Shown piece after piece: positions 1-64,000 of a stretch of DNA of 64,000 nucleotides. The notes below the pieces were generated by a model. That model searched no databases. It was not told where the DNA came from and saw only the letters and a program-made list of their open reading frames with translations. The number at the start of each line of letters is the position of its first letter. Positions within the stretch are counted from its first letter, which is position 1. The stretch covers positions 1-64,000 of IMG/VR virus record IMGVR_UViG_3300017971_000019. One strand, 5' to 3'. This stretch comes from a virus. Taxonomy: Duplodnaviria; Heunggongvirae; Uroviricota; Caudoviricetes. Position numbers and translations under genes: made by a program.

Positions 1-87
1 GCACGGGTCACCGAGGGTCACGCTCCCGGCGTCCACGTCCACGAGACCAACCTTCTCCCAGTCCGGCTCTCGGTCGTAGTAGCTCAT
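1..87 (-). CDS. hypothetical protein, N-terminal 29 codons only (gene continues left of window)
   Basis: Minus-strand ATG at 85-87 preceded by AGGAGG (reverse complement of 90-100). Reading frame stays open to position 1. Confidence 0.4.
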   Translation of the reverse strand, partial: MSYYDREPDWEKVGLVDVDAGSVTLGDPC

Positions 88-96
88 GTCTGCCTC

Positions 97-498
97 CTAG
101 TGTCCGAAGCCCATGACGACCACTCTGTCGAAGCTGTCGCCGTGCGTCTGGATTGCGTTGAGCATGGCTATGGCTGCGTCGTATGCCCAGTAGCCTCGGC
201 CCAACCCCTCCTGGTCGATGAGGACACGCTGGTCCTGGGCGAGAGCCCAGACAACCTTGTGCGGCTCCATGACGCTCAGGGCGTCACCGTACCGATCCTC
301 AAGAACCTGGGTGTCACCGTCGTCGGCGTAGAAGTAGACGCCAGCCTTCGCTGGCTTGCTGTCGCCGTGAAGCTCGTAGAACGCGCCAGGGAACAGCTTG
401 CCAAGCTCGACAGAGCCCAGCACTCGACCCCATTGCTTGCCGTCACGGTCCTTGTGTCGGCTCACGTCAACGATCTTCAACGTCACTTCGTATCCCAT
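97..498 (-). CDS. hypothetical protein (133 aa)
   Basis: ORF track. AGGAGG ribosome-binding site 6 nt upstream of the start at 498. It tiles with neighbouring minus-strand genes. Confidence 0.6.
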   Translation of the reverse strand: MGYEVTLKIVDVSRHKDRDGKQWGRVLGSVELGKLFPGAFYELHGDSKPAKAGVYFYADDGDTQVLEDRYGDALSVMEPHKVVWALAQDQRVLIDQEGLGRGYWAYDAAIAMLNAIQTHGDSFDRVVVMGFGH

Positions 499-507
499 CG
501 ATGCCTC

Positions 508-729
508 CTATCGGCTCAGGGTCAGGTTCTTGAACGGAGTGGCCTCAAAGTGATCGATGCCGTACTCATCGACGTACTCCTCGAAAGGGGGGAGGGAGGG
601 GAACTGCTTCCGGTGATCCCGGTATGCCATCTTCACCACTTGCGTGGCCTCCAGGTCACCGAGTCCAAACCCCATGAAGGTGTAGTTCTCGCCTCGCATG
701 ATGGCGAGCTTGAGCTTCATCTTAGGCAT
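508..729 (-). CDS. hypothetical small protein (about 73 aa; start trimmed from the ORF-track 508..771)
   Basis: Internal ATG at 727-729 is preceded by GAGGAGGAGG. The start overlaps the stop of the upstream gene. Confidence 0.5.
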   Translation of the reverse strand: MPKMKLKLAIMRGENYTFMGFGLGDLEATQVVKMAYRDHRKQFPSLPPFEEYVDEYGIDHFEATPFKNLTLSR

Positions 730-929
730 CACTCCTCCTCCTCGATGATCTGGTCGATCTCCTCCATGCACTCCAGCACACTGCCGCAGGAGCCATGTCG
801 GTTGTCACACTCGGGGCAACAGAAGTCCGAGTGAACGTAGTGGTAGTCGCTCGTCCGCACCGGGATGGGCGGCGGATCGAACGTGATGATGTAGCCTCGG
901 TAGCTCACCGGGAATGCCTGTGGGGTCAT
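729..929 (-). CDS. hypothetical Cys-containing small protein (66 aa; CCPECDNRHGSCGS)
   Basis: ORF track. GAGGTG ribosome-binding site. Start and stop codons overlap those of the flanking genes. Confidence 0.5.
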   Translation of the reverse strand: MTPQAFPVSYRGYIITFDPPPIPVRTSDYHYVHSDFCCPECDNRHGSCGSVLECMEEIDQIIEEEE

Positions 930-1096
930 ACGATCACCTCGTGAAAGCCGATCTCTGCCAGAAGAGTGGGGACGTTGAGGATGCTCTTGATCCGCCTGGC
1001 CTCCTCACGCGCCTCTTTGTACTCCGCACGTAGCTGGGTATGGATCTCCCAGTCCTCGTCGCCGGAAACCAGGATCCAGTAGGTTGCCTCAGTCAC
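926..1096 (-). CDS. hypothetical small protein (56 aa, GTG start)
   Basis: GTG start preceded by AGGAGGGG. The stop overlaps the ATG of the downstream gene (ATGA). Not in the ORF track because it is under 60 aa. Confidence 0.35.
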   Translation of the reverse strand: MTEATYWILVSGDEDWEIHTQLRAEYKEAREEARRIKSILNVPTLLAEIGFHEVIV

Positions 1097-1105
1097 GGTC
1101 CCCTC

Positions 1106-1396
1106 CTATCTGTGGATTGAGTACTCGGGCAGGCGCAGGATGCGCTCGATCTCCAGCGTGGCCTGCACGCACGGCTCGGTGTCGAGGGCTCCCCACCGGG
1201 CCAGCCCCTCCTTCGCCACGAGGATGACCCACTTGTGGTACGCCTCCTGGCCTGCCTTCACGTCACCGGCACGCACGTTGTGCAGGGCCTTGCGAAGGAG
1301 CTTGGTGCAGGCTCGCGCAGCCGCACCGACACCCTTCATGTCGGAGTACAACTGCCAGTCATGGATCGTGATCACTCCGACTGCCTCTCTCCTCAT
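1106..1396 (-). CDS. hypothetical protein (96 aa)
   Basis: ORF track. GAGGAGGG ribosome-binding site upstream of the ATG at 1394-1396. Confidence 0.55.
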   Translation of the reverse strand: MRREAVGVITIHDWQLYSDMKGVGAAARACTKLLRKALHNVRAGDVKAGQEAYHKWVILVAKEGLARWGALDTEPCVQATLEIERILRLPEYSIHR

Positions 1397-1644
1397 CAGT
1401 CCCTCCTCGGAAGAGTCTCCTCGTCGCTCAGGAGCGTGTACCCCGTGAGCAGGTACTCATCCTTCCAGCGTGCGCCGCACGAGTCGCAACGGATCTCCTG
1501 CGAGGCCCCGCCGTCGAAAACCAGGGGCTGGCCGTCCTCGTGAATGTCGCTGGTGTCACCGCAGACGGGGCAGACCAGCCCTAGCTGGTTGACGTAGTCC
1601 ATGTCGATCATGGGCTCGCCGTCCGGTCCCACTCGCTCTCTCAT
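1396..1644 (-). CDS. zinc-ribbon protein (82 aa; CPVCG...CDSCG)
   Basis: ORF track. GGGAGGGAG ribosome-binding site. Two CxxC pairs. Confidence 0.55.
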   Translation of the reverse strand: MRERVGPDGEPMIDMDYVNQLGLVCPVCGDTSDIHEDGQPLVFDGGASQEIRCDSCGARWKDEYLLTGYTLLSDEETLPRRD

Positions 1645-1658
1645 AGCTCCCTCCCTTG

Positions 1659-1841
1659 TTAGTCGCCCAGTACTGTCGGGCCCACAAACTCCTCGTACAC
1701 GTTGAGGGCGTCACGGGCCTGAAGGAACGCCTTCATGTCGTTCGCCACCAGGTAGCCGTGAATCTCCTTGTCGAGGAGAAGGACACGCAGTGCGTTCGCC
1801 ATCAGACGGCCAGCCATCCTTTCCTTCTGCTCCTGATTCAT
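1659..1841 (-). CDS. hypothetical small protein (60 aa)
   Basis: ORF track. AAGGAGG ribosome-binding site upstream. Confidence 0.5.
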   Translation of the reverse strand: MNQEQKERMAGRLMANALRVLLLDKEIHGYLVANDMKAFLQARDALNVYEEFVGPTVLGD

Positions 1842-1936
1842 TAGGACGCCTCCTTGCGCTCCTGTCGGAGCAGGAAAAGGATCCGACCAAACAGCTTCAC
1901 GTTCTTGTCTGCCTTGGTCATGTCAACCTCTCAGGT

Positions 1937-1960
1937 TTGAGGGGGGATTACTCCCCCCTC
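1937..1960. other. perfect GC hairpin GAGGGGGG-attac-TCCCCCCTC overlapping the stop codon of the 1948..2178 gene
   Basis: Inverted repeat with an 8-9 bp stem, read directly from the sequence. There is no T-tract after it on the minus strand. Confidence 0.4.
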
Positions 1961-2178
1961 TTGCGGCGAAGCCACTCCGAGAACACCTCCCCGAAGGTCA
2001 CCCTCTCGGGCCGATACTCGGTGCAGCCACGCCAACGGAGGGCGGTGCTAGACGACCGCTTGCCCTCCAGCTTGAACTCGTTGTAGTACGCCTCGTCCGG
2101 GCGGTGATAAGCCTCGAAGAGACCGCACTCGCAGCGTTCAAGCTCATGCTCTGGTCCGTACACCGGGTAGCTCGGCAT
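1948..2178 (-). CDS. hypothetical protein (76 aa; start trimmed from the ORF-track 1948..2343)
   Basis: Internal ATG at 2176-2178 is preceded by AAAGGAGGAG. The ORF-track N-terminal extension is Arg/Ser-rich and overlaps the next gene. Confidence 0.5.
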   Translation of the reverse strand: MPSYPVYGPEHELERCECGLFEAYHRPDEAYYNEFKLEGKRSSSTALRWRGCTEYRPERVTFGEVFSEWLRRKRGE

Positions 2179-2188
2179 CACTCCTCCT

Positions 2189-2503
2189 TTACGAACTGGC
2201 GAGGCCGAAGATGAGCCAGCCCTCGCTCCCGTCCTCGTTCTGGTACTTGAATGCCTCGGCGTCATCCCACTTGGAGTTGACCTCATCAGTGCCCATGCGG
2301 CGCTCTGCCTCCTGGACGGCCTCCTGCCGAGTGGGAAGCTCACCGTTCACGGTGAAGTGACGGCGCTGCACGCCGGTCTTCTCACCGATTGTCCCGGTGT
2401 ACCCGCCGTGCCCGTACTCCCAGCGGGCGTCCTCGACCGCGAGGGCGAACCCCCTGGTCAGCTTGGTCTCGTTGCTGTCAACGTAGAACTCCTGCGCTCC
2501 CAT
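2189..2503 (-). CDS. hypothetical protein (104 aa)
   Basis: ORF track. GAGGGGG ribosome-binding site. Amino-acid composition is protein-like. Confidence 0.55.
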   Translation of the reverse strand: MGAQEFYVDSNETKLTRGFALAVEDARWEYGHGGYTGTIGEKTGVQRRHFTVNGELPTRQEAVQEAERRMGTDEVNSKWDDAEAFKYQNEDGSEGWLIFGLASS

Positions 2504-2516
2504 CTCTACCCCCTCT

Positions 2517-2783
2517 CTACACGCACGCGGCGTGCTTAGCCTCGGCCATGACCTGATCCATGCAGTCGCTCAGGTACTCGTCTCCAAGGGAATCGCAGAT
2601 GATCCCCGACAGCGCCCCCTCCCCGACAGCGCCTGTGATGAGGTTCACCACTCGTGCGCGGACGTAGGCGACTGCGAAGACACCATCCTCAACCTGGCGG
2701 CGGTTGGGGTGATCCTCTGCCAGAGGCATATCGTCGTAGTCGCACTCGGTCTCGACGTAGTAGCGTTCGCGGTTCTGGCTCAT
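2517..2783 (-). CDS. hypothetical protein (88 aa; start trimmed from 2867)
   Basis: ATG at 2781-2783 is preceded by GAGAGAGGTG. The stop overlaps the next gene's start. Confidence 0.5.
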   Translation of the reverse strand: MSQNRERYYVETECDYDDMPLAEDHPNRRQVEDGVFAVAYVRARVVNLITGAVGEGALSGIICDSLGDEYLSDCMDQVMAEAKHAACV

Positions 2784-3001
2784 GCAACACCTCTCTCTCT
2801 CATCTCTTCGAAGGCACGCGCCTCGGCCCGCTCGTACATCCGCAGGATCTTGGCGCCCGTGGGGCACGCCTCGCTCCTGAAACCAGGGTTGCCCTCGGCG
2901 TCAATGATGGGGACGTAGCAGTCACCGCACGTCGCGGCGTGACGCTGCGCGACTTGGGCGAGGAGCACGTACGCTCGCTCGTACCGGCTCACCTTGCTCA
3001 T
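2780..3001 (-). CDS. hypothetical Cys-containing protein (73 aa)
   Basis: AAGGAGG lies 7 nt upstream of the ATG at 2999-3001. Contains CGDC...C. Confidence 0.5.
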   Translation of the reverse strand: MSKVSRYERAYVLLAQVAQRHAATCGDCYVPIIDAEGNPGFRSEACPTGAKILRMYERAEARAFEEMRERGVA

Positions 3002-3354
3002 ACCCACGCCTCCTTGTTCGCCTCGTTCCAGAGGATCTCAGCCTCGTTCTCGACGTTCTCGATTGCCTCGTCCAGCCACTTGGCGAGGTCCCCCTCGTCC
3101 ATGCGGAGGTAGCTGGCCCAGTCGAGGATCTGGGTCTCGGTGACCTCGTCGCTGCCCTCCACGATGCTCCCGAGGTGCAGGCCCACCTCGTCCACGTTGA
3201 GCCACGCGCCGCACGCTGTCGCCTTGTACAGGCGGCGGGAGAGACGACTCACGTCCGCGCCCTCCACTCCGAAGTACTCGTTCAACTCCTCCATGAGGGC
3301 GGACCCGGCATTGGCCTGCTCCTCTGCCGCCTGGTAGCTCACTTCGTTCTGCAT
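2998..3354 (-). CDS. hypothetical acidic protein (118 aa)
   Basis: ORF track. Weak GGGAGC ribosome-binding site. Tiles with neighbouring genes. Confidence 0.55.
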   Translation of the reverse strand: MQNEVSYQAAEEQANAGSALMEELNEYFGVEGADVSRLSRRLYKATACGAWLNVDEVGLHLGSIVEGSDEVTETQILDWASYLRMDEGDLAKWLDEAIENVENEAEILWNEANKEAWV

Positions 3355-3359
3355 AGGTT

Positions 3360-3758
3360 CTAGCTCCCGGTAAGAGGCTCGGAGAGGAGCCTGTCAACGT
3401 GATCGGTCACCTCATTGCAGAGGGACACTCGCTCGCTGGCATCTGGGATCACCTCCCAGAGGTATGCGTTCGCGTCAACGTGATCGTGAAGCTCGGAGAA
3501 GGACTCGATCTCGTAGGGGATCCACTCGTTCGCCTGATCCTCGCGGATCACGTCCAGGATGGCGAGAGCGTACTGGTACGCGGGGGAGTCGTACTCCAGA
3601 TCGTGATCACGCTTCGCCCTCTGGACTGCCACGTCATGCAGCGCCTGCGAGGAGAACTTGAACACCTGGTGGTGCCTGTCGAAGCTCACGTTGAAGGCGT
3701 AGCAGATGCCATCTGCGTCAACTGCCTCGATCCGGCTCCCGTCCTTGCTGACTCGCAT
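3360..3758 (-). CDS. hypothetical protein (132 aa; start trimmed from 3971)
   Basis: ATG at 3756-3758 is preceded by GGGAGGAGG. The longer ORF-track N-terminus is Arg/Pro-rich and looks like a wrong-frame artifact. Confidence 0.5.
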   Translation of the reverse strand: MRVSKDGSRIEAVDADGICYAFNVSFDRHHQVFKFSSQALHDVAVQRAKRDHDLEYDSPAYQYALAILDVIREDQANEWIPYEIESFSELHDHVDANAYLWEVIPDASERVSLCNEVTDHVDRLLSEPLTGS

Positions 3759-3994
3759 TATCGGCCTCCTCCCTGCTGTCCGCCGCTCACGCGCCCTGCC
3801 TTGTACTTCAGGACGCCGGTCTCCTTGGGGAAGGTGACCCGCGTGTCGGGCGTATGACGGTACTCCTCGCTCACCTTGCGCCCCATATCCAGATGGCAGG
3901 CGGCGCAGAGGATGACGTAGTAGCCCTCCCGGTACTCTGCGTCGGGGGTGACTGACCGGCAGAAGCGGCACGTCTTGAATGGTGTCCGGGGCAT
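3758..3994 (-). CDS. zinc-finger small protein (78 aa; CRFC...CAAC)
   Basis: ATG at 3992-3994 is preceded by GAGAGGAGG. Two CxxC pairs. Confidence 0.5.
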   Translation of the reverse strand: MPRTPFKTCRFCRSVTPDAEYREGYYVILCAACHLDMGRKVSEEYRHTPDTRVTFPKETGVLKYKAGRVSGGQQGGGR

Positions 3995-4028
3995 GGTTGC
4001 CTCCTCTCTTCGAATCAATGGCTCCCTG

Positions 4029-4226
4029 CTAGACGCAGGGCTCGGCCAGATGCTCCAGAAGCTTCTGGTCCTCGGCCTCGACCATCACCTTGTAGAAGCC
4101 TGCTCCGTAGCGGTGACCGTTCTCGGTGATGAGCCAGCCGAAGTGCTTCACCAGGCGGGCGGAGATCACGTCTCCGTTGGGGCAGTAGACCCCGTGACCG
4201 GCGACTGTGTAGACGTAGTGGCTCAT
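4029..4226 (-). CDS. hypothetical small protein (65 aa)
   Basis: ATG at 4224-4226 is preceded by GAGGGAGGGAG. Confidence 0.45.
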   Translation of the reverse strand: MSHYVYTVAGHGVYCPNGDVISARLVKHFGWLITENGHRYGAGFYKVMVEAEDQKLLEHLAEPCV

Positions 4227-4240
4227 GGCTCCCTCCCTCT

Positions 4241-4681
4241 CTACAGGTGCGACAGTGTCTCGGCGTCCTCGATCCACTCGGCGTTCTCCTCGCGGGGCAT
4301 GAGCCCCTTGCGGACCCGGTAGCAGGGATCACAGACGTTGGTCTTGTACCCGAGGTAGTGGGTCTCGTGGACCTCCTCCCCGCAGTCCGAGCAGGTCAGT
4401 TCCTTCGGCCAAACCGGCTCGGGATCCACGTCAACGCAGCCCCGGCAGAGATCCTCACCAGGGGTCATCACGTCGAGGCATCCGCAGATGCGGCACTCGT
4501 CCTCACGGTAGTACGGGGCGTTCGCCGCCTCGCACTCGCAGTTGATCTCGGGCTCGCACCCGATAGCGTGATCGATCTGGTCCTGCTCGCAGTCCGCGCA
4601 GTCCCCGCAGGGTGCGTCGGCGGAGCAGTTGGCGAGAACGTCCTTCAGCCCGTCATTCCACTCGGTCATATCGGCCTCCAT
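4241..4681 (-). CDS. cysteine-rich protein (about 143-146 aa; more than 20 Cys in CxxC, CxC and CxxxC arrangements)
   Basis: ORF track. An alternative ATG at 4667-4669 has a GGAGG ribosome-binding site. This is the last gene of the leftward block. Confidence 0.55.
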   Translation of the reverse strand: MEADMTEWNDGLKDVLANCSADAPCGDCADCEQDQIDHAIGCEPEINCECEAANAPYYREDECRICGCLDVMTPGEDLCRGCVDVDPEPVWPKELTCSDCGEEVHETHYLGYKTNVCDPCYRVRKGLMPREENAEWIEDAETLSHL

Positions 4682-4912
4682 TGTTCTGCCCCCACTCGAC
4701 TCCGAGTCACCTCTTCTAGGTCTTGGAGGCGGGTCTGTACGCGCCGCCTCGGGAGCAGGACAATGAAGGCGAGGAGCCCACCAGGCGTACGGCCCGTGAC
4801 ACTCGTGGACTCCTCAGCCCTTCCTTTTGTGCGAGTACCCTCCGAAGACATGATCGGCCTCGATCTAGTAGACGTGCGACTCGGGCTCTACCTCTTGTGA
4901 GCCCTTGGATCC

Positions 4913-4942
4913 GGTCAGGTCGTTAGAAGCACCTTGGCCCCC
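4913..4942. repeat. direct repeat copy 1 (GGTCGTTAGAAGCACCTTGGCCCCC core)
   Basis: One of three similar copies spaced about 56 and 70 bp apart in a region with no coding signal. Confidence 0.6.
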
Positions 4943-4968
4943 TTCCCGGATCGTCCGCCGCTTGCACC

Positions 4969-4998
4969 GTAGAGGTCGTTAGAAGCTCTCTGGCCCCC
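4969..4998. repeat. direct repeat copy 2 (GGTCGTTAGAAGCTCTCTGGCCCCC)
   Basis: 20 of 24 positions match copy 1. Confidence 0.6.
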
Positions 4999-5037
4999 TC
5001 TGACGGCTGCTAGCCCTCTCTCCCTCGTCCTCTTGTC

Positions 5038-5070
5038 TAGAGGCCGCTTAGATGCTCTCTGGCGGGCCCC
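5038..5070. repeat. direct repeat copy 3, degenerate (GCCGCTTAGATGCTCTCTGGCGGGCCCC)
   Basis: Shares TTAGAxGCTCTCTGGC and a terminal CCCC run with copies 1 and 2. Confidence 0.45.
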
Positions 5071-6078
5071 AGGGGGACGGTGGCGGGCCACCTGTAGCCT
5101 TCCTGATCGTCTGATTGATGCCGCCATGAGGAACCGTGTCCCGCCAGTGACCCGAAGGTCCAACCAGCCGGGGGGTCTCGGGAAGCGTTACATCTGAGAC
5201 TGTGGAAGTGGTAGCCCAGGAGAGAGGTATCAAGACCCGGCGTCTGTCCCTTGTCCCCTCAGCCTGCCGTTGGGCGTGCCCCCTTCCTCGCCGCTTCCCG
5301 GAACGCTCGAACAGCGTGCCGTACGCGGGTCTGAAGGGTCTGAGAGGGGCCGTATAGGACCGCCCCGAATCTCCGTACTCTCCTCGCTTACGTCCTCCCC
5401 TTGCGCCCGAGACCCTTGGTCCCTCGCCTTCCCTCTACTCTTAAGGTCTTGACGGGTTAGTCTCTCTACTCGGGATTCCTCCGGGGGGAGGGGGTGCCTC
5501 TCGCTGCTCGGCCTGCCACTAGCTCGGAGCCGCTAAGCTCTCAAGGCCCGTACCCTTCGACCAACGTCCGCTCCAGGTGTAAGGCCCGCTTTCATGTGGC
5601 TGACGCTCAGATTGCCGGGGCTTGGTGACCCCCTGTCTGCCGCCACCGTCTAACTTCGAGACGCAGTCTACCATGTGTTATGACAGGTGAGTCAAGAAAA
5701 ATCGTACGTGCCTTGAAAATAGCCGGCAAACCCCTCCCTGGCCTAGACTTAGAAGAACACCACCAGGAGGGCAAAACCAGAAAACCCAGACCCAAGGGTA
5801 GAATCACATCATGGCAGACCCAATCGCAGCCGCTCTCTGGGAGGCCCAAAAGGCAGTCGAGAGAGAGATCCACAGGCGGCGCGAGAGGCGCGTTCACGGG
5901 GGCCAGGAGCGGCGTAGAGAGGCGCTACGGGCTAGGTGGGCCCATCTGGTCTCCAGCGTCTCTCAGGACGCTCCAGCGAGCCGAGAGGAGCTTGAGGCGT
6001 CCTTTGAGTGGGGGCGCGGGCGGGTCGAGGACCAGGTGCTCTGAGGGTGTACAAAGAGGTATACCAGCTAACTTGAAA

Positions 6079-6095
6079 CTGAAGTTCAACTTCAG
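6079..6095. promoter_or_regulatory. perfect palindrome CTGAAGTT-c-AACTTCAG (putative operator) just upstream of TATATAAG and an SD-like sequence
   Basis: 8-bp inverted arms, read directly. It sits 30 nt upstream of the ATG at 6125. TATATA at 6105-6110 could serve as a -10 element. Confidence 0.5.
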
Positions 6096-6124
6096 GTTGG
6101 TAGGTATATAAGAAGGTGTATAAG

Positions 6125-6298
6125 ATGAATCAGGTCTACTGCCCGTACTGTGAGCGCATGAGGGCGCGTCTGAGGGTGCTCTACAACGAGCGCCACGAGC
6201 GGATGTGGGGGGCCCAGGTTGCGGCGTATGCCGCTGGCTTCCTGAGCGGGGCCGTGACCATCCTGGTACTGAAGTTCATGATCGACTTGGCCAGGTGA
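6125..6298 (+). CDS. small protein with CxxC and a C-terminal transmembrane helix (57 aa)
   Basis: AGAAGG ribosome-binding site 8 nt upstream. High GC at third codon positions in frame. First gene of the rightward array. Confidence 0.4.
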   Translation: MNQVYCPYCERMRARLRVLYNERHERMWGAQVAAYAAGFLSGAVTILVLKFMIDLAR

Positions 6299-6641
6299 AC
6301 ATGAAACCCGTTTTCATCTTGGTAAGTTGAACATGGGATTCAAGTTCAGGGGCCAGGAGGGGGCTGAGACCCCCCGGAGACCCCCGAAGCAGGGCCCAGG
6401 TGCTGTGACCCTGGTAACCCTAGTCATTGCAACAGGTTGGGGATGGTACAGCCTATAATATGAACTATGTAAAGTTGACAGAACAGTTCAGTTTGGGTAA
6501 GTACTGCCCCATCAACCACCTGGGGAGGGTAGGGGGTGGGGGGTATACAGGTCGAGGTCGGGGGGTGAGGTCTCCAGCGCGCCCCCTCACAATCAGGGAA
6601 TCCCCAGAAAATCCCCAAAAGAACAAACTATGAGGTATGTC

Positions 6642-6914
6642 ATGGCGTGTTTCCATACGAGAGAAGTCACCTGTCCTGAGTGTCGTGGATCTCGGGACCA
6701 GGTTGGGAATCCTGTTGGGGGTCTACCGTACTACATTCAGCCTTCTCAGCCTTGCGAGCACTGCATGTGTGGTCGTGAGACGGTGAACGGACGGGAGCAC
6801 GCTGTGTGCTGTATGTGTGGGCACAGGCGGGTCACGACGCAGATCACGTACACGACGACTGTCGGGACGGGGTATACTTCGCCGTCTACGACGTGGAGAG
6901 GCAACGATGGCTGA
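6642..6914 (+). CDS. Cys-rich zinc-finger-like protein (about 90 aa)
   Basis: ORF track 6630..6914. The ATG at 6642 follows GAGG. Multiple CxxC and CxC motifs. Confidence 0.4.
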   Translation: MACFHTREVTCPECRGSRDQVGNPVGGLPYYIQPSQPCEHCMCGRETVNGREHAVCCMCGHRRVTTQITYTTTVGTGYTSPSTTWRGNDG

Positions 6915-7326
6915 GGTTTCGAATACGGGCCTGAGAGCCGTTCTAACGGCTGCGGTGGGGTCCATGGTCTCGGGGAACGTGAAGAGGGGCCCTGTGAGCC
7001 TCCTGGACGCTCTGGAGGGGAATCTGAAGGGGTGGGGGGAGATGAATCTTCACGACATGGGGCCGGCGGTGAACAGCGACACTCACCAGTGGGTGATTCG
7101 GGCGGTGAGGAACGACGGGGTCTGCTACGCGGCACCGATATCCATTTCGGGTCTGGAGATGCAGACGCTATCGAGGAACGACCTGGTGAACGTGTTCAGG
7201 CTCAAGGTGGAGCAAGCGATGAGGGGTCTGGAGGAGCTACGTCGGTGCAACTGCCGGATGGATCCTGACCGGGGGCTTGTCCACTGCGACTCACACCCTC
7301 AACTGCTGACAGGTGTCAGTGAATGA
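6907..7326 (+). CDS. hypothetical protein (139 aa; start trimmed from 6817)
   Basis: The ATG at 6907 overlaps the upstream stop. The longer N-terminus is Arg-rich junk. Confidence 0.45.
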   Translation: MAEVSNTGLRAVLTAAVGSMVSGNVKRGPVSLLDALEGNLKGWGEMNLHDMGPAVNSDTHQWVIRAVRNDGVCYAAPISISGLEMQTLSRNDLVNVFRLKVEQAMRGLEELRRCNCRMDPDRGLVHCDSHPQLLTGVSE

Positions 7327-7544
7327 GCAAGAAGGCGAAGAGAGAGGCTCTGGCCCGCGATGTCGCCCACCTGGACGACGTTGAACTTGAGGGTTGCTGG
7401 GAAGCCGCTCTTCGAGGGGATCTGGAAGCTGTAGAGCTTCGCCTGAAGCGGGTTCGGGACTCCAGGCCTCTTCAGACTGAGATCTCCACAGGCTCTCCTT
7501 GGCGTCAAGGCTCCTCCTGGCTCTTCGGAAGGAAGAACCACTAG
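7323..7544 (+). CDS. hypothetical protein (73 aa)
   Basis: ATGA overlap with the upstream gene. ORF track. Confidence 0.4.
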   Translation: MSKKAKREALARDVAHLDDVELEGCWEAALRGDLEAVELRLKRVRDSRPLQTEISTGSPWRQGSSWLFGRKNH

Positions 7545-7642
7545 CGTGCTCTCCTCTCTCTCTAATCTAGTAGTACGTAGTATGTACTTCCCTCAAAGCA
7601 GAGCAAAGCATATCAAAGCAAAGGGTCATCCGTGTCTTCAGC

Positions 7643-7682
7643 GTCAACAGGGGGTGTTGACAGCCATGGGACAATGTTGACA
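7643..7682. promoter_or_regulatory. operator-like element: GTCAACA-ggggg-TGTTGAC inverted repeat plus a third TGTTGACA half-site, directly upstream of the SD and ATG at 7694
   Basis: Read directly. Two TTGACA hexamers at 7657-7662 and 7677-7682. Preceded by an AT-rich tract and CAAAGCA direct repeats at 7595-7620. Confidence 0.45.
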
Positions 7683-7693
7683 AAGGAGGACGT

Positions 7694-8239
7694 ATGAGCT
7701 TTGCCATCCTCGACGGAAAGGCCCTCACGTCGTCGATCACAGACGAGGGCCTCGTGACGTGGGGAGTCTGGATGGCCATCCTGGCCGACAAGGACCAGGA
7801 CGGAATCACCTCCCTCAACCCCCGCTTCCTCGCCAAGGTCTTCGGACACGACGTGGCCGAGATCGAGGAGGCCTTCAAGACCCTCTCCTCCCCAGACCCG
7901 CACTCGAAGAACGAGGAACACGAGGGACGACGCATCATCCCCGTGGACGGAGGACGCTGGCTCGTCGTGAGTCATGAGAAGTACCGGCAGATCTACCGCA
8001 AGGAGGTCCGCCGCGACTACCTCACCCAGGCGAAGAGAGCGCAGCGCGAACGCGAGAAGAGAGAGAAGCTGTTCACGAAAGACGAACAGCCGCCAGAATT
8101 GAACAAGACCGAGAAGACCGAGCAGGAAATCCTTCAGGAGGCCTTCATCGCACCGGACAAGAAGTGTAAGCACGAGGGCTGCCAGGTGAGGCCGCTCGAC
8201 GGCGACTACTGCTACGACCACTTCATGACAGGCTTCTAG
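7694..8239 (+). CDS. hypothetical protein (181 aa); the N-terminus loosely resembles a phage replisome-organizer or DnaD-like protein
   Basis: Strong AAAGGAGG ribosome-binding site. ORF track. The resemblance comes from memory only and is weak. Confidence 0.7.
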   Translation: MSFAILDGKALTSSITDEGLVTWGVWMAILADKDQDGITSLNPRFLAKVFGHDVAEIEEAFKTLSSPDPHSKNEEHEGRRIIPVDGGRWLVVSHEKYRQIYRKEVRRDYLTQAKRAQREREKREKLFTKDEQPPELNKTEKTEQEILQEAFIAPDKKCKHEGCQVRPLDGDYCYDHFMTGF

Positions 8240-8264
8240 GATGCCTAGCTGGGAAGAGGTGAAA

Positions 8265-8498
8265 ATGGCAAGGTTCGACACATTCTCGGGGGGGTGCTCC
8301 ATCTTCGACCCACCCGACGAGCGAGACGTAGACCGTGAGACAATTCGCCGTCGCCTGGTCAAGGAGGACGCCGCGCTTCGACCGTGGCTGATCGGGAAGG
8401 CCTTGAGGGGAGTCAAGTACACATGGCGAGACCGAGTAAAGTTCACGCTTGCCTCGGCCTGGGAGGCCGGGCTGTGGGCATGGAGGATGAGCAAATGA
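8265..8498 (+). CDS. hypothetical protein (about 77 aa; alternative start 8241)
   Basis: GGAAGAGGTG ribosome-binding site before the ATG at 8265. ORF track. Confidence 0.45.
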   Translation: MARFDTFSGGCSIFDPPDERDVDRETIRRRLVKEDAALRPWLIGKALRGVKYTWRDRVKFTLASAWEAGLWAWRMSK

Positions 8499-8749
8499 AC
8501 CCAGGAACGTGGGGGTTGGTGAAGAAGCTGGACACGTACAAGGAGATCAACAAGAAGCAGGCGGCTCTCATCAGAGAGCTTCGTGAGAGTCTGGAGTCTC
8601 GCGAGTGCGAGGGCTGCAACCACCTCCAGGACGAGAACGATGACCTGGTGAACGAGCTTCTTGAGACGAGGCGGCAAAGGGATGCCTTCAAGTACTCGCT
8701 CACCTGTTACATCAAGGACGACGGACAACTGATCGGGGAGATCGAGTGA
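8495..8749 (+). CDS. hypothetical coiled-coil protein (about 84 aa; start trimmed from 8384)
   Basis: GGAGG lies 8 nt before the ATG at 8495. Contains CEGC. Confidence 0.45.
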   Translation: MNPGTWGLVKKLDTYKEINKKQAALIRELRESLESRECEGCNHLQDENDDLVNELLETRRQRDAFKYSLTCYIKDDGQLIGEIE

Positions 8750-8910
8750 ACGCGGGGGAGATCAACGTCTGCATCGAGCACGAGAAGGAGATCAGGAAGC
8801 TCCGCGAAGAGAAAGCAGAGCTTCAACGACGCATCGACAAGGCAATGGTAGCCGCGAAGAACGGGATGATCATGTACTTCGTCATCGCGGCATTGGAGGG
8901 TCACAAGTGA
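8746..8910 (+). CDS. hypothetical small protein (54 aa, GTG start)
   Basis: GTGA overlap with the upstream stop. The reading frame stays open through to the TGA at 8908-8910. Confidence 0.3.
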   Translation: MNAGEINVCIEHEKEIRKLREEKAELQRRIDKAMVAAKNGMIMYFVIAALEGHK

Positions 8911-9167
8911 GCGAAGAGAAGAACGTCGAACTGACCGAGCAGGAAATCCTGGAGGCGCGGAGCGCGTCGATGATGTTGGCTGCGTGTGCGGCTCCGTACA
9001 ACGCCAACGGACTATCCCTACAGAAGTCTCTGGAACGCGCAGAGCGCATCCTGGAGGCCTCAGAGGCCTACGTCGTGGCGGGATTCACGGCGATCAAGAA
9101 GAGGAACATCGAGGAAGAGGAGAAGCCCAGTGCAGAAGGACAAGCTGATGGCGATCCGGGAGAGTAG
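8907..9167 (+). CDS. hypothetical protein (86 aa, GTG start)
   Basis: ORF track. Translationally coupled to the upstream gene. Confidence 0.45.
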   Translation: MSEEKNVELTEQEILEARSASMMLAACAAPYNANGLSLQKSLERAERILEASEAYVVAGFTAIKKRNIEEEEKPSAEGQADGDPGE

Positions 9168-9525
9168 GGGCGAAGACTACGGCCCCGTCAAGCAGAACCA
9201 CGAATCCATCGGAGCCATCTTCGACGGAATCCTCCACCAGTTCGGGTGGAACTTTCACAAGAAGTCGCTGAAGGACCACCCGGAGGTTGTCACGCTCCTG
9301 ATGAGCGGGCTGAAGCACTCGCGTGAGTCGTTCAAGCACAAGCAGGACAACATCGATGACGCGAAGAACTACCTCGACTTCACCAGAGAGATGGCAGAGG
9401 AAGAGATCTTCGAGGTCAGCAACTCCTACTTCTGCGACTTCAGCGAACTGACAGACGAGGAGATCTGCGAGCTTCTCGATTCCATCGAAATACCAGGGGA
9501 GGTCGAATGCGTCCACGACCGCTAG
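9151..9525 (+). CDS. hypothetical protein (124 aa; start trimmed from 8986)
   Basis: ATG at 9151 follows GAAGGA. The longer N-terminus is Arg/Ser-rich junk overlapping the previous gene. Confidence 0.45.
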   Translation, partial: AIRESRGEDYGPVKQNHESIGAIFDGILHQFGWNFHKKSLKDHPEVVTLLMSGLKHSRESFKHKQDNIDDAKNYLDFTREMAEEEIFEVSNSYFCDFSELTDEEICELLDSIEIPGEVECVHDR

Positions 9526-10610
9526 TTCTATATCACGGCGAGTGCTACGACGGACTCGGTGCCGCCTGGGCGTTCAGATACTTCTACGGCGAGGAGGCCG
9601 ACTTCGTGTCTGTGAGGTACGGGGATCCGCCTCCGTTCAACCTGGTGAAGGGACGCCACCTGTGGCTTCTAGACTTCTCGTACGGGCGCGAGGACATGAA
9701 GAAGCTCATCGTGTCTTCGAAGAAGACAACGGTCTACGACCACCACCAGACGGCAGAGGCCGAACTCGACAAAATCCTCGGAGAGATCCGCAACGAGTTC
9801 CGGGTCCAGCGCGACCAGGACAAGATCGTGTTCGACATGAGCCGCTCCGGTGCTGGTATCACCTACGACGAGATGGAGCGACTGGCTGACCAGAAGGCCG
9901 GCAACAAGACGCCCCGCCTCCTGGGCCGGCGCAAGGCCTGGATCATCGACTACATCGAGGACCGGGACCTGTGGAAGTTCAAGCTTCCCGGATCGAAGTC
10001 CGTGTCCGCCTACCTGGCGTCCATGCCGATGACATTCGAGACCTTCGACGCGGTCAACAAGAGGGAACCCAACGAGGTCATCTCCGAGGGTATGACCATC
10101 GAGAGGTACGTCGATGTCTTCGGAGAAAAGGCCATCAAGAACACGGTGCGGCGCAAGCTCGGTGGGTACGTGGTGCCGATCATCAACGTGCCGTACATGA
10201 ACTCCAGCGACCACATCGGCAAGCTGGTGGAGCAGAACCCCGACGACCCGTTCGCCGCAGGCTTCTTCCTGCGCAACGACGGGAAGTGGCAGTTCGGGCT
10301 TCGCTCGCGTGGGGAGTTCGACGTGTCCGAGATCGCCAAGCTGTACGGCGGGGGAGGACACAAGAACGCCGCAGGCTTCCAGGTGGAGACCCTGCCGTGG
10401 GAGGACCAGTCGCAGCAGATCTACGGGTGGATCGACAAGGAGAAGCTCGAAGAAATCAAGAAGGAGGCGGGAGAAGGCTTCCCGATGCCGACCTCGATTG
10501 CCGTAGAGACGGAAGAGGGCAACGTCGTGACAGTTGCCGAAAACGAAGACGGGGGTCTGTCGTTCACTACCGAGGCCCCCGAGAAGGAGAAGAAGGATGA
10601 AGCAGACTGA
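9507..10610 (+). CDS. DHH-family phosphoesterase with a DHHA1 domain (NrnA/RecJ-like), 367 aa
   Basis: CYDGLGAAW (motif I), VYDHHQ (DHH motif, nt 9738-9746) and a C-terminal LYGGGGHKNAAGF (DHHA1 GGGH motif). Confidence 0.8.
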   Translation: MRPRPLVLYHGECYDGLGAAWAFRYFYGEEADFVSVRYGDPPPFNLVKGRHLWLLDFSYGREDMKKLIVSSKKTTVYDHHQTAEAELDKILGEIRNEFRVQRDQDKIVFDMSRSGAGITYDEMERLADQKAGNKTPRLLGRRKAWIIDYIEDRDLWKFKLPGSKSVSAYLASMPMTFETFDAVNKREPNEVISEGMTIERYVDVFGEKAIKNTVRRKLGGYVVPIINVPYMNSSDHIGKLVEQNPDDPFAAGFFLRNDGKWQFGLRSRGEFDVSEIAKLYGGGGHKNAAGFQVETLPWEDQSQQIYGWIDKEKLEEIKKEAGEGFPMPTSIAVETEEGNVVTVAENEDGGLSFTTEAPEKEKKDEAD

Positions 10611-10833
10611 CTGCCGCATGTGTGGCGCACCCGTGTTCTGGGCCAAGAGCCGTAACGACAAGAACATGCTCATGGACATCGATCCCGTGGAGGGCGGCAA
10701 GTTCGCCATCAACGGAATCGAGACCAACGATCCCCTTGCCCTGAGGATGGGACAGGGCAACTCCGGTGACGATGACCGGACTGCCTACAACTGCCACTTC
10801 GACACCTGTTCAGAAAGGCAGAACAGGGACTGA
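10597..10833 (+). CDS. small zinc-finger protein (78 aa; CRMC...CHFDTC)
   Basis: GAAGAAGG ribosome-binding site before the ATG at 10597. Start trimmed from the ORF-track 10534. Confidence 0.5.
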   Translation: MKQTDCRMCGAPVFWAKSRNDKNMLMDIDPVEGGKFAINGIETNDPLALRMGQGNSGDDDRTAYNCHFDTCSERQNRD

Positions 10834-11345
10834 TGGCGAAGAAGGGTCTCACTCCGAAGCAGAACCGGGCGCTCCTGGTGCTCGCGGCAGGCCAGACGCA
10901 AGAAGCAGCCGCGCAAGCAGCCGGCGTCCGACGACAGCGGGTCCAGGTGTGGATGAAGGAGCACGAGTTCCGCGAGGAACTACGGCTCTCCATGGAAAGA
11001 CTCCGTCACCAGTTCGAATCTCGGATCGTGGGACTCGCCAACAACGCAGCAGTGGTCGTCCAGGAGGCAATGGAACACCCAGACCTGGCGACGAGGATGG
11101 AGGCCGCAAAGACCGCCATCAACGCGGCTGTGCGAATGGCAACGCGGTACAAGGAGCTACAGGTGGAGGGATACGTTCCTCCTCCTACCCCCATGATCAT
11201 GCTCCCACCTGGGTCCAAGATGCCGTGGGAGAATGCAGCCGTATCAGTGACCACACCGCTTCCAGAAACCATCGACGTAGAGGCGACCGAGATTCCAGAA
11301 GAGCCAACGGATGAGCCAGGAACAAAACCAGGAACAGGCAGTTGA
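10833..11345 (+). CDS. putative terminase small subunit (HTH-containing, 170 aa)
   Basis: Sits immediately upstream of the large terminase subunit and overlaps it. Has an N-terminal helix-turn-helix-like segment (LTPKQNRALLVLAAGQTQEAAAQAAGV). ATGA coupling. Confidence 0.5.
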   Translation: MAKKGLTPKQNRALLVLAAGQTQEAAAQAAGVRRQRVQVWMKEHEFREELRLSMERLRHQFESRIVGLANNAAVVVQEAMEHPDLATRMEAAKTAINAAVRMATRYKELQVEGYVPPPTPMIMLPPGSKMPWENAAVSVTTPLPETIDVEATEIPEEPTDEPGTKPGTGS

Positions 11346-12966
11346 TACGACAGAAGCACCCGCGCCCTTCGAATACTCGTCAGATCTCCAGAAGCAGGCG
11401 GTAGAGCACCCACCGGGTAAGCCACTACTCCTCATCGGCGGGTTCAACAGCGGCAAGACCACGGCGGCAATCCTCCACATGTTGCTGCTGTGTGAGTCGT
11501 TTCCGGGCTACAAGGTCGCCGTCCTTCGTAAGACTTTCAAGGATCTTTCTCTTACAACCAGGCCCTCGTTCGACCAGTGGATCCGCCCCGACTTCATCGG
11601 GGAGCCGACCAACGAGAAGGTCGTCACCCTCAAGAATGGGTCAAGTTTCCTCTTTCATTACCTCGATAATCCGAACAGTGCCACCATTCTCAAGGGTCTC
11701 GAAATCAACGGGGCCATCCTCGACCAGGCGGAGCAGATGCAGGAGGCGACGTTCAAGATCCTCCTCGGTCGTCTCGGTCGTTGGAAGGGCGCGAAGGTTC
11801 CGGGCTGGGTCATGGACAGGAGAAATGGAGACTGGCCCTGGAAGGACAACGCTGGGCGTCCGGTTCCTCCGCTCAGCGTCATCCTCACAGCAAACCCAAT
11901 CGAAGAAGGCGACCCAGAGATGCACTGGCTCTGGCAACGCTTCTCGATGGAGTCCGAGACGGCCAGGCAGAAGTACTACCCGATGGGGTATCGGCAGATC
12001 GTCATGCCGACCACCACCAACAAGTTCGCTGGAGAGCAGAACATCGACATGCTGCTCCAGCAGGACGAGGACTACATCAAGCGGTTTGTGAAGGGTGAGT
12101 GGGTCAAGTCCAAGGGCCACCTCTTCAGGCTCGATGAGTCCTCCGTTCTGGAGTACACGCCGCAACTTGTCTCGCACATACAGAACAACATGCGCCTCGG
12201 GCGCGTGCTAGACCACGGAGACACCGCGCCTACGTGCTGCCTCTGGTACGGGGTGGACGAAGACAACAACATCTTCTTCTGGCAGGAGTACTACCAGAAG
12301 GGGATGACCGAAGGCGGGGAGTGGAACGTGTCCGACCACAGAAGGGCAATCACGCAGCTATCGATCCCGCTGACGTTCTCGATGAACCTGGCGGATCCGT
12401 CGATCTTCGATAAGACTCGCGGTATCACCGGCTACAACAAGCGCGAGAAGAGATGGTCAGTGGCCGATGAATATTCTGACGGCAGGATCATCACCGAGGA
12501 CACGAAGATCTACTGGAGGCCGGCGGACAACAACGAGATGCTTTCCAGGCAGAGGCTGCGTCAGTACCTCCAGGTGGACGCGAACCACCGCCACCCGCTC
12601 ACTGGTGAGCTTGGGGCCCCGCACATCTACTTCGTTTCGAGGGACCAGGACTGGGAGCACGGCTGCAACCACGCCATTCGCGAGATCAAGGCGGCGAAGC
12701 TTGAGGTGGTTGGTGAGAACGACGGAGCGCCGATCTACGGGAAGGATCGAGACGACCAGATCCCCGACCACGCACTCGACTGCATCCGCTATGTCGTGAA
12801 CAGCAGACCACTTCCCGCCTCTGAGCCTGCTGCTCCGAGGCAGCTAAAGGCGTATGCTAGAGAGGACGGTCGGGTCTTGGTCACGATTCCCCCCGTCACC
12901 GCTACCCCTCCTCCCGTGCGGCAGAGGCGTAGGGGCGAATGGAAGTCACGCGGCGGAGGCTACTGA
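11311..12966 (+). CDS. terL: terminase large subunit (551 aa)
   Basis: Walker A motif GGFNSGKT (nt 11437-11463) and a Walker B-like GAILDQAE. The size and the C-terminal acidic nuclease-like region fit. A portal-like gene follows. Confidence 0.85.
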   Translation: MSQEQNQEQAVDTTEAPAPFEYSSDLQKQAVEHPPGKPLLLIGGFNSGKTTAAILHMLLLCESFPGYKVAVLRKTFKDLSLTTRPSFDQWIRPDFIGEPTNEKVVTLKNGSSFLFHYLDNPNSATILKGLEINGAILDQAEQMQEATFKILLGRLGRWKGAKVPGWVMDRRNGDWPWKDNAGRPVPPLSVILTANPIEEGDPEMHWLWQRFSMESETARQKYYPMGYRQIVMPTTTNKFAGEQNIDMLLQQDEDYIKRFVKGEWVKSKGHLFRLDESSVLEYTPQLVSHIQNNMRLGRVLDHGDTAPTCCLWYGVDEDNNIFFWQEYYQKGMTEGGEWNVSDHRRAITQLSIPLTFSMNLADPSIFDKTRGITGYNKREKRWSVADEYSDGRIITEDTKIYWRPADNNEMLSRQRLRQYLQVDANHRHPLTGELGAPHIYFVSRDQDWEHGCNHAIREIKAAKLEVVGENDGAPIYGKDRDDQIPDHALDCIRYVVNSRPLPASEPAAPRQLKAYAREDGRVLVTIPPVTATPPPVRQRRRGEWKSRGGGY

Positions 12967-15143
12967 TGGGAAACGAAACACCGGGCCTAGATGAACTCAT
13001 GGATGTTGGGAACCTCTCCATGGGAGACGTTCCGAACGAGCCACAGGTCGGGACATCAGGGTCGGAAGCTCTCGACGCCAGAGACCGGGCGAAGGAAGAA
13101 GAGCGACAGAAGGCCGTGGTGCGTCGATGGTTCAAGCGCATCCGTGTCGCGAAGGAAGTGAAGAAGAAGTGGGAGCAGGACTACGAAGTCAATCGCGCCC
13201 ACGACTACGTACGAGGCTTCCAGAGAGCGAAGGACGACGAGCTAGACGCCCAGGGCGACAAGCGATACGTCATCAACAAAATCCTCGCGAACCTCAAGAC
13301 CAAGATCCCCTCGATCTTCTACTACCACCCGTACATCAGGGTGCGTCCAGCTATCGGTCGTGAGGATTCTCCCGGTCAGACTGTCTCCGGTCGCGCACTC
13401 CTCCTCCAGGACACCATCAACACGATCATCCGTCAGGACGAGACGCGCCTGAAGCCAGAGTGCATGGTTGCCCTGAAGGAGGCCCACTGGGCTTTCGGCA
13501 TCGTTGAGGGTGGCTATTCGGCAGAGTGGGCGGAGAATCCGTACGCGAAGAGGCCGCAACTGATCGAGAGCGAGACGGTCCAGGAGGAGAAGGAGCAGAC
13601 CGAGGAGATCCCCGAGTCGGACTCTCCAGAAGAGGAGATCTTCAACCAGCTAGAGTCCCTCCCGGTCCACGAGTCGTTCTACGTCCGCCACATCCCCGCC
13701 AGGCAGTTCTACGTGGCCACGAACGACCGCTCGCAGACCATCGCACAGGACTGGGTCGGCTACTGGGAGTGGATGTACGTGCGAGACGTGAAGCGCACCA
13801 AGTCGTTCGCGAACACCTCCGACCTCAAGGCCACAGCGAAGATGAGGGAAGAGGGCTACGACCGAGACCTGATGCCGATGGAGACCGCAGAGTCGCCATC
13901 CGACGTGCCGCCCGACATGGTCCGAGTCTGGAAGATCTGGGACCAGCGTGAGAAGAAGCGTCTCGTCCTGGTAGAGGGGCACGACTACCTCCTGAAGGAG
14001 GAGGAGTACGAGCACATCCCGCTCTACGACATCCGCCTAGAGGTCATGCCAGGCGAGTGGTATCCGATCCCGCCGATCTCGCAGCAGTTGATGGAGCAGG
14101 ACGAGTTCAACGACGCCCGCGAGTGGCTGCGCCTCGTGCGCAAGGGCACGCGCCCGCGCTACGTGTACGACAAGCAGGCGTTCACGTCGGACGAACTGGA
14201 GAAGTTCGAGACAGACGAGTTCGGCACGTTCGTCGGCGTCGAGAACGGCAACATGCAGCCGATCTCTCCGGTCCAGCAGCCGTCGTTCGGTGAGAGCGCC
14301 ATCCGTACGCTGTCTCTCTCCGAGCAGGGCTTCGCAGAGCAGGCGGCGACGAGCCCAATCGACCGCCTCACTCGCGGCGGAGGTGGAAAGCCGACAGCGA
14401 CAGAGGTCGGCGCCCTCAGCCAGGCGAGCGACGTGCGTCAGTCGTACGAGCAACAGGAGGTCGCAGACTGGCTCGCCAGGATCGCCTCTGGTCTGCTCAG
14501 GACAGCGGTGCAGCGCATGACCCTTCCTCAGTGGGTGCTCATGAACAGCGACCCGCACGCGCCGCAGCAGGCCCTCCTGGTAGACACGGCAGACATCGCG
14601 AAAGCACTCGACCAGATCCAGAACCCAGTCCCAGAGGACGTGCTCAGGGCAGCTATGGAGCTTCACAGCGCGGCCCTGATGAACCCGAAGGCTGCGATGG
14701 AGCGCGAGTACACCGAGCTTGCACCAGATGATCTGGAGACAGCGTTCGGTGACGGGCGCTGGGACATCACAGTCGATGTGGAGTCGATGTCTCCAGTCAC
14801 AGAGGCCCAGCACGCAGAGAAGCTGATGCAGGCTCTCAACATGCTCGCCAACCCAGGCGTAGGCAGGCTACTGTCCATGTCTCCACCGCTCCTGAAGAAC
14901 ATGCTCAACATGATGGGAATCAGGAACTCCGTCGATCAGCAGTCCATCATGCAGGCTCTACAGATGCGTGATCAGATGGAGCAGCAGATGGCGATGGCTC
15001 AGCAGGGTGGGGGTAGCCAGCCAGCCGAACCAGGCGTAGCGCCGATGGCCGGCGGAGGCCAGCCGAACGACGGGACCGGCGCTCCAGAGGGAGCACCACC
15101 AGACGCGCCACAACCAGCAGCACCACCACAAGCAGCGGGGTAG
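12966..15143 (+). CDS. putative portal protein (about 725 aa)
   Basis: Large gene directly downstream of terL, with an ATGA overlap and a GGCGGAGG ribosome-binding site. Has a Q/M/A/G/P-rich C-terminal tail. Called from position and size only. Confidence 0.55.
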   Translation: MGNETPGLDELMDVGNLSMGDVPNEPQVGTSGSEALDARDRAKEEERQKAVVRRWFKRIRVAKEVKKKWEQDYEVNRAHDYVRGFQRAKDDELDAQGDKRYVINKILANLKTKIPSIFYYHPYIRVRPAIGREDSPGQTVSGRALLLQDTINTIIRQDETRLKPECMVALKEAHWAFGIVEGGYSAEWAENPYAKRPQLIESETVQEEKEQTEEIPESDSPEEEIFNQLESLPVHESFYVRHIPARQFYVATNDRSQTIAQDWVGYWEWMYVRDVKRTKSFANTSDLKATAKMREEGYDRDLMPMETAESPSDVPPDMVRVWKIWDQREKKRLVLVEGHDYLLKEEEYEHIPLYDIRLEVMPGEWYPIPPISQQLMEQDEFNDAREWLRLVRKGTRPRYVYDKQAFTSDELEKFETDEFGTFVGVENGNMQPISPVQQPSFGESAIRTLSLSEQGFAEQAATSPIDRLTRGGGGKPTATEVGALSQASDVRQSYEQQEVADWLARIASGLLRTAVQRMTLPQWVLMNSDPHAPQQALLVDTADIAKALDQIQNPVPEDVLRAAMELHSAALMNPKAAMEREYTELAPDDLETAFGDGRWDITVDVESMSPVTEAQHAEKLMQALNMLANPGVGRLLSMSPPLLKNMLNMMGIRNSVDQQSIMQALQMRDQMEQQMAMAQQGGGSQPAEPGVAPMAGGGQPNDGTGAPEGAPPDAPQPAAPPQAAG

Positions 15144-15146
15144 TAT

Positions 15147-15557
15147 ATGAGCGAAGAGAAGAAGTGCCCGAAGTGCGGCACGACCGAACTGGAGGATCCC
15201 AACGGGAAGTGGTCGCACTGTGAGAAGTGTTGCGCCACCGTCGGCATCGGAGCTTTTCCGTTCTGCAAGGGAGACCCTGACGATCATGGTCCGATGACGG
15301 GCTTCGATGACGCCTTCGAGCCCTACGTCGATGTCCAGTTGCTCGACAGGAAGGATCCTCGCTGCACGAGCACGAACGAGCTTGGAATACGAGGCGTTCC
15401 AATCGGGTCTCGCTCCGAGCGGCGCAGCCTGATGAAGGAGAAGGATCTCCAGTACGGAACCCAGAAGTTCGATGAGAAGCGCGGCAAGGTAATCTACGGC
15501 GGGGCCGCAACGTCCCCGTATCACAAAGGCGGGCCTGGGTTCAGGCGTCGAGACTGA
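15147..15557 (+). CDS. zinc-ribbon protein (136 aa; CPKCG...CEKCC)
   Basis: ORF track. ATG shortly after the portal stop. Confidence 0.55.
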   Translation: MSEEKKCPKCGTTELEDPNGKWSHCEKCCATVGIGAFPFCKGDPDDHGPMTGFDDAFEPYVDVQLLDRKDPRCTSTNELGIRGVPIGSRSERRSLMKEKDLQYGTQKFDEKRGKVIYGGAATSPYHKGGPGFRRRD

Positions 15558-15913
15558 TGTGGAAGACTGAGGACGGCTATGCGTTTGCTGTGGTGCGCCC
15601 TCATTGGAAGGTAAAGGTTAGGAGACAAGACATGGCCAAGGTAGGACAGTTCGAGTTCATCAACGACAACGGGGACCTTCTCGTCCTGGTTCGCGACAAG
15701 ACTCGCGGTGCGGAAGTGATCGCAGAGTGCAAGATCAAGGGCGACGACCTCGGGGAGTTCTTCGATGAGGTGTTCCCCCCTGACGAGAAGGCCATCGCGG
15801 AGGCCAACGAGCGCCTAGAGGTGCTCCTCGACCAGGCGGAAGAGGTGCTCGGCCTCGAAGACGAAGACGACGTTGACGAGCCGGACGACGACGAAGACGA
15901 CGAGGAGGAGTAA
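15557..15913 (+). CDS. hypothetical protein with a strongly acidic C-terminus (118 aa; alternative start 15632 with an AGGAG ribosome-binding site)
   Basis: ORF track. ATGA overlap with the upstream gene. Confidence 0.5.
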   Translation: MWKTEDGYAFAVVRPHWKVKVRRQDMAKVGQFEFINDNGDLLVLVRDKTRGAEVIAECKIKGDDLGEFFDEVFPPDEKAIAEANERLEVLLDQAEEVLGLEDEDDVDEPDDDEDDEEE

Positions 15914-15915
15914 CC

Positions 15916-16203
15916 ATGACAGGTGGAGTTCACACCATCGGGGCCACCGCTGCGAAGCTGGCCAACGACGACAACCCCTACACCAAGATCACGGTCAGGC
16001 TGAACCTCAGCGGGAACCAGACGTTCTTCGGGAACAGCGACGTGGCGAGTGACGGCACCAACGCGCACGGCTACCTAGTGGCGACGGCGACCTCTGGTGA
16101 GTCGTGGACGTTCGGGCCGTACCCGTCCGGGGCCGGCATCAAGCCGTCCGACCTCTACTTCGTTGGCACGGCAGGCGACAAGCTCTTCTGGACAGGCGAA
16201 TAG
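15916..16203 (+). CDS. small protein, paralog A of a duplicated family (95 aa)
   Basis: Its C-terminus (...WTFGPYPSGAGIKPSDLYFVGTAGDKLFWTGE) aligns with the product of 24199..24492. Confidence 0.6.
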   Translation: MTGGVHTIGATAAKLANDDNPYTKITVRLNLSGNQTFFGNSDVASDGTNAHGYLVATATSGESWTFGPYPSGAGIKPSDLYFVGTAGDKLFWTGE

Positions 16204-16216
16204 CCGGGAGGCCACC

Positions 16217-17701
16217 ATGCGCTGGGTAGTCCTTCTCCTTCTGGTCCTCTGGCCGCAGCACGGGACGACGCCAGGAACATCTCACGGAAAGCCTGGTGGC
16301 CCGCCAGAAGACATCACAGCGTCTACTACGTCGTCGTCAGTCTACGACTCTGCCACCGCGATCTGGTGCTTCAACGACAACACCGACCTCGGTGATGACT
16401 GTGCCAGTGATGAGGCCACCTACGACCTGACCCCGGTCAACACCCCAACGGCGACTGGCGGGGCTCTCGGATATGCCCTCGCCAACGATGGCACGGAGGG
16501 CAAGAGAGCCGCCGCCGCAGACTCAGCCACACTCTCTGCCGCCGGGGGGAGCTTCACTGCCTGCTTCTGGACCGTGAACGACAACCCCAACGACAACGAC
16601 TTCTACATCGGGAAGGACGACTGGGGCTCGCAGAGGGAATGGCACTTCAGGAACGATGGGCTCCAGCCTGCGATCTACTACAGCAGGAGCTGCAACAGCT
16701 TCGAGGACAGCGCTAGCACTGGCGTGAACCTCGTTGCTGGTGAGCGGAACTTCGTCTGTGGTTGGTATGACTCTTCCACCAAGAAGGGCACTGCATGGGT
16801 GAACGGGACGGAGGGCAACACCGGCTCCGCGATGGCGACCGACATGGGGGACTGCACCAGCGACTTCGTGGCGGGGGATGCCGAGACCGCAGGGTCTAAC
16901 CGAGACCCGATTGAGGGCACCGTGGGCCCGGTCTACTGGTGGAAGGGTGAGGTGGTGGCGGACGCCACCCTCGACCTGCTCTACAACTCTGGGAAGGGCA
17001 TGACCTGCGAGGACGCCGCAGCGGTGGACACCATGACCGCCTGCTGGGATCTTGACGAAGACCCATCAGGGGGTGCCGGGGCGTACAAGGACTCAGTCGG
17101 CTCTGAGGACATGTCCCCAGAGGGTACTCCTCTGCAAGTCGCTGGGCTGGTGGAGCGGAGTGACTCGGGGATGGGTGCAAACACCCCAACAGCGTCTGGA
17201 CAACGATTTACTATTGCCGATGCGGTGTGGAATTACCCCGGAACGGGTTCCTTTTCGTTCACCTTCTGGTTCAGCGCAGAGGATTTGCCTGCATCCACAT
17301 ACTTCATCCCGATCTCTAAGGGGAATGGGTGGGAGTATCAAGCCACAGCGGGGTATGGTGTTGATAGGATAAATTGTCAGTTCATTGACAATGGGCCAAA
17401 CACAATCACCGCAGGCCCAATTGACTACACCCCAGAAGAGTGGCACTTCGTTGCCTGTGTCCTCGATGCTACGACCGGGAAGGTCAAGATTTCCGTTGAT
17501 GGCTCGGACTTCACAGTCAGCGCAGCCACGTCAAACGGAACCATTCGAGACAGCACGCAAACCATCTCTATTGGAGCATCAAATACAACATTCAGCGGAG
17601 TGCTGGACAACGTAGCCTTTTTCAAAGGCACGGCTCTCACGCAGGAAGACGTGACAGCACTCTACGCCGCAGGCGAGGGCCTCTTCTACCCGGAGTCTTA
17701 G
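16217..17701 (+). CDS. protein with two tandem concanavalin-A/LamG-like domains and a signal-peptide-like N-terminus (494 aa)
   Basis: GGGAGG ribosome-binding site before the ATG at 16217. The N-terminus MRWVVLLLLVLWP is hydrophobic. Two blocks show LamG-type patterns (W.H.a.v.D...k.Y.DG; ...LDNVAFFKGTALTQEDV). Confidence 0.7.
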   Translation: MRWVVLLLLVLWPQHGTTPGTSHGKPGGPPEDITASTTSSSVYDSATAIWCFNDNTDLGDDCASDEATYDLTPVNTPTATGGALGYALANDGTEGKRAAAADSATLSAAGGSFTACFWTVNDNPNDNDFYIGKDDWGSQREWHFRNDGLQPAIYYSRSCNSFEDSASTGVNLVAGERNFVCGWYDSSTKKGTAWVNGTEGNTGSAMATDMGDCTSDFVAGDAETAGSNRDPIEGTVGPVYWWKGEVVADATLDLLYNSGKGMTCEDAAAVDTMTACWDLDEDPSGGAGAYKDSVGSEDMSPEGTPLQVAGLVERSDSGMGANTPTASGQRFTIADAVWNYPGTGSFSFTFWFSAEDLPASTYFIPISKGNGWEYQATAGYGVDRINCQFIDNGPNTITAGPIDYTPEEWHFVACVLDATTGKVKISVDGSDFTVSAATSNGTIRDSTQTISIGASNTTFSGVLDNVAFFKGTALTQEDVTALYAAGEGLFYPES

Positions 17702-17874
17702 TGAACTGCTGCATCTGCGGGAACCAGGACAACGCCGTAGAGTGGTGCTCGATCTGTGAGCACTTCTTCTGCGGCGGTTGCCGTTGGAGCCTGTTTCATC
17801 GTGGCCGAGACGCATTGAAGCAGTGGCTTCTGAAGAAGCCGCCGAAGCACTGTAATCACAAGGGGGAGAGATGA
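17701..17874 (+). CDS. small Cys-rich protein (57 aa, GTG start; CxxC x3)
   Basis: Reading frame is open. The start overlaps the upstream stop and the stop overlaps the downstream ATG. Confidence 0.35.
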   Translation: MNCCICGNQDNAVEWCSICEHFFCGGCRWSLFHRGRDALKQWLLKKPPKHCNHKGER

Positions 17875-19181
17875 TCGAAGTAAATCCACCAGCCGTAGCC
17901 CCAGACGAGGCCGATGATCGCCTAGAGAAGTACGCGACTCCTTTGCAGTGGACCTGGTACTTGAAGTGGGTCGAGCACGGATCGTACTCCGCAGCCGCAC
18001 GCGATGTCGGCGCGGACGGCACGACTCTTCGGCGTGGGATCCGCTCCATCTACAAGAAGGCTGCTCAGCAGGGCTACGCGCCCCACCACGGCCTTGTACA
18101 CGAGGTCCCCGAGGGAATGACCTCCAAGGGCACCTCAGTGCTCTACGACGGAGATGGTGAGGTCCAGGGGTACTGGAACAAGACCACGCGCCAGGGGAAG
18201 GAGCCGGACGAGGCAATCCAGCTTCCAGACGGCGTGGCCGTGAAGGTCTCCACCCTCTACGACAACGCTGGGAGGGTACAGCAGCAGTGGGTCCAGGAGA
18301 GGCCAGAAGACAGGGACCGCATCGAGATCTGGACCGAGATTGCGAAGGAGCTTGCCAAGAAGATTGAGCCCCTTCCGCAGATCTCCAGCCCTGGTCAGCA
18401 CATGGACTCTGACCTATTCGTGGGCTATCCGGTGAGCGACCTACATCTAGGGATGCTCTCGTGGGACAGGGAGACTGGGGACGACTGGGACATCAAGATC
18501 GGTGAGGAGATGCTCAACAAGTCCATCGCCTACCTTGTCTCTGCGGCGCCGAAGTCTGACGAGGCCCTCATCGCCTTCATGGGCGACTTCATGCACTACG
18601 ACTCGTTCGACACAGTGACGCCGACTCAGAGGAACCTCCTCGACGCGGACGGGCGCTACCCGAAGATGGTCCGAGCCGCAATCAGGGCGATGCGCAATAC
18701 CATCGAGGAAGTGGCGAAGAAGCACCGTGTGGTGAGGGTGATCATCGAGATCGGGAACCACGACCTGTCGTCCTCGATCTTCCTCGCGGAGGCGATGCAC
18801 GCTCTCTACGAGAACACTCCGCGCATCTTCATCGACACGAGCCCGATGCACTTCCACTACGCCGAGTACGGGAAGGTTCTCATCGGAACTCACCACGGGC
18901 ATGGTGTGAAGATGGACAAGCTCCCCGGCCTGATGGCATCTGATCAGCACGAGGCATGGGGGCGTACAGAGCACCGTGTGTGGTGGACAGGGCACATCCA
19001 CCACACCCAGATCCACGAGTTCCCAGGCTGCAACGTCGAGAGCTTCCGCGTTCTCGCTCCAAAGGACGCCTGGCACCACCAGCGCGGCTACCGCGCAGCC
19101 AGAGACCTGAAGGCCATCGTGTTCCACAAGGATTACGGTGAGGTCTCTAGGCTGACGGTGAACCCGGAGATGTTCAGGTAG
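17871..19181 (+). CDS. calcineurin-like metallophosphoesterase with an N-terminal domain of unknown function (436 aa)
   Basis: Metallophosphatase motifs GDFMHYD and IEIGNHD (GNHD/E), and a histidine-rich THHGHG...HIHH region. Confidence 0.7.
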   Translation: MIEVNPPAVAPDEADDRLEKYATPLQWTWYLKWVEHGSYSAAARDVGADGTTLRRGIRSIYKKAAQQGYAPHHGLVHEVPEGMTSKGTSVLYDGDGEVQGYWNKTTRQGKEPDEAIQLPDGVAVKVSTLYDNAGRVQQQWVQERPEDRDRIEIWTEIAKELAKKIEPLPQISSPGQHMDSDLFVGYPVSDLHLGMLSWDRETGDDWDIKIGEEMLNKSIAYLVSAAPKSDEALIAFMGDFMHYDSFDTVTPTQRNLLDADGRYPKMVRAAIRAMRNTIEEVAKKHRVVRVIIEIGNHDLSSSIFLAEAMHALYENTPRIFIDTSPMHFHYAEYGKVLIGTHHGHGVKMDKLPGLMASDQHEAWGRTEHRVWWTGHIHHTQIHEFPGCNVESFRVLAPKDAWHHQRGYRAARDLKAIVFHKDYGEVSRLTVNPEMFR

Positions 19182-19735
19182 TGGAACTCTTCCAACTCAT
19201 CGCCGGGTTCTTCCAGCACCTCACGTCCTGGCTTCCTCGTCCATTCCTCTTGAACGTGACAGAGCGTGGGGTGCTGTTCCGGCGCGGCCAGGAGCCAAGG
19301 CTCCTAGAGCCAGGATTCCATTGGCACATGCCGTTGATGTCCAGCTACGAGCGCATCAGCATCCTGAAGGACGCGACGGAGTTCGAGCCGGTGGTGCTAC
19401 CGACGGAAGACGGGAAGACCATAGCCATCGGGTTCGTGATCGTCTGGCACATCAGGCCGGACAACGTGATCAGGTCTGTGACCACTTCCGACGACATCAC
19501 GGCGATGGTAGGGGAGGTTGGGGAGAGCCTTCTCCCGCCCCTGGTCATGCAGTACAGCTTCAGCGAACTCCAGAAGAGGATCAGGGGAGGGAGGAACCTG
19601 ATCACCGTAAACGATTCCCTCACACAGTCTGCCCAGGATATGCTTGAGGAGTACGGGGTGACTGTGGATAGAGCACGAATCAACTTCCTGGCTCCAGCGA
19701 GGGTGCTCAAGCACATCAACAACCCTCTAATGTGA
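19181..19735 (+). CDS. SPFH/band-7 (stomatin/prohibitin-like) domain protein (184 aa, GTG start)
   Basis: Hydrophobic N-terminus followed by V.ERGVLFRRG..P..LEPGFHW..P....ISIL, a pattern typical of SPFH domains. Confidence 0.5.
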   Translation: MELFQLIAGFFQHLTSWLPRPFLLNVTERGVLFRRGQEPRLLEPGFHWHMPLMSSYERISILKDATEFEPVVLPTEDGKTIAIGFVIVWHIRPDNVIRSVTTSDDITAMVGEVGESLLPPLVMQYSFSELQKRIRGGRNLITVNDSLTQSAQDMLEEYGVTVDRARINFLAPARVLKHINNPLM

Positions 19736-19742
19736 GGCCATC

Positions 19743-20783
19743 ATGCCCAGCCCAGCAGAGAACTACCTAGCGAGCTTCCCACCGGACGAACAGCAGAAGA
19801 TCCGCGACTCGTGGGGTGGGCAGGACCGTCTCCAGGAGTGGTTTGACAACGCGTATCGTGCGAACGCTGTAGACGCGCAGGGAAACTCGACCGTTGGGAC
19901 CGGGGTGACCTCTCCGGGATCTGGGCATTCGCTACAGAGCACAGCAGACGTGACCGGGATGCGTGCGGCGGCACGCGAGGCGGGGATGTCCGAGGACTTC
20001 GACCGCTTCGATGAGGAGACCCTTCAGAGGTGGGAGCAGTTCAGGGATCCGAAGTGCCCTCCGAAGTTCCCCTACCGACAGGACAAGCAGCACGCGACCC
20101 AGAACCGCTTCTCCTACCAGGAGAACGCGTGCGTCGAGAAGCCAATCGACACAGGCGGCGTCATCCAGGACCAGAGCGGGAACTGGATCCAGAACCCGGA
20201 GGGCCAGCCCGGTCAGCAGGGCGCGAACCCGTCCAGCAAGATGGCAAAGGCTCCGCCGCCACCGAAGCCGACAACGTTCGGTGGTGCCGGCGACATCACC
20301 TACACCGGCAACCCTCTCGTGGACAACCTGATCTACCAGTTCAACACCCAGAGGCAGCTTGGAGACACCGGGCAGAACAACCTGAATATCTTCGGGATGC
20401 GCAACGAGAGAACTGCCGATCCGAGCAACGTAAACAACGATCCGCAGAACATCAAGGGCCAGCTTCTTAAGGGCGGTGGGATGTGGTGGACGGACGCCAA
20501 CCAGGCGAAGGACGTGTTCCAGGGCTGGCGTGTTGGACAGCAGCAGCAGCAGAAGAAGAAGAAGAAGGCCGGCGGCGGAGGCGGGAGCGTTGGCTACTCG
20601 ACGCAGCCGGCGACAACACAGCCGGCGCCAGCCCCACAGCCGGCGCAGACCAAGGCTCCGAACGTGAACCCGCTGAACGAGACGCCTGGGTACGAGAACG
20701 CGAACAAGAACGTGAAGGTCCCGCAGTACAAGTCGAACCTCCTAGAGGAGCGCAAGTCCGGGTACGGGTTCAACTACAGGTAG
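19743..20783 (+). CDS. Gly/Gln/Pro-rich low-complexity protein (346 aa)
   Basis: ORF track. Contains a (CAG)5(AAG)5 homocodon run at 20541-20570 and a GGGGG stretch. Confidence 0.55.
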   Translation: MPSPAENYLASFPPDEQQKIRDSWGGQDRLQEWFDNAYRANAVDAQGNSTVGTGVTSPGSGHSLQSTADVTGMRAAAREAGMSEDFDRFDEETLQRWEQFRDPKCPPKFPYRQDKQHATQNRFSYQENACVEKPIDTGGVIQDQSGNWIQNPEGQPGQQGANPSSKMAKAPPPPKPTTFGGAGDITYTGNPLVDNLIYQFNTQRQLGDTGQNNLNIFGMRNERTADPSNVNNDPQNIKGQLLKGGGMWWTDANQAKDVFQGWRVGQQQQQKKKKKAGGGGGSVGYSTQPATTQPAPAPQPAQTKAPNVNPLNETPGYENANKNVKVPQYKSNLLEERKSGYGFNYR

Positions 20784-20792
20784 GAGGCCACC

Positions 20793-21113
20793 ATGGCCAG
20801 CAAGATCTCTGACCACCTCACCGAGATGTCTGAGAAGGGGCACTTGAAGAAGCCCTCCATGCAGATCTCGGCGTACGTCTCTTCAGAGAGTGGCCTCGCG
20901 CAGCCAGATGACGACTGGGAACTGAAGTACGCGAAGAAGGATAAGGCGGTGTTGACAAAGGAGATACAATTCCTTCGTGGACAACTTCGCAACTTCGACC
21001 CGGAGGCGGCGGCTCGTAAGGTGAAGCGTGCAATGAAGAAGGAACTCGCGTCAAAGAGGGCCCGCCTGGCCGAGTGCAACGCTCGGATCGACGCGTTCAA
21101 GGAATACCAGTAG
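20793..21113 (+). CDS. hypothetical coiled-coil protein (106 aa)
   Basis: ORF track. GGAGG ribosome-binding site. Confidence 0.5.
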   Translation: MASKISDHLTEMSEKGHLKKPSMQISAYVSSESGLAQPDDDWELKYAKKDKAVLTKEIQFLRGQLRNFDPEAAARKVKRAMKKELASKRARLAECNARIDAFKEYQ

Positions 21114-21123
21114 AGGAGAGCAA

Positions 21124-22212
21124 ATGGGTATCGCAGAGGCCATCGCTGCCGAGTCCGACGAGACTCTAGGCACAAGTGAAGAGCCGGATGAGACCGGGAC
21201 GGATGTCGTCTCCGAAGACGACGACACCGTAGTCGAAGAGGACGACGACACCGTAGTCGAAGAAGACGACGACATCGAAGAGGACGACGACGACGAGGTA
21301 GACGACTGGGACACGGACCCGTCCGAGGACGAAGACGAAGAGGACGACGAGGACGACGAACAGAAGCTCGTCGCCCAGGAGGCTGAGGAGGAGGAGGGCT
21401 CCAACGTAGACCCGCTGGAGAACCTCACAGCAGAAGAGATCGCTGCGATCAACGCCAACCCTGCGCTGAAGAAGCTCAAGCGGGCGATCATGCGCGGGTA
21501 CAACGAGAGGGTCAAGCAGGACGCAGAGCTACTCCAGCTAGGCGCGGCCTACAAGAGCGACCCAGTTGGGACAGTGCAAACCCTCGCACGCGCCCACGGG
21601 ATGTCCATCCAGGAAGCGACAGAGATGGCTCAGGCCGGTGCTGCGGCGGCAGACCAACAGCAGGGCAGCGCTGGCAACGCCATGGAGCAAGCCGGGAAGG
21701 AACTCGAAGCCCTCTTCGGTGAGAAGATCGGCCCCCGTGTTCGTTCCGTCTTCGAGAGGTGGGCAGATGCTCGCTTCGGTGACGCGCTCCAGCCTGTGGA
21801 ACAGGTGGTTGGCCAACTCACAAGCACCCAGGAAGCTCAGCGCATGATGAGCGAGGAGCAGTCGTTCAAGGAGCGCCACAAGGATATCCTCACTCCAGAA
21901 CTGGAGCGGAAGGTCATCGAACTCGGCTCCAGCGGGATGATCGTGCCTGGCGAGAAGATGACCCCTGCCGAGTACCTCGACACCCTTCTCGACGTGGCCA
22001 TCGCGAGGAACGTGAAGTCGGAGGGTGCGAACGCCGGAAGGAACGCGGCGAGGAGGCTCGCGAAGAAGGTCAGGCGCAACCGTTCCGACCAGGAGCCATC
22101 TGGTGTATCCTCGAAGGCGAGGATGAGCAAGAAGTCACGCGTGAGCGAAGCGGGCAGCATCAGCGAGGCGCTCGACATCGCAGACGCAGAGCTTTCCGCA
22201 GAAAGCCTCTAG
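21124..22212 (+). CDS. putative scaffolding protein (362 aa; poly-acidic N-terminus followed by a helical region)
   Basis: Sits immediately upstream of the capsid gene. Has a long D/E run (EDDDTVVEEDDD...) and a coiled-coil-like remainder. Confidence 0.5.
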   Translation: MGIAEAIAAESDETLGTSEEPDETGTDVVSEDDDTVVEEDDDTVVEEDDDIEEDDDDEVDDWDTDPSEDEDEEDDEDDEQKLVAQEAEEEEGSNVDPLENLTAEEIAAINANPALKKLKRAIMRGYNERVKQDAELLQLGAAYKSDPVGTVQTLARAHGMSIQEATEMAQAGAAAADQQQGSAGNAMEQAGKELEALFGEKIGPRVRSVFERWADARFGDALQPVEQVVGQLTSTQEAQRMMSEEQSFKERHKDILTPELERKVIELGSSGMIVPGEKMTPAEYLDTLLDVAIARNVKSEGANAGRNAARRLAKKVRRNRSDQEPSGVSSKARMSKKSRVSEAGSISEALDIADAELSAESL

Positions 22213-22230
22213 GTCTCTCCCCCCAGCCGT

Positions 22231-22272
22231 GGGGCGGGTCAGGGTTCTCGGTCCCCTGGCCCGCCCTTTTTT
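22231..22272 (+). terminator. intrinsic terminator: GGGCGGGTCAGGG...CCCTGGCCCGCCC hairpin followed by T7
   Basis: Perfect 13-bp GC-rich stem followed by TTTTTTT, directly after the stop of the scaffold gene. Confidence 0.8.
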
Positions 22273-22278
22273 TGGGTC

Positions 22279-22307
22279 TTGACTTTTGTATACCTTTTTG
22301 TATAGGT
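22279..22307 (+). promoter_or_regulatory. sigma70-like promoter: TTGACT, a 16-17 bp spacer, then TGtATAGGT; followed by a leader of about 215 nt to the capsid gene
   Basis: AT-rich island in a GC-rich genome. Contains a TTTGTATA direct repeat. Confidence 0.5.
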
Positions 22308-22522
22308 TCAGAAACTGAAGGTACGCGGACATAGCCTGCCAGTTGGCAATCGCCGCCGACATCCTCTTCGGAGGGGAAACGTAGAGCGGTAGGAGGCCGA
22401 CCGAGAAGCAAGGCGGAAACGCAGCGTGACCAAGGACAGTCGTTCCCTAGCGCCTATGGTCTCGTTGCGCAGTGCAATCCCCCATAGGCGGTTCGACCAA
22501 CCAATCTTTGGAGGATTGACAC

Positions 22523-23575
22523 ATGGCAGCAACAAGCATCACTCGCACGTACAACGCGAGGCTGACGGCGCTGCTCGACAAGATCCGCCCGGTCATCCAG
22601 AACCAGATCACCACCGCGAACCCGTTCTACTTCAAGTACAAGAAGTCCGGGAACTGGAAGACCGTTTCGACTCTTGGCGACCGCCTGCGCGTGCCTCTCA
22701 TGTACGAGTTCGCACCCGTGGACACCTTCGGCCCCAACGGCGTGGGCCAGGTGGACGTGACCCCAACCGATGGCCAGACTCCCGCCTTCTTCGAGTGGGC
22801 GCGTATGGCCTCCTCGATCACCATCGGTGACTTCGAGCGTGCCCAGAACAAGGGTGCCGCCCTCGATCTGCTCAAGAGCAAGACCGAGCAGGCGATGTCC
22901 GGTCTGGAAGATCGCTTCGGTCGCTGGCTGATGCAGGGTGAGGGCGCGAACGACACGTCCAGCATCACCACCGCTCGCACCAGCGCGGTCAACGGCTCGA
23001 CCTTTGTGGAGCCCATCCCGCTGATGATCAAGTACAGCCCCGCCACCACCTCGGTCGGATCCATCGACCCGGCATCCGAGACCTGGTGGAGGAACCAGGC
23101 GGTCTCGACCGCTTCCGGCACCTACGCGGCTCTGCTCAAGAACATCGACCACCTGATCAACCTCTGCTCCCAGAGCGCAGGACCCGGCCCCGACCTGTTC
23201 GTGGCCGACCTTCTGGGCTACGAGGTGATCTCGGCGGCTCTTCGTTCTCTCCAGCGTTTCGTGGACTACGAGGAAGTCTCCTTCCCGTGGAAGGCGATCC
23301 GCCTCAACGGCGCTCCGCTCTGCTTCGACCAGTTCGTTCCCGACGCACGGAACGGCAGCACCACGATCAGCACCGCTTCCACCCTGTACGCGGCCAACAC
23401 CAAGTACATGGGCGTGTCCGTGTACTCGGGCGCGGACTTCACCCCAGGCGAGTTCGTTCGTGCGCCGAACGGCACGGGCGAGACCTCGATCATCCAGTGG
23501 TACGGCGCCCACTGGATGAGCCGTCGTGACAAGCACGGCGTCCTCGGCATCAGCGACAACAGCATCACGAGCTAG
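22523..23575 (+). CDS. putative major capsid protein (350 aa)
   Basis: Has its own promoter, a GGAGGA ribosome-binding site and a terminator downstream. Follows the scaffold-like gene. Size is consistent with an HK97-fold coat protein. Confidence 0.6.
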   Translation: MAATSITRTYNARLTALLDKIRPVIQNQITTANPFYFKYKKSGNWKTVSTLGDRLRVPLMYEFAPVDTFGPNGVGQVDVTPTDGQTPAFFEWARMASSITIGDFERAQNKGAALDLLKSKTEQAMSGLEDRFGRWLMQGEGANDTSSITTARTSAVNGSTFVEPIPLMIKYSPATTSVGSIDPASETWWRNQAVSTASGTYAALLKNIDHLINLCSQSAGPGPDLFVADLLGYEVISAALRSLQRFVDYEEVSFPWKAIRLNGAPLCFDQFVPDARNGSTTISTASTLYAANTKYMGVSVYSGADFTPGEFVRAPNGTGETSIIQWYGAHWMSRRDKHGVLGISDNSITS

Positions 23576-23672
23576 CGCCCTCTAGGGGGGTAGGCAATAG
23601 TGCTGAGCCCCCCTTCACTCACTCATGGTGGCGTTAGTTCAGTGCGAGGCCACCGACAAAGGAGAACGTTCA

Positions 23673-24110
23673 ATGATCTTCAACAGCTTCCAGCGCGACG
23701 ACGACGACAAGGTCTTCACCATCGTCCGCAACGTGTCCGGGGCAACCCTGGCCGTCGGTGAGGCCTGCGTCTGGGATTCCGGCGCTTCCCGCGACGGCGT
23801 TCGCGTGACCCAGGCTGCGGCAACGACCCTGTGCCTCTTCCGAGGCATCGTGGCCGAGTCCCTCGCGGACTCCGCCTACGGCAAGGTCCAGGTCCACGGT
23901 CTGTTCACCGACGCGTCCGTCACCAACGACACCTCCATCTCCGTGGCAGCGGGCTCCCCGCTTCTCGCGGTGGCCTCTCAGGACTACCTGAAGCCGCTCA
24001 TCAACACCGCGACCGGCTACGAGGGCTTCGTGTACGCCGCAGAGGCCTACGCGGACAACACCTCGGTCGTGGCGGCGGCGGAGAAGGACGTGTTCATCCG
24101 CGCCCTGTAG
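23673..24110 (+). CDS. putative head decoration or minor capsid protein (145 aa)
   Basis: AAAGGAG ribosome-binding site before the ATG at 23673 (ORF-track start 23625 trimmed). Lies between the capsid gene and the terminator. Confidence 0.45.
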   Translation: MIFNSFQRDDDDKVFTIVRNVSGATLAVGEACVWDSGASRDGVRVTQAAATTLCLFRGIVAESLADSAYGKVQVHGLFTDASVTNDTSISVAAGSPLLAVASQDYLKPLINTATGYEGFVYAAEAYADNTSVVAAAEKDVFIRAL

Positions 24111-24153
24111 TCACGGCTACAAGAGGGCTTTCCGAAGGCCCAGTGGGGGTTCC

Positions 24154-24176
24154 GGCCCCTGCTGGGCCTTTCTTCG
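24154..24176 (+). terminator. intrinsic terminator-like hairpin GGCCCC-tgct-GGGCC followed by TTTCTTCG, with a TGcTAAAAT extended -10-like box at 24181-24189
   Basis: Read directly. The T-tract is imperfect. Confidence 0.5.
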
Positions 24177-24198
24177 TCCGTGCTAAAATGGCGGTGTT

Positions 24199-24492
24199 AT
24201 GAGCCTATCGAGTTCGGTCCAGGGTCACATGATCACGCTGGGAGTGGCTAGGACGGCACTCTCGACAAGCAATGTCCCCTGCCGGCAGATCACCATCCGA
24301 GCCCACGAAGGTACAGACGAGATGAGCATCGGGCTATCCGACGTGGATCCGGCAACCAGGTTCGGGTTCGTCTCTGATGGTGAGGCCTTCACCATCGGTC
24401 CCTTCAACGATGGCAGAGGGCTCAGGCCCAACGAGGTCTTCGTGGTCGGGACCGTTGGTGACAGGCTTACCTGGTTCGGGGAGAACGCATGA
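24199..24492 (+). CDS. small protein, paralog B of a duplicated family (97 aa)
   Basis: Its C-terminus (...FTIGPFNDGRGLRPNEVFVVGTVGDRLTWFGE) aligns with the product of 15916..16203. Confidence 0.6.
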   Translation: MSLSSSVQGHMITLGVARTALSTSNVPCRQITIRAHEGTDEMSIGLSDVDPATRFGFVSDGEAFTIGPFNDGRGLRPNEVFVVGTVGDRLTWFGENA

Positions 24493-26378
24493 GCCAGTAC
24501 TCGACCCACCCAAAGAAGATCAAGATCCACGACGATGACGGCGATGTCCTGGAGATCAACGCCGACGGGACCATTGGAGTCGTTGTCCCGGACACGACGA
24601 AGGTTAAGGTCTGGGACGGGACAGACGAGCTAGCAGTCAACACTGACGGCTCGATCACCACGCAGCTTCTCAGCAAGATCTGCACGAACAACTCGACCGA
24701 TACCCCGCTCCTGGCCAACGCCACGTTCACCGGCACAGCGGGAGAGATGAACGGGTACGCTTCCATCCTGATCACGGTCTACACGGACGTGGCGAGCGCA
24801 ACTGATGGGCTTTCTATCCAGTTCTCTCACACGGACAGCCCGTACGACTGGCACGAGTCTGACGCTTACACAATCGCTGCGGGTGCGTACAAGACCTTCA
24901 CGCTCCAGCCGGTGGATGCCTACTTCAGGATCGTCTACACGAACGGCGGAAGCGACCAGACTGCATTCCACATCAACGTCCAGCTTCACTCGGTAGCGCC
25001 GAAGGCATCCTCGCACAGGATGGAGGACGACATCAGCGGGCAGGACGATGCCCAGTTGGTGAAGTCGATCCTCGCGGCAGAGAGACCGGGAACTGCGGGA
25101 ATCTACACGAACATCCAGGCGACGAACGGTGGGAACCTGAAGGTGAGCGTGGAGGAGTTTGACGGACTCCAGACTAATCCAGACGGAAATCAGATCGTTC
25201 AGATCAGCGACAACAACCTCGATGCTTTCTCGCGCATGAGGGTCTCGCTGCCGATTGCGCTCTTCGACTCATCTTTCCGCTACGACCTGGACCCGCTCAT
25301 TTTTGAGACAAGCACGGCCAACGGAGGGAGTGTTACTCATGCGCCCGCGAGGGCTGCTGCCGCTCTTGCTTTGGATGGAACTGCCGGTGGAAGTGCCATC
25401 ATTCAGTCCAAGGAGTACATGCAGTATGTTCCGGGCAGGAGCCAGCTTATCCTGATCACTGGGCTGATTGGTGCTGGCAACGGGAACCAGAAGCGCGTCG
25501 GCTACTTTGACGCCAACAACGGCATCTACTTCGAGCAAGACACGGACGACTCTATCAAGATCGTCAGGAGGACTGACACCTCTGGGTCGCCAGTCAATAA
25601 TGAAGTGGAGCAGGCGAACTGGAACCTAGACACTCTGGACGGAAATGGATTTAGCGGAATAACTCTAGACCCGACGAAGGTCTACATCCTGGTCATCGAC
25701 CTTCAGTGGCTCGGGATGGGGCGCGTCCGAGTGGGCTTCGACATCAACGGAGAGATCGTGTGGGCTCATGAGTTCCTGAATGCCAATGTCCTCACAACGG
25801 TCTACATGAGAACTGGCTCTCTTCCAGTTCGTTGGGAGCACACTGGAGACAATGCAGACAGCATGGATGCTGTGTGCTCAGCCGTCCTCTCAGAGTCTGG
25901 TAACGATTCCCAGCTTAGCTATCACTTCTCCGGTAATGTGGGAGAGATCAGTGCAGGAACAAGCGCTACCTACGCGGGGGCGATCAGGCCCGCCGCCACG
26001 TTCAACTCCATCACGAACAGGACTCACATTCAGCTTGAGAGCGCTGGGCTCACCGTCACCGGCAACTATGCGGTGAGGCTGGAGATCTACTACGGTGGAA
26101 CTATCGGTGGGAGCCCTTCTTGGACAGCAGCGAACGCTTCTTCTGCCCTTGAGGTGGACGTTGCGGGCACCCCGTCCGGTGGTGTGAAGATTGACGAGTT
26201 CGTTGTTGGGGCGACCTCAAGGGCATCAAGCTCTTTGGAGGCAAGCGTGTCTCACCGCTTCCCCCTCTGCCTCGACATTGCAGGAACGGGCTACAACCTC
26301 ATCTACGCGACTGTTACATCTCTGGGCGTTTCATCTAGCGACTGCTACCCAGACTTCAAGTGGAACGAGTATAGGTAG
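24489..26378 (+). CDS. large virion structural protein (629 aa), function unknown
   Basis: ATGA overlap with paralog B. Composition is beta-rich with many Thr/Ser/Gly. Confidence 0.65.
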   Translation: MSQYSTHPKKIKIHDDDGDVLEINADGTIGVVVPDTTKVKVWDGTDELAVNTDGSITTQLLSKICTNNSTDTPLLANATFTGTAGEMNGYASILITVYTDVASATDGLSIQFSHTDSPYDWHESDAYTIAAGAYKTFTLQPVDAYFRIVYTNGGSDQTAFHINVQLHSVAPKASSHRMEDDISGQDDAQLVKSILAAERPGTAGIYTNIQATNGGNLKVSVEEFDGLQTNPDGNQIVQISDNNLDAFSRMRVSLPIALFDSSFRYDLDPLIFETSTANGGSVTHAPARAAAALALDGTAGGSAIIQSKEYMQYVPGRSQLILITGLIGAGNGNQKRVGYFDANNGIYFEQDTDDSIKIVRRTDTSGSPVNNEVEQANWNLDTLDGNGFSGITLDPTKVYILVIDLQWLGMGRVRVGFDINGEIVWAHEFLNANVLTTVYMRTGSLPVRWEHTGDNADSMDAVCSAVLSESGNDSQLSYHFSGNVGEISAGTSATYAGAIRPAATFNSITNRTHIQLESAGLTVTGNYAVRLEIYYGGTIGGSPSWTAANASSALEVDVAGTPSGGVKIDEFVVGATSRASSSLEASVSHRFPLCLDIAGTGYNLIYATVTSLGVSSSDCYPDFKWNEYR

Positions 26379-26401
26379 TTTTGAAAACGGGAGAGAGACC
26401 G

Positions 26402-27817
26402 ATGAAGCAGAAGTGCCTCATGCTGGGGGCGGGGTCTGCTCCGCCGAAGAGGAAGCTGACGGACCCCCAGTTCTCGGCTTCCGAGGAAGAGACCGAGTGG
26501 GTCACCCTCGACATCATGGAGAGGAATAAGCCGGACATCCTCTTCGATCTGAACTGGATCGAGAGGACCGACATGACCGTAGCCACGCACGGGCTGCGCG
26601 ATGGATACCTCTGCAATCAGATCCCAGTCCCAGACGAGACATTCGATGAGATCCACGCCTACGAGGTGATGGAGCACTACGGGAAGCAGGGGGACTGGGA
26701 GGGGTTCTTCCAGGGGATGAAGGAACTCTGGCGCATCCTGAAGCCTGGGGGGATGCTCATCGGGACCGTTCCGAAGTACACGTCCGAGTGGGCATGGGGA
26801 GATCCTGGTCACACGAGGGTGATCACAAAGGGGACGCTCTCCTTCCTGATGAAGGCGTCGTACGAGAACAAGTCGAGCAACGAGCCGAGGACGGACTACC
26901 AGGACTACGTCGATCCGTGCTGGTGGGAGCCGAGGCATGGGGCTGACCTGGGGGAGCACTACAGCTTTGGGATCAGGAAGCCTATCGGTGAACTCAGCCT
27001 TCAGATCGAGACTGGCTCGACGTGCAACGCCGCTTGCAACTTCTGCGTCTACCCGGAGGCAGCGAAGGAGCGCAGCGGGAAAAAGATGCGACGGCACACG
27101 TTCGAGGACATCATCGACGATGCGGAAGTCCTGGGTGTTGGCAAGGTGGTACTGAACGGACTGAACGAGCCGCTCCTGGACCCGGACCTAGAGTCGAAGA
27201 TCGAGTACGTCAGGGCCAAGATGCCGAGGGCATTCATCGAGATCTACTCCAACGGGCTCCTGATGACGCCACGTAGGTTCGACTCGCTGGCGGATGCAGG
27301 GCTCTCCGGGGTGGTCTTCAGTCTCAATGCAGTGACCCCGAGGCAGCACGAAGAGATCATGGGCATGAAGGGGAAGTTCGACCTCATCGAAGGTCACATC
27401 GACTACGCCCGCGAGAACAAGAAGGGCGTCACGGTTGAGGTTCATGCCGTGATGAACCCCGACTACTTCGACCACTCGGACGAGATGAGCTTCTACCACA
27501 GGTGGGGGCACTACAACGAGCCGAATGGGGTCGGCGCTGTCATCCGCGAGGGGAACTGGGCGAACGAACTTGACGCGATCAAGAAGTTCTCCCCGAATGA
27601 GAAGTGCGGAAGGGCCACCAACCAGATGTACATCACGTACGACGGGAGAGTCACGACGTGCTGCTTCGACCCGTTCGGACGCCAGGTCTTCGGGAACGTC
27701 GAGAAAGAATCCCTGAAGGTGATCCGCGACTCCGAAGAGTACGTGGCGTTCAGGAAGGCCCACGAAGAGGACCGCGCAGACGAGTACGACATCTGCCGCA
27801 ACTGCACGAGAATCTGA
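26402..27817 (+). CDS. fusion protein: N-terminal class-I SAM methyltransferase plus C-terminal radical-SAM enzyme with a SPASM/twitch-like domain (about 471 aa)
   Basis: GGGAGAGAG ribosome-binding site. Methyltransferase motifs LMLGAGSA and LKPGGML. Radical-SAM cluster motif CNAACNFC (nt 27023-27046). C-terminal Cys-rich region TTCCFDPFG...GNVEKESLKVIRDS...ICRNC. Confidence 0.75.
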   Translation: MKQKCLMLGAGSAPPKRKLTDPQFSASEEETEWVTLDIMERNKPDILFDLNWIERTDMTVATHGLRDGYLCNQIPVPDETFDEIHAYEVMEHYGKQGDWEGFFQGMKELWRILKPGGMLIGTVPKYTSEWAWGDPGHTRVITKGTLSFLMKASYENKSSNEPRTDYQDYVDPCWWEPRHGADLGEHYSFGIRKPIGELSLQIETGSTCNAACNFCVYPEAAKERSGKKMRRHTFEDIIDDAEVLGVGKVVLNGLNEPLLDPDLESKIEYVRAKMPRAFIEIYSNGLLMTPRRFDSLADAGLSGVVFSLNAVTPRQHEEIMGMKGKFDLIEGHIDYARENKKGVTVEVHAVMNPDYFDHSDEMSFYHRWGHYNEPNGVGAVIREGNWANELDAIKKFSPNEKCGRATNQMYITYDGRVTTCCFDPFGRQVFGNVEKESLKVIRDSEEYVAFRKAHEEDRADEYDICRNCTRI

Positions 27818-28374
27818 TGGGCATCATCGAGCAGTACGCGACAGGCAACAAGCTGAACATCGGGTGTGGCACAGACTGTCGAGACGGCTGGGTGAACGTG
27901 GACTTCCACGGCGCTGTTGGGTCGGACTATCAGTTCGACCTCAGGAGCAGGTGGTCGCTGTTCCAGAACAGCACCTTCGACACGGTGCTGGCCTCGCACG
28001 TCCTAGAGCACTTCTCTGGGCCGGACCTGTTCCACGTCATGTTCGAAGCCGGTCGCGTTCTGCGACCAGGCGGGCGGCTCCTCGGAATCGTCCCATATGC
28101 AACGAGCGAGATCTTCTACGCCAACCCGTTCCACAAGCAGGCGTGGACGGAGAGAACTCCGATGCAGTTTGACCGGCGGCTCTATCATTCCGGCGGCGGG
28201 CCATCGTCCCTGCACGCAGACCAGGGAATGAAGCTTCAGCCGTGGGACGTGGAGTGTGTGTATCTTAGGCCGGCGGAGGGGTGGGAGGACGAGCCCGACA
28301 TCCAGGCGGCAGCGAGGAAGTACCTCAACGTGATTGACGAGATGCACTTCGTCATGAAGCTGGTGGAGGAGTAA
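27817..28374 (+). CDS. class-I SAM-dependent methyltransferase (185 aa)
   Basis: ATGA overlap with the upstream gene. Motifs LNIGCGTDC, VLASHVLEH and LRPGGRLLGIVP. Confidence 0.7.
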   Translation: MGIIEQYATGNKLNIGCGTDCRDGWVNVDFHGAVGSDYQFDLRSRWSLFQNSTFDTVLASHVLEHFSGPDLFHVMFEAGRVLRPGGRLLGIVPYATSEIFYANPFHKQAWTERTPMQFDRRLYHSGGGPSSLHADQGMKLQPWDVECVYLRPAEGWEDEPDIQAAARKYLNVIDEMHFVMKLVEE

Positions 28375-29138
28375 TGGTACAGGCGAAGGCGGATGAGTTC
28401 TCGGGGTTCCGAGTGATGCTGGTGACCCCGACCTATGGGCCTGTGGACCCGATCTGCGCGAAGGATCTCCGAGTCGCAGTCATGGGCGCTTCGAACCACG
28501 GTGTCTACTGGTGCGGTGACGGCTCAGGCGACAGGATGGGCTACTCGCTCACGAGGAACGGGTCTACCCAGATCGCGTACGAGAAGGAGGATATCGGGGG
28601 GATCATGTGGGTGGACTCCGACATCCGCCCAGCGCCAAACAGCATCCTTTCCATCCTAGCGTCGGTGAGGGACTTCAAGGCGGAGTTCGTGACCGGCATC
28701 TACCACCAGAGGGCCGGCAGGAACCTCCCGGTGATCTACGACTTCGATGAGGAGACGGAGCACTTCCGCCAGTACCAGGGCTACCCGGAGAACACGTTCA
28801 TGCCGGTGGATGGCTGCGGGTTCGGGTTCGTCTGGACGAGCAGGAAGCTCATCCGGGCCATCGCAGAGCACCCGGAGTTCAAGCAGGAAGACGGATGGTT
28901 CCCCGACAAGCGGGACGCGGGTGGGTACGGTGAAGACCTCAGCTTCTGCTACCAGGCGCGAAGGGCTGGGTTCCAGTTGTACGCCAATACGTCTGTTCAG
29001 GTCGGACACCTGGCCGCGCCGTACGTGGTCACCAGGCAGGACTTCCTCAACAAGGAAGTGAAGGGTGACGAGCTTGCCAAGGTGGTCCTGAAGGAGCGGA
29101 AGAACATTGGAGTGTGGGGAGAGCGAGAAGATGATTAA
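28374..29138 (+). CDS. putative GT-A fold (family 2-like) glycosyltransferase (254 aa)
   Basis: LVTPTYG, a DSD acidic motif and the overall pattern resemble GT2 enzymes. Called from memory; moderate confidence. Confidence 0.5.
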   Translation: MVQAKADEFSGFRVMLVTPTYGPVDPICAKDLRVAVMGASNHGVYWCGDGSGDRMGYSLTRNGSTQIAYEKEDIGGIMWVDSDIRPAPNSILSILASVRDFKAEFVTGIYHQRAGRNLPVIYDFDEETEHFRQYQGYPENTFMPVDGCGFGFVWTSRKLIRAIAEHPEFKQEDGWFPDKRDAGGYGEDLSFCYQARRAGFQLYANTSVQVGHLAAPYVVTRQDFLNKEVKGDELAKVVLKERKNIGVWGEREDD

Positions 29139-29502
29139 GGACTACCCGAAGATCAAGGCCCTACAGGGCGAACTCAGGAACGACGGAAAGGTCTACGACC
29201 TCTACAGGTGCCGCAAGTGCGGGCACGTCTTCACCAGGGAGGAGGAGCTTGAGTTCTACGCGATGGGCTCCCTCTTCACCCCGGAGGAGGAGCGGGAGGA
29301 GACCATTTGCCCGTGCGGGAGCATGAAGTTCGAGCCGAAGCGCCCGCCCAAGAAGCCCAGCGAGATGCTCCGCAAGGAATTCCGCCGTTGGCGGATCTGG
29401 GCCTATGTGGGTAAGCTGGTGCTTGCACGATGGCTGGCACCGAAGCTGGAGAAGAACCGGAATCTCCAGTTCCTGCTACCTTATATCGAGAAGCTCGTCT
29501 AG
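29130..29502 (+). CDS. zinc-ribbon protein (124 aa; CRKCG...CPCG)
   Basis: GGGAGAGCGAG ribosome-binding site. Start trimmed from 29107. Confidence 0.5.
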
Positions 29503-29512
29503 GAGGACAAGC

Positions 29513-29815
29513 ATGGCCAACTACGCACAGACCGGAAACCGATACACCGCGATCTTCGTCATCGAGAAGGACAACTCCGGTGGCAAGCTGTACAAGAGGG
29601 CCCCGTTCGATCTCGTCCGCTTCAATGTGGACTCGAACCCGGACGCAGAGCCAGAGATTGTCCCCCTCGGGGTTCAGGAGAGCCCTCCAGGGACAGCGGC
29701 GACACCGCCAAAGCCGGACACGGACAAGATCTACGAGAAGATCTGGGTCGTGGAGACGATGCCGTACAGCGCGTCCCGCACCGGCAAGCACGACTTCGCT
29801 CCGCACCTCGACTAG
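29513..29815 (+). CDS. hypothetical protein (100 aa)
   Basis: AGGAGGA ribosome-binding site before the ATG at 29513. Confidence 0.5.
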   Translation: MANYAQTGNRYTAIFVIEKDNSGGKLYKRAPFDLVRFNVDSNPDAEPEIVPLGVQESPPGTAATPPKPDTDKIYEKIWVVETMPYSASRTGKHDFAPHLD

Positions 29816-29824
29816 GGGTGACCT

Positions 29825-30244
29825 ATGCGCGTAGAGGACATGCTCCTCCGTGAGGAGGGATTCGTCCCGCACGCCTACCAGGATCCGCTCGGATACTGGA
29901 CAATCGGCATCGGGCGATTGATCGATAAGCGCAAGGGTGGAAGGGTCTCGAAGGATGAGGCCCTTTTCCTTTTGCGTAACGACATCGATGAGGTCAAGCG
30001 CGGGCTTGACGAGAACATCCCATGGTGGCAGGGCTTGAAGCCAGTCAGGCAGGCTGTCCTGATCTCGATGGCCTTCCAGATGGGCGTTGCCGGCCTTCTC
30101 AAGTTCAAGCGGACACTTCAGGCCGTAAAGGACGGGGACTTCGAGAAGGCTGCGAAGGGGATGCGTGGTTCGCTGTGGGCCAGGCAGACACCTGGTCGCG
30201 CAGAGCGTCACGCACGACAGATGGAGACAGGACGATGGCACTAG
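29825..30244 (+). CDS. endolysin: glycoside hydrolase family 24 (T4-type) lysozyme (139 aa)
   Basis: MLLREEGFVPHAYQDPLGYWTIGIGRLI carries the T4-lysozyme catalytic Glu, Asp and Thr signature. Confidence 0.85.
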   Translation: MRVEDMLLREEGFVPHAYQDPLGYWTIGIGRLIDKRKGGRVSKDEALFLLRNDIDEVKRGLDENIPWWQGLKPVRQAVLISMAFQMGVAGLLKFKRTLQAVKDGDFEKAAKGMRGSLWARQTPGRAERHARQMETGRWH

Positions 30245-30543
30245 ACGACTTCTACTGGGTAGTCTGGCTTCTCGTGATCTTCCTGCCGTACGAACTCTAC
30301 GGTGCCTTCTCGAAGAAGGACGGGGACACGCTCTCTGAAAACGTCTGGGACTGGTTCGCCGTCAAGAACAAGAATGCGAAGTACGGTAGGCTCCGCCGGC
30401 TGATTCTCTTCGGCTTCTGGGTTGGGCTAGGAAGCCACTTCGTGTTCGCGACCAGCGTCCTGCCCGTCATCATCGGCGGGATCGGGATGGCCTGGTCCAT
30501 CGGGTACTACTACCTGAAGGAGAAGAAGCACGATGAGAGTTAA
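30235..30543 (+). CDS. holin-like small membrane protein (102 aa, 2-3 transmembrane helices)
   Basis: Overlaps the lysozyme stop. Hydrophobic segments VVWLLVIFL and LILFGFWVGLGSHFVFATSVLPVIIGGIGMAW. Confidence 0.5.
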   Translation: MALDDFYWVVWLLVIFLPYELYGAFSKKDGDTLSENVWDWFAVKNKNAKYGRLRRLILFGFWVGLGSHFVFATSVLPVIIGGIGMAWSIGYYYLKEKKHDES

Positions 30544-31750
30544 GAGGCTGATTCTTACCGTGGCCGTGTTCACTATCACGGCCATGATAACGGGGGCCGT
30601 TATTGGTTGTGGAGGATGGACCCCTCCAGGCCCTCCTGTGAACCCGTGCGACCAGTGCGACCCGGAGACGCAGTACTGCGACGACGGACAGTGCGTGGAC
30701 AAGTACACGGAGGAGTGCCAGGCCCTTCTCGACCAGGGGCTTCCGTGGTGCGCACCGGGCACGACATGCGGTGAATGTGTCCACAACCCAAGCGCGGACC
30801 CGCGCCATTGCGAGAAGCTGGCCTCCTGCACCGAGCCTCCACTCCCAGAGCCCCAGTGCCCGCAGTTCACGGATAGGGGCGGAACGCTACGTCTTCTCAG
30901 GGCCACCCCAGACCTCACGAAGGACCCATGCGACTGCTACCTTGGTGAGGAGTGGATCCCATGCGACGACCCGGTCGCGTGCGGTTTCCCGCAGGGCATC
31001 CCGAACGAGAAGTTCACCCTCGTCCAGAACCCCGGTCGATACGGGTCCGTAGTCAATAGTGTGATGGCAGAACTCACCGGATGCGCGGTGGGGACGGACT
31101 GCCCCATCACCTTCGGGCCAGACCCGTGGATGAAGCTGGTATGCGACTCGCTCTGCGAGAAGGGGTTCAACTGTGGCCGGCACAACGACACACCGCCAGG
31201 CGCAACCGACCAGATCAGCGTCAAGCAGGGGGACTTCTGCGACGGACAACTCCACGAGAACTACCAGATCTACAACTACGGAGGAAAGAAGGTACGCTGG
31301 GCTCCAGGAGGACAGCAGGATGGCTGGCTTGTGGAGTGCGATGGAAGTACTCCTCCGCCGGTTGGTGATTGCACGCAGCCGCATCCAGACGTGACTAGGA
31401 TGCAACTGAAGTGCCGCGAGCACAACGGGATCCTCGACTGCACATGGGTCACAGTGAACCAACCCGACTTCTGCGGATCTATCGGCTACTGCTGTATGCC
31501 TGGTTCTCCGTGCGGTTGCAACGAATGCGGTGTGCCTGGCTGTACACCCCGTGGGGGGTGCCCTGTTCGAGGGGATGGGGATCCAGAGCGCGATGTCTGC
31601 GAGGCGGAACTCTGCGACCAGAAGTGGACATGCAACGGGGAGCCCTATCCTCCGTACAAGGGCAATCCCGCTCAAAGCGATTGCAGGGGAAACTGGGTGA
31701 CGTGGTGCAGTGCCCCAGGCTCCACGGCAAGAGCGGAAGGTCACCGATGA
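30533..31750 (+). CDS. cysteine-rich secreted protein or lipoprotein (405 aa, about 55 Cys)
   Basis: N-terminal signal sequence with a lipobox-like VIGC. The mature part has dense CxxC and CxC motifs. Confidence 0.6.
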   Translation: MRVKRLILTVAVFTITAMITGAVIGCGGWTPPGPPVNPCDQCDPETQYCDDGQCVDKYTEECQALLDQGLPWCAPGTTCGECVHNPSADPRHCEKLASCTEPPLPEPQCPQFTDRGGTLRLLRATPDLTKDPCDCYLGEEWIPCDDPVACGFPQGIPNEKFTLVQNPGRYGSVVNSVMAELTGCAVGTDCPITFGPDPWMKLVCDSLCEKGFNCGRHNDTPPGATDQISVKQGDFCDGQLHENYQIYNYGGKKVRWAPGGQQDGWLVECDGSTPPPVGDCTQPHPDVTRMQLKCREHNGILDCTWVTVNQPDFCGSIGYCCMPGSPCGCNECGVPGCTPRGGCPVRGDGDPERDVCEAELCDQKWTCNGEPYPPYKGNPAQSDCRGNWVTWCSAPGSTARAEGHR

Positions 31751-31989
31751 AGCTTGACTTCAAGACCATCGCGACCACGCTTCTGATTGGCATCCTCACG
31801 TTCATCGCAGGCAAGGTCTGGGAAGGCGTGGAGATCGCCAAGGAGAACAGGACGCACCGCGAGATGCAGGCGGAGGACATCCAGGAGATCAAGGCGGACC
31901 TGAAGGAACTCCGCAAGGAACTCTACGGCATCTACCCGGTGATCAACGAGGTGGCTGAGGCCGCAGACGTTGGGACAGGAGCGGAGTGA
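31747..31989 (+). CDS. i-spanin-like protein: N-terminal transmembrane helix plus coiled coil (80 aa)
   Basis: ATGA overlap. TIATTLLIGILTFIAG is followed by a charged helical region. Confidence 0.45.
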   Translation: MKLDFKTIATTLLIGILTFIAGKVWEGVEIAKENRTHREMQAEDIQEIKADLKELRKELYGIYPVINEVAEAADVGTGAE

Positions 31990-32273
31990 TGGACGAAAGA
32001 CTCAGGAAGGTCTACTTTCCATCTGGTGGTCACGGAGACCTCCAGGAGATCCGAATCTTCAACGACTCGGCCATCCAGAGGAGCGTTGACAACGCTCTCA
32101 GGCGGGTCCACCCGGAGAAGAGCGGGGCGGTCCTGAAGGTCAACCTGGACGACCAGGGGATCGCGGCTGTCATGGCAGCCCGCCTTGGTGACAACTGGTC
32201 TATGGGGCTGGTCCTGGACCGCAAGTGGACAGGCGAGATGTCGGCTGGTGCAGAAGTCGTCTTCGAGTGGTAG
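31986..32273 (+). CDS. hypothetical protein (95 aa)
   Basis: ORF track. Coupled to the upstream gene. Confidence 0.45.
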   Translation: MMDERLRKVYFPSGGHGDLQEIRIFNDSAIQRSVDNALRRVHPEKSGAVLKVNLDDQGIAAVMAARLGDNWSMGLVLDRKWTGEMSAGAEVVFEW

Positions 32274-32294
32274 TCTGGCCCTTGTAGGAGGGTT

Positions 32295-32489
32295 GTGATG
32301 AAGAACTTCCAGAGACTGATCATCGAGCTAGTGATCGCCTTCGCAGCGGGCGTCTTCACGACCCTGGCCCCACTGTCTCAGGACGGCGTCCAACAGAACG
32401 AGATCTTCGCGGCCCTGGCCGCAGGGTTCGTCGCAGCCGGCGCTCTCATGAGGAAGAAGCCAGAGGTCACGAAGCCGAATGCTGGGTAG
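32295..32489 (+). CDS. small membrane protein (64 aa)
   Basis: ORF track. Two hydrophobic helices. Confidence 0.4.
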   Translation: MMKNFQRLIIELVIAFAAGVFTTLAPLSQDGVQQNEIFAALAAGFVAAGALMRKKPEVTKPNAG

Positions 32490-32610
32490 GAACAGATCGC
32501 CGTTCGGTCTCCATCGAAGCACAATCCTGAAGTGGAGGAAGGGTCTGTCGTGGCTCTTTCTCCTCATGGTTTCTTTGCTGACTCTGGCGATCCTATTGGG
32601 GTAGGGCATC

Positions 32611-33027
32611 ATGGACATTGACATCGTTGTGGCGGTTATCCAAACCCTTACAGGGATTCTCCTCGGTATCATCGGCTGGTGGTTGATACAGTTGAATGGA
32701 AGAGTCAGGGATCTGGAGGTCAAGGTGGCTACCTATGAAGGTGACGTAAGGGTGGCCAACGAGAAGCTTGTCTCCATTGACGAGAAGATCGGTGGCCACA
32801 TCCTGAGAGAAGAGCACGAGACGTGGGGAAAGATCGATGCTCTTGGTGGCGAGGTTGCAGACATGAGGGTATCCATGGCGACCATGGTGACCGAACTGAA
32901 GGGGCTCGGGAGGGCCGTGCAGGAAGCCCTGGCAAAAGTTGTCGATCACGACAAGGAAGCGACGGACTGGAAGCACCGGATCGTTGCTCTTGAGGCGGTG
33001 GTGAGCAAGCACCACCCGGCCCCTTAA
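32611..33027 (+). CDS. membrane protein with an N-terminal transmembrane helix and a long coiled coil (138 aa); spanin- or antiholin-like
   Basis: VAVIQTLTGILLGIIGWWLI followed by a heptad-rich segment. Confidence 0.5.
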   Translation: MDIDIVVAVIQTLTGILLGIIGWWLIQLNGRVRDLEVKVATYEGDVRVANEKLVSIDEKIGGHILREEHETWGKIDALGGEVADMRVSMATMVTELKGLGRAVQEALAKVVDHDKEATDWKHRIVALEAVVSKHHPAP

Positions 33028-33039
33028 AGGAGAAGTACG

Positions 33040-33384
33040 ATGGCCACACAGCCACCAGCAGCAGAGCCCGGTTGGTTCCAGAAGATCGTTGAGATGCTCG
33101 AAGGTGGAGCCGGGGGGCCGGCTTCCCAGGTTCCGCCTCAGGCCGCAGCGCCTCCTGGTGGAGTCGCAGGAGCCCCGATGCCTGGAGCCGCGCCTCCGAA
33201 TCCAAACGACCCGGCAGCCATCGCTGAGCAGTTGATGCAGCGAAACCAGGAGATGGCTCCGTACGGTCAGACCGGACCAGGCGCAGAGACCACCGGGCTT
33301 CAGAACCCAGGCCCCAACCCTCAGGATCCGGGCATGATCGCCCAGCTTCTGAGCAGCATCTTCGGTGGTGGTGCGGGCTCTTAG
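33040..33384 (+). CDS. Pro/Ala/Gly-rich protein (114 aa)
   Basis: ORF track. AGGAGAAG ribosome-binding site. Confidence 0.45.
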   Translation: MATQPPAAEPGWFQKIVEMLEGGAGGPASQVPPQAAAPPGGVAGAPMPGAAPPNPNDPAAIAEQLMQRNQEMAPYGQTGPGAETTGLQNPGPNPQDPGMIAQLLSSIFGGGAGS

Positions 33385-33973
33385 CGCCTGCGCCATCGCC
33401 CTCGCATTACTACCCGGAGTCACCATGGCAGACAGGGGAATCCCGTTCAGGCCGCAAGCACAACCCCCGGTCAACCCACTGGCTGGGATGCTCATGCAGA
33501 GCTTCTCGCCAATGTCGCCCTTCATTGAGCACGCGAGTGTGGCTGGACGACAGGTGCCAACGTTCCCGAAGGACTCGAACAAGGACTACACCGAGAGAGA
33601 TCTCGACGTGGTCTCTCGTACGGCCTATGGGGAAGCTAGAGGAGAGGGCGACGAGGGGATCCGCGCTGTTCTCCACGTCATGAGGAACCGCAAGCTCCTC
33701 GGTGACGACACATCGTACAGCGAGGTGGCTCTCAAGCCGCGCCAGTTCTCCGCCTGGAACAAGGGTGATCCAAACAGGGAACTGATCCAGAGTCTCGGTG
33801 AGGAAGAGCTTGCCGACACTAGGGACATCGCAGAAGAGGTCTTGTCTGGAGAATCTGAGGACCCAACCGGAGGAGCGACGCACTATCACGCGAAGGAAGT
33901 GAGCCCGAAGTGGGCTAGCGAGATGAGGCCTACCGCGACCATCGGAAGGCACAGGTTCTACCGTGAGGACTAG
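33365..33973 (+). CDS. SleB/CwlJ-like cell-wall hydrolase with a Sec-type signal peptide (202 aa from the GTG start; alternative ATG at 33425)
   Basis: SleB-family signature YGEARGE...VLHVMRNR...QFSAW...ATHYHA. The GTG-start N-terminus ALSACAIALALLPGVTMA-D looks like a signal peptide. Confidence 0.75.
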   Translation: MVVRALSACAIALALLPGVTMADRGIPFRPQAQPPVNPLAGMLMQSFSPMSPFIEHASVAGRQVPTFPKDSNKDYTERDLDVVSRTAYGEARGEGDEGIRAVLHVMRNRKLLGDDTSYSEVALKPRQFSAWNKGDPNRELIQSLGEEELADTRDIAEEVLSGESEDPTGGATHYHAKEVSPKWASEMRPTATIGRHRFYRED

Positions 33974-33975
33974 GT

Positions 33976-34659
33976 ATGGACACAGCGCAGAGCATGATCA
34001 ACCGCGTGATCGTGCGATTGGAGGACCCGGACTACGTCTTCTTCTCGCAGGATGACCTCATCGGTGCGTACAACGATGCGCTAGACGAGATCAGCGAAGC
34101 CACGGAGATCAACGAGACCACGGCAGTCATCAAGCGCAGGAAGAAGGCGGCGTACACAGACCTCCGAGGAATCCTCCCAGCCACGGCCCTTCGCGTCACA
34201 GCCATCTGGAACCTCAACACCCAGAGGTGGCTCCACCCAACCACAGTCACGGAGCTTGATGACCTACTGGGACGCCAGTGGGAAGACAAGCCGGACACGG
34301 AGCCGCGCTGGTGGTGGATGCGCGGGCTCTGGCATCTTGGGGCGTACCCGGTTCCGAACGCCGACATCGCCAACCTCCGCATCCACTACGCGGACATCCT
34401 TCCACACGTCAGGTCAGACGGCGGGCTCTCCCAGGGTCTCGGAACGTCTCCAGCCCTACCCGACGACTTCACCGACGCCATTGAGAACTACATGCTGTAC
34501 CAGCTTCTCGCGCAGAGGAAGGAGACCAAGAAGTCTCTGGATCACTTCAAGGAGTACAAGGTCCACGAGGCCGAGCTTTACAAGCTGGCCCACAACAGGA
34601 TGAGGCGCGACAGAGCAGGACAGATGGGTGCCCGTAGAGGATGGGGGCTCCGACGATGA
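33976..34659 (+). CDS. virion structural protein (227 aa)
   Basis: ORF track. Tiles between the lysin and the tail genes. Confidence 0.6.
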   Translation: MDTAQSMINRVIVRLEDPDYVFFSQDDLIGAYNDALDEISEATEINETTAVIKRRKKAAYTDLRGILPATALRVTAIWNLNTQRWLHPTTVTELDDLLGRQWEDKPDTEPRWWWMRGLWHLGAYPVPNADIANLRIHYADILPHVRSDGGLSQGLGTSPALPDDFTDAIENYMLYQLLAQRKETKKSLDHFKEYKVHEAELYKLAHNRMRRDRAGQMGARRGWGLRR

Positions 34660-35717
34660 TCACGCTAGCAACTTCCACGGCACGCGTACAGCGCCAGCTA
34701 GACGACGAGGATGCAGACGTTTGGACCGTCACCCAGGTGCAGGACTTTCTCCAGGACGGGTACGACAGGTTCTGCCGCGACACACAGTGCATCTTCGACA
34801 TGGAGATGTACGAGGACCGTCCGCACACCGGGAACTACACCAAGGAGCACGAGAAGGACTACATGACGGACATCCCGATTCTGGCCAGATTCACGATCAC
34901 CAAGGAGTCTGACCGTCAGTATGTGGATCCCGGCGCTCCGATCCCGTCGAACCACACCAGGCAGGACGACGCGTCCTACATGAGCACCGACAGGGATAGC
35001 CTGGCGACCTCTGGATCCTCCACGAGGACGGTGGGCATCCTGCCGGCGAGGTTCGTGTCTGTGGACAGGGTCACCCACGACTGGCTCCGCCTTGCGCCAG
35101 AGAGTGCCCGCTACAACCGCCGCAACAGGAACATCTACCAGACGGAATCTGGTGGCGTGTACGCGTACCAGATGGACGAGGATGGTCTATGGAACTTCCG
35201 CACCGTGGGCGTGCCCGTAAGAGAGCTTCCGACAGTGACTATCAGCGGGATCTTCGGAGGCATTCGAGCATTCACCGACGACGAGTTCGACTACGACGAC
35301 GAGGTCGTTGTCGGGACGTACGGTGGGGTACGCCAGGTGCCGCAGCAGTTCGCATCGGGCCAGTACGGTGGTGTTCGGAAGATCATCCCGGACGCGAACG
35401 CGACGAGAGTTGAGTACTTCCGCCTCGGGAAGAATCTCAGGGCGCACCCGTTCGAGATTCCTGACAGGTACGTTCGCTACGTCGAGTGGTACGCCCTCTA
35501 CAGGGCCTACAACACACCAGGCGAAGGCGAGGACAAGGCTCTCGCTGACCACTACATGCAGCGCTTCCAGATGGGCATCGAGAAGATGAAGAAGCGCGTT
35601 GATGACGAGATGAAGGAGCGGGCGCAAGCCATGGGAACGAAGAGGCTTGGTAAGCTGGACTCGTACCTAGAGCGTTTCCCGTCCAACTACGGGTACAAGC
35701 GCCCGTTCAGGGGGTAG
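34641..35717 (+). CDS. virion structural protein (358 aa)
   Basis: ORF track. Overlaps the upstream gene. Confidence 0.6.
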   Translation: MGAPTMITLATSTARVQRQLDDEDADVWTVTQVQDFLQDGYDRFCRDTQCIFDMEMYEDRPHTGNYTKEHEKDYMTDIPILARFTITKESDRQYVDPGAPIPSNHTRQDDASYMSTDRDSLATSGSSTRTVGILPARFVSVDRVTHDWLRLAPESARYNRRNRNIYQTESGGVYAYQMDEDGLWNFRTVGVPVRELPTVTISGIFGGIRAFTDDEFDYDDEVVVGTYGGVRQVPQQFASGQYGGVRKIIPDANATRVEYFRLGKNLRAHPFEIPDRYVRYVEWYALYRAYNTPGEGEDKALADHYMQRFQMGIEKMKKRVDDEMKERAQAMGTKRLGKLDSYLERFPSNYGYKRPFRG

Positions 35718-35719
35718 GA

Positions 35720-36112
35720 ATGGCAATCGTAGTCGAAACCTGGATGTCGGAGGATCTCGAACTGGGGGTGGACTCCACCACAAAGACGCATCCTGGTGGT
35801 GGAACGCTCAACGGCACTCAGATCTCCCTCAGCACGTTCTCTCGTGCGGGCGCGAGCGGGACCAGCGAGACGACCACCTGGGACCCAGGCGAGATCGCGT
35901 CTGGCTCGTCAGAGGAGAAGGAGATCACCGTGCAGGGTGCCCAGCTTGGGGACTTCGTGCTGGCCTCCCTCAACATCGACCTGGCAGGGCTGATGCTCAG
36001 CGCATACGTCTCCGCCGAGAACACGGTCACGGCGTCACTGTACAACCTGTCTGGTGGCGCTGTGAACCTCGGAAGCGCAACGCTCAAGGTGGCTGTCTTC
36101 GAGACGAGGTAA
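35720..36112 (+). CDS. structural protein (130 aa), Ig-like or beta-sandwich composition
   Basis: ORF track. Confidence 0.55.
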   Translation: MAIVVETWMSEDLELGVDSTTKTHPGGGTLNGTQISLSTFSRAGASGTSETTTWDPGEIASGSSEEKEITVQGAQLGDFVLASLNIDLAGLMLSAYVSAENTVTASLYNLSGGAVNLGSATLKVAVFETR

Positions 36113-36115
36113 CGG

Positions 36116-38098
36116 ATGGGCCGCGTAATCAACACGAACTCGGAGACCTTCGGCTCTGTCAACCAGAGCGCGAAGACTCAGTCGATGACGCTGAGGAGGT
36201 ACTGTTCCTCCGACTCTGGAGACGACGAGCAGACTCACGAGTTGGCGTACTCGCAGAGTGCGAGCCCGTCCTCCTGGACCGACTCTAGGACTGAGTTCAT
36301 CCCTCCCACCACCGACTGGCGGAACAAGACTTACGACCTGGCCTGCGACGAGACCTACTACTGGAGGGCTCGCGGTCGCTGGTATCAGAGCAGCGTCCTC
36401 CAGGAGACGAAGACAACCAACACTCCGGGTCGCACGTTCAAGACGCACGCAGTTATTCCGACCATCGGGACTCCGTCTCTGAGCAACGAGACCTCCTCCT
36501 CGGTGAGGGTGAACGGAAGCTGGACTCCGGGCACGAGTGAGACGACAGCCTACTGCTACGTCCAGTACAAGAAGACCGCCAACTCCACCTGGTTGACGTT
36601 CGGCGGAGCCGTGGACACGGACACCGGGTACTCCAGTGTGTCGATCCCGGCAACGACCGTGACGGGGCTGGATTCGAGCACCAGCTATGACTTCAGGCTC
36701 CAGGTCCAGAGGCCAGGCGCGACCAACTCGACAACCTACAACGGCACCGCAGCGGCGACGAACACAGAAGCCGGCGACCCGACGATGACAACGAACGCGG
36801 CCACCTCTGTCAGTCACAACTCAGCCACACTGAGCGCGACCATCGTCATGAACGACGCCACTGGCGTGACCCTTGGGTTCGGGTACGAGGACTCACAGCA
36901 TGATCCGTGCCCGCAGCCATGCACCAGCTACGCCAACACGTCTTCGACGCAACTGGTAGTATCAGATGGGACGTATACACAGCAGATCACGGGGCTTACC
37001 CCGTCAACGACGTACTACTTTAGGGCCATCGCGGATTGGGATTCTGGGGGAGCGACGACGGAAGACGATCCGCTAGGGGCAAGCGAGCTTTCGTTCACGA
37101 CACCTGGCGATCCAGGGGAACTATCAAGGGAACAAGAGATGCTACCAATTCAAGATTTCGACAGGAAGTGGGGGGTAGCCACCACGATCTTCTTCGTAGC
37201 TCCCCAGGATGCGAACTCGTCTTCGGACTCGTTCCTCGACGCGGCAGTGCCGTGGACGACTGGGGACAGCAAGATCACGGGTGTCGTGTACGACGATGAC
37301 TCCACCCCTACGATCACGGCGGAGGACGACACGGACAGCCTGCCGGCAAGGGTCGCCTCTACCAATCTGTACAGGCTGGACCTGAGTGATACCGAGATGG
37401 AGCACGATGAGGTCTTCATCACGCTGACCACAGCGACTCCATCATCCAGCGGTGTGCGTGACGTGATGCTTCGAGTGCGCACTCACCTCCAGCTAGGTAC
37501 GGCCCACATCGACGCAGCGACCGGAGAGAAGTCAAACGCGACTGCGTTCAAGGTCGAGGGGTACGGGTCTGGCCATGGCATCGAAGCCATCGGTGGAACC
37601 TCCGGTCAGGATATCAATGGCATCATCCGCGAGCACTTCAAGGATGTTGGTACGTGCCAGACACACCCTGGTGGGGCGACGATCAAGCTGGCATCTACGG
37701 CAAGCTCTCAGGATGACGCGTACAACGGCGACGTGGTCTTCATCCCGGAGGGGACGAACGCTGTCGGCCAGGGTCGCGTGATCACGGACTACAACGGCAC
37801 GACGAAGGAAGCCACCGTGGACAGCGCGTGGGTCGGAACAGCGCCGGGCACCTCCGAGCAGTACATCGTCATCAGCGGTCCACGAGTGTGGGAGCAGGAG
37901 ATTTCTTCCGAGCTTTCCTCGATCCCAGGCGCGACCGACAACTTCGGACGGAAGCTACAGACCCTCTTCCAAAGGTTCACGTTCAGGATCTCCCAGACGG
38001 CCACAGAGCAGACCTGGTACAAGGCTGACGGAACGACCACCCTCGACACCAGGGCGGTGTCCGACAACGGAACGACCCAGCTTATCGAAGAGTTCTAA
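36116..38098 (+). CDS. tail or appendage protein with two fibronectin type III-like repeats (660 aa)
   Basis: FN3 C-terminal consensus appears twice: VTGLDSSTSYDFRLQV and ITGLTPSTTYYFRAIA. Confidence 0.7.
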   Translation: MGRVINTNSETFGSVNQSAKTQSMTLRRYCSSDSGDDEQTHELAYSQSASPSSWTDSRTEFIPPTTDWRNKTYDLACDETYYWRARGRWYQSSVLQETKTTNTPGRTFKTHAVIPTIGTPSLSNETSSSVRVNGSWTPGTSETTAYCYVQYKKTANSTWLTFGGAVDTDTGYSSVSIPATTVTGLDSSTSYDFRLQVQRPGATNSTTYNGTAAATNTEAGDPTMTTNAATSVSHNSATLSATIVMNDATGVTLGFGYEDSQHDPCPQPCTSYANTSSTQLVVSDGTYTQQITGLTPSTTYYFRAIADWDSGGATTEDDPLGASELSFTTPGDPGELSREQEMLPIQDFDRKWGVATTIFFVAPQDANSSSDSFLDAAVPWTTGDSKITGVVYDDDSTPTITAEDDTDSLPARVASTNLYRLDLSDTEMEHDEVFITLTTATPSSSGVRDVMLRVRTHLQLGTAHIDAATGEKSNATAFKVEGYGSGHGIEAIGGTSGQDINGIIREHFKDVGTCQTHPGGATIKLASTASSQDDAYNGDVVFIPEGTNAVGQGRVITDYNGTTKEATVDSAWVGTAPGTSEQYIVISGPRVWEQEISSELSSIPGATDNFGRKLQTLFQRFTFRISQTATEQTWYKADGTTTLDTRAVSDNGTTQLIEEF

Positions 38099-38109
38099 AG
38101 GAGCCCACC

Positions 38110-41100
38110 ATGCCCAACCTATTCAAGCGTGCGGGTGGGTGGAAGTGGCTTCCAGACTCCGACTCTGTTGGCGCTCCAGACGAAGCCCTGCTCAGGGCGC
38201 ACAACACCGTCCCAGACGAGATCGGTGGTCGCGCTCTGCGTGGGGGTTCGTCTGAACTCTACACAAGCCTTGGGACGAGAGTGGATTCTCTCCGCACCGC
38301 AACGCTCCAGAAGACAACCTACAGGTATGCCGGGGTTGACGATGAGCTAGTCATCAACGGAGCATCCAGCGGTAAGACGTTCGATGGCTCTGGGGACATC
38401 ACATTCGGTGACGACTCGTACCAGGCGTTCGCGGCCCGTGGAACCAAGAAGTGGAAGCACGACGGGTCAACTACTAACACATGGGGCATCGCGAAGCCGA
38501 CGAAGAAGCCGACCCTGGCCGCTGTCACGAGGGTCACGAAGGAAGTCGCATCCTTCGACTCTGACGAGTTGCCAGCGTTTGTGATCAACGAGGGGTCCGC
38601 TGGGACTCCTCAGTTCATCACTGACTACGACGGCACCGCCAACGGCGCGATGCAAGTGGAGCCAGACGCAGAGAGCGGAATCGCTTCGGTCACCAAGTAC
38701 TACAACACAGAGCAGGACTTCCTCAACCTACAGGGCTTCCAGGGCGCAGAAACGGACGTGTTCGACATGCGCGTTTGGCTGGAGAACCCTCGCCAGGTCG
38801 AGAAGGTCACGATCATGTTCGGGCTGGACGACCCGAAGTCAGACTCTGCCTCTATCACGATGACCTCTTCCTCTACGACAGCGACTGTGACGCACTCGTC
38901 CCATCCGCTCAGCGATGGAGATGTTGTCGTGATCACTGGAGCGACGAACAGCGAGTTCAACGGAGTCTTCTCGATCACGTATATCAACGCGAACTCATAC
39001 TCGTACACAATGTCGTCTGCGACGACCCCACCAGGAGAGAGCGACTCTGGAACAGTCACGTACGTGACAAAGGACGCGTTCAGGGACAATCACTACTTCT
39101 TCGACTTCAACATCAGGAACAACGGGAAGATCGACAACAAGGATGCGGCGTCATCGTCTGTCGAGGCGTACAGAAAGTCAACGAACAGGCTTCTTGAGCA
39201 ACTAACGGCGGATGAGATCACAGAGGTAAAGACTCCAGAGGATGCAGGGCAGATTCTGAAGAGGCTCGGTGGGTCCTACAGGGGATCTACGGTCCAGGCT
39301 CGTGCGGATGGAACTGCCGCGTCCCCGGCGTGGGGGCACTTCTCGGTGACCCGTGGTCAGTTCAAGAGGATTGGGGATTCTGACGCAGACTGGAATGACG
39401 TGACGGCGTTCAAGGTCGTCTACCACGCAGTCCCAGGAGAGGACACCAGCAAGAAGAAGTTCGGAATGGATGACGCGGTGTGGGCCGGCTCTGGAAACAG
39501 GTCTCTCACTGGTAAGTTTCAGGCGGCGTACAGGTACGCACGCCGATTCAAGGATGACGATGGGGATCTCGTCTACACCGAGCTTTCTCCGATGTCTCCA
39601 CTATCGGATCCGATCACGCTGAAGCAGCAGACGCTGAACGTGACAATCACAGAGGCTGGCCTGTCTGGCGCAGACCCTCAGGTGGACACGATCTGGATCT
39701 ATATCTTCGGCGGCTGGCTAGACACTTTTTACCGCGCCGCAGTCACGGCGTCATCGATCAACCAGGGGCTCACCATCGATGAACTCACGAACCCTGGAGC
39801 CGGGGCAGCCAACTTCGATGACGCGATCCAGAGGTCTCGCCTCACGACCCACGGATTCACGTATGTCCAGACTGGAACGGAAACGTCACTAAGCGCGGGA
39901 GAGCTAACAAGCAGCAGTACGACCGCTACCGTGACACACACGAACACACTCTCGGCTGGGGACTACGTCCTCATCTCGTGGGCAGCGCAGTCTGAGTACA
40001 ACGGCGTCTACCTGGTTGACTCTGCCACTGGGTCCGACTTCACGTACACGTTCGCCGGGAGCGCCACCTCGCCGGCCACCGCTGGTGGGGGAGACCCCTC
40101 GAACCCAGGTGTCATCACGTTCACTCCGCTGGCCGGCTACCCGACAGGAACACCGACTGGTGCGGCAAGCAACGACCTGACGGTCTCCATCGCGAAGAGC
40201 GAGATCGACTTGATGATCGAGAACGAGATCTTCGAGCCAGGCTCGATTGGACCCCCAGACGACATCGTCGGAATCGCCGGCCCGTGGAACCGCAGGATGT
40301 TCGTCCTCACGAAGAAGGGATGGCTCTACCCATCGAGCACGAAGTCCCCATCCAGCTTCAGCCTCTACCACGCCATCGATCTGAGGCGCTACGGTGAGCC
40401 GCTATGGCTCGCGGGGACAGCGAACGGAGTCATTGCTGGCTGCTCGAAGGACATCATCAGGATCGCAGGCACTGGCGACGAGAGCGCGGATCACGTCACG
40501 GTGGACCTATTCCCGCAGCCGTTCAGTGCCGGGAACCCTCCTGTGGACAAGGCCCTGGCGGTTGACTCGAACGTCATCATCTACAGGGCCGCAGACGGGC
40601 CGATGATGCTCGTCGGGAACACCTTCCAGATGATCCCGTTCATCGGCACAGAGCTTCTGTGGCGCGGCTACAACAGGCACGGCGTCGAGGCGCTGGACAT
40701 CGAAAACGGGAGATTCAGGTTCGCAACAGACAACCACAACCTATACATGCTCGCGCCAGAGGGGGTGGAGTCTGAGACATCAGTGACGATCACCAGGAGC
40801 GAGACAACCGCCACAGTGACCCACACCGAGCACGGGTTCTCGAACGGCGACAAGGTCAGGATCAAGGGCGCATCCGACTCTTACTACAACGGCGACCACA
40901 TCATCATGGTCGTTGATGACGACTCATACACTTTCACAGTGAACGGCGGGGCTGAGAATCCAGCGACGGGATCAATCAAGGCCGTCCTGATCAAGGATCC
41001 GGTGGCTGTGTGGAAGTACTACCAGGCGCAGCAGGAGTGGTGCAGGCTAACGTACGGGTACACGATCAACTCGATCACCCGCGAGCCAGACGGGAATGTG

Positions 41101-41823
41101 ATTCTCGGAACGAAGAGCGGAGAGGTTCTGAGGGCCGAGCTTGGAGACGAGGACAACAGCGAGGCCATCGCCGTGGATATCCTCACTCCTATCAACGACG
41201 GCGGAAACCCACTCGCCAGGAAGGACCCGTCAGACTTCCAGATCCACTGCTACACAGCGGACGATTCCGGTACGGCATCGTTCTACATCAACGGTCTGAC
41301 GGAGCCTGTCGCGTCTGTGACGCAGACGTTCGCAACTGGTGCCAACGAGGTGTACAGAACCGACCTAACTGGTCTCGGGAAGTTCCTCAAGCTCCAGCTT
41401 GGGATCACAGGCTCGTTCAGGCAGTTCTCCATGAACGCGTTCAACGTCACCTATAGGCCTCTGCCGCAACAGGTGATGGTCTACGACACTGGTCACATCA
41501 TCGCCCCGAGGCAAGATCTAGCTTGGATCAACGAGGTGGAGATTGACGTGGAGAGCCCCGCTGACCTGGAGATGGAGATCTGGAAGAACGGTTCGCTCTG
41601 GCAGACCCTCGATGTTCCGGTCACGGCCAACATCAGGGATGTGTACACTATCGTTTGCCCGAGGCAGACGAAGGGACGCCGCCTACGCCTAGTCTTCAAG
41701 ACGACGAACTCCAACGGCGAGGGCAACGTCGGGTTCGAGCCGTACGGAATCGCGGTTCGCTTCCGTGGAAGTGGAAACTTCACAGAGCTTCCGCTCACGC
41801 AGGGTGACCAGGGGAATGTCTAG
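38110..41823 (+). CDS. large tail or internal structural protein (1237 aa) with three copies of a domain of about 70 aa
   Basis: Repeats starting around nt 38863, 39906 and 40792 share the pattern (S/T)xTTATVTHxxHxxSxGDxVxI.GAxxSEYNGV...Y(T/S)(F/M). The protein is not alpha-helical or Ala/Gly-rich as a tape measure would be. Confidence 0.75.
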   Translation: MPNLFKRAGGWKWLPDSDSVGAPDEALLRAHNTVPDEIGGRALRGGSSELYTSLGTRVDSLRTATLQKTTYRYAGVDDELVINGASSGKTFDGSGDITFGDDSYQAFAARGTKKWKHDGSTTNTWGIAKPTKKPTLAAVTRVTKEVASFDSDELPAFVINEGSAGTPQFITDYDGTANGAMQVEPDAESGIASVTKYYNTEQDFLNLQGFQGAETDVFDMRVWLENPRQVEKVTIMFGLDDPKSDSASITMTSSSTTATVTHSSHPLSDGDVVVITGATNSEFNGVFSITYINANSYSYTMSSATTPPGESDSGTVTYVTKDAFRDNHYFFDFNIRNNGKIDNKDAASSSVEAYRKSTNRLLEQLTADEITEVKTPEDAGQILKRLGGSYRGSTVQARADGTAASPAWGHFSVTRGQFKRIGDSDADWNDVTAFKVVYHAVPGEDTSKKKFGMDDAVWAGSGNRSLTGKFQAAYRYARRFKDDDGDLVYTELSPMSPLSDPITLKQQTLNVTITEAGLSGADPQVDTIWIYIFGGWLDTFYRAAVTASSINQGLTIDELTNPGAGAANFDDAIQRSRLTTHGFTYVQTGTETSLSAGELTSSSTTATVTHTNTLSAGDYVLISWAAQSEYNGVYLVDSATGSDFTYTFAGSATSPATAGGGDPSNPGVITFTPLAGYPTGTPTGAASNDLTVSIAKSEIDLMIENEIFEPGSIGPPDDIVGIAGPWNRRMFVLTKKGWLYPSSTKSPSSFSLYHAIDLRRYGEPLWLAGTANGVIAGCSKDIIRIAGTGDESADHVTVDLFPQPFSAGNPPVDKALAVDSNVIIYRAADGPMMLVGNTFQMIPFIGTELLWRGYNRHGVEALDIENGRFRFATDNHNLYMLAPEGVESETSVTITRSETTATVTHTEHGFSNGDKVRIKGASDSYYNGDHIIMVVDDDSYTFTVNGGAENPATGSIKAVLIKDPVAVWKYYQAQQEWCRLTYGYTINSITREPDGNVILGTKSGEVLRAELGDEDNSEAIAVDILTPINDGGNPLARKDPSDFQIHCYTADDSGTASFYINGLTEPVASVTQTFATGANEVYRTDLTGLGKFLKLQLGITGSFRQFSMNAFNVTYRPLPQQVMVYDTGHIIAPRQDLAWINEVEIDVESPADLEMEIWKNGSLWQTLDVPVTANIRDVYTIVCPRQTKGRRLRLVFKTTNSNGEGNVGFEPYGIAVRFRGSGNFTELPLTQGDQGNV

Positions 41824-44399
41824 TGGCAGGAAGAATCAGGCACCCGGACGACGCGACCCACGACATCCAGGTCGCGTTCAGGGACGTAGACGACGAGCTA
41901 ATCGCAATCGCTCGATTGGCGGAGCAGGCCTCTAGGCAGACAGAGGCCTCTGCGGTCGAGATCAAGAGGGTCGAGGACAGCCTCAACCAGAGGATCGACG
42001 CTCCTACCCACCTAGACCACAGGGATGTGATGCGCGGTGCCGGCGACGGCCACGCCATCGGCTACGTTCCAGACCCTGGTCCGACTCTGGACACGACGAA
42101 GTTCCTCAGGCACGACGGTGCCTGGGAGCCGATCTCTGGAGCCGCTGTCGATCACGGGAGTCTTGGTGGACTTGGAGGCGACGACCATACCCACTATCTA
42201 CTAGCGGATGGCACTAGGGCACTTACTGGGAACTGGGACGCCGGCTCATTCCAAATCCGAGCCGAGACCCTCCGCTCAGACGTGGCCACCGGGACCGCTC
42301 CGCTCACGATAGCGTCCACGACTCTGGTCACAAATCTCAATAGCGACCAGCTTGATGGACAAGAGGGATCGTACTACCTGGACTCCGCGAACTTCACTGG
42401 GACTGACTGGACGGACCTGACGGACGCTGGGGACACCACTCTCCACGGTCACGACATTACTGGCCTCACTGGCTACAGCAACGACCATGGGGCCCTCGAC
42501 GGGCTCGCGGACGACGACCATACGCAGTACCTCCTGGTGAATGGGACTCGCGACATGACGGGGGACCTCCTCCCGAACGCGACGGGCACCCTGGACCTCG
42601 GGGCGACGACGGACTACTGGGCCGAGTCCTACGTCAATCTCATGTACGTCGGGACAAGGGTGGAAGGACAACTGGCCAACCTTGAACTGAGGGCGCCGTC
42701 TGGGAACGTTCAGCTTTCCCTCGGCGGTACGTACACATGGTCGGCAAGCTCGACAGGGTTCTACCCGTCTGGGGCAGGAGACGCAGACATCGGAACGAAC
42801 TCTCTTCCGATCAGGGACCTATACATCGCTGACCAGGTCATCTCCTCGGTGGCGACCGGAACAGCGCCACTCACAATCGCCTCCACCACCCTAGTCTCGA
42901 ACCTGAACGCTGACCTTTTGGACGGTCAGGAAGGGAGCTACTACCTCGACCTGACGAACGCCACGAATCAGAGTGCCATCGACCATACGTCGATCAGTAA
43001 CATCGGGACGCAGAGTCACGCGGCTATTGACTCCCACATCATAGACACGTCGATCCACTTCGCACAGACTGGGATCGATCATGGAACCATCGGTGGTCTC
43101 ACGGACGATGATCACACGCAGTACACGCTGATCAGTTCCCAGGCAGGAACTCCAAGCTCTACGCCGTCTCGTGTTGGGCTCATCAACGTGGACACGAGCG
43201 CAGAGACGGCCTATGTCTCTACTGGTACGGCAAGCTCTGCCGACTGGGACCTTATTGAGACAGGAGGCTCCGTTGATCACGGTGGCCTCCTGGGCCTTGG
43301 GGACGATGACCACACGCAGTACTTCCTGGCAGACGGATCCCGCGACCTGACCGGCGACCTGGTCATGAAGACCGGGAACACGATCTACGCCTACGGTGAG
43401 TACACAGACGCTTCGAACTACGGTCGAGCTTACTTCGAGGCGACTGTCGCTTCTGCGGCTATCGGTTTCGAGACTGCCGGTACTGGGGATGACAAGCCTC
43501 TCGTCATCAAGAACGAGTCGAACGGGCTCATGAGCTTCCACACCAACAACACCATGAAGTGGCTGATCGAGGCGGGTGGGGACTTCGAGCCAGGGGCGGA
43601 CGACACGTATGACATCGGGGCGTCAAGCTGGCAGGTCGCGGATGTCTGGACGACAGGACTGAAATCCGACGGCTACATCGACAAGAACGAGAACTCCCAC
43701 TTCATCGACCTGCCCCTCCGCGCCCCCGACGGACGGATCGTCACTGTCGAGGATGACTTTGTCCACGGGGGTCCATTGGTGTCCGGGGACATTGGTACGC
43801 TCAATTGGAACATCAGCGGGGGGACGGGGTACACAGTCGGCTACGGAAGTGGCACCAACAACGGACACCCCGGACTGGTCCGCATCAAGCCAGACAACGA
43901 CACCGGGGATGCCGTCTACCTCTTTGCCAATTACACCACCTACACGATGTTCAACGGGATCGAAGAGTACTGGCAGACTTGGATTCTCTATGACGCCCAG
44001 AGCACCGAGGGTGAGGTGAACATCATCGTTGGGATCAACACAACCGTTGACTACGCAGCAGGCACGGACGGGATCTACTTCTACTGTGACTACAATGCCA
44101 ACAACAACTGGCAGGCGAGGACCATCGCGTCCGGCTCCGCAACCGACACAGATACCGGAGTGGCGCACCGATCCGGAGACAGCGCCAACGACTACTTCCG
44201 GTTCGACATCCACTACACCCCGACTGCGGTGAAGTTCTACATCGACGGATCTCTGGTGGCGACCAACACCACGAACATTCCGACCAGTGACGCCATGATG
44301 CCAGCCCTCGCGGTGGAGTGTGACGCGACAGGGGCAGGTAACTCGCTGGAGAACGTCTTCCTCGACTATTACGCAATGACTTACAAGGTGGACCGATAA
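41823..44399 (+). CDS. tail fibre protein (858 aa) with repeated HG.LGGL.DDDHTQY motifs
   Basis: Four copies of DDHT(H/Q)Y at 42181, 42512, 43098 and 43305. A duplicated segment ATGTAPLTIASTTLV(T/S)NLN(S/A)D.LDGQEGSYYLD at 42288-42380 and 42856-42950. Confidence 0.7.
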   Translation: MAGRIRHPDDATHDIQVAFRDVDDELIAIARLAEQASRQTEASAVEIKRVEDSLNQRIDAPTHLDHRDVMRGAGDGHAIGYVPDPGPTLDTTKFLRHDGAWEPISGAAVDHGSLGGLGGDDHTHYLLADGTRALTGNWDAGSFQIRAETLRSDVATGTAPLTIASTTLVTNLNSDQLDGQEGSYYLDSANFTGTDWTDLTDAGDTTLHGHDITGLTGYSNDHGALDGLADDDHTQYLLVNGTRDMTGDLLPNATGTLDLGATTDYWAESYVNLMYVGTRVEGQLANLELRAPSGNVQLSLGGTYTWSASSTGFYPSGAGDADIGTNSLPIRDLYIADQVISSVATGTAPLTIASTTLVSNLNADLLDGQEGSYYLDLTNATNQSAIDHTSISNIGTQSHAAIDSHIIDTSIHFAQTGIDHGTIGGLTDDDHTQYTLISSQAGTPSSTPSRVGLINVDTSAETAYVSTGTASSADWDLIETGGSVDHGGLLGLGDDDHTQYFLADGSRDLTGDLVMKTGNTIYAYGEYTDASNYGRAYFEATVASAAIGFETAGTGDDKPLVIKNESNGLMSFHTNNTMKWLIEAGGDFEPGADDTYDIGASSWQVADVWTTGLKSDGYIDKNENSHFIDLPLRAPDGRIVTVEDDFVHGGPLVSGDIGTLNWNISGGTGYTVGYGSGTNNGHPGLVRIKPDNDTGDAVYLFANYTTYTMFNGIEEYWQTWILYDAQSTEGEVNIIVGINTTVDYAAGTDGIYFYCDYNANNNWQARTIASGSATDTDTGVAHRSGDSANDYFRFDIHYTPTAVKFYIDGSLVATNTTNIPTSDAMMPALAVECDATGAGNSLENVFLDYYAMTYKVDR

Positions 44400-44617
44400 T
44401 GGCTATTCCAGTTCGACGTAAGGGGGAGATCGTCGCCTCCGTGGACATCGTGGGGATCGACATTCCCGACGACGAAGACGGGAGAGCCCGCATCGCATAC
44501 CTCGTAGTAGAGAGGACCGACAACCAGAATCGCTACAGCTTCAAGATCGGCACCCCGCAGGAGCTTGACGAGGGGCCAGACCTTGGGTCCGGGTCCGATG
44601 TTCCGGTTGTCCTTTGA
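44399..44617 (+). CDS. hypothetical protein (72 aa)
   Basis: ATGA overlap with the fibre gene. Confidence 0.45.
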   Translation: MAIPVRRKGEIVASVDIVGIDIPDDEDGRARIAYLVVERTDNQNRYSFKIGTPQELDEGPDLGSGSDVPVVL

Positions 44618-44680
44618 TCTGGTACTCTCAAAGGTGCATGGAGATCGCGTGCCTGCGCGAACCCACTGAGGAGGCATAAG

Positions 44681-45418
44681 ATGTTTGGAATTGGACGACT
44701 ACTGAAGGCGCTTGTTCCGCCGCCTCCGCAGTTCGGGTTCTTGGGGCTTCTGGCGGCGGCTGTCCCGGCTATCGTTGGGGGTATCGCCAAGCACAAGGCA
44801 GCGAAGAAGCAGGCTGACTTCTCGGACAAGATGTACCGGGACGCGAAGGCTGATATCGACGCAGACCGTGCGGACCAGTTGGCCTGGCTGGAGCAGATGA
44901 CCCCGCAGTTCCAGTCTCTGGCTGGGATGGCGATGGGGCCTCAGATCACCAACACGACAAGCTCGTACAACGACATGCTCCGCAAGGTCGTTGATCCTGG
45001 CCAGGCGAGGATGAAGGCTGCGCTCGACAAGCAGTACTTCCAGGACATCACAGCCCCAGCCCTAGAGCCCGGATACGCGGCAAGGCAGATCGCTGCCATC
45101 AACGCGGCCAACGCTGGGGCGGAGCAGGCAGAGCGCAATGCGCTCATTCGCCGTGGAGGATCGATGGACATGCCGCTCGCATCGACCAGGGCGACGACTG
45201 CCGAGAAGCTCAACTTCATGGCCGGTCTTCCGATGCTCAAGGAGCAGATCAAGGACAAGAGGAGGGCCACCGCCGCCAATTGGATGGGTCAGTGGCAGGG
45301 GCAGCACAAGAAGGGGACGAGCAGCCAGACGACAGAGGGCCCAGCGAACGTCGGTGCGGCTCTCAGCGCTCTCGGCGCGATGCGTCCACCTGAGCGTCAG
45401 ATTCTCTACAGGGGGTAG
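44681..45418 (+). CDS. putative internal virion protein (245 aa) with a hydrophobic N-terminus
   Basis: GAGGAGG ribosome-binding site. ORF track. Confidence 0.55.
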   Translation: MFGIGRLLKALVPPPPQFGFLGLLAAAVPAIVGGIAKHKAAKKQADFSDKMYRDAKADIDADRADQLAWLEQMTPQFQSLAGMAMGPQITNTTSSYNDMLRKVVDPGQARMKAALDKQYFQDITAPALEPGYAARQIAAINAANAGAEQAERNALIRRGGSMDMPLASTRATTAEKLNFMAGLPMLKEQIKDKRRATAANWMGQWQGQHKKGTSSQTTEGPANVGAALSALGAMRPPERQILYRG

Positions 45419-45420
45419 CG

Positions 45421-45747
45421 ATGTCTATCATCTACGCGGGCGAGAGGCCCAACGACAGCGGGTGGAACCTTGTTGGAGACCTAGCTCAGGTTGCCGCGAA
45501 GACGCTGCCTGGGATGTTTAAGAAGCCAGAAGTGCAAGAGTTGCCAGGCGCGAAGAACTTCGCGAACCCAGAAGCGATGGTTCCGGCAGTCACACCAGTC
45601 ACACACAATCCTGCGGCTCCGGTTCCACTTGGTGGCGGCATGGGCGGACTTGGGGACTTCGGTGATCTGGGAGACTACAAGATCCCGAGTCTCACGGTCG
45701 CTGACATGATGCTCCCGTACTTCGGCGGCTTCGGACCTCGTTTCTAA
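45421..45747 (+). CDS. putative internal virion protein (108 aa); its N-terminal 30 aa are paralogous to the N-terminus of the next gene
   Basis: MSIIYAGERPNDSGWNLVGDLAQVAAK aligns with MAQIIFTGKRPEDSAWATLVPGLAQAAS. Confidence 0.5.
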   Translation: MSIIYAGERPNDSGWNLVGDLAQVAAKTLPGMFKKPEVQELPGAKNFANPEAMVPAVTPVTHNPAAPVPLGGGMGGLGDFGDLGDYKIPSLTVADMMLPYFGGFGPRF

Positions 45748-45759
45748 GAGGAGTGAGCC

Positions 45760-47586
45760 ATGGCTCAGATCATCTTCACAGGTAAGCGCCCAGAGGATTC
45801 AGCCTGGGCGACTCTCGTTCCAGGGCTCGCTCAGGCTGCGTCTCTCGCATTCGCTGAGAAGAAGCGGCAGGACCAGTTGAAGATCGAGGCCGAGGAGCGA
45901 GAGCGCAAGAGGGAGCGAGAGGACTGGACGTTCGAGACAGAGCAGCAGAGGCGCGAGGAGGAGAAGGAGGACCGCGTCGCTGAGACCCAGTCGAAGACGC
46001 ACGAGATCCAGAAGGCTCTAGCGGAGGAGCAGGCGGAGAGGGACGTTGACGAGGCGTACGAGAGGGCTGGCACTGTTCAAAAAGGGCTTCTGGAGGACTA
46101 CCTGAAGCCGACCGAGCTAAAGATGCCTGGTGCTGTTTCGATGGAGAGAGAGGTCGCTCCGGGCGTGACTCTCGACAGACAGCAGGTAGGAACAGAGGAA
46201 GCGGTTGACATTGGTGACAGCGCCAAGAGCATGGAGGCGCTAAACGCGCTGATGGAGAGTGCTCCAGGGGCGAGGGAGTTCGCGGAAAGGCTCCAGGGCG
46301 ACGTGACGATCCCTGGGGTCGAGAAGTACGGCGTAGAGGATGAGACGTTGGGTAGGGGTGAGCTTGCCGCTCGTGCGTACGACGACAGGCAGAGGGCAGC
46401 AGCCGCGAGAGCGCGTGAGAAGGGCGAGGGCCCGATTGTCTTCCCGGATGACGAGAGTGTGCCCCCGTTCTTCAGGGGCAGGACGTTCAGGCCAGGCGAG
46501 GACGGGTACGAGATGGCCGAAGAGGTCGCGCCAGAGTACGCGAAGAGTCTGTTCGCTTCCAAGAAGGCTGGCTCTCTGAAGCAGGCGTACGACTCTAAGT
46601 CCGGTCGTAAGGTCTTCGTTACGGACTCAGAGATCCAGTCGGGCGGCGGTCGCTACCAGCCTATTTCCGCCGCACCTGACGACGCGCCGGACAAGGAGAA
46701 CAGGTTCCTGCGTGGCGCAGCCTGGGACATCGTTGAGAACGCGAGGGACGAGTGGCTCGCGGGCAATAGGAAGAACATGGACCTGACAGATGCGGAGAGG
46801 AAGAGGTTCCTCGCGTCTTTGCCGGTAGAGATCCTAGGCCCAGCGCAGGGCGTAGCTGACCTCGACCTCGACCCGGCTAAGGCTGGCCGAGGAGTGGAGA
46901 TGCGCTCCGCGATCATCCAGACTGCGAAGATCCTGAATCCAAACTTCACGCAGCACGGGTTCGAATTCAAGCGCGATTGGGCGAAGGGAAAGCCAGCGAC
47001 TGCTCGCCGCGCCGTCAACGACGCTATCGCGGACGTTGGTCGCGCCTTCAAGCTCTCAGAGGAGTTCCGTCGCACCGGGATGCCATGGATCAACAAGGGC
47101 TACGTCTGGTTCCTAGAACAGGTTGGATCTCCAGAGGAGAAGGCTCTCCGCACCAGGCTGAAGACTCTCGCTACCGAGTTCTCGAAGGCGCAGAACAACG
47201 GAATGGCCGCGAAGCAGGAAGAAATCGAGGAGGCGTACAGAAGGTACATGACCTCCGCCACCCCAGAGGAACTGGAGGCCATCCTCAGAGAGGATCTCCA
47301 CTCCACGGTGAACCGCATCGTCACTCTCGAAAACGACTACGAGCGATTCGTTGGCGAGCCCGTACCGACGCCTACCCTCAACAAGCAGACCATCGAGAAG
47401 GCTCGCGAGGCTGGCTACTACGACATCTTCGTGGATGCCGGCGCGGTTCTCACTGAGGGTGGCGGCGGAGGAGCACCTGGGGACGAGCCCATTCCTGAGA
47501 TCGGAGCCGTTGGGCAGACGATCACACGCAACGGAAAGACGTACGTCTGGGATGAAGTGGAGGGTGGATTCACCCCGCAGGAATAG
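45760..47586 (+). CDS. putative internal virion protein (608 aa), charged and coiled-coil-rich, with the shared N-terminal tag
   Basis: GAGGAG ribosome-binding site. ORF track. The N-terminus is paralogous to that of the 45421 gene. Confidence 0.6.
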   Translation: MAQIIFTGKRPEDSAWATLVPGLAQAASLAFAEKKRQDQLKIEAEERERKREREDWTFETEQQRREEEKEDRVAETQSKTHEIQKALAEEQAERDVDEAYERAGTVQKGLLEDYLKPTELKMPGAVSMEREVAPGVTLDRQQVGTEEAVDIGDSAKSMEALNALMESAPGAREFAERLQGDVTIPGVEKYGVEDETLGRGELAARAYDDRQRAAAARAREKGEGPIVFPDDESVPPFFRGRTFRPGEDGYEMAEEVAPEYAKSLFASKKAGSLKQAYDSKSGRKVFVTDSEIQSGGGRYQPISAAPDDAPDKENRFLRGAAWDIVENARDEWLAGNRKNMDLTDAERKRFLASLPVEILGPAQGVADLDLDPAKAGRGVEMRSAIIQTAKILNPNFTQHGFEFKRDWAKGKPATARRAVNDAIADVGRAFKLSEEFRRTGMPWINKGYVWFLEQVGSPEEKALRTRLKTLATEFSKAQNNGMAAKQEEIEEAYRRYMTSATPEELEAILREDLHSTVNRIVTLENDYERFVGEPVPTPTLNKQTIEKAREAGYYDIFVDAGAVLTEGGGGGAPGDEPIPEIGAVGQTITRNGKTYVWDEVEGGFTPQE

Positions 47587-47589
47587 AGA

Positions 47590-50500
47590 ATGGCAAAGCT
47601 ATACCTCGATCCAGAGACAGGCGAAGAAGTCACAGCGAACGAGTTCAGGAGGCGTCGAGCCAGGAGGCAAGCCGCCTCTGAGGGGCAACCTATCGCTGAC
47701 TTCATGTCCCCGACGCGTCAGCTACTTGGGATCCCAGAGCCTGGGACCATGTTCTCTACCGAAGAGCAGAAGGACGTTCCAGAGGGTCATCTGTCTGGGT
47801 ATAGGAAGAGGAAGACTTACCTCGATCCGGCCACCGGAGAAGAGGTTGATGAGATTGAGTTCCGTGCCCGCAAGGCGAAGCGTGAGCGTGAGAAGGAAGA
47901 GCTAGATAAGAACGCAGCGGAGCGGAAGAGGGCCGAGGAGATAGCGGCGAAGGACCGCGAGATTGCGGAGAGGGTCACCCAGGGGATCCCGTTCGAGCCG
48001 CTTCGGAAGCTTGCCGCGTCGAAGCCAGCACGCCTTGCCATGGAGACCGCCACGGGGCTACCCCGCACCATCGGTTTGGACTTCCTCCTTGGCCCAGCCG
48101 AGTCTGACGTTCAGTTGCTGGGCGCCGGCGAGAGGGCCGCGACGAGGGCTGGCCGCAAGCGCGGCAGGGCCATGATGCCGACGGTTGGTGGTGGCGGAGT
48201 TCCTGGCGTCCCGGACATCCCGACCGGACTAGAGGCTGATGAGGACAGGTACGTCACAGATCTCCCGACCGGCGTCAAGGAGCTTGGCGACAGGACATGG
48301 GCGTCCGACCTAACCCAGGAGACCATCGACAAGATCAAGGCGATCCAGCTACCAGGCAGGAACCCGTTCACCGACGAGCCGCTCGCTGAGGGCGAGCAGC
48401 CGTACGCGTCTGTCGGCGGAAGTGTCGGGGTCTCGCCAAGGGTCGCTGAGGCCCTTCGCGATCCGTTCATCTACAACAACGAGGTCGAGTTCTCGCGTAC
48501 CGCCAGGTGGAGGTCCGGGATTGAGGAGGCCATTCGTCCAGCCATGTTCGGCGCTGGGGAGAGCTTCGAGACAGCGAAGGATGTCGCGCTCCCAGCCGCT
48601 GTTGCGTACGGCGCAGTTAGGCGACCATGGCACACGATTCCTGCTATCGCTGGTATCGAGCTTATGTCCATCCTTGGCGAGAAGGGCGCGAGGGCGGCTT
48701 CACAACACCTAGGCGAAGACGAAGAGCGGATGGCCCAGATCGGGCGAGAGATTCCGATGGCCCCTGCCGGCCTGAAGGTCGGCCCAGCATTGACGAAGGC
48801 GGGTCTCAGGGCTACATCTCCCCTACTGGGGAAGGCGAAGACTCGCAAGTGGCTTGCGCGGGGCGCTAGGACCAACAACAGTCGCGAAAGGTCCATTGAC
48901 CTTGAGGTGCAGCGAGTCACCGGGAAGACTCTGCTCCAGACTCTCCGAGACGTTGGGCGTGGCGCTAAGTGGTGGACTCAGGAGAGGACCACCGATGGCC
49001 CGTTCATGGCCATGAGGCGTGAGCTAGGTGCTCGTAAAGATCTGGCTAAGGGCTTCCAAACTCCGTACGCGAGGCGCGGCATCACTCAGGAAACAGCGGA
49101 GAAGCTGAGAGACCTCCAGGATCCGCGCTGGAGGGATAAGGCTGACTGGTCACAGCCTGTTGGGGAGAGGGGCGACTTCCTCGGATGGAGGGCGAATAAG
49201 CAGGGCAAGCTGGAGCCGGTCTACGCGCCGGCATCTCCAGTCAGAACTGATGCCCCGCCTGGCCCAGGCAGGGGTGTCATCTACGACCAGGAAGGCAACG
49301 TCAAGGACACGTATGACCTGGACGCGCAGGGCAAGCCTGTCGGTGCGTCTGGAGGAGTAGACGTTCCCGAAGCCGTTCGTCGCTACGCGCCGATGACCGC
49401 TGGGTACATCGCCCAGGGCATGACATTCTCGAAGTGGCCACTCCCTCTTGGAAGGTTCGCAGCCGGTCGTTTTGCAAACCTCGGTGCCAGAAGGCTTGTC
49501 TCCAGAATGCTGGAGGGTGTGAGGAGGAAGAAGCCCGCCCGCAACGTTGAGGCGTTCGACGCGGAGGCCAACGAGTTCGTGATGGTCCCCGAGGACGCAC
49601 TAATCAACAACCCTGCGAAGTACAAGACCAAGGGTCAGGGTGCGCGAATCCTCAAGGAGAGGGACGCTCTTCGTAAGGCGAGGGAGAAGGAAGCCGATCA
49701 GGCTCGCAAGGCCAAGGAAAAGGCGGACGCTGAGGCGAAGAAGGAGCAGGAGAAGCTCCAGAAGGCCGTAGAGGACGCGATCAAGCAGGCTGAGGCTGAG
49801 CAGCAGTCTCGCCAGGGCATGTCCTCGACGCTCTCCCCGCAGGAGGGCTCCAAGATCATGGAGATCATGGAGCACCAGGTTGCGGTAGAGCGCGTCATGA
49901 AGGAGATGGGCGTTGACCGCGTAGAGGCGGAGAGGATCCTCAAGCAGCGCGGCGATGTTACTGCTCCAGAGACTCCTATCGAGTCCGCGAAGTTCAAGTC
50001 TGGAGATATCACAGAAGCCGATATCTTGAAGGCTGCTCAGGATGGCGCGACCCCGGAACAGCTTCGCGCCATGCGCGAGAAGCTCGCCCAGAAGGGTGAG
50101 CCAACGAAGCCGGCAGAGCCTCCAAAGCCTGAGCCTCCTGCGGAGCCTGTCGCAGAGCCTGCCCCAACGAAGCCGAAGGCTCCCGAGGGTGAAGGCGGAG
50201 CCGAGACCGTTGAGTCTCTTGGTGGGACGGGACATCTCTCGAAGGGCCAGCTTGGTGCCTTCAGGCAGAGAGTGGAGATGGGCGAAGACCCGGTCACCGT
50301 CCTGAAGCAGATCAACGAGTACAGGCGGAAGAAGGGACAGTCGGTTCCAGAGTCGAAGCCTACTGAGCCGGCGAAGGCGCCGCCTGCTGAGCCTCCAGCG
50401 GACACGTCGCTCGACAGGACAAGCGGGACTATCCGCACGCGTCGAAAGAAGCAGGAGCGAGACAGGAATCTCGGTGAGGACGCCCCCGAGGACGCAGCCG

Positions 50501-53500
50501 TGTTTGAGCCCATCGTAAAGGGTCAGGAGGTTGGAGACGGAGTCAGGATCGGTGACACCTACGTAGACGTATCGGGCGAGACTCCACGCACTGTTCGCGT
50601 CGAGGGACAACTAGACACGCGTGGGAAGATCCGCCTTCATCTCGTTGACGCAAAGACGGGAGACTGGGTCTTGGGTGAGCCGACGAACGGGCACAGTTTC
50701 CTGAAGGGGCTTAGAAAGGACATCAAAGACGGCCTGATCGAGAAGCCAGCCGAGAGGCCAACCAAGCCAACCGCTCCGAAGGGCGGGAAGTCCGGTAAGG
50801 CTCAGGAGCCGTTCGACACGACCACGCCTGAGGGTCGCGCAAAGGCGTTCGCTCGCGAAGGTGGTCCTACCGACGCCGAGTGGAACCAGATGGGCGGCAA
50901 CATCGCGAAGCGTGCGTGGCTTGAGTCGCAGGGGAAGACAGGCGAGCCTCGCATGACCGGGCCTACGCCGGAAGGGCTTGAGGGGCCGGCGGGCAAGGCT
51001 CTCTCCGAGACGCAGACGCCTCCGACAGAGAAGCCGTCGAAGGGGAAGGGCAAGAAGAAGAAGGGCAAGCCTCGTCCAGGAGTCATCCGCAAGGGTGACG
51101 TTGTCGAGTTCGCGGACGGGACTCGCGGGATCGTCAAGGGCAAGGGAAGGAGCGGGGGCCTCAAGGTTCAGGTCGGAGAGACGACTCGTCTCGCCACACC
51201 GGACCAGGTGAAGAAGGTCGAAGCGAAGGCTCCGACTCCAGAGGAGCGCCAGGCTGCGCTCGACAAGGTCAAGGAACTCGGTGAAGGCAACAGGGGAATG
51301 CTGGAGCGCGAGTTCTACGAGTCCGGCCCAGAGGCGGCTGTCATTCTGGGCACGGAGAAGATGGGCCTCGAAGAGCCGGTAGTCCGCTCGTTCATCGAAT
51401 CCCTCCCTGAGACGAGGCCCCCAGCCACCCCAGCCGAAGCCGCTGTCGAGATCACGAAGGGCAGCTTCAAGGGCCAGAAGGGTGTCCCAATCGGGGAGGC
51501 CGACGCCAAGGGCGTGACCAACGTCATGCTCGAATCCGGCGAGGTCCAGCCCTTCAAGGCCGGCGAGTTCAAGGTGCTCAGGGGATCCGGGAAGGACGCA
51601 GATATTGCGGCCACCATCAAGAAGGCCGAGGAGGACGCTGGGATCGAGTGGGGAGAGCCCCTAAAGGGCCCTGAGAAGGCCCCAGAGGCTCCAGGAGCGC
51701 CTGTAGAGGGCAAGAAGGCCCCAGAGGCCGGGAAGCCGGCTACGGGCCGTAGGGGGGCTTGGAGCGGCCTTGACGCGGCTGTTCGAGAAGGGGACCAGGC
51801 GAGGGCCAGCAGCATCGCCCGAGGGGCTGTCAAGGACCCCGAGGCCAGCGCCGTGGTCGGCGGGCAGGGTGTCAGGGTCGGGGACGTGATCGAGTCCGGG
51901 CCGCACGCCGGGAAGATGGTTCTGGAGGTTCAGGACGGGGCCGTCGTCCAGATGACCAAGAAGAAGTTCACCGGGGGTGGGGGTCGCTACCAGGTCGGAC
52001 GGGTGACCACCGTCGGGGAACTCACCGCCCGCCGTGCCCGCCCGAACTACCAGGGCTACTACTCGCAGCTTGAGAGGGTGCTGGAGACTCCACACGTTCA
52101 GGAAACTCAGGTTGCCCACGACTGGCTCCGCTTCCTCAAGAAGCGCAAGCGCGGCGTGACTGCCGACGAACTCTACTGGACAGGCCTAGAGGAGTTCCTG
52201 AAGTCGAAGAAGCCGTGGGAGCGAGTAACCAAGGGCAAGCTCCTTCAGTACCTCAAGGACAACAAGGTTGAGTTGTCCGAGTGGAGGCAGGGCGACATCC
52301 ACCAAATCGACTTCAATAGCCCGGCCCAGGTGGACGCGTACGTTCGTATGTGGGAGCGCAGGGCTAGGGAGTCCGGTGTCTACACGGAGCAGGAAGTCCG
52401 CAACATCGGTGCCGCGATGCGTAACGACCCGATGTCTAGGATTGACCAACTCAGGGAGGACATCACGAAGCCTGAGTACGGCGACTACAAGGAACCGGGC
52501 GGAACGAACTACCGCGAGTTCATCGTGACGATCCCGTCGAAGAGTGTCCCGACTCCACTCCGCTATCGCGTCGAGAGCATGGACAGGTCCATTCCCCCGG
52601 AAAAGAAGGCGAGGGTGGACGAGCTAAACGAGGAGAAGGGCGCACTGGAAGCCGCCCTGGTCACAGAGTTCGGCGCAGTCTTCCGAGTGAGGAGGGGCGA
52701 GCCGAGAGTCAAGCCGCGCCACCTCAAGGATAAGGATCGAATCCTAGAGATCAACAAGGAGATCCAGAAGATCCGAGAAGAGGGCGGGGAACTCTGGACC
52801 GTCGAGTCTTACTGGGCAGACAACGGAGTGCAGGCGAAGTCTCCAGGGACAGGAGGGACTTACAAGTCCAAAGCGGAGGCAAAGGCGGCAGCGGAGAAAC
52901 TAGCCAAGGAGAAGCCAACCCACGGCAGGCTTCACGCCAAGTGGGACGCACCACACTTCTCGCATCTCAACGCACAAGGGGGCATCCTCTACCACATCCG
53001 CATGACGGACAGGATCGACCCGGCAACCGGAGAAAAGATCCTCTTCGCTGAGGAGTTCCAGTCCGATGCCGCATGGGACGCCAAGAAGAAGGGAGTAAGG
53101 AAGCCAAACAAGGCCTGGCAGAAGGATCTGGAGAGGTTCAACGAGCTTAGCGATAGGAATCGAGAGATCAGGAACAAGCGCGACACCTCTTCCCTGACTA
53201 AGGACGAGAAGCGTGCGCTCAAGGCGGAGTACGAGCGAAACTCCGAAGAGATGCAGCGCATCAACAACAAGTACGGCGAACACCCAGGCTCTGGCGTACG
53301 TGGCTTCATGGGTCGGAAGGACGTGCCTACCGAGATGCCGTACATCGAGTCCACCAACAAGTGGCTCGACCTGGCCACGAAGCGATTCATCAAGATGGCC
53401 GTAGAGGAAGGCTACGATCAGGTCCGCTTTACTTCCGGCTCGATGCAGACTCGTCGCTACGACCTCTCTCAGAGGGTGGATGAGGTCCGTTGGGATCCCG

Positions 53501-56500
53501 CAGAGAAGAGGCTAGAGGGATACAAGGACGGCGAGAACATCCTCAACGAGTACGATGTCCCTGCTGAGAAGCTCGCGGACTACATCGGTGAGGAACCGGC
53601 TGCGCGGCTCAGGAGGGCGGCGCAGAACTGGAAGGAGCCCGACCCGCTTGGTGGATGGGGGATCGAGCAGGCAAGGCGACCAGGCGAGTTCTACGTCATC
53701 GACCCGAATGGCCAGTACGTCTACACCAGGGAGGGTAAGAGGGACCTCTTCTACGGTAAGGATGAGGCCAGGAACTACATCGAGGAATCCATTCGTGAGT
53801 CTGGCGACACAGTGAGCCAGATCCCGGCAATCTCTGGACAGGATCTCTCGATGGGCTCCACTGGCCTCGCGAAGCTCTACGACGTGATGATTCCGCAGTC
53901 CTTCAACCGCGTCCTCAAGCCGTTCAGGACTCAGGGTGAGACCATCTACCGCCTAGAGGGAGACCGCCTGACGAAGACGGTCGAGGGCGCGAAGGGACCG
54001 AAGCTCGAAGAAGGGCAGATGGGGGAGAATTCGTACACCAAGAGGTACGAGGTCAGGGAGCACCCGGATCAGGCTCTGGCAAACCAGGGCGCAATGGCCA
54101 TCTATGATCTGGGCACCGAGACGTGGGCGAGGTCCACTGACCCACGTATGCCTATCGATCCTGATCTTATGGCGATGAGAAAGCGCCAGGGGGTAACGGA
54201 CACCACTGGAGCTAGGGCCAACTACTTCAAGAGCGCAGCCGACGCACGTCGCGTAGCGTCTGAGATGAACCTCGACTACGCTCACGACAGGATGGCTGAT
54301 GGCGTTCTTAGCCGCTTCAAGTACAACGTCGTTGATGCGAAGACAGGCAAGATCGTCAGGACGGTCAATGAGCCCTGGCAGACGGTGGACGCTGTGCGGG
54401 AACTCGAAGGCAAGAGTGGCCGCGAGTACGTTGTAGAGCCTGCCGGCGAAACCGTACACACCATCAGGATCCCGGACGAACTCAAGCGCCAGGTCGAGAA
54501 GGAAGGGTTCCCTCAGTACAAGATCGGCAAGGAAGACCTCGTAGAGACCCCGATCACGACGGAAGACGTGCGCATGGCTCTGCCAGAGGCGCTGCGTCCA
54601 CTCCTCAAGAGGGCCACGAGGACGGAGACCAGGCCGGCGGGGAAGGGGAAGGGAGAGGTTCGCGCAGACGCGAAGATGGGACTCCGTGCCGGCGACTGGT
54701 ACATCGACACTCCTCACGGTGGAAGGATCATCATCAAGCAGAACGGGTTCATCAGGATCGAGAACCCGGAGCAGTCGCTGGTCGGATACTCGCCGGAAGT
54801 CATCGCAGACGTGAAGGCCGGCAAGCGCGGCGCACTGGGCCGCATGGAGACGCCAGGCCAGGGTCCGCTGGTTCCGAAGTACCGCCGCAAGTACGGCATC
54901 GACCGCGACATGCAGATGCGCATCCTCAACGCGGGAGTCATCCCGCACGAGATGGGCCACATCTTCATCGACTACTTCGCGAGCCCCAGGGAGAAGGCAC
55001 GCATCGAATCCTGGTTCAGGGAGGAGATGGAGGCGAAGGGCCTAGAGAAGTATGACGAACTGTTCGCTGAGGGCTTCAGGGAGTGGTTCGAGTCCTACCG
55101 CTGGAAGAAGAAGCCTCGCAACGCTGTCGAGAGGGTGTACAAGGCGATCTACGAGTTCGTTGCGAACGTCTACGACACCTTCCGCCCGACAATCGAAGGC
55201 CAGTACAGGAAGGTCGCCCAGGGCAAGCCGTTCAAGCGTGGTCGCCACCAGGATGGATGGGTAGGAAGGACTGCTAAGGAGGCGTACCAGATCGCGGCTC
55301 GCGAGGTCGGAGACAGCGAAGCCAACTTCATGAAGTGGTTCAAGAAGTCTGTCGCCAACACCCAGTGGGACCAGATGAGCAAGGGCCAGATGGGCGGTCT
55401 CAAGCTTGGCAAGCACCCAGAGGGCTACCCGCACTACGGCCACGACAAGATGCCGTTGGAGCTATACCACGCGACCATCGCGAAGGCAGACTTCGACGCG
55501 TTCAAGCCTGGTAGCAGGCCAAGGTACGTGGACCCGGCCAACCCAGACGCCGACTACGGACGTGGCGTGGACGGCATGGGCATCTGGTTCGCAGAGGATG
55601 CCGAGTTCGCGAACTCCAAGCTCCGGTTCGACTGGATGGCTGAGGACATGAGGCGAGGCGGGCCTCCGCCGGACCACAACGCCATCCGCAACCCGGAGGG
55701 CCCCATTCCCGAAGGGGGAAGGATCATTCCCGCTTATCTCTCCCTCCAGAAGCCGCTCTTTGTACGCGAGAGGCGCGATCTCGACTACGAGGTAGCGAAG
55801 AAGTGGGCGCAGATCGAAGCCAAGGATCCCGCAAAGAGTGCGAAGGCCAAGAAGAGGAGCAAGAAGGCGAACAAGGCTCTCCTGAAGGTCGATAGGGACG
55901 TGAGGAACTACGTCAACGAGCTTGCCGACAAGTACGCCGTTCCGAAGGGTGGTGGAATCACGTTCCAGGACAGGCTGCTTATCGCCTACGACAGGATCAA
56001 CGCTGTCGAGCGTGCCAAGCTCATGGAGTACCGCAGGGCGGGTGAAAAGGCTAGGCTGGAAGCCGCTATCGCTGAGGCAGAGATGACCGGCAACCCGGAG
56101 GCGTACCTACAGACCCTCAGGCGCGGAGACCCGAAGGACATCGCGAGGGCCAAGAAGGCTCTCCAGTCCGAGGGCTACGACGGGTTCCTCGTGGGCGACG
56201 ACATGGGCTTCGGTCGCGCATGGGTGGTATTCGAGGGCGAGCAGATCAAGTCCTCCAGGGCGAACGTCGGGACGTACGACCCGAAGAACCCTGAGTACCG
56301 CCACATGATCGAGCCTGAGCGTGCGAAGAAGCTCAAGACCAGGAAGCACCTTCCAACAAGGCGGGAGTTCGCAGAGGCAGTCCAGAACACCAAGGGCGCG
56401 GCGATCACAGAGGATGGGCTCATCATGGAGCTTCAGCGTTGGCAGAAGCCAGACCAGGCTGGAGCACTCTCCATCAGGACCGGGGTCTTCTACCTACCTA

Positions 56501-59500
56501 AGGGTGACCGCAAGGCCAGCGCTTACAGGATCACTCCGAACTCGAAGCACACCGGGGCTGGTATCGCCTACGGCGGAACCGATAAGGTTGAGGGGCAGAC
56601 CCTCATCCGCAAGCCTCTGTTCGTGCGCGGAGCTACCGGAGGCAGGGCCCCAGAGGAAGCCTTCAAGATCATCAAGGGAGCCCCAGCGTTTTCGAAGCTC
56701 GAAGACCAGCTTTGGTCGATCCACATGAGCGACTACTCGATGCGCGAGTGGCCGGACATGATCCACGCGAAGGCTCGTGCAGAGAAGGCGGCGAAGGCCT
56801 ACTCCGAGGCTCGTGCAGAGCACGGCCAGGACTTCACGAAGTACGAGGACATCTACAACGAGTACCACGACGCCCAGAGGCTCTTGGCAACGACCCGCGA
56901 CAAGATCCAGACCAGTGAGATCGAGAGGGTCCTACAGGACTTCGGCGGCGACCCGTCCATGGCTCGCGACATTCTGGCCAACTCCAGGGAGGGCAACCAG
57001 CTTCGCTACGCGATCCAGGAGAACATCATCGCCCACGTCGTGAGGGACGAGGGCTTCGACGCTGTGGTCGGCTTCACGAAGGGCAAGAACGGAGCGAAGT
57101 TCTCCGAGGTCTTCGACGTTCGCGAGACCACGTACCCGGACACCGGGTATGTCCAATCTGACATCCACCCGTCATTCATCCCCGAGAGCGTCGGTCGCTA
57201 CCAGGTCGGGCAGAAGAAGGGCGACACGAGCACCCCAGAGTTCAAGAAGTGGTTCAGGAAGTCCACCATCAAGGACGGGAACAAGCCGAGGCCGGTGTAC
57301 CACGGTACTGGCAAGGAAGGATTCTTCGAGTTCGAGTGGCCAGAGCACGACCTCGGGTTCCACGTTGGGTCCAGGGCGCAGGCAGTCGAGGCCGGTGTCA
57401 CGAATAGGATCAGCAGGCTCAGCGAAGAGATGAGGGCTCTCCGGGCGGAGGCGCTTCCGTACGCACAAGCCGGGAAGGAAGTGCCGAAGGAGATCAAGGA
57501 CAAGATCGCCAAGAACGAGAAGGAGGCGAAGACGAGCGGGCGGATTCCTGGACAGGAGGGCTTCGAGGAACCACGCATGATCGAACTGTACGCTCGCGCA
57601 GAGAACCCGCTCCGTCTCCATGACGTTGGAGACAAGTGGGGCTACTACGCGTACGACTACCTACCAATCGGAAAGACCGTACAGGGCGGCAAGCCTGGGT
57701 TTACTCGCGAAGAGGTCCAGATGCTGAGGGATCTACCTAGGAGGTTCAGGCCGGCGGAGACAGTCAAGCTGATCAAGAGCAAGGGCTACGACAGCATCGT
57801 GTACAAGAACGAGCACGAGGGCAGGGTTTACGACAGAGCGACAGGAGAGCTAAAGTCCCGCGATGACTCCTACATCCTCTTCGACAAGAACCAGGTGAAG
57901 CAGACGAGCAACGTCACATGGGGAGAGGGCGGAGACTTCCGCTACCAGGTCGGGCCGAAGGGTGCTGGCAGCAACCTGAAGAGGTCACTGGAGAAGCTGG
58001 AGTCCACCCGCAAGGCCCGCAAGCCGATCAAGGGTGTGATGGACAGGAAGGCAGACCTCTCCCCTAGGTTGGTGAAGAAGATGGACAGGAAGGCTACTCC
58101 GAGGTTCTCGGTCGGAGAGGTCTCCGATGTCCTGCCGGAAGCGCTCAGGGGTATGCCCGAGATCTACAGGGACCAGTTGACGGACGCCCTCACCTCCAAG
58201 AGGTTCGAGGTCAAGATGACCGAGGACACGAAGAGTGACTGGAAGGGCACGATCTACCAGTACAGGCTTAGTCCGGCGCGTCCAAAGCACGCGAGGGTGG
58301 AGCCTCCGAGGTGGGAGGGCGAAGAGCCTAACGCCTGGTACGACCCAGAGATCGCGGAACTCAAGAGTACATCAGAGGGCGGGTTCCGACAGATCGGGTA
58401 CGACCTGAAGCCTGGCTGGACACGCAGCGTGGAAGACCTCACCTCTGGTGACGGTACGACCTACTTCCGTGGCATGAGCGCAGAGGAGTGGGTGGAGATC
58501 CAGCGCACAGGCAAGATCAGGTCACAGGGTGCCTACAACCTCGGTGACAAGCAAGTCGGCAAGACCTACTACTCGGTGAGCCCAGGACAGGCGGAGTCCT
58601 ACGCCGCCGGCTTCCAGCCGTGGCAGAGGACCCCAGCGCACGGGAAGAACGCGTACATCGTGGAGATCAGGAACCCGAAGAGGAAGGGCACCCTAGAGCA
58701 GGGTGATGAGCGTGGGGTTCCGGGCGAGATCAACGCCTCAGAGATCGTCAACGTGTACGAAGGCGTGCCGTATTACTTCAAGGACGGCAAGGTCGAGTAC
58801 ACGCCAGATACCGTCAGGGGGCCAGGTGGAGAGGGTTGGGTGAGCACCCACGTCGAGGGCTCTCGCTACTCCCCAAGCACACACGTTGCATGGCGCAAGA
58901 TCGATGGCGAGAAGGTAGCCAGGCTCCGCGCAGAGGCGGAGACGGTGACCCTCACGGACGGCGCGATGGCTGTCGAGCCAGCGGCCAGGTACGCGCTCTC
59001 AGAGGCTGGACGCAAGAGGCTCCGTGAGAAGCAGATGGAAGAGGCCAGGAAGATCGCTGGCGAGGGTGCCCTGGTCGATGAGGCGACGATGGAGAAGTAC
59101 TTCCGCGACGAGGCCTCCATCGCCCGCGAGGTCCACGACGACTTCTCCCGTCTCGGCTACAAGGAGAGCTTCGCTGACCATCTCAGGGCCATCAAGACGA
59201 ACGCCGACGAGTACTACATGAGGAGCCTCGACTTCACCACGATGTGCAGGAAGAGGTACGTCCTCGGCGCAACCATCGACGCCATCCAGCAGAAGCTTGG
59301 CCGTCCTCTCGACGCCAAGGACATCATGAGGGTGGGAGCCCAGATGAGGCTCCACGGCATTGAGACCGCCTGCGGTCCATGCTACGTAGAGTCGAAGCGT
59401 CTCCAGAACGCTGCCATCATGGAGCAGTTGAAGACCGGCTGGTACAGGCCAATGCCGAAGATCGACCCGAAGACCGGCAAGAAGATGCGCGATGACAACG

Positions 59501-62067
59501 GGAAGATCATCAAGGTCAAGACCTGGATTCCACCGATCCCGAAGAAGCTCCACGACAAGCTCCTCACCTCCGATGGCATCGCTGAGATCGCTGCGAACTA
59601 CCCACAGGAGCGCATCAAGATGGGCTACCTGTACGGGGACAGGAAGGTGAAGGCCCCAGAGGTGCGCGTCTCCTACAAGGGAGAGATCCTCAGCAAGGTG
59701 GACAAGGAGGGCGGGCTCACTGACGGAATGGTAGCCAAGATGAACAAGCGTTCCGGCCTCAGGTGGCAGTCCTGGTCGGACTTCGAGGTTCCGCACATCA
59801 TCGACGCCATGCAGGCAATCGCGGACATGCACCTACGCGGGCTCAAGGGCCACGCCTACACGAAGGTCCCCGAGTTCGTTGAGGTGCTCGCGCCTACCGG
59901 CCTGGCAATCAACATGAGCATGATCCCGAAGGACATCGGGATCAGGAACGGAAAGCTCTGGTTCAACGATGCCGAGTCCTTCCCGTTCGACTTCGGGCTC
60001 AGGATGAGGAAGAAGTACAAGAACGTGGGCTTCGAGACCATCGGCGTGAACGACGCGCAGATCAAGATGGCCCTGGCCGATCCTCGCATCGACTACGTGA
60101 TCCCGTACCACCAGTCCGGCCTCAACAGGAACTACATGAAGATGGTGGGCATGGGCAAGTGGCAGGACTACACGGGTGAGCAGAACTTCACCGTGCGCGG
60201 GACCACCAAGCAGTTGAGCACTGGCAAGTGGCAGGGCAAGGCCTCCAGCAAGAAGGTTCTCTGGGACGAGTACAAGGGCGACCTGAACCTCCTCGACAAG
60301 CTCGCGAAGGAGCGCGGCATCGATCCTCCGTTTGTGAGGATGAGGCACTGGAAGGGATACGAGAAGCTTCTGAACGACCGCCGCAGCTTCATCGAGAATG
60401 GCAAGGGCTACATCAACCAGGACGTGGTGAAGCCAGAGTTCGATATGCGTGCGATCAAGAGGATCATGCGCGAGTACACCCCACCAGACATCAAGCCTGC
60501 CGGCGTGGTCGTGGACGAGTTCGTGAAGGGCGAGATCCCAGCGGAGCCGAGGCAGAGGTACTCCCTTGGCCTACCGAAGAAGACGGAGGGCGTGACTAGG
60601 GGAGGCAGGACCGTCACCCCGAGGAACAAGCCTTCCCAGCCGGCTAGGAGGATCATGGAGCACATGGCTCCTAACCTCACCGGGAAGACGATCCTCGACT
60701 ACGGGGCGGGGTACGGGGTTGACCTCAAGCACTACGAGGGTAGCGGCATCTTCAAGGGCGTCCAGGGCTACGACCCGAACCACATGCAAACGAAGCCTCG
60801 CAAGGCAGACATCGTGACGAACACCTTCGTGGCCAACGTGCTGGAGCCCGTTGACCGCCATGCTATGCTTCGCTCCGCATACAAGCACGCGAACGAGGCA
60901 CTCATCGTGAGTGTGCGTGCTGACAAGATCCCCGGAACGCCGCACCTGGATGGGGTGATCACCAAGAAGGACACGTTCCAGAAGTCCTACAAGAAGGGAG
61001 AGCTTGTGAAGGAACTGGGAGAACTGTTCGGCAAGGAGAACGTCGAGGAGCTTCGCTACGGCGTCTCTGGGGCGCAGATGGCCATCGTCACGAAGCCGAA
61101 GGGGAAGCTGAAGGGCGAAGATCAGCCCAGGTTCTCGATCACGGACCCGGTCCTCGTCGCAGGCGGATCCGCAGGGCGCACCTCCATCCCAACCGCGAAG
61201 GTCACCGAGCCAGCATTCACGATCAAGGCGACCCCGAAGGAGCCGATCAGGTTCACGAGGGGTGACAAGGTGTACAGGCTGTCCGAGCGTGGAGTGGCCC
61301 GCCTCATGGGCGTCTCCGACAGCTACAAGCTGCCCGAGAACAAGGCGCTGGCTCGCACGGTTCTGGGGAACGGCGTCCCACCGCCGCTCGCAAGGGCCGT
61401 CGTGCTGCCGCTCCTCAAGGGCATCAAGAAGCCGACAGCCGTGACCCTCTTCTCTGGCGGGAGCCTGGTAGAGGAAGGGCTGAAGGATAAGGTCCGCTTC
61501 CTGGGCGGACACGAGATCAGCGCGGACATCGCCGGGGTGGCTCGTTCGAACGGACACAACACCCGCATCGTGGACGTGACGAAGGCTGACTTCTCGGACT
61601 TCGCAGGGGCTGACTGGCTCCACGCCTCCCCGGTGTGCAAGAACTTCTCGGCGGCGAAGAACCAGTCCGGTGAGGTTCCTCTGGACATCCGCTCCGCAGA
61701 GGCTGTGGTCAGGGCAATCGATCAGGTGGGGCCAACAGTGGTCACCATCGAGAACGTGAAGGGCTACCGTGGCTCGGAGGCCCTACAGTTGATCATCGAG
61801 AAGCTCAAGAAGGAGGGCTACAACGTGGACGCCGCCGTATACGACGCGGCTGACTACGGAACCCCTCAGCACCGCCAGAGGCTGCTCGTGAGGGCCATCA
61901 AGGGCAAGCTTCTTCCGCCTCCTCCGATGAAGCAGTCGCACGTCTCCTGGTGGGACGCTGTGAAGGATCTGAAGCACCCGCTCGATCCGAAGGGCCTGGC
62001 GGACTGGCAGAAGCGTAGGCTGGCTCCCCTGGAGCACATGATCGTGGGGGTGGGCGATGCCCCTTAG
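47590..62067 (+). CDS. giant multidomain 'polyvalent' virion protein (4825 aa) with several identified domains
   Basis: Uninterrupted ORF of 14,478 nt with coding-like GC at third codon positions. Its start follows the stop of the upstream gene after a 3-nt gap. Identified elements: an N-terminal tandem 23-aa repeat; a K/E/A/P-rich linker; an HEMGH zincin motif at nt 54946-54960; a possible ADP-ribosyltransferase motif set; a repeated GYD module; a class-I SAM methyltransferase at about nt 60640-60990; and a C-terminal C5-cytosine DNA methyltransferase at about nt 61430-61930 with motifs FSGGS, PVCKNFS, ENV and QHRQR. Confidence 0.85.
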   Translation: MAKLYLDPETGEEVTANEFRRRRARRQAASEGQPIADFMSPTRQLLGIPEPGTMFSTEEQKDVPEGHLSGYRKRKTYLDPATGEEVDEIEFRARKAKREREKEELDKNAAERKRAEEIAAKDREIAERVTQGIPFEPLRKLAASKPARLAMETATGLPRTIGLDFLLGPAESDVQLLGAGERAATRAGRKRGRAMMPTVGGGGVPGVPDIPTGLEADEDRYVTDLPTGVKELGDRTWASDLTQETIDKIKAIQLPGRNPFTDEPLAEGEQPYASVGGSVGVSPRVAEALRDPFIYNNEVEFSRTARWRSGIEEAIRPAMFGAGESFETAKDVALPAAVAYGAVRRPWHTIPAIAGIELMSILGEKGARAASQHLGEDEERMAQIGREIPMAPAGLKVGPALTKAGLRATSPLLGKAKTRKWLARGARTNNSRERSIDLEVQRVTGKTLLQTLRDVGRGAKWWTQERTTDGPFMAMRRELGARKDLAKGFQTPYARRGITQETAEKLRDLQDPRWRDKADWSQPVGERGDFLGWRANKQGKLEPVYAPASPVRTDAPPGPGRGVIYDQEGNVKDTYDLDAQGKPVGASGGVDVPEAVRRYAPMTAGYIAQGMTFSKWPLPLGRFAAGRFANLGARRLVSRMLEGVRRKKPARNVEAFDAEANEFVMVPEDALINNPAKYKTKGQGARILKERDALRKAREKEADQARKAKEKADAEAKKEQEKLQKAVEDAIKQAEAEQQSRQGMSSTLSPQEGSKIMEIMEHQVAVERVMKEMGVDRVEAERILKQRGDVTAPETPIESAKFKSGDITEADILKAAQDGATPEQLRAMREKLAQKGEPTKPAEPPKPEPPAEPVAEPAPTKPKAPEGEGGAETVESLGGTGHLSKGQLGAFRQRVEMGEDPVTVLKQINEYRRKKGQSVPESKPTEPAKAPPAEPPADTSLDRTSGTIRTRRKKQERDRNLGEDAPEDAAVFEPIVKGQEVGDGVRIGDTYVDVSGETPRTVRVEGQLDTRGKIRLHLVDAKTGDWVLGEPTNGHSFLKGLRKDIKDGLIEKPAERPTKPTAPKGGKSGKAQEPFDTTTPEGRAKAFAREGGPTDAEWNQMGGNIAKRAWLESQGKTGEPRMTGPTPEGLEGPAGKALSETQTPPTEKPSKGKGKKKKGKPRPGVIRKGDVVEFADGTRGIVKGKGRSGGLKVQVGETTRLATPDQVKKVEAKAPTPEERQAALDKVKELGEGNRGMLEREFYESGPEAAVILGTEKMGLEEPVVRSFIESLPETRPPATPAEAAVEITKGSFKGQKGVPIGEADAKGVTNVMLESGEVQPFKAGEFKVLRGSGKDADIAATIKKAEEDAGIEWGEPLKGPEKAPEAPGAPVEGKKAPEAGKPATGRRGAWSGLDAAVREGDQARASSIARGAVKDPEASAVVGGQGVRVGDVIESGPHAGKMVLEVQDGAVVQMTKKKFTGGGGRYQVGRVTTVGELTARRARPNYQGYYSQLERVLETPHVQETQVAHDWLRFLKKRKRGVTADELYWTGLEEFLKSKKPWERVTKGKLLQYLKDNKVELSEWRQGDIHQIDFNSPAQVDAYVRMWERRARESGVYTEQEVRNIGAAMRNDPMSRIDQLREDITKPEYGDYKEPGGTNYREFIVTIPSKSVPTPLRYRVESMDRSIPPEKKARVDELNEEKGALEAALVTEFGAVFRVRRGEPRVKPRHLKDKDRILEINKEIQKIREEGGELWTVESYWADNGVQAKSPGTGGTYKSKAEAKAAAEKLAKEKPTHGRLHAKWDAPHFSHLNAQGGILYHIRMTDRIDPATGEKILFAEEFQSDAAWDAKKKGVRKPNKAWQKDLERFNELSDRNREIRNKRDTSSLTKDEKRALKAEYERNSEEMQRINNKYGEHPGSGVRGFMGRKDVPTEMPYIESTNKWLDLATKRFIKMAVEEGYDQVRFTSGSMQTRRYDLSQRVDEVRWDPAEKRLEGYKDGENILNEYDVPAEKLADYIGEEPAARLRRAAQNWKEPDPLGGWGIEQARRPGEFYVIDPNGQYVYTREGKRDLFYGKDEARNYIEESIRESGDTVSQIPAISGQDLSMGSTGLAKLYDVMIPQSFNRVLKPFRTQGETIYRLEGDRLTKTVEGAKGPKLEEGQMGENSYTKRYEVREHPDQALANQGAMAIYDLGTETWARSTDPRMPIDPDLMAMRKRQGVTDTTGARANYFKSAADARRVASEMNLDYAHDRMADGVLSRFKYNVVDAKTGKIVRTVNEPWQTVDAVRELEGKSGREYVVEPAGETVHTIRIPDELKRQVEKEGFPQYKIGKEDLVETPITTEDVRMALPEALRPLLKRATRTETRPAGKGKGEVRADAKMGLRAGDWYIDTPHGGRIIIKQNGFIRIENPEQSLVGYSPEVIADVKAGKRGALGRMETPGQGPLVPKYRRKYGIDRDMQMRILNAGVIPHEMGHIFIDYFASPREKARIESWFREEMEAKGLEKYDELFAEGFREWFESYRWKKKPRNAVERVYKAIYEFVANVYDTFRPTIEGQYRKVAQGKPFKRGRHQDGWVGRTAKEAYQIAAREVGDSEANFMKWFKKSVANTQWDQMSKGQMGGLKLGKHPEGYPHYGHDKMPLELYHATIAKADFDAFKPGSRPRYVDPANPDADYGRGVDGMGIWFAEDAEFANSKLRFDWMAEDMRRGGPPPDHNAIRNPEGPIPEGGRIIPAYLSLQKPLFVRERRDLDYEVAKKWAQIEAKDPAKSAKAKKRSKKANKALLKVDRDVRNYVNELADKYAVPKGGGITFQDRLLIAYDRINAVERAKLMEYRRAGEKARLEAAIAEAEMTGNPEAYLQTLRRGDPKDIARAKKALQSEGYDGFLVGDDMGFGRAWVVFEGEQIKSSRANVGTYDPKNPEYRHMIEPERAKKLKTRKHLPTRREFAEAVQNTKGAAITEDGLIMELQRWQKPDQAGALSIRTGVFYLPKGDRKASAYRITPNSKHTGAGIAYGGTDKVEGQTLIRKPLFVRGATGGRAPEEAFKIIKGAPAFSKLEDQLWSIHMSDYSMREWPDMIHAKARAEKAAKAYSEARAEHGQDFTKYEDIYNEYHDAQRLLATTRDKIQTSEIERVLQDFGGDPSMARDILANSREGNQLRYAIQENIIAHVVRDEGFDAVVGFTKGKNGAKFSEVFDVRETTYPDTGYVQSDIHPSFIPESVGRYQVGQKKGDTSTPEFKKWFRKSTIKDGNKPRPVYHGTGKEGFFEFEWPEHDLGFHVGSRAQAVEAGVTNRISRLSEEMRALRAEALPYAQAGKEVPKEIKDKIAKNEKEAKTSGRIPGQEGFEEPRMIELYARAENPLRLHDVGDKWGYYAYDYLPIGKTVQGGKPGFTREEVQMLRDLPRRFRPAETVKLIKSKGYDSIVYKNEHEGRVYDRATGELKSRDDSYILFDKNQVKQTSNVTWGEGGDFRYQVGPKGAGSNLKRSLEKLESTRKARKPIKGVMDRKADLSPRLVKKMDRKATPRFSVGEVSDVLPEALRGMPEIYRDQLTDALTSKRFEVKMTEDTKSDWKGTIYQYRLSPARPKHARVEPPRWEGEEPNAWYDPEIAELKSTSEGGFRQIGYDLKPGWTRSVEDLTSGDGTTYFRGMSAEEWVEIQRTGKIRSQGAYNLGDKQVGKTYYSVSPGQAESYAAGFQPWQRTPAHGKNAYIVEIRNPKRKGTLEQGDERGVPGEINASEIVNVYEGVPYYFKDGKVEYTPDTVRGPGGEGWVSTHVEGSRYSPSTHVAWRKIDGEKVARLRAEAETVTLTDGAMAVEPAARYALSEAGRKRLREKQMEEARKIAGEGALVDEATMEKYFRDEASIAREVHDDFSRLGYKESFADHLRAIKTNADEYYMRSLDFTTMCRKRYVLGATIDAIQQKLGRPLDAKDIMRVGAQMRLHGIETACGPCYVESKRLQNAAIMEQLKTGWYRPMPKIDPKTGKKMRDDNGKIIKVKTWIPPIPKKLHDKLLTSDGIAEIAANYPQERIKMGYLYGDRKVKAPEVRVSYKGEILSKVDKEGGLTDGMVAKMNKRSGLRWQSWSDFEVPHIIDAMQAIADMHLRGLKGHAYTKVPEFVEVLAPTGLAINMSMIPKDIGIRNGKLWFNDAESFPFDFGLRMRKKYKNVGFETIGVNDAQIKMALADPRIDYVIPYHQSGLNRNYMKMVGMGKWQDYTGEQNFTVRGTTKQLSTGKWQGKASSKKVLWDEYKGDLNLLDKLAKERGIDPPFVRMRHWKGYEKLLNDRRSFIENGKGYINQDVVKPEFDMRAIKRIMREYTPPDIKPAGVVVDEFVKGEIPAEPRQRYSLGLPKKTEGVTRGGRTVTPRNKPSQPARRIMEHMAPNLTGKTILDYGAGYGVDLKHYEGSGIFKGVQGYDPNHMQTKPRKADIVTNTFVANVLEPVDRHAMLRSAYKHANEALIVSVRADKIPGTPHLDGVITKKDTFQKSYKKGELVKELGELFGKENVEELRYGVSGAQMAIVTKPKGKLKGEDQPRFSITDPVLVAGGSAGRTSIPTAKVTEPAFTIKATPKEPIRFTRGDKVYRLSERGVARLMGVSDSYKLPENKALARTVLGNGVPPPLARAVVLPLLKGIKKPTAVTLFSGGSLVEEGLKDKVRFLGGHEISADIAGVARSNGHNTRIVDVTKADFSDFAGADWLHASPVCKNFSAAKNQSGEVPLDIRSAEAVVRAIDQVGPTVVTIENVKGYRGSEALQLIIEKLKKEGYNVDAAVYDAADYGTPQHRQRLLVRAIKGKLLPPPPMKQSHVSWWDAVKDLKHPLDPKGLADWQKRRLAPLEHMIVGVGDAP

Positions 62068-62227
62068 CGAGTACTACGGCGGGAAGGGCGCAAAGGTCAT
62101 GAAGGACATGGTCAAGCGCTATGGCAAGAAGAAGGGCAAGCGGGTGTTCTACGCGACCCACAACAAGCAGAAGAAAAAGGACTCCGTGGCTGGTATGCTG
62201 GAGTCACACTTTGGAGGTGGACGATGA
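62057..62227 (+). CDS. small lysine-rich basic protein (56 aa)
   Basis: Open frame overlapping the stop of the giant gene. Under 60 aa, so absent from the ORF track. Confidence 0.35.
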   Translation: MPLSEYYGGKGAKVMKDMVKRYGKKKGKRVFYATHNKQKKKDSVAGMLESHFGGGR

Positions 62228-62376
62228 AGGGTAAGGGCAAGGCCATTCTGAAGGCCGGAACAGGCGGAGGCGGCAAGGGAAAGCCGTCCCTCGCAGCAAA
62301 GCCGTACGTGGGCAACAAGGGTGGTCAGGTCCGTTCGGGCAAGGCCTCCAACGCCAGCAAGTACTCGAAGAGGTGA
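62224..62376 (+). CDS. small Lys/Gly-rich basic protein (50 aa)
   Basis: ATGA overlap with the upstream gene. Confidence 0.35.
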   Translation: MKGKGKAILKAGTGGGGKGKPSLAAKPYVGNKGGQVRSGKASNASKYSKR

Positions 62377-62380
62377 CACC

Positions 62381-62956
62381 ATGCCAGCGCCACTGTTGAA
62401 CTCTGCATTCAGTGCAATCAGGTCAGGGATGTCGAAGGCCCCAGACATGTCTGGCTACGCTGGAGCCGGCGGCGCTGAGAAGTGGATGGCTGAGTCCGGC
62501 GGCAACATGGATCAGTACAACCAGCAGATGAAGGCCTACAAGGGTCAGGGTCAGGGGCAGCCGCCGCCACAGGGGCAGCCGCCGTCAAAGCAGGGCGGGC
62601 AGGGCGCGAGCTATGCGATGCCGAGGCCTGCGCCACAGAACGGACAGGAGCAGCGTACAGCGCCACCGCCTCCACCACCACCACAGCCAGGAGGTGGTGG
62701 AAGCTTTATGGATCGCTTCAGGAACATTGCGCAGGCTAGCGCAGGCTTGCCGACCTCTGGAGGGGACGCTTTGCTAAGCGCGGTCACAGGGATTCCTGGG
62801 CTTGGCAGCATAGCGAGTATGCTTGGCGGACTCTTTGGGGGTGGCCCGATGAGGGGCCCTTCTGCTGCTGACGGTCAGCGCATCAACGCTGAGAGATTGG
62901 CTGCGGCGCAGGGAGACCCGAATGCGCCACAGGGATACGGTGGATACGGAGGATAG
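62381..62956 (+). CDS. Gly/Gln/Pro-rich low-complexity protein (191 aa)
   Basis: The ATG at 62381 lies 4 nt after the upstream stop. ORF track (62321..62956, trimmed). Confidence 0.45.
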   Translation: MPAPLLNSAFSAIRSGMSKAPDMSGYAGAGGAEKWMAESGGNMDQYNQQMKAYKGQGQGQPPPQGQPPSKQGGQGASYAMPRPAPQNGQEQRTAPPPPPPPQPGGGGSFMDRFRNIAQASAGLPTSGGDALLSAVTGIPGLGSIASMLGGLFGGGPMRGPSAADGQRINAERLAAAQGDPNAPQGYGGYGG

Positions 62957-62958
62957 AA

Positions 62959-63126
62959 ATGAAGGGTTACAACAAGCACATGAAGACGGGCCAGCAGCCC
63001 TCGGGCTCCAGGATCAAGACCACCCGTCCCCCAGGCAAGGCCACCAAGGGCTCTCAGAGCAACAGCGCCAAGCCCAACATGAAGACCGGGCCGAACTACG
63101 GCGGGCCCCACGAGAAGGAGATGTAG
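62959..63126 (+). CDS. small lysine-rich basic protein (55 aa)
   Basis: Open frame immediately after the upstream stop. Confidence 0.35.
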   Translation: MKGYNKHMKTGQQPSGSRIKTTRPPGKATKGSQSNSAKPNMKTGPNYGGPHEKEM

Positions 63127-63128
63127 CC

Positions 63129-63503
63129 ATGGCGAATACGAAGAGGGGTCAGGCGGTCGAGTCCTTCGACAACATGATGAAGGAAGGCGTCAGAAAGAGG
63201 CGGGCGAAGACGAAGAGGGGCCAGGCGGTCGAGTCCTTCGACAAGATGATGAAGGAGGGCGTCAGAAAGAGGCGGAAGGGGCAGACCCTCTCCGAGTACA
63301 CCAAGGGGCTCAAGAAGAAGAAGAAGAAGCCGTCCCTGGACGAACTCTCCCTAGGCAGAACAAGCGTGTCCGACATGGCGAAGAGGGCGAGAAGGGGCGT
63401 CATGAGCAGCGGCGGTACGCGTGCCAAGAAGAAGAAGGGCGGCATGTCGATTGACGACAAGCTCAGGTGGGGCGTGTACAAGAGGAAGAGCGGTAAGTCA
63501 TGA
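63129..63503 (+). CDS. lysine/arginine-rich basic protein (124 aa) with a 24-aa tandem repeat
   Basis: TKRGQAVESFD(N/K)MMKEGVRKRR(AK/KG) appears twice at nt 63138-63281 with a 72-nt period. Also a KKKKKKP run. Confidence 0.5.
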   Translation: MANTKRGQAVESFDNMMKEGVRKRRAKTKRGQAVESFDKMMKEGVRKRRKGQTLSEYTKGLKKKKKKPSLDELSLGRTSVSDMAKRARRGVMSSGGTRAKKKKGGMSIDDKLRWGVYKRKSGKS

Positions 63504-63721
63504 AGAAGCCAGTTGGCAAGAAGCCAGGCCGCAAGCGGAAGAAGAGCCTCAGTCTCGACGCCCTCTCTGAGGCGCTGGAGAATGAGAAGGCCATGAAGGT
63601 CCCCGCTCCACCTCGGAAGAAGCGCAGGAGGGCCCCGAAGATGAAGCAGGGGAAGTGGGGCACTCAGGAACCAGCAGCGAAGCCCAACTACAAGGGCAAT
63701 CGCATGGGAGAGGGCTACTAG
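63500..63721 (+). CDS. small lysine/arginine-rich basic protein (73 aa)
   Basis: ORF track. ATGA overlap. Last plus-strand gene. Confidence 0.45.
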   Translation: MKKPVGKKPGRKRKKSLSLDALSEALENEKAMKVPAPPRKKRRRAPKMKQGKWGTQEPAAKPNYKGNRMGEGY

Positions 63722-63723
63722 GC

Positions 63724-63797
63724 TGGAAGGGGCGGGGGGAGTCGAACCCCCGCTGCCTGGTTCAAAGCCAGGTGCTCTGCCGTTGAGCTACGCCCCT
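63724..63797 (-). tRNA. tRNA-Gln (anticodon UUG), with the CCA end encoded
   Basis: The reverse complement folds as a cloverleaf: acceptor stem AGGGGCG/CGCCCCU, U8, D arm GCUC-AACGGCA-GAGC, anticodon arm CCUGG-CUUUGAA-CCAGG, T arm GGGGG-UUCGACU-CCCCC, and a 3' terminal UCCA. Confidence 0.8.
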
Positions 63798-64000
63798 AGT
63801 AGCAAGCGGTTGCTTCTCCGATGGTAACGCACACGGTCAACTCGCCCCGCCTCCAGATGCTGGTAGCGGGGCCGTTCTTCGTAACGACAACTCCACGCTC
63901 CATGGGGATGACAAGGTGAGAATCCTTCTCGGACTTCAGAACGACATAGCCCGCTTCGCGGCGTGGACGATAGCTGCCGTACTTGCGTTCGCACTCTTGA
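63796..64000 (-). CDS. 3' end of a minus-strand gene that continues beyond the window
   Basis: Open minus-strand frame ending at TAG (63796-63798). It translates to ...ECERKYGSYRPRREAGYVVLKSEKDSHLVIPMERGVVVTKNGPATSIWRRGELTVCVTIGEATACY. A second minus-strand frame is also open, so the call is uncertain. Confidence 0.3.
   Translation of the reverse strand, partial: QECERKYGSYRPRREAGYVVLKSEKDSHLVIPMERGVVVTKNGPATSIWRRGELTVCVTIGEATACY

Follow-up and report, generated by a model that had tools for sequence, protein, structure and literature searches.

We find that the gap between the leftward and rightward gene blocks of this phage is most likely the template for a long untranslated leader RNA, transcribed leftward and folded, as judged from its sequence and that of its relatives. 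In the best reading of the region, this RNA is probably the structured leader of the early leftward operon and is antiterminated by Nus factors. This reading builds on the observations that the gap is non-coding, that it is conserved in related phages, that its RNA stems covary, and that the boxA found in the relatives is identical to a genuine rRNA boxA. Throughout, the window is the whole 64,000-nt stretch of DNA that was analysed, coordinates without an L-number refer to it, and L-numbers (L018, L024, L030 and so on) denote related uncultured phages or lineages.

The gene-free gap at the divergence point

The gap parts a leftward from a rightward gene block, as the initial annotation had noted when it described a non-coding region at 4682-6124. 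Its surroundings contain the following features:

4241..4679, minus strand: first leftward gene, 142 aa, Cys-rich, orphan
5811..6044, plus strand: possible 77-aa ORF
6060-6108, plus strand: imperfect palindrome of 49 bp, 5' of a 57-aa gene
6102-6125, plus strand: tandem AGGTRTATAAGA, two copies, just before the 57-aa gene

Coding signal is absent across 4670-5810, whether judged by periodicity, gene callers, or six-frame peptides. Specifically, the difference between the highest and lowest codon-position GC is 0.02-0.14 in this interval vs 0.3-0.5 in the flanking genes, and both of the two independent gene callers leave it empty. Stop-free runs of 80-190 codons do occur, because the leader RNA is poor in U, but hidden coding capacity was rejected since periodicity and protein-level conservation are absent. 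Six-frame peptides of the gap gave no similarity across lineages except for weak matches between L018 and L042, which fall in several frames and on both strands and therefore reflect residual DNA similarity. The non-coding assignment thus stands for 4670-5810 but is less clear for 5811-6124, given the 77-aa ORF. This ORF shows modest periodicity (0.16-0.28), is predicted in the JGI gene set and missing from that of the ENA pipeline, and has no detectable homologue in our search; a TAGAAT hexamer lies 6 nt 5' of its ATG, so that the ORF could be leaderless. The GTATAAG tandem is kept in L017, L024, and L029, and 6060-6125 is likely a rightward promoter/operator that is separate from the leader RNA.

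The left edge of the gap, previously placed at 4681/4682, is at 4669, where the 142-aa gene begins (ATG at 4667-4669, Shine-Dalgarno GGAGG at 4675-4679) and directly adjoins the 3' domain described below. No Pfam or PHROG matches were obtained for the neighbouring genes, which are orphans, and a winged-helix protein of 181 aa is encoded 2 kb from the gap. The CT-rich tracts reported earlier are also present: the plus strand has a pyrimidine fraction of 0.54-0.60 and an AT skew of -0.1 to -0.3 up to ~5600, and its excess of T over A switches sign at ~5600-5700, at the predicted leftward promoter.

A gene-free gap of 0.6-1.2 kb is kept at the same divergence point in 10 related uncultured phages, with lengths of ~920 nt in L018, ~1190 nt in L024-27, ~1230 nt in L030, ~890 nt in L039, and ~620 nt in L044; in L042, ~1200 nt precede the first conserved ORF. 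Phages of this uncultured family measure ~92-100 kb. BLAST detected no similarity between the gaps of different lineages, and pairwise MAFFT alignments of these gaps were uninformative. Since the gaps cannot be aligned as DNA, we analysed them through motifs and local domains. No annotated relative emerged, because a megablast search with 4600-6200 found no match among 50,697 phage records and terminase tblastn returned relatives at <=25% identity only. Single-protein scans for viral contigs carrying the flanking genes returned nothing, one metagenome scan yielded 7 loci, mostly short, and a terminase scan of a genome collection found nothing and therefore provided no prophage or host link.

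Features of the putative leader RNA

The predicted transcription unit and the structured domain at its 3' end are as follows:

4670..5657, minus strand: putative untranslated leader, ~990 nt, of the early leftward operon
5665..5701, minus strand: predicted leftward promoter with conserved extended -10 (TGGTAGAnT), comprising a T-rich tract (5696-5701), a -35 element TTGACT (5690-5695), a 19-nt spacer, and the extended -10 TGGTAGACT (5665-5673), which matches TGGTAGAnT
4674..4838, minus strand: 3' domain of the leader, ~140 nt, multi-helix, from RNAalifold and covariance model R1
~4768-4812, minus strand: hairpin of the 3' domain, upstream of the closing stem
~4679-4706 with 4748-4764, minus strand: long closing stem of the 3' domain, enclosing two hairpins
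4728-4748, minus strand: inner hairpin of the 3' domain, with conserved loop CGCGUAC

In the proposed mechanism, polymerase would start at the promoter at 5665-5695 and move leftward, producing an RNA of ~1 kb that runs into the early small-gene block; the leader would extend from a start near 5657 to the base preceding the first start codon. The TGGTAGAnT motif is found at the equivalent place in L018, L039, and L041, and the promoters predicted in relatives include TTGCCG-18-TATATT in L029 and TTGACA-16-TAGTCT in L018. The -10 of L042 is poor. A simple sigma-70 consensus scan of the window did not flag the promoter, whose spacer is 19 nt. Nevertheless, its conservation bears out the earlier suggestion that control signals of divergent units reside here.

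Demonstrable conservation within the leader is limited to its ends, leaving out the central ~700 nt. At the 3' end, RNAalifold over 6 lineages gives 30 consensus pairs, 18 of which have changed on both sides. In this alignment, 84% of cells are paired vs 42-53% in slid controls, and none of 500 shuffles reaches this; the 3' domain thus shows compensatory changes above controls, as a structured RNA generally should. Model R1 recovers the 3' domain in 2 lineages outside its training set, on the minus strand and adjoining the first leftward gene, with 22 bits, E 4e-5 and 27 of 30 pairs kept in L044/L045, and with 11 bits and E 0.05-0.08 in L030/L031. Apart from a chance 13.9-bit IRES, Rfam 15 gave no match at E<=1 to 4000-7000 of the window, and none at E<=0.1 to 5 relatives (GOLLD, ROOL, HEARO, OLE, riboswitches, and ribozymes included). 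Lying just 5' of the first gene's ribosome-binding site, the 3' domain may serve in processing or in translational control, and it would constitute a new structured-RNA family, with good covariation and unmatched in Rfam, if the leader reading is confirmed. A terminator consensus scan flagged one weak terminator-like site, which belongs to this domain.

Global measures were less informative. The folding energy of the whole leader of the window is barely below that of shuffled sequences (z = -1.1), and although z-scores for the whole gap are lower for the minus than for the plus strand in all 5 lineages, we do not treat them as primary evidence, given their inconsistency and their weakness for the window. 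Shine-Dalgarno-like GGAG/GAGG motifs were not consistently enriched in the leaders of the different lineages.

The 5' end of the leader in relatives carries a boxA signal. Antitermination is known to depend on boxA in CRISPR arrays, in rRNA operons, at lambdoid nut sites, and in a few mRNAs. Seven of the relatives carry a short hairpin and, after it, boxA GYTCTTTGACAAC; a match to GCTCTTTGACAAC with 0-3 mismatches is found in 7 lineages, and in every case it sits at the right end of the gap, on the minus strand. The order promoter, hairpin, boxA on the minus strand is seen in L018, L041, L042, L029, and L044 with differing hairpin sequences; boxA lies 1-3 nt 3' of the hairpin and 20-130 nt past the predicted promoter, where a gene-free stretch of about 0.5-1.2 kb begins. 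The published boxA consensus, GYTCTTTAANA, is that of gamma-proteobacteria (PMC5725501). L024 and L029 carry GCTCTTTGACA, and L017 carries GTTCTTTGACA, which agrees with this gamma-proteobacterial consensus at 10 of 11 positions (variants occur elsewhere). When position 8 of the consensus is relaxed to A/G, there are 3 matches in 324 kb x 2 strands, all at the right-end, minus-strand boxA position. Thus, in the relatives, the element matches the consensus and lies near the 5' end of the transcript that we infer, on its transcribed strand.

The exact 14-mer GTTCTTTGACAACT is found in sense orientation in the rRNA leaders or spacers of 4-5 of the 36 bacterial loci examined, and these sites likewise have a hairpin directly 5'. 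In Acidobacteriota, WOR-3, Desulfobacterota, and Planctomycetota, rRNA leaders or spacers have a boxA identical to the 14-mer of L017; since the exact boxA is that of Acidobacteriota and a few other phyla, it may help to narrow down the host. A literature search with the G-variant boxA sequence returned primer matches only. Long untranslated bacterial RNAs require BoxA against Rho (PMC7665894), and a polymerase loaded at boxA could pass a long untranslated RNA without Rho termination; folding of the RNA may, in addition, be chaperoned by the antitermination complex. Since the leader RNA is rich in G and has less C than G, it is no obvious Rho substrate, and the need for antitermination is therefore an assumption.

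Canonical boxA was not found in the window. The window does contain hairpin modules and a degenerate element that resembles boxA:

4907..4952, minus strand: repeat copy 1, module B; hairpin GAUCCGG..AGG / CCU..CCGGAUC around GGGCCAAGGUGCUUCUAACGA
4967..5006, minus strand: repeat copy 2, module B; hairpin CCGU-C-AGAGG / CCUCU-ACGG around the 21-nt GGGCCAGAGAGCUUCUAACGA
5042..5068, minus strand: repeat copy 3, degenerate; stem GGCCGC/GCGG(G)CC around the loop CAGAGAGCAUCUAA
5530..5549, minus strand: tentative, degenerate boxA-like element GGGCCUUGAGAGCUUAGCGG, aligned by eye to canonical GGGCUCUUUGACAACUCACCGG

The element at 5530-5549 lies ~110 nt past the predicted start, and a repeat search groups it with the repeats (family D2). 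Two 1-nt gaps and four mismatches are needed to align it to canonical boxA, and we propose it only tentatively as the boxA-like element of the window.

The initial annotation had described three related direct repeats. Two are 25-nt copies that match the pattern GGTCGTTAGAAGCNCNNTGGCCCCC exactly, at 4918-4942 and 4974-4998, 5 nt to the right of the starts originally given (4913 and 4969), and zero such matches are expected in shuffles; the third is real yet degenerate, its identity being 81-94% across a core of 16 nt. The spacing of 56 and 69 nt agrees with that first described. The hairpins of copies 1 and 2 are present in both the MFE and centroid folds, and covariance model R2 scores these copies at 56.5 and 56.4 bits, respectively; it does not recover copy 3. 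The conserved 21 nt of module B read RGGCC..R.GCUUYYAACGR. Among copies 1 and 2 of the window, L030, and L039, the stems are wholly different while pairing is retained, a covariation that is qualitative because it comes from 4 instances. Together with the 3' domain, these covarying stems favour the structured RNA that had been offered as an alternative for the region.

The R2 search restricts module B to the window, L030, and L039, three lineages only, and we consequently dropped it as a universal element; the other lineages carry canonical boxA, and the module is absent from most relatives that keep both the gap and the winged-helix protein. Because the modules resemble the boxA-like element of the window and occur only in lineages without canonical boxA, they may be derived from boxA and would replace or reinforce it, a proposal based on this resemblance and on the complementary distribution in 7 fully sampled lineages.

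Other repeat classes were considered and rejected. The defining features of K-turn, tRNA-like, CRISPR, ToxI, and N4 hairpin-promoter elements are missing by eye, and TRF found no tandem array. CRISPR arrays have near-identical repeats, a conserved internal stem, and a uniform repeat-spacer period; here, identity between copies is 89%, the period changes from 56 to 69 nt, and it is the loop that is conserved and the stems that vary, which argues against a CRISPR array or mimic. ToxI-like antitoxins are head-to-tail repeats of ~34-45 nt beside an endoribonuclease toxin gene, and a type III antitoxin of this kind was rejected since there is no tandem array and the neighbouring genes are orphans.

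Alternative readings of the gap

The same promoter, boxA, and stems could also serve an RNA that acts on its own. The ~1-kb transcript would then be an autonomous structured non-coding RNA, made very early under rRNA-type antitermination, cut from the mRNA at the long stem of the 3' domain, and used in host takeover. It might be a decoy that draws NusB/NusE from host rRNA operons through boxA and the boxA-like hairpins, or a scaffold or multimeric RNA particle comparable to ROOL/GOLLD. We consider such an RNA unlikely. If true, it would be among the largest phage non-coding RNA classes and the first shown to borrow rRNA transcription machinery.

A second possibility, which we judge distinctly improbable, is that the gap is a replication origin. 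The repeats would be iterons for a phage initiator (maybe the winged-helix protein encoded at 7694-8239) that directs bidirectional replication from the divergence point, or the leftward transcript would prime or activate the origin through an R-loop, as in the parallels of ColE1 RNA II and the transcription-dependent origins of T7 and T4. R-loops would be favoured by the G-rich non-template strand of the leader, and the gap resembles iteron origins (plasmid RepA/RepE, lambda ori) in its ~25-bp direct repeats, its non-coding strand switch, and its nearby winged-helix gene. A distant member of the 181-aa protein family lies beside a DnaB helicase gene and has weak PHROG matches to "replication initiation protein" (E 0.003-0.008), and the best PDB neighbours of the model of the 181-aa protein include the iteron-binding RepE/RepA (E 0.02-0.2, TM ~0.3); however, this model is of low confidence (pLDDT 66) and the fold match is not significant. 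The proposed GC-skew check places the cumulative minimum at ~5-6 kb, which fits an origin but is confounded because it coincides with the switch in transcription direction.

Iteron origins usually have at least 4 direct repeats of 17-22 bp in helical phase. The window has only 2-3, whose distances of 56 and 69 bp are no helical multiple, and no AT-rich unwinding element accompanies them (GC 0.64-0.66); the DnaA box TTWTNCACA is absent from the whole window. In addition, L018, L042, L017, and L044 keep the gap and the 181-aa protein, yet have neither module B nor another repeat family. The covarying stems and the minus-strand G.U excess (below) point to single-stranded RNA, and stems that vary yet stay paired argue against protein-bound sites in double-stranded DNA, which need no such pairing. 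Copy number, phasing, GC content, DnaA boxes, and conservation therefore all go against the earlier reading of the repeats as iterons, an origin, a partition site, or transcription-factor sites, and direct repeats in phage intergenic DNA should be annotated with caution, since they can be RNA hairpin modules, not iterons.

Hairpins can form on both strands, and a structured RNA could in principle come from the plus strand, starting near or in the 5' end of the first leftward gene and running rightward as an antisense or independent non-coding RNA. Some helices contain G.U pairs on the plus strand only (4686.4759 in the closing stem and the inner GGUC/GGCC of copies 1 and 2), and the gaps of L024 and L030 contain 6 and 3 copies, respectively, of CTTCGG, which on the plus strand gives a UUCG tetraloop. 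With one fixed alignment of the 3' domain, the consensus energies of the two strands are near equal (-16.6 vs -15.6), whereas RNAalifold on independent alignments gives 15 pairs for the plus strand vs 30 for the minus strand. Several results weigh further against the plus strand. Among single-mismatch helices, plus-strand A.C (that is, minus-strand G.U) exceeds G.T by 16 to 7, vs 5.3 and 5.9 in shuffles; similarly, the R1 structure contains 20 G.U vs 8 A.C. The 3' domain is more stable on the minus strand in all 6 lineages, and MFE and z-scores prefer the minus strand in every lineage. Moreover, boxA and the promoter-hairpin-boxA order exist on the minus strand only, and the left edge showed no conserved promoter directed rightward. 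We therefore regard a plus-strand RNA as very unlikely.

Finally, the gap could act as DNA, either as a cis element like the injection stop of T5 (hairpins, cruciforms, bound host proteins) or as packaging or terminal sequences, but we give this hardly any credence. T5 has a non-coding region of 1.2-1.7 kb with direct and inverted repeats between its pre-early genes and the rest of its genome, with 8 paired DnaA boxes and with sequence and order conserved among T5-like phages (10.1101/866236). The T5-type region is placed within a terminal repeat. Our gap is analogous in position, being a non-coding region rich in repeats and palindromes that separates early small genes from the rest of the genome, and some assemblies break at or near it: L023 starts at window 5003, L028 just right of the gap, and L012/L013 a few hundred nt from it. 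Other assemblies run straight across, however, and the gap has neither the DnaA boxes nor the sequence conservation of the T5 region, being unalignable among relatives. Cruciform DNA would yield no G.U vs A.C asymmetry, and a DNA element gives no reason for a strand-specific, rRNA-type boxA; the evidence favours RNA structure.

Comparison with known systems

The Nus-factor-antiterminated leader that we favour has partial counterparts among known RNAs. CRISPR arrays can be preceded by BoxA elements (Stringer et al. 2020, PMC7665894). As in these arrays, boxA would head an unusually long untranslated transcript with repeated hairpins, presumably to escape Rho, but the window repeats differ in their 89% identity, 56/69-nt spacing, and variable stems, and cas genes are absent. 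Like GOLLD and ROOL, the leader would be a phage-borne structured RNA of several hundred nt, although it has no Rfam match and seems to be contiguous with an mRNA.

The lambda pL leader is ~220 nt long, has the nutL boxA before boxB, requires the N protein, and contains an RNase III-sensitive stem just 5' of gene N. Like the putative leader, it is an early phage leader in which boxA lies close to the 5' end and the first ribosome-binding site directly follows a large stem. It differs in that the leaders described here measure 0.6-1.2 kb and place the hairpin before boxA, as rRNA operons do. We know of no N-like protein for these phages.

The other close parallel is rRNA antitermination (boxB hairpin, boxA, boxC; rrnTAC). 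We did not identify boxC in the phage leaders, the boxA of the window is degenerate, Nus binding is predicted, and the phage RNA is not rRNA but precedes protein-coding early genes. Nevertheless, the relatives combine a hairpin with a genuine rRNA boxA, which heads a long untranslated structured RNA. If confirmed, the leader would be a new case of a phage borrowing the host's rRNA transcription machinery, with no N-like protein known, and would raise the question of why a phage should spend a kilobase on untranslated early RNA.

The gene-free gap and its borders

The source phage is uncultured and ~92.5 kb long; identical copies of this part of its genome are present in three public assemblies (ENA ERZ27256798, JGI 3300028840, and Logan SRR14699966), and no near relative was found among 50,697 deposited phage genomes. 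In the window (GC ~60%), the genes at 1-4669 run leftward and everything from ~5811 on runs rightward, in agreement with the initial annotation, which had described the region between them as separating two gene blocks. The rightward block includes a DHH phosphoesterase, terminase, portal, structural genes, and a 4825-aa polyvalent protein. The leftward block consists entirely of small orphan genes, and the first of them encodes a protein with no homologue outside the window phage among 5.8 billion proteins. The 4825-aa ORF (47590-62067, plus strand) carries ART-PolyVal (ADP-ribosyltransferase of polyvalent proteins) and C5 cytosine methylase domains, and its giant product belongs to the “polyvalent” type, believed to be delivered together with the DNA.

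Codon-position GC periodicity is strong in the flanking genes and absent between ~4670 and 5800, a region that both of two independent gene callers left empty. The left border, at 4669, is a start codon (ATG) preceded by the Shine-Dalgarno sequence GGAGG. The CT-rich tracts noted earlier are also real, as the plus strand has an excess of pyrimidines and of T as far as ~5600, the point at which the skew reverses. The non-coding interval had been put at 1.4 kb; since its right part holds a doubtful ORF and a palindrome, the truly empty stretch is ~1.1 kb.

Features flanking the gap
4241-4669, minus strand: first leftward gene, 142 aa, Cys-rich with many CxxC-like pairs
5811-6044, plus strand: doubtful ORF, 77 aa, Arg/Glu-rich, with a TAGAAT hexamer 6 nt upstream of its ATG
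6060-6125, plus strand: imperfect palindrome of 49 bp (TATACCAGCTAACTTGAAACTGAA/TTCAACTTCAGGTTGGTAGGTATA), then two tandem copies of AGGTRTATAAGA, directly before the ATG of a 57-aa gene

Because TAGAAT precedes the 77-aa ORF and a Shine-Dalgarno sequence is absent, this ORF could be read from a leaderless mRNA. A small ORF with a common “..AQ..A..AIGLRG” motif occupies the analogous place in three related lineages (L017, L018, and L042), and tblastn found no link between it and the 77-aa ORF. The palindrome (6060-6108), half of which has a related copy at 6323-6350, and the GTATAAG tandem, which L017, L024, and L029 also keep ahead of their first rightward genes, together resemble an operator/promoter for the rightward unit.

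Terminase-anchored, then 181-aa-protein-anchored searches gathered ten further lineages at 44-72% protein identity, and the gene-free gap is present in every lineage that reaches the divergence point.

Gap lengths in related phages
L018: ~920 nt
L024-27: ~1190 nt
L030: ~1230 nt
L039: ~890 nt
L042: ~1200 nt
L044: ~620 nt
L017: ~900 nt or more
L046 (distant phage): only 286 nt

BLAST between the gaps of different lineages gave no alignment, and six-frame translations of the gaps had nothing in common between lineages beyond residual DNA similarity. Therefore, the feature is conserved while its sequence drifts, which is the behavior expected of a structured or positional element and not of a decayed gene.

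An independent assembly of the window phage (L023, Logan SRR14699966) starts at 5003, with its break between repeat copies 2 and 3, and the contigs of relatives L012, L013, and L028 end within a few hundred nucleotides of their gaps; these breaks may stem from repeats or hairpins that are hard to assemble, or may mark genuine DNA ends. In two relatives, the rightward early region encodes a Tad3 (PF25185) homologue (L039 8555-8938 and L040 8730-9113) as well as RNA ligase, NT5C nucleotidase, and SSB, and these four genes are absent from the window phage at the corresponding place.

The 3' domain of the probable leader and the likely strand of the RNA

Local comparison of the gaps revealed hairpins with stems wholly different between lineages (e.g., GGCGG/CCGCC, GGCAGG/CCTGCC, ACAGG/CCTGT, and GCTAGG/CCTAGC, enclosing ..GYACGCG) and with loops that are kept. 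Applied to the minus strand of six lineages, RNAalifold predicted a 30-pair structure, in which a single hairpin precedes a long closing stem around two more hairpins. In this structure, 84% of cells pair, a share that drops to 42-53% once partners are shifted by 1-3 columns, and 18 pairs are changed on both sides, compared with 4-11 after such a shift; none of 500 shuffles attained the observed pairing or double-change values. A covariance model built from the structure (R1) and searched without filters recovered the domain in two untrained lineages, in both on the minus strand and immediately beside the first leftward gene: L044/L045 (22 bits, E 4e-5, 27 of 30 pairs kept with almost no sequence identity) and L030/L031 (11 bits, E ~0.05). 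This is the covariance search across relatives that the initial annotation had proposed, and its outcome favors the structured ncRNA named there as an alternative. R1 also gave a weak, chance-level match (20.7 bits) on the plus strand, overlapping a tRNA-Gln (UUG) gene (63724-63797, minus strand) whose surrounding genes lie on the opposite strand. No Rfam 15 family matched in the window or five relatives. The 3' domain is a new conserved domain, and the predicted transcript would hold a new RNA family, with the conserved fold demonstrated outside the central ~700 nt of the leader and about ten lineages compared.

In the window, the domain spans 4674-4838, and folding the complete leader returned it intact in both the MFE and the centroid structure. 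There, its 3' end abuts the Shine-Dalgarno sequence, but in other lineages 12-130 nt separate the two; consequently, simple masking of the ribosome-binding site by the domain is not conserved among the lineages. The conserved loop CGCGUAC (minus strand, 4728-4748) recurs in the leader at 4785-4792 and 5321-5327, and the CGCG and GUAC within it are each self-complementary; conceivably, the loops could therefore kiss one another or be bound by a shared protein.

Several lines, partly independent and none decisive alone, favor the minus strand as the structured RNA. Read on the plus strand, the mismatch in singly mismatched helices is A.C (G.U on the minus strand) 16 times and G.T 7 times (5.3 and 5.9 in shuffles), and the R1 structure holds 20 G.U and 8 A.C. 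The minus strand gives the more stable 3' domain in all six lineages and the lower whole-gap z-scores in all five, and independent RNAalifold runs gave 30 pairs on the minus strand versus 15 on the plus strand; one fixed alignment gave nearly equal scores on both. A plus-strand RNA is compatible with the folding evidence taken alone, but it cannot account for the promoter-hairpin-boxA arrangement, whose strand-specific signal is the strongest strand argument, ahead of the folding lines.

Predicted promoter, boxA, and hairpin repeats

When the right ends of the gaps were aligned on the minus strand, a T-rich tract, TTGAC(T/A), and an extended -10 (TGGTAGAnT) appeared in the window, L018, L039, and L041; the L029 promoter reads TTGCCG-18-TATATT. 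Since the -10 of the window lies at 5665-5673 (minus strand), the start is predicted near 5657, which coincides with the composition-skew flip. In L018, L041, L042, L029, and L044, a hairpin of 5-6 bp, its sequence differing from lineage to lineage, follows ~7 nt after the promoter, and 1-3 nt past this hairpin comes GCTCTTTGACAAC or a close variant, then CYNACCGG. Seven lineages contain the GCTCTTTGACAAC 13-mer with 0-3 mismatches, in every case at the right end of the gap and on the minus strand, and it matches 10 of 11 positions of the gamma-proteobacterial boxA consensus, GYTCTTTAANA (PMC5725501). With position 8 relaxed to A/G, this consensus has three matches in all when both strands of 324 kb of phage sequence are searched, all three at the boxA site of the gap. 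The boxA of the window itself is degenerate, and the canonical boxA evidence comes from relatives.

To see if the G variant is a genuine boxA, one genome per bacterial species was scanned for the exact L017 14-mer, GTTCTTTGACAACT, and Rfam was run on 36 of the matches. Four loci have the 14-mer in sense orientation ahead of a 16S or 23S gene, at a distance of 27-135 nt (L084 and L071 of Acidobacteriota, L058 of Syntrophorhabdaceae, and L094 of WOR-3), and at a fifth (Gemmataceae L107) it lies after spacer tRNAs at a contig end. The enrichment in rRNA leaders and spacers is about a thousand-fold, a rough estimate given that thousands of chance 14-mer occurrences are expected in the collection. 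As in the phage leaders, a hairpin stands directly 5' of boxA at these bacterial sites. Judged by this placement, GTTCTTTGACAACT is the rRNA-operon boxA of Acidobacteriota, Desulfobacterota (Syntrophorhabdaceae), and WOR-3, and probably of Planctomycetota; its distribution may hint at the host range of the phage group.

BoxA-bound Nus factors let long untranslated bacterial RNAs, such as rRNA and CRISPR arrays, escape Rho (PMC7665894). A minus-strand boxA at the head of the gap would therefore both mark the strand and explain leader transcription mechanistically, as it would let ~1 kb of untranslated RNA be transcribed into the downstream genes. We thus infer that the gap encodes a boxA-headed untranslated transcript.

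Within this leader lie the three direct repeats that had been taken for iterons or transcription factor sites. Two are exact matches to GGTCGTTAGAAGCNCNNTGGCCCCC (4918-4942 and 4974-4998; chance expectation zero), but the third, at ~5042-5068, is only degenerate. Every copy is a hairpin.

Copy 1, minus strand: GAUCCGG..AGG[21 nt]CCU..CCGGAUC
Copy 2, minus strand: CCGU-C-AGAGG[21 nt]CCUCU-ACGG

The 21-nt core, RGGCC..R.GCUUYYAACGR, also occurs in L030, enclosed by CACAGUGA/UCACUGUG, and in L039, enclosed by GUAGCAGGG/CCCUGCUAC. With stems that differ around a kept core, the repeats can be read firmly as hairpin modules of a single strand that present a conserved loop, and not as binding sites in double-stranded DNA. 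Their conservation among relatives is partial: a covariance model of the module (R2) has two matches in the window at 56 bits, one in L039 at 59 bits, one in L030 at 44 bits together with a partial copy, and none elsewhere, and even with filters off the module was not found in L018, L042, L017, or L044. The lineages with the module are exactly those without a canonical boxA (Fisher p ~0.03, seven fully sampled lineages), and repeat clustering in the window groups it with GGGCCUUGAGAGCUUAGCGG (5530-5549, minus strand), which occupies the boxA place of relatives and aligns with boxA if two gaps are allowed. Based on this complementary distribution and grouping, the repeats may be boxA-derived modules that take over or reinforce boxA function, a reading we consider less likely than not.

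Origin readings and known systems

An origin somewhere nearby, or one activated by the leader transcript, is possible because a protein encoded to the right of the gap is faintly Rep-like.

7694-8239, plus strand: 181-aa protein, predicted winged helix (low-confidence model), 2 kb right of the gap, present in all relatives

Its distant homologue P0054 adjoins a DnaB-type helicase gene and has weak PHROG “replication initiation protein” matches, and RepE/RepA are among the non-significant fold matches of the low-confidence model. The 181-aa protein is thus a possible replication initiator, and a true origin may be near its gene. The GC-skew analysis suggested earlier does place the cumulative minimum in the gap region, but transcription direction switches there too. 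An iteron-containing origin at the repeats themselves, as originally proposed, fails on copy number, phasing, an AT-rich neighbor, DnaA boxes, and conservation. A T5-like injection-stop region, although a good positional analogue, differs from the gap in every feature open to test.

The boxA-headed leader is closest to the rRNA leader (boxB-boxA), the lambda pL/nutL leader, which has a large stem before gene N, and boxA-headed CRISPR leaders, all of which it resembles at its 5' end. Unlike these, the phage element would be a 0.6-1.2-kb structured RNA placed before phage early genes, and it carries the new conserved 3' domain.

What the first reader, a model, noticed from the sequence alone, without database searches (positions are those of the whole stretch)
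15916..16203. Duplicated small gene family, each copy directly preceding a large carbohydrate-binding-like protein
The 95-aa product of 15916..16203 and the 97-aa product of 24199..24492 share a clearly alignable C-terminal half (W/FT(F/I)GP(Y/F)...G...(P/K)(S/N)(D/E)...(F/V)VGT(A/V)GD(K/R)L(F/T)W(T/F)GE).

Each sits immediately 5' of, and is coupled to, a large beta-rich protein: the tandem LamG protein at 16217 and the 629-aa protein at 24489 respectively. This suggests a cognate adaptor, chaperone or anchor pairing, perhaps one that attaches appendages to the capsid or tail.
Basis: seen in the sequence. Interest (0 to 1): 0.55.

Follow-up and report, generated by a model that had tools for sequence, protein, structure and literature searches.

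The report
Duplicated small jelly-roll gene beside lectin-like genes
Two diverged copies of a ~95-residue, uncatalogued phage protein with a small jelly-roll fold each sit tightly coupled in front of a large lectin-fold protein, and relatives repeat this pairing, so it is probably a small partner plus sugar-binding appendage module, though its role is unproven.

Summary
The products of 15916..16203 (95 aa, "A") and 24199..24492 (97 aa, "B") are true paralogues: 33% identity over their full length, and 0 of 5000 shuffles reach the observed score. There is no third copy in the window.

They belong to a family of about 120 standalone proteins of roughly 85-130 aa from environmental phage contigs. 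Pfam, PHROGs, NCBIfam and PDB sequences do not contain it. AlphaFold models A with pLDDT 96.6 as a single small jelly-roll.

In related phages the small gene holds two conserved positions: after portal-p136, and after capsid protein-p161. It abuts LamG-type, 629-type or other large variable proteins, with gaps of -22 to +16 nt. LamG lies on either side of it.

The link is not obligatory. Seventy-nine of 80 other 629-type loci lack the small gene. Distant members sit beside portals without a large neighbour, and some carry signal peptides.

My preferred reading is a small structural partner or anchor for variable glycan-binding appendages, at about 0.35 confidence. Nothing tested here establishes the function.

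The parts
15916..16203 (+). Small jelly-roll protein, copy A (95 aa, pI about 5.1, no Cys). It occupies the post-portal position: portal, p136, p118, then A.
16217..17701 (+). Partner of A: a 494-aa protein with two Laminin_G_3 (ConA-like lectin) domains, a hydrophobic N-terminus (MRWVVLLLLVLW) and a glycine/proline-rich HGKPG motif.
   Evidence: Pfam PF13385 E 1.4e-20, two stretches. phrog_18503 and phrog_3475. RBS GGGAGG and a 13-nt gap after A. N-terminal hydropathy, and a shared (F/Y/H)G(K/R)PG motif with LamG partners in other loci.
24134..24181 (+). Intrinsic-terminator-like hairpin (17-bp stem, then CTTCGTC after a TTT at the end of the stem). It lies between the p161 gene and copy B.
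   Evidence: It accounts for both + strand terminator-like sites (overlapping) found in 15-27 kb. RNA fold of the 24108-24200 intergenic segment containing it -44.8 kcal/mol, z -3.7, and 0 of 200 shuffles fold as well.
24199..24492 (+). Small jelly-roll protein, copy B (97 aa, pI about 4.9). It occupies the post-capsid position: major capsid protein, p161, then B.
   Evidence: ORF and translation. Paralogy with A. B-type orthologues sit directly after p161 homologues in L008, L009-11, L019 and L020.
24489..26378 (+). Partner of B: a 629-aa all-beta protein. Residues 1-60 are low-confidence and look fibre-like. Residues 62-170 form a small beta-sandwich. Residues 250-629 have the ConA-like/GH16-like fold (phrog_1645 'virion structural protein').

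Best explanation
A and B are two anciently diverged paralogues of an uncatalogued family of about 95-aa single-domain jelly-roll proteins of tailed phages.

In this phage lineage each copy forms a tightly coupled two-gene unit with a large, variable protein of the concanavalin-A-like lectin/glucanase fold. A is paired with a double-LamG protein. B is paired with a protein that has a fibre-like N-terminus and a GH16-like, non-catalytic domain.

My preferred mechanism is inferred, not shown. The small protein is the conserved structural partner: a base, anchor or adaptor subunit that is made together with the glycan-binding accessory protein and mounts it on the particle, probably on the head or neck. 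On this view the small protein keeps the virion-facing contact, and the large lectin-like protein is free to be swapped.

Shown here:
- the paralogy;
- the fold;
- the existence and spread of the family;
- recurrent adjacency with tight junctions;
- conservation of both positions in relatives;
- the lectin fold of both partners.

Inferred:
- physical interaction between the small and large proteins;
- presence in the virion;
- the anchoring role.
For: Paralogy.

Family: 39 standalone small hits in an exhaustive HMMER search and 80 in the word-indexed search. None has a name or a Pfam domain.

Both positions are occupied in relatives, so the duplication predates their divergence. L009/L010 carry an A-position copy and a B-position copy.

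Adjacency:
- The small gene is followed by LamG in the window, L003, L005-7, L014, L015 and L017.
- LamG lies immediately upstream of it in L016 and L009/L010. The two stay neighbours even when the order flips.
- A B-like copy with a phrog_1645 partner occurs at the post-portal position in L021. That suggests the pair moves as a unit.
- L017 has two copies, each in front of its own large protein.

Junctions run from -22 to +16 nt in 12 of 12 cases. Only 28% of plus-strand ORF calls in the window are 230 aa or longer.

The downstream partners differ completely between phages whose capsid proteins are very similar (phmmer E about 1e-195). This is the pattern expected for swappable surface proteins behind a conserved partner.

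A strong terminator-like hairpin precedes B. If it functions as a terminator, B and the 629-aa protein would be made in lower copy number than the capsid lattice proteins.
Against: No interaction or virion-association data exist, and no co-fold could be run.

The 629-type domain occurs in 79 of 80 other viral loci, in L129, in S-RIM8 and in HMO-2011 without any family member nearby.

Small-gene copies also exist without a large neighbour of their own. L018a has none (it is followed only by another small copy); L016a is followed by another copy and has only the upstream LamG. L023 has an M15 peptidase next. L024 and L027 have small genes next. The P22-like loci place the gene between terminase and portal. 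The Edaphobacter prophage places it next to SSB.

A distant branch carries Sec-type signal peptides. The LamG partners of the window and of L003 start with signal-peptide-like hydrophobic segments. That is unexpected for proteins assembled onto virions in the cytoplasm.

The genes between portal and scaffold also include clearly non-structural functions, namely an exonuclease-like phosphoesterase and an SPFH protein. Position alone therefore does not prove a structural role.

The loci are phylogenetically related, so the adjacency counts are not independent events.
Confidence: 0.35

Rival explanations
1. The small jelly-roll protein is an independent conserved virion component, for example a capsid cement or decoration subunit or a portal-vertex accessory subunit. 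The large genes next to it are unrelated cargo, inserted at recombination-permissive slots just downstream of conserved genes.
For: The small gene keeps its position relative to portal-p136 and to capsid protein-p161, while the downstream genes are unrelated between close relatives.

Distant members sit next to portal genes with no large partner.

Against: LamG stays adjacent to the small gene in either gene order.

A B-like copy travels with a phrog_1645 partner to a different genomic position in L021.

Copy number tends to track the number of large neighbours (window, L017).

All 12 junctions are very tight.

A terminator-like hairpin separates B from the highly expressed capsid genes. p161, not B, occupies the classical decoration-gene slot directly after the capsid gene.
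Confidence: 0.25
2. The small protein is a non-structural assembly chaperone. It helps the beta-rich lectin or fibre-like neighbour to fold or oligomerise and is not part of the virion.
For: The gene pair is translationally coupled. The partners are large all-beta proteins, and the 629-aa partner has a low-confidence, fibre-like N-terminus that probably needs oligomerisation. From my own knowledge, dedicated fibre chaperones are common in phages.
Against: Homologous 629-type domains nearly always exist without it.

It sits upstream of its neighbour. From my own knowledge, known fibre-assembly proteins (Tfa, gp38) are usually encoded downstream.

No chaperone family matches in Pfam, PHROGs or NCBIfam.

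Copies persist without an adjacent client.

Some relatives carry signal peptides.
Confidence: 0.15
3. The module is not a virion part. It acts at the host envelope during infection or lysogeny, for example as a secreted or membrane-anchored glycan-binding protein with a small partner, used for exclusion, surface modification or lysis-related functions.
For: At least eight distant family members have classical Sec signal peptides, and two have a hydrophobic helix after an N-terminal extension.

The L003 LamG partner has a textbook signal peptide (…ATPAWA|QHG), and the window's LamG starts MRWVVLLLLVLW.

The large neighbours in L043 and in the Edaphobacter prophage also begin with signal-like segments.

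Against: A and B themselves have no signal peptide.

Five of seven LamG partners, the 629-aa protein and the L021 402-aa partner lack one.

phrog_1645 members are annotated as virion structural proteins in cyanophages and HMO-2011.

The genes lie inside the head-morphogenesis block and are co-oriented with it.
Confidence: 0.15

Closest known systems
[not shown]
   Same: A conserved small beta-sandwich partner is encoded next to a variable lectin-fold protein. The genes are tightly linked. The variable partner is replaced between close relatives.
   Different: There is no sequence relationship to any of these. The genes lie in the head-morphogenesis block (after the portal and after the capsid gene), about 10-19 kb upstream of the SU10-like adaptor and tail genes. 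No interaction has been shown. The small gene also occurs alone.
Jelly-roll capsid cement proteins of podophages (epsilon15 gp10, BPP-1 cement protein). From my own knowledge; gp10 is listed as a predicted beta-jellyroll in PMC7602432.
   Same: It is a small, roughly 100-aa protein with a jelly-roll fold, encoded near the major capsid protein gene in a short-tailed-type phage.
   Different: No sequence similarity to any PDB chain. B is separated from the capsid gene by p161 and a terminator-like hairpin. A second copy sits near the portal. Both copies are coupled to large lectin-like genes.
Bacillus endospore appendage (Ena) subunits: about 110-aa jelly-roll proteins that polymerise into fibres.
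   Different: The hit is far below the Pfam threshold and is found in 1 of 40 members. From my own knowledge, Ena fibres use an N-terminal connector with cysteines; A has none and B has one. The biological context is different.
PM2 spike protein P1 (PDB 2vve), the best structural neighbour.
   Different: Only 9% identity. P1 is a 335-aa multidomain vertex protein of a membrane-containing tailless phage. Similarity at this level is shared with many cupins, so it does not indicate homology.

Membership tests
   A and B each score about 115 bits against the family HMM. The motifs are visible in alignments A2/A3.
Cupin superfamily (metal-binding double-stranded beta-helix enzymes) | Conserved His/Glu metal-binding motifs on the barrel | tested here: not met
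   [not shown]
Endospore appendage proteins (Pfam PF13157 Enas / DUF3992 Ena) | Sequence match above the Pfam gathering threshold | tested here: not met
   [not shown]
Phage tail-fibre assembly chaperones (Tfa/gp38-type) | Match to a known chaperone family, and a gene located downstream of the fibre gene | tested here: not met
   No hit in Pfam, PHROGs or NCBIfam. The gene lies upstream of the large neighbour in the window.
Capsid decoration or cement proteins | Physical binding to the capsid lattice at defined symmetry sites | not testable with these tools
   This needs cryo-EM or proteomics. Indirect points: no PDB sequence match; B lies two genes after the capsid gene and behind a terminator-like hairpin.
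Concanavalin A-like lectin/glucanase superfamily (for the two large partners) | Laminin_G_3 profile match, or a ConA-like beta-sandwich fold | tested here: met
   [not shown]
Glycoside hydrolase family 16 (for the 629-aa partner) | Catalytic E-x-D-x(1,2)-E motif on the concave sheet | tested here: not met
   A regular-expression search finds no such motif in the 629-aa or the 494-aa protein. The invariant columns of the 56-sequence alignment contain no acidic pair of this kind. It is more likely a lectin-like domain than an enzyme.
PHROG 1645 'virion structural protein' (for the 629-aa partner) | Profile match over most of the model | tested here: met
   E 2.6e-77; residues 234-593 match profile positions 41-405 of 440. 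tblastn hits to S-RIM8 and HMO-2011 gp65.

The most novel reading that the evidence does not exclude
The small jelly-roll protein is a self-assembling building block. Like Ena spore-appendage subunits or viral spike jelly-rolls, it stacks or rings into a short stalk on the head or neck. Interchangeable lectin-fold heads plug into that stalk. This would be a previously undescribed, modular system for displaying glycan-binding proteins on phage particles, and it has been duplicated within one genome to display two different lectins. In distant relatives the same block has been re-used as a secreted protein.
Probability: 0.1. Interest if true: 0.65.

Novelty: new variant of a known kind. Interest (0 to 1): 0.42.

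Why it matters
If the small protein is the docking partner for exchangeable lectin-like proteins, it defines a new, easily recognised marker gene. That marker would help locate accessory host- or glycan-binding proteins in uncultured phages, where such proteins are hard to find by sequence. It would also offer a compact two-gene module for displaying binding domains on phage particles.

It also adds a well-supported family to the catalogue: a confident fold, about 120 members, and no entry in Pfam, PHROGs or NCBIfam.

If instead it is a stand-alone head protein or an envelope-directed factor, the finding is an ordinary uncharacterised phage family with interesting synteny.

Tried and rejected
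**Searches for a known family**
- Sequence searches of A and B against Pfam, PHROGs and NCBIfam gave nothing meaningful. Big_1 at E 0.055 and phrog_24894 at E 0.078 were rejected as noise.
- PDB sequences, searched with the family profile, gave nothing.
- tblastn of B, P0049 and P0106 against 50,697 phage records gave no hit for B or P0106. P0049 gave only a weak hit to a 93-aa ORF right after the portal of Streptomyces phage phiScoe10. hhalign probability for that ORF is 45%, so I kept it as a lead, not a member.

**Spurious hits in the exhaustive search**
- Five long hits (P0014, P0024, P0028, P0029, P0041) are repeat proteins that accumulate score. I rejected them as spurious.

**Other proteins tested as hidden family members**
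- The 108-aa gene upstream of the S-RIM8 phrog_1645 gene and HMO-2011 gp66 are not members.
- p161, p118 and the 80-aa protein of L009 are not related.

**Whole-cassette duplication**
- I tested whether the two large partners are sequence homologues. hhalign probability is 0.1%, so only the fold class is shared.

- Broad family alignments (A3, A4) were too diverse for the search for related loci, so I used sub-alignments instead.
- The afdb50 fold library was unavailable.
- Co-folding of the pairs was not possible.
- A literature search for DUF6385 found no papers. Searches on podophage GP4 and SU10 found nothing describing this small protein.

Full report
**1. The observation**

The window carries a co-oriented phage late-gene block. 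In order, it contains:
- large terminase, 11311..12966;
- portal, 12939..15143 (PHROG 332/12082);
- p136, a zinc-ribbon-like protein;
- p118, which has an acidic tail;
- small protein A, 15916..16203;
- a 494-aa protein, 16217..17701;
- a Cys-rich 57-aa protein;
- an Mre11/SbcD-like phosphoesterase;
- an SPFH protein;
- p346 and p106;
- a scaffold-like protein;
- major capsid protein, 22523..23575 (PHROG 9953);
- p161;
- small protein B, 24199..24492;
- a 629-aa protein, 24489..26378.

A and B align end to end at 33% identity with E 5e-18. The score lies 24.8 standard deviations above shuffled controls, and 0 of 5000 shuffles reach it. No third copy exists in any frame of the window.

A's stop lies 13 nt before the next ATG, which has a GGGAGG ribosome-binding site. 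B's stop overlaps the next ATG.

**2. What the small protein is**

A word-indexed search of 5.8 billion proteins found only the two proteins themselves. An exhaustive HMMER search of 1.84 billion cluster representatives found 44 hits. Thirty-nine of these are standalone proteins of 66-107 aa. The other five are repeat proteins and are spurious. Re-searching with the 40-sequence alignment gave 80 members. All are 86-131 aa except two of about 179 aa, and none has a name or a Pfam domain. Pfam, PHROGs, NCBIfam and PDB sequence searches are empty.

- several viral capsid and turret jelly-rolls.

Foldseek against predicted viral structures returns dozens of uncharacterised phage proteins of 85-110 aa.

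No His/Glu set is conserved, so it is not a cupin enzyme. The fold is common and does not by itself assign a function.

**3. Synteny in relatives**

I fetched loci by exact-protein look-up and by pattern scans. I mapped them with the family HMM and with the window's own proteins. In the clade that shares the window's terminase, portal and capsid proteins, the small gene occupies two conserved positions.

*Position 1: portal, p136, sometimes another small gene, then the small gene.*
- It is followed by a LamG-type protein in the window, L003, L005-7, L015 and L017. L014 has the same small-gene-then-LamG pair, but there the upstream gene is an unidentified 325-aa ORF, so its position is not assigned.
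- In L016 a double-LamG protein lies immediately upstream of two tandem small genes (Pfam E 9e-21).
- In L009/L010 the truncated ORF just upstream of the small gene is homologous to that LamG protein.
- LamG and the small gene therefore remain neighbours in either order.
- In L021 the post-portal copy resembles B more than A. It is followed by a 402-aa phrog_1645 protein, the same family as the C-terminal part of the window's 629-aa protein. Next comes a homologue of podophage GP4 fiber I protein gp80.

*Position 2: capsid protein, p161, then the small gene.*
The next gene is different in each phage:
- the 629-aa protein in the window;
- 80 aa then 803 aa in L009;
- 79 aa then 937 aa in L019;
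- about 750-790 aa, with a tail-collar-fibre motif, in L020;
- a fibre-like fragment in L008.

These downstream proteins are unrelated to each other, even though the capsid proteins match at about E 1e-195.

L009/L010 carry copies at both positions. The duplication therefore predates the divergence of these phages. All twelve junctions I measured between the small gene and its neighbour are -22 to +16 nt.

**4. What the partners are**

The 494-aa protein has two Laminin_G_3 domains.

For the 629-aa protein I collected 498 homologues and modelled it with 56 of them. The model has pLDDT 83.4. The N-terminal 60 residues and the 171-245 linker are uncertain, and the rest is confident and all-beta.

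They show no sequence homology to each other. I can claim duplication of the small gene only, not of a whole cassette.

**5. Limits of the pairing**

I ran the reverse test. Of 80 IMG/VR loci with the best 629-type homologues, plus L129, only one has a family member within 4 kb, and it is the same contig as L021. S-RIM8 and HMO-2011 also lack it.

More distant family members lie in several other settings:
- right after SU10-like portal genes with only small neighbours (L024, L027);
- between a methyltransferase and an M15 peptidase (L023);
- between terminase and portal in P22-like phages (L026, L030, L032-36);
- next to SSB in an Edaphobacter prophage (L028);
- in some lineages, again in front of very large proteins (L039, L041, L043).

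At least eight distant members carry classical signal peptides. The LamG partner in L003 has a textbook signal peptide, and the window's LamG begins with a hydrophobic segment. Five other LamG partners have none.

**6. Interpretation**

The data support a real, recurrent gene module in this clade and an ancient duplication. They do not establish function.

I favour a small structural partner or anchor for exchangeable lectin-fold appendages (0.35), for these reasons:
- adjacency survives order flips and relocation;
- the junctions are tight;
- the partners are hypervariable lectin-fold proteins;
- B lies behind a strong terminator-like hairpin after the capsid genes, which, if functional, would suit a low-copy component.

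The rivals are an independent head or portal-vertex protein next to insertion slots (0.25), an assembly chaperone (0.15) and an envelope-directed, non-virion function suggested by the signal peptides (0.15).

The SU10-like adaptor at 34641..35717 shows that the tail module starts about 10 kb further on. If the module is structural, it is more likely associated with the head or neck than with the tail tip.

**7. Novelty and score**

The family is uncatalogued, and its fold is confidently predicted. The arrangement of a small jelly-roll gene with a lectin-fold gene, duplicated within one genome, has no described counterpart that I could find.

Small partner proteins for exchangeable phage surface proteins are a known kind of thing, and the fold is common. 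I rate it a new variant of a known kind, with interest 0.42.

Noticed in passing
window 47590..62067 (+): A single ORF of 4825 aa closes the late-gene block, after proteins of 660, 1237, 858 and 608 aa. It is a giant virion-type protein of unknown role; an ejection protein or a fibre are guesses.
   Followed up: no
window 26381..27817 and 27820..28374 (+): Directly after the 629-aa gene comes a fusion of a methyltransferase domain with radical-SAM and SPASM domains, followed by a second methyltransferase. These are unusual enzymes to find between capsid and tail genes. In L023 a methyltransferase also sits immediately upstream of a family member.
   Followed up: partly
window 17871..19181 and 19181..19735 (+): An Mre11/SbcD-like phosphoesterase (phrog_704, E 3.5e-114) and an SPFH/Band-7 protein lie between the portal and scaffold genes, inside the head-morphogenesis block. 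This arrangement is conserved in relatives (L009, L016, L020).
   Followed up: partly
window 15147..15557 (+) and orthologues in L003, L005-7, L016-18, L021: A Cys-rich, zinc-ribbon-like protein of about 115-136 aa (p136) always follows the portal gene in this clade. It has no family assignment.
   Followed up: no
L018 1656..4157; L023 299..2290: The large terminase of L018 carries an insertion of about 260 aa relative to the window's orthologue (query 11-493 and 490-551 map to 16-498 and 762-823). The 663-aa L023 ORF at 299..2290 (function not checked here) has a weak Intein_splicing hit. These are probably inteins.
   Followed up: no
Proteins P0068, P0076, P0077, P0080, P0084, P0091, P0092, P0100; P0101 and P0107; loci L030, L032-36: A distant branch of the small-protein family has Sec-type signal peptides, or an N-terminal extension followed by a hydrophobic helix. 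In P22-like phages it is encoded between terminase and portal.
   Followed up: partly
window 34641..35717 (+): A SU10_adaptor-like protein (PF24175, E 4e-8) marks the start of the tail module. More distant family-bearing phages (L023, L024, L027) have weak SU10_portal hits on their portals. This links the lineage loosely to Kuravirus-type podophages.
   Followed up: partly
window 29825..30244 and 33365..33973 (+): Two separate cell-wall enzymes, a phage lysozyme (PF00959) and a Hydrolase_2 cell-wall hydrolase (PF07486), lie between the capsid and tail modules.
   Followed up: no
L025 (Streptomyces phage phiScoe10) 5001..5282: A 93-aa hypothetical gene directly after the portal gene shows weak similarity to the N-terminal half of the family (hhalign probability 45%, E 2e-4). 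It may be a remote relative in a cultured siphophage.
   Followed up: partly
window 15870..15913 and 21200..21420 (+): There are long acidic low-complexity runs: the p118 C-terminus reads DEDDVDEPDDDEDDEEE, and the N-terminal third of the scaffold-like protein is similar. Spurious long antisense ORFs overlap them.
   Followed up: no

Follow-up and report, generated by a model that had tools for sequence, protein, structure and literature searches.

What does a tailed phage modify with a methyltransferase fused to a radical-SAM (rSAM) domain, a second methyltransferase and a glycosyltransferase? The question is raised by positions 26402-29138 of a 64,000-nucleotide stretch of the IMG/VR virus record IMGVR_UViG_3300017971_000019 (the whole stretch is called the window here). 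The original prediction, made from the sequence alone, placed three translationally coupled enzymes between a 629-aa structural protein and the lysis genes. Our analysis confirms this layout. We hold with moderate confidence that the cassette is one version of a variable capsid-module glycosylation island, found in many uncultured tailed phages, in which the rSAM enzyme tailors a sugar.

The open reading frames are as first described, and the three soluble enzymes are encoded on the plus strand as a translationally coupled part of the late operon. The gene for the fusion protein (26402-27817; 471 aa), with GGGAGAG preceding its ATG, overlaps the gene for the second methyltransferase (MT2; 27817-28374, the start being corrected to 27817; 185 aa) by 1 nt in a TGATG junction. 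MT2 in turn overlaps the glycosyltransferase gene (GT; 28374-29138; 254 aa) by 1 nt in TAATG, and the stop codon of the GT contains the start of the next gene (ATGATTAA). A scan for promoters and terminators gave nothing above chance. Neither the fusion protein nor MT2 nor the GT has a transmembrane segment. Upstream lies the 629-aa virion structural protein (phrog_1645), for which a PDB sequence search gave nothing; downstream lies a lysozyme gene (29825-30244). The fusion of methyltransferase and rSAM is real, since the identical 471-aa protein recurs on 7 contigs (the three places listed are three separate samples).

The rSAM core (aa 203-346; 27008..27439, plus strand) matches the Radical_SAM profile PF04055 with E=2.8e-18 and 67.1 bits, against a cut-off of 29.5. 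Its CX3CX2C motif (CNAACNFC, 27023-27046) comprises C208, C212 and C215, which are invariant in 28 homologues and align with the cluster cysteines of BtrN. The C-terminal domain (aa 402-469; 27605..27808, plus strand; PF13186, E=6e-14) follows the pattern C402-X12-G-X4-C420(C421) ... C465-X2-C468. The two-cluster SPASM pattern comprises seven or eight cysteines in the order CX9-15GX4C ... CX2CX5CX3C ... C. As the C-terminal domain of the fusion protein has only five cysteines (C402, C420, C421, C465 and C468) and is devoid of the CX2CX5CX3C second-cluster motif, its sequence is that of a one-cluster twitch (truncated SPASM) domain and not of a full two-cluster SPASM domain; cluster binding itself is predicted. 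Four C-terminal cysteines are invariant across the rSAM family and one nearly so, and all four positions of the putative auxiliary-cluster ligands align with cysteines in BtrN. That the Pfam SPASM model matches at all is due to its coverage of twitch domains as well, and the wording "SPASM/twitch-like" was apt: the rSAM assignment passes the profile search, while the full SPASM pattern is not present. A SPASM domain holds two auxiliary clusters and a twitch domain one (PMC9012708).

Which substrate would such an enzyme accept? When the single fusion sequence was compared with the PDB, BtrN was the best solved relative (E=1.9e-14, in two stretches). With a profile of the rSAM family BtrN reached 8.9e-42, followed by MoaA (2.2e-13), BlsE (1e-10), DesII (2e-10), SkfB (5e-10), YydG (2e-9) and anSME (6e-8). 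By these profiles the family is specifically BtrN-like, in the first half of the protein as in the second. A twitch enzyme itself, BtrN oxidises the hydroxyl group of a cyclitol (PMC9012708). Identity to BtrN is just 24-31% over the aligned segments, and the type of reaction is for this reason a guess. Many NCBIfam rSAM families also match, but every match is far below the family cut-off (the best with 86 bits against 400), so that no equivalog assignment could be made.

The original prediction had reasoned from RiPP and sulfatase maturases towards a modified peptide or protein. This reasoning is not supported by our data. The family profile favours BtrN over any peptide-modifying rSAM enzyme by 28 orders of magnitude, and the auxiliary cluster is single. 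The Pfam scan showed no RRE/PqqD domain, the N-terminus of the fusion protein being a methyltransferase; a check for precursor peptides revealed no small ORF conserved beside the rSAM gene across the three phage groups described below, and the cellular neighbourhoods of the family are of the carbohydrate type. We thus regard it as quite unlikely that the rSAM enzyme and the fused methyltransferase (MT1) modify a virion protein or a small peptide directly, with the GT separate or downstream. Such a reaction would be a crosslink, an epimerisation, an oxidation of Ser or Cys, or the preparation of a residue that an LH3-like GT would glycosylate. In favour of this rival, many SPASM/twitch enzymes do modify peptides (PMC9012708), the Pfam SPASM model matches and small ORFs lie nearby.

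The two methyltransferases are predicted class I SAM-dependent enzymes. MT1 (about aa 1-193; 26402..26980, plus strand) matches Methyltransf_11 with 25.1 bits against a cut-off of 21.2 and is 49% identical to a free-standing 179-aa methyltransferase in the related locus L004; G9, G11, D37 and a WxWGDPxHxR motif are invariant. It was modelled as a lone domain, as the alignment of the full-length fusion protein misplaced the methyltransferase homologues. The model (pLDDT 82) shows a class-I methyltransferase fold, with small-molecule and sugar methyltransferases such as AtmM and NodS as its nearest PDB folds; these matches are generic (TM about 0.5) and do not fix the substrate. The claim of a second class-I methyltransferase was borne out for MT2 by Methyltransf_11 (E=6.7e-7, also above the cut-off) and by the methyltransferase family phrog_6636 (2e-11), and genes of the MT2 type come after the rSAM gene in L008, L009, L017 and L020-L024.

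The third enzyme, as first proposed, is by its modelled fold a GT-A glycosyltransferase with a DxD motif. It matches PHROG glycosyltransferase families (phrog_34859, 7e-10). Against the GT2-type families of Pfam the window protein stays below threshold (E=0.012-0.046), and Glycos_transf_2 (PF00535) is matched by 19 of 34 family members, at best with 5.8e-6. The DxD lies in WVDSD (28608-28622), and W79, D81 and D83 are invariant in all 34 sequences (WxDSD). The model (pLDDT 90, pTM 0.86) has a single-Rossmann GT-A fold, and a Foldseek search against the PDB gave 213 matches at E<=0.001, of which the best 50 were mostly GT-A proteins with a few nucleotidyltransferases. Among the matches listed, A197 of STIV ranks first (3e-10); the GT domain of LH3, COLGALT1, Mimivirus R699 and ppGalNAc-Ts are listed too, as are the polysaccharide GTs KfiA and GlfT2. 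A viral fold library returned phage and giant-virus GT-A proteins. LH3 and COLGALT1 act on a previously modified lysine, and GT_PLOD genes occur in the same genomic slot of other phages, both of which speak for a direct action of the rSAM enzyme on protein. In one such scenario, which we consider very improbable, it would act on the capsid or cement protein and make the acceptor residue for an LH3/COLGALT1-like GT. This would be an oxygen-independent counterpart, on a phage capsid, of the logic of collagen lysyl hydroxylase plus glycosyltransferase, and is equally improbable.

Evidence on the purpose of the cassette comes from its relatives in other viruses. The fusion is specific to the lineage of the window. 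In L004 two genes with a 4-nt overlap encode the methyltransferase and the rSAM enzyme, and in dozens of viral loci the two are separate yet adjacent. The original view that a methyltransferase-rSAM fusion in a structural module is unusual consequently stands for the fusion as such, but not for the pair of adjacent genes. The genome-neighbourhood comparison that had been proposed was run and shows that three phage groups with different capsid families (phrog_9953, phrog_283 and phrog_10) all have the GT/MT/rSAM island downstream of their capsid gene. In all three the island is bordered on one side by the capsid gene, in some cases followed by a gene for a small protein, and on the other by the adaptor genes. 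A survey seeded from a phrog_9953-family capsid protein counted 55 loci with at least 4 kb of downstream sequence. A GT was present within 5 kb downstream of the capsid gene in 50 of the 55, a methyltransferase was found in 32 and an rSAM gene in 17; 15 of these 17 rSAM loci also had a GT and 14 a methyltransferase. The distribution is nested: GT, GT plus methyltransferase, GT plus methyltransferase plus rSAM. The rSAM gene is hence the least conserved layer and is seldom found without a GT, as expected of a tailoring step and against a direct action on protein.

Elsewhere the same slot holds GT_PLOD, PS_pyruv_trans, GT1, GT2, a rhamnosyl O-methyltransferase, sulfotransferases and an MptE-like protein. 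L025 encodes a fusion of methyltransferase and GT2 domains, and further relatives carry CxxCxxCC-rSAM and GT-CxxCxxCC fusions; none of the six frames of the window contains the CxxCxxCC motif (PF03692). A nucleotide and protein search of a cultured phage collection found no relative of the fusion protein. The collection yielded one metagenomic match for the rSAM of group B and, for the GT, weak partial matches only, mostly to cyanophage proteins. No cultured phage in this collection thus carries the rSAM enzyme, and there is no model phage as an experimental handle.

The slot contents also bear on the DNA half of the suggested "DNA or surface-glycan" pathway. Phage GTs and methyltransferases commonly act on DNA (10.1101/2023.12.21.572611), and the cassette lies near head and packaging genes. 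Hypermodification of the phage DNA around packaging, with glycosylated and methylated bases in the style of T-even or 5hmC-glycan systems, is nevertheless very improbable. No hydroxymethylase, TET/5mYOX/JBP or kinase was found in related slots or among the window proteins scanned, a search that covered part of the ORFs, with many small ones outside it, in these 64 kb of a 92-kb genome. The sole DNA methylase found is a domain of a 4825-aa polyvalent protein. The modelled MT1 fold resembles small-molecule and not DNA methyltransferases, and the pyruvyl-, sulfo- and rhamnosyl-O-methyl-transferases of the slot are glycan enzymes. It is the glycan part of the suggestion that is best upheld, while its DNA part lacks an activating enzyme among the proteins scanned.

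The nearest cellular relatives of the rSAM enzyme sit in aminocyclitol-type and polysaccharide clusters. One (P0065, 30% identical) belongs to a DHQ-synthase-like/DegT/NTP-transferase/ROK/GH4/GT4 cluster. Another lies in a Wzx/GT2/MT/rSAM cluster, where the methyltransferase gene overlaps the start of the rSAM gene as it does in phages, and the neighbours of further relatives include Wzi, Polysacc_synt_2 and sugar epimerases. The commonest neighbour families were methyltransferases and NAD-dependent sugar epimerase/dehydratases, each making up only 4-6 of 76 scanned neighbours. By analogy, these clusters and the slot contents support a carbohydrate as the likely substrate of the rSAM enzyme. 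P0065, and the fact that BtrN itself belongs to an aminoglycoside pathway, would also fit enzymes that make a free small molecule, an aminocyclitol or a modified sugar metabolite, and decorate no macromolecule. We regard this as extremely unlikely: the phage loci hold no cyclase, aminotransferase or other pathway enzymes, a GT with tailoring enzymes does not by itself make a pathway, and the tight linkage to the capsid gene would be left unexplained. A profile search of genome contigs found relatives of at most 29% identity, to which the virus-type MT1 and GT families are not linked, so no host or prophage was identified.

The acceptor of the glycan has to be sought in the genomic setting. The major capsid protein (22523..23575, plus strand; phrog_9953 major head protein, E=5e-31) is one candidate. 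The other is a small conserved protein, p161 (23673..24110, plus strand; 145 aa from its ATG), whose gene comes after the capsid gene in nearly all loci of lineage A, that of the window. The window p161 has no match in Pfam, PHROG or the PDB; its orthologue in L171 hits Phage_cement_2 below threshold (0.0027), and one post-capsid gene of a related locus matches it with 3.5e-10. Sequence comparison suggests that p161 is probably a capsid cement or decoration protein. In the window a 97-aa gene and the 629-aa gene separate the cassette from the capsid gene. The 629-aa protein was rejected as a dedicated substrate, as it is not conserved beside the cassette: L004 has a different 783-aa protein in its place and many relatives have nothing there. 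Of the proposal that the cassette modifies a virion protein such as this one, the virion target is best supported by synteny, but the 629-aa example did not hold. A Zn-ribbon-like protein (29130..29502, plus strand) with two CxxC-like pairs and no family match in Pfam or PHROG is always encoded next after the GT in lineage A, with homologues directly 3' of the GT in L004, L008-L013, L171, L172 and L175-L177; possibly it is part of the lysis module.

Lipid-linked cell-surface glycans are also built by cytoplasmic GTs, and the solubility of the enzymes therefore does not tell the acceptors apart. The glycan could be built or tailored on a host surface glycoconjugate (LPS, capsule or S-layer glycan) that is changed late in infection. 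The relatives near Wzx, Wzi, Polysacc_synt_2 and sugar epimerases, the likeness of the GT fold to polysaccharide GTs and the position of the cassette, which abuts the lysis genes, would fit this. We consider it unlikely all the same, and no less doubtful that its purpose would be to block superinfection or to keep progeny from sticking to debris. Neither a flippase nor a membrane partner of the GtrA/GtrC kind is present, and the enzymes have no transmembrane segment; in three lineages the genes belong to the head module, with capsid genes on one side and adaptor genes on the other, and do not occupy an attachment-site, early or moron position. Nearly all loci of the capsid lineage (50/55) have the GT, which sets it apart from accessory seroconversion genes, and cellular relatives of MT1 occur as fusions with GT2+TPR or TPR+GT41 (OGT-like) proteins, which are protein GTs of the TPR/OGT type.

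Most likely, then, the product of the island is a tailored glycan on the virion surface, and not a peptide crosslink in the style of RiPPs. The GT-A enzyme, as the constant core, would work in the cytoplasm and transfer a sugar from a host nucleotide-sugar to the acceptor; the likeliest acceptor is the major capsid protein or the small cement-like product of a gene just upstream. The case for a capsid acceptor is circumstantial, as it rests on gene position. The class-I methyltransferases would methylate the transferred sugar. The BtrN-type rSAM enzyme would take a hydrogen from a sugar C-H beside a hydroxyl, and its one auxiliary [4Fe-4S] cluster would receive the second electron; the sugar may in this way lose two electrons and become a keto-sugar, or undergo a related radical rearrangement. 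The fusion suggests that one sugar is processed by MT1 and the rSAM domain in turn, for instance with methylation adjacent to or after oxidation. As a tentative extension, phage capsids might differ in the glycan "serotype" that the island gives them, radical chemistry being one layer of the tailoring.

A few mycobacteriophages, chloroviruses and archaeal viruses are already known to encode the glycosylation of their own virions. Our finding points to a much wider, unstudied system, in which about 90% of the loci of one capsid lineage carry a GT right after the capsid gene and about a third a BtrN-type rSAM gene, while the slot beside the GT changes in the manner of an O-antigen locus, with methyl, pyruvyl, sulfo, extra-sugar and rSAM enzymes. 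If the capsid is the acceptor, many environmental phage capsids would be chemically diverse glycoproteins. This would bear on how the particles adsorb to surfaces and mucus, how stable they are, how capsid-sensing host defences recognise them and how antibodies do so in therapy. Radical-SAM enzymology would gain a large family of small twitch enzymes whose substrate is likely a carbohydrate, and the natural fusion hints at a coupled chemistry of oxidation and methylation.

Among known enzymes BtrN (2-deoxy-scyllo-inosamine dehydrogenase of the butirosin pathway; PDB 4M7T) is likewise a compact rSAM enzyme (~270 aa) that has the CX3CX2C motif and ends in a twitch domain; BtrN belongs to an aminoglycoside cluster, whereas the window enzyme is fused to a methyltransferase and lies in a phage head module beside a GT and methyltransferases. 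The SPASM maturases of RiPPs and proteins (anSME, PqqE, SkfB, YydG, SuiB) share the superfamily and the Pfam SPASM match. They differ in having two auxiliary clusters instead of one (except SkfB, itself a twitch enzyme), and the window enzyme has neither an RRE domain nor a conserved precursor gene. Their E-values with the family profile lie 30 or more orders of magnitude behind that of BtrN. In the literature we found no account of an rSAM enzyme in the context of phage capsid glycosylation. The capsid glycosylation of chloroviruses, giant viruses and STIV shares the GT-A fold, and the viral fold search with the window GT returns PLOD-like GTs of PBCV-1, Megavirus and moumouvirus. Such systems also join GT and methyltransferase domains, as the MT-GT2 protein of L025 does. 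The viruses concerned are, however, eukaryotic or archaeal viruses with other capsids, and the likeness is structural only, at 10-20% identity; we know of no radical-SAM tailoring in them. For the mycobacteriophages Che8, Corndog and Myrna it has been shown that phage GTs glycosylate capsid or tail proteins (Freeman et al. 2023, as given in PMC12363180). Our proposal of phage-encoded GTs acting on such proteins in the cytoplasm is the same, here from genes alone. The window cassette differs in having no sequence match in the phage collection and in belonging to a hypervariable island directly after the capsid gene, and the available part of PMC12363180 describes no radical-SAM enzyme for the mycobacteriophage system. 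As an analogy of organisation, O-antigen and capsule loci come close: the phage island has no Wzx/Wzy/Wzz or initiating phosphoglycosyltransferase and lies in a head module, but like these loci it joins a conserved core transferase to swappable methyl, pyruvyl, sulfo and extra-GT enzymes.

The three-enzyme cassette (26402-29138) is most economically read as a capsid-module island that builds a glycan. The window resembles a tailed-phage genome of 60% GC with its late genes on the + strand, in the order scaffold-like acidic protein, major capsid protein (phrog_9953, 22523-23575), 145/161-aa post-capsid protein, 97-aa protein, 629-aa virion structural protein (phrog_1645), the three enzymes, two small proteins, lysozyme (29825-30244), holin-like protein and a Cys-rich lipoprotein-like protein. 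The latter (405 aa, 30533-31750, +), encoded directly after the lysozyme and holin-like genes, has an N-terminal hydrophobic signal with a lipobox-like ...GAVIGC and no family match in Pfam or PHROG; it is kept at 55% identity in the syntenic phage L004. Just 3' of the post-capsid gene lies a GC-rich hairpin, then a T-run (24151-24168, +), which could attenuate transcription into the downstream genes; terminator-like sites in this region were no more frequent than expected by chance in a promoter/terminator scan. At the nucleotide level the phage collection yielded a single match, a 123-base segment (25686-25808) with 76% identity to a "structural protein" gene of Virus Rctr197k (KX853510.1), from a methane-oxidising enrichment culture.

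The original prediction of three coupled enzymes is confirmed by gene junctions, Pfam domain calls and evidence for a GT-A fold. The fusion gene, preceded by the ribosome-binding site GGGAGAG, is coupled to the second methyltransferase (MT2) gene by TGATG at 27815-27819, and MT2 to the glycosyltransferase (GT) gene by TAATG at 28372-28376; the next gene begins inside the GT stop codon. The predicted gene set stands, with the MT2 start corrected to 27817. Pfam finds Methyltransf_11 twice, in the first third of the fusion protein (MT1) and in MT2, and Radical_SAM (E=2.8e-18) in the fusion protein. The third protein has no Pfam match; four lines of evidence identify it as a GT-A enzyme: a PHROG glycosyltransferase match, GT2 profile matches of homologues across the family, an invariant WxDSD motif and a confident structural model, which among solved structures comes closest in fold to the STIV viral GT A197, LH3, COLGALT1 and the ppGalNAc-Ts.

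As a fusion, the 471-aa protein is unique; it is present on 7 contigs (three places listed, each from a different sample). L004 encodes the methyltransferase (179 aa, 49% identity to the N-terminal part) and the radical-SAM enzyme (rSAM; 274 aa, 52% identity to the rSAM part) in separate genes overlapping by 4 nt. In most of the 80 viral loci found via the rSAM an MT1-type gene directly adjoins it, even at 25-30% rSAM identity; the fusion unites two neighbouring genes. Domain fusions connect all partners (MT-rSAM, MT-GT, CxxCxxCC-rSAM, GT-CxxCxxCC). The metal-binding CxxCxxCC domain (PF03692), absent from this window, lies at the rSAM N-terminus in four relatives (P0009, P0030, P0034, P0043), is fused to the GT in four others (P0094, P0105, P0114, P0135) and is free-standing in the viral locus L025 (10562-11257); it may be a fourth partner, possibly for redox.

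The SPASM/twitch-like C-terminus originally proposed for the fusion protein holds in that the Pfam SPASM model matches (E=6e-14), and is here narrowed to a one-cluster twitch domain. Among the five C-terminal Cys residues, only C402, C420, C465 and C468 are invariant across 28 homologues, C421 being nearly so. A twitch domain carries one auxiliary cluster, as against two in SPASM (PMC9012708), and the rSAM C-terminus fits this definition because it shows CX12GX4C and a CX2C at the extreme C-terminus, without a second-cluster motif. In a single-sequence search the best solved relative is BtrN, matched in both halves, and all seven cluster Cys align to Cys of BtrN. BtrN is likewise the top PDB match of the family profile (E=9e-42), followed by MoaA (2e-13), BlsE (1e-10) and DesII (2e-10), with SkfB (5e-10), YydG (2e-9) and anSME (6e-8) weaker. 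By sequence, the rSAM half is a BtrN-type twitch enzyme, and its nearest characterised relatives are thus sugar- or cyclitol-acting enzymes. Since identity to BtrN is low (24-31%), a BtrN-type reaction is a lead only. Direct modification of a protein is a rival role for such an enzyme; a Pfam scan found no RRE domain in the fusion protein.

The GT/MT/rSAM trio recurs in three phage groups with unrelated capsid families, as seen by clustering of viral loci and PHROG annotation. In group A, that of the window, the order is capsid (phrog_9953), small protein, a variable stretch, MT/rSAM/(MT2)/GT, Zn-ribbon, small protein and lysozyme; in group B terminase, portal, scaffold, capsid (phrog_283), GT, MT, rSAM and adaptor; in group C protease, capsid (phrog_10), a 139-aa protein, an MT-GT2 fusion, rSAM and adaptor. 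The cassette is part of the capsid module. In lineage A a Zn-ribbon-like protein (29130-29502, +) always directly follows the GT, and with it a 100-aa protein (29513-29815, +) always stands between GT and lysozyme; both may be part of either the glycosylation island or the lysis genes. The 629-aa protein was rejected as a conserved cassette neighbour: elsewhere there is nothing in its place or a different protein, in L004 (6589-8940) one of 783 aa with many tandem ~40-aa repeats (...HENGGADEI.V.GLSGLLADAQ.P...). Also among the head genes of the window (+) are scattered a phrog_704 "DNA repair exonuclease"-like gene (17871-19181), a DHH phosphoesterase gene (9507-10610) and a Laminin_G_3 protein gene (16097-17701). 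A single 4825-aa ORF (47590-62067, +) with ART-PolyVal (aa 2621-2895), C-5 cytosine DNA methylase (aa 4620-4774) and a further methyltransferase domain resembles a giant "polyvalent" protein of the tail or injection region.

An unbiased survey seeded with the capsid family gave 138 viral matches, and the 55 loci whose downstream sequence spanned 4 kb or more were counted. A GT lies within 5 kb of the capsid gene in 50 of these (median 1.6 kb), an MT downstream in 32 and an rSAM in 17; 17 loci have the GT only and 18 GT and MT without rSAM, while the rSAM loci mostly include GT (15/17) and MT (14/17). Such a nested distribution is as expected if tailoring layers are optional additions to a core transferase. 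The variable slot also holds GT_PLOD, polysaccharide pyruvyl transferase, GT1 and GT2 enzymes, further methyltransferases (one a rhamnosyl O-methyltransferase, E=1e-37), sulfotransferases and an MptE-like protein. One of the small post-capsid proteins matches Phage_cement_2 (3.5e-10), which supports a putative decoration role for this gene. In a fourth set, of AT-rich viral contigs (L055, L061, L076, L080), one or two rSAM paralogues lie in large nucleotide-sugar/GT clusters with GDP-mannose dehydratase, epimerase/reductase, CMP-sugar-type cytidylyltransferase and numerous paralogues from an unannotated ~300-aa family. A cytidylyltransferase-like gene also occurs in the head module of the group-C phage L025 (3207-3695), ahead of the genes for protease and capsid; its product may supply the same island with an activated sugar or polyol.

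Cellular rSAM relatives in the genomes searched reach only ~30% identity or less, and no linkage of virus-type MT1 and GT families to them was found there. One sits in a DHQ-synthase-like/DegT/ROK/GT4 cluster that recalls aminocyclitol pathways, a free metabolite being a less probable rival product; another sits in an archaeal Wzx/GT2/MT/rSAM cluster. Overall, their neighbours show a weak enrichment of methyltransferases and sugar epimerase/dehydratases. In cells, relatives of MT1 occur as domains within GT2+TPR and TPR+GT41 (OGT-like) proteins, which we take to be protein-glycosylation architectures.

We regard a glycan pathway as very probable, and lean slightly towards a virion protein as the acceptor. 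The GT-A enzyme would glycosylate an acceptor in the cytoplasm, with the capsid or cement protein as the likeliest candidate, the methyltransferases would methylate the transferred sugar, and the BtrN-type enzyme would carry out its radical oxidation or rearrangement. A host-surface glycan is a less probable rival acceptor, and modification of DNA a further rival reading. None of the three enzymes has a transmembrane segment. The rSAM is absent from the cultured phages of the collection searched, and no account of a cassette of this kind turned up in literature searches. Virion glycosylation known from mycobacteriophages offers a precedent (PMC12363180); judged by comparative genomics, its radical-SAM tailoring layer and O-antigen-like variable slot would make this cassette a new form of virion glycosylation encoded by a virus.
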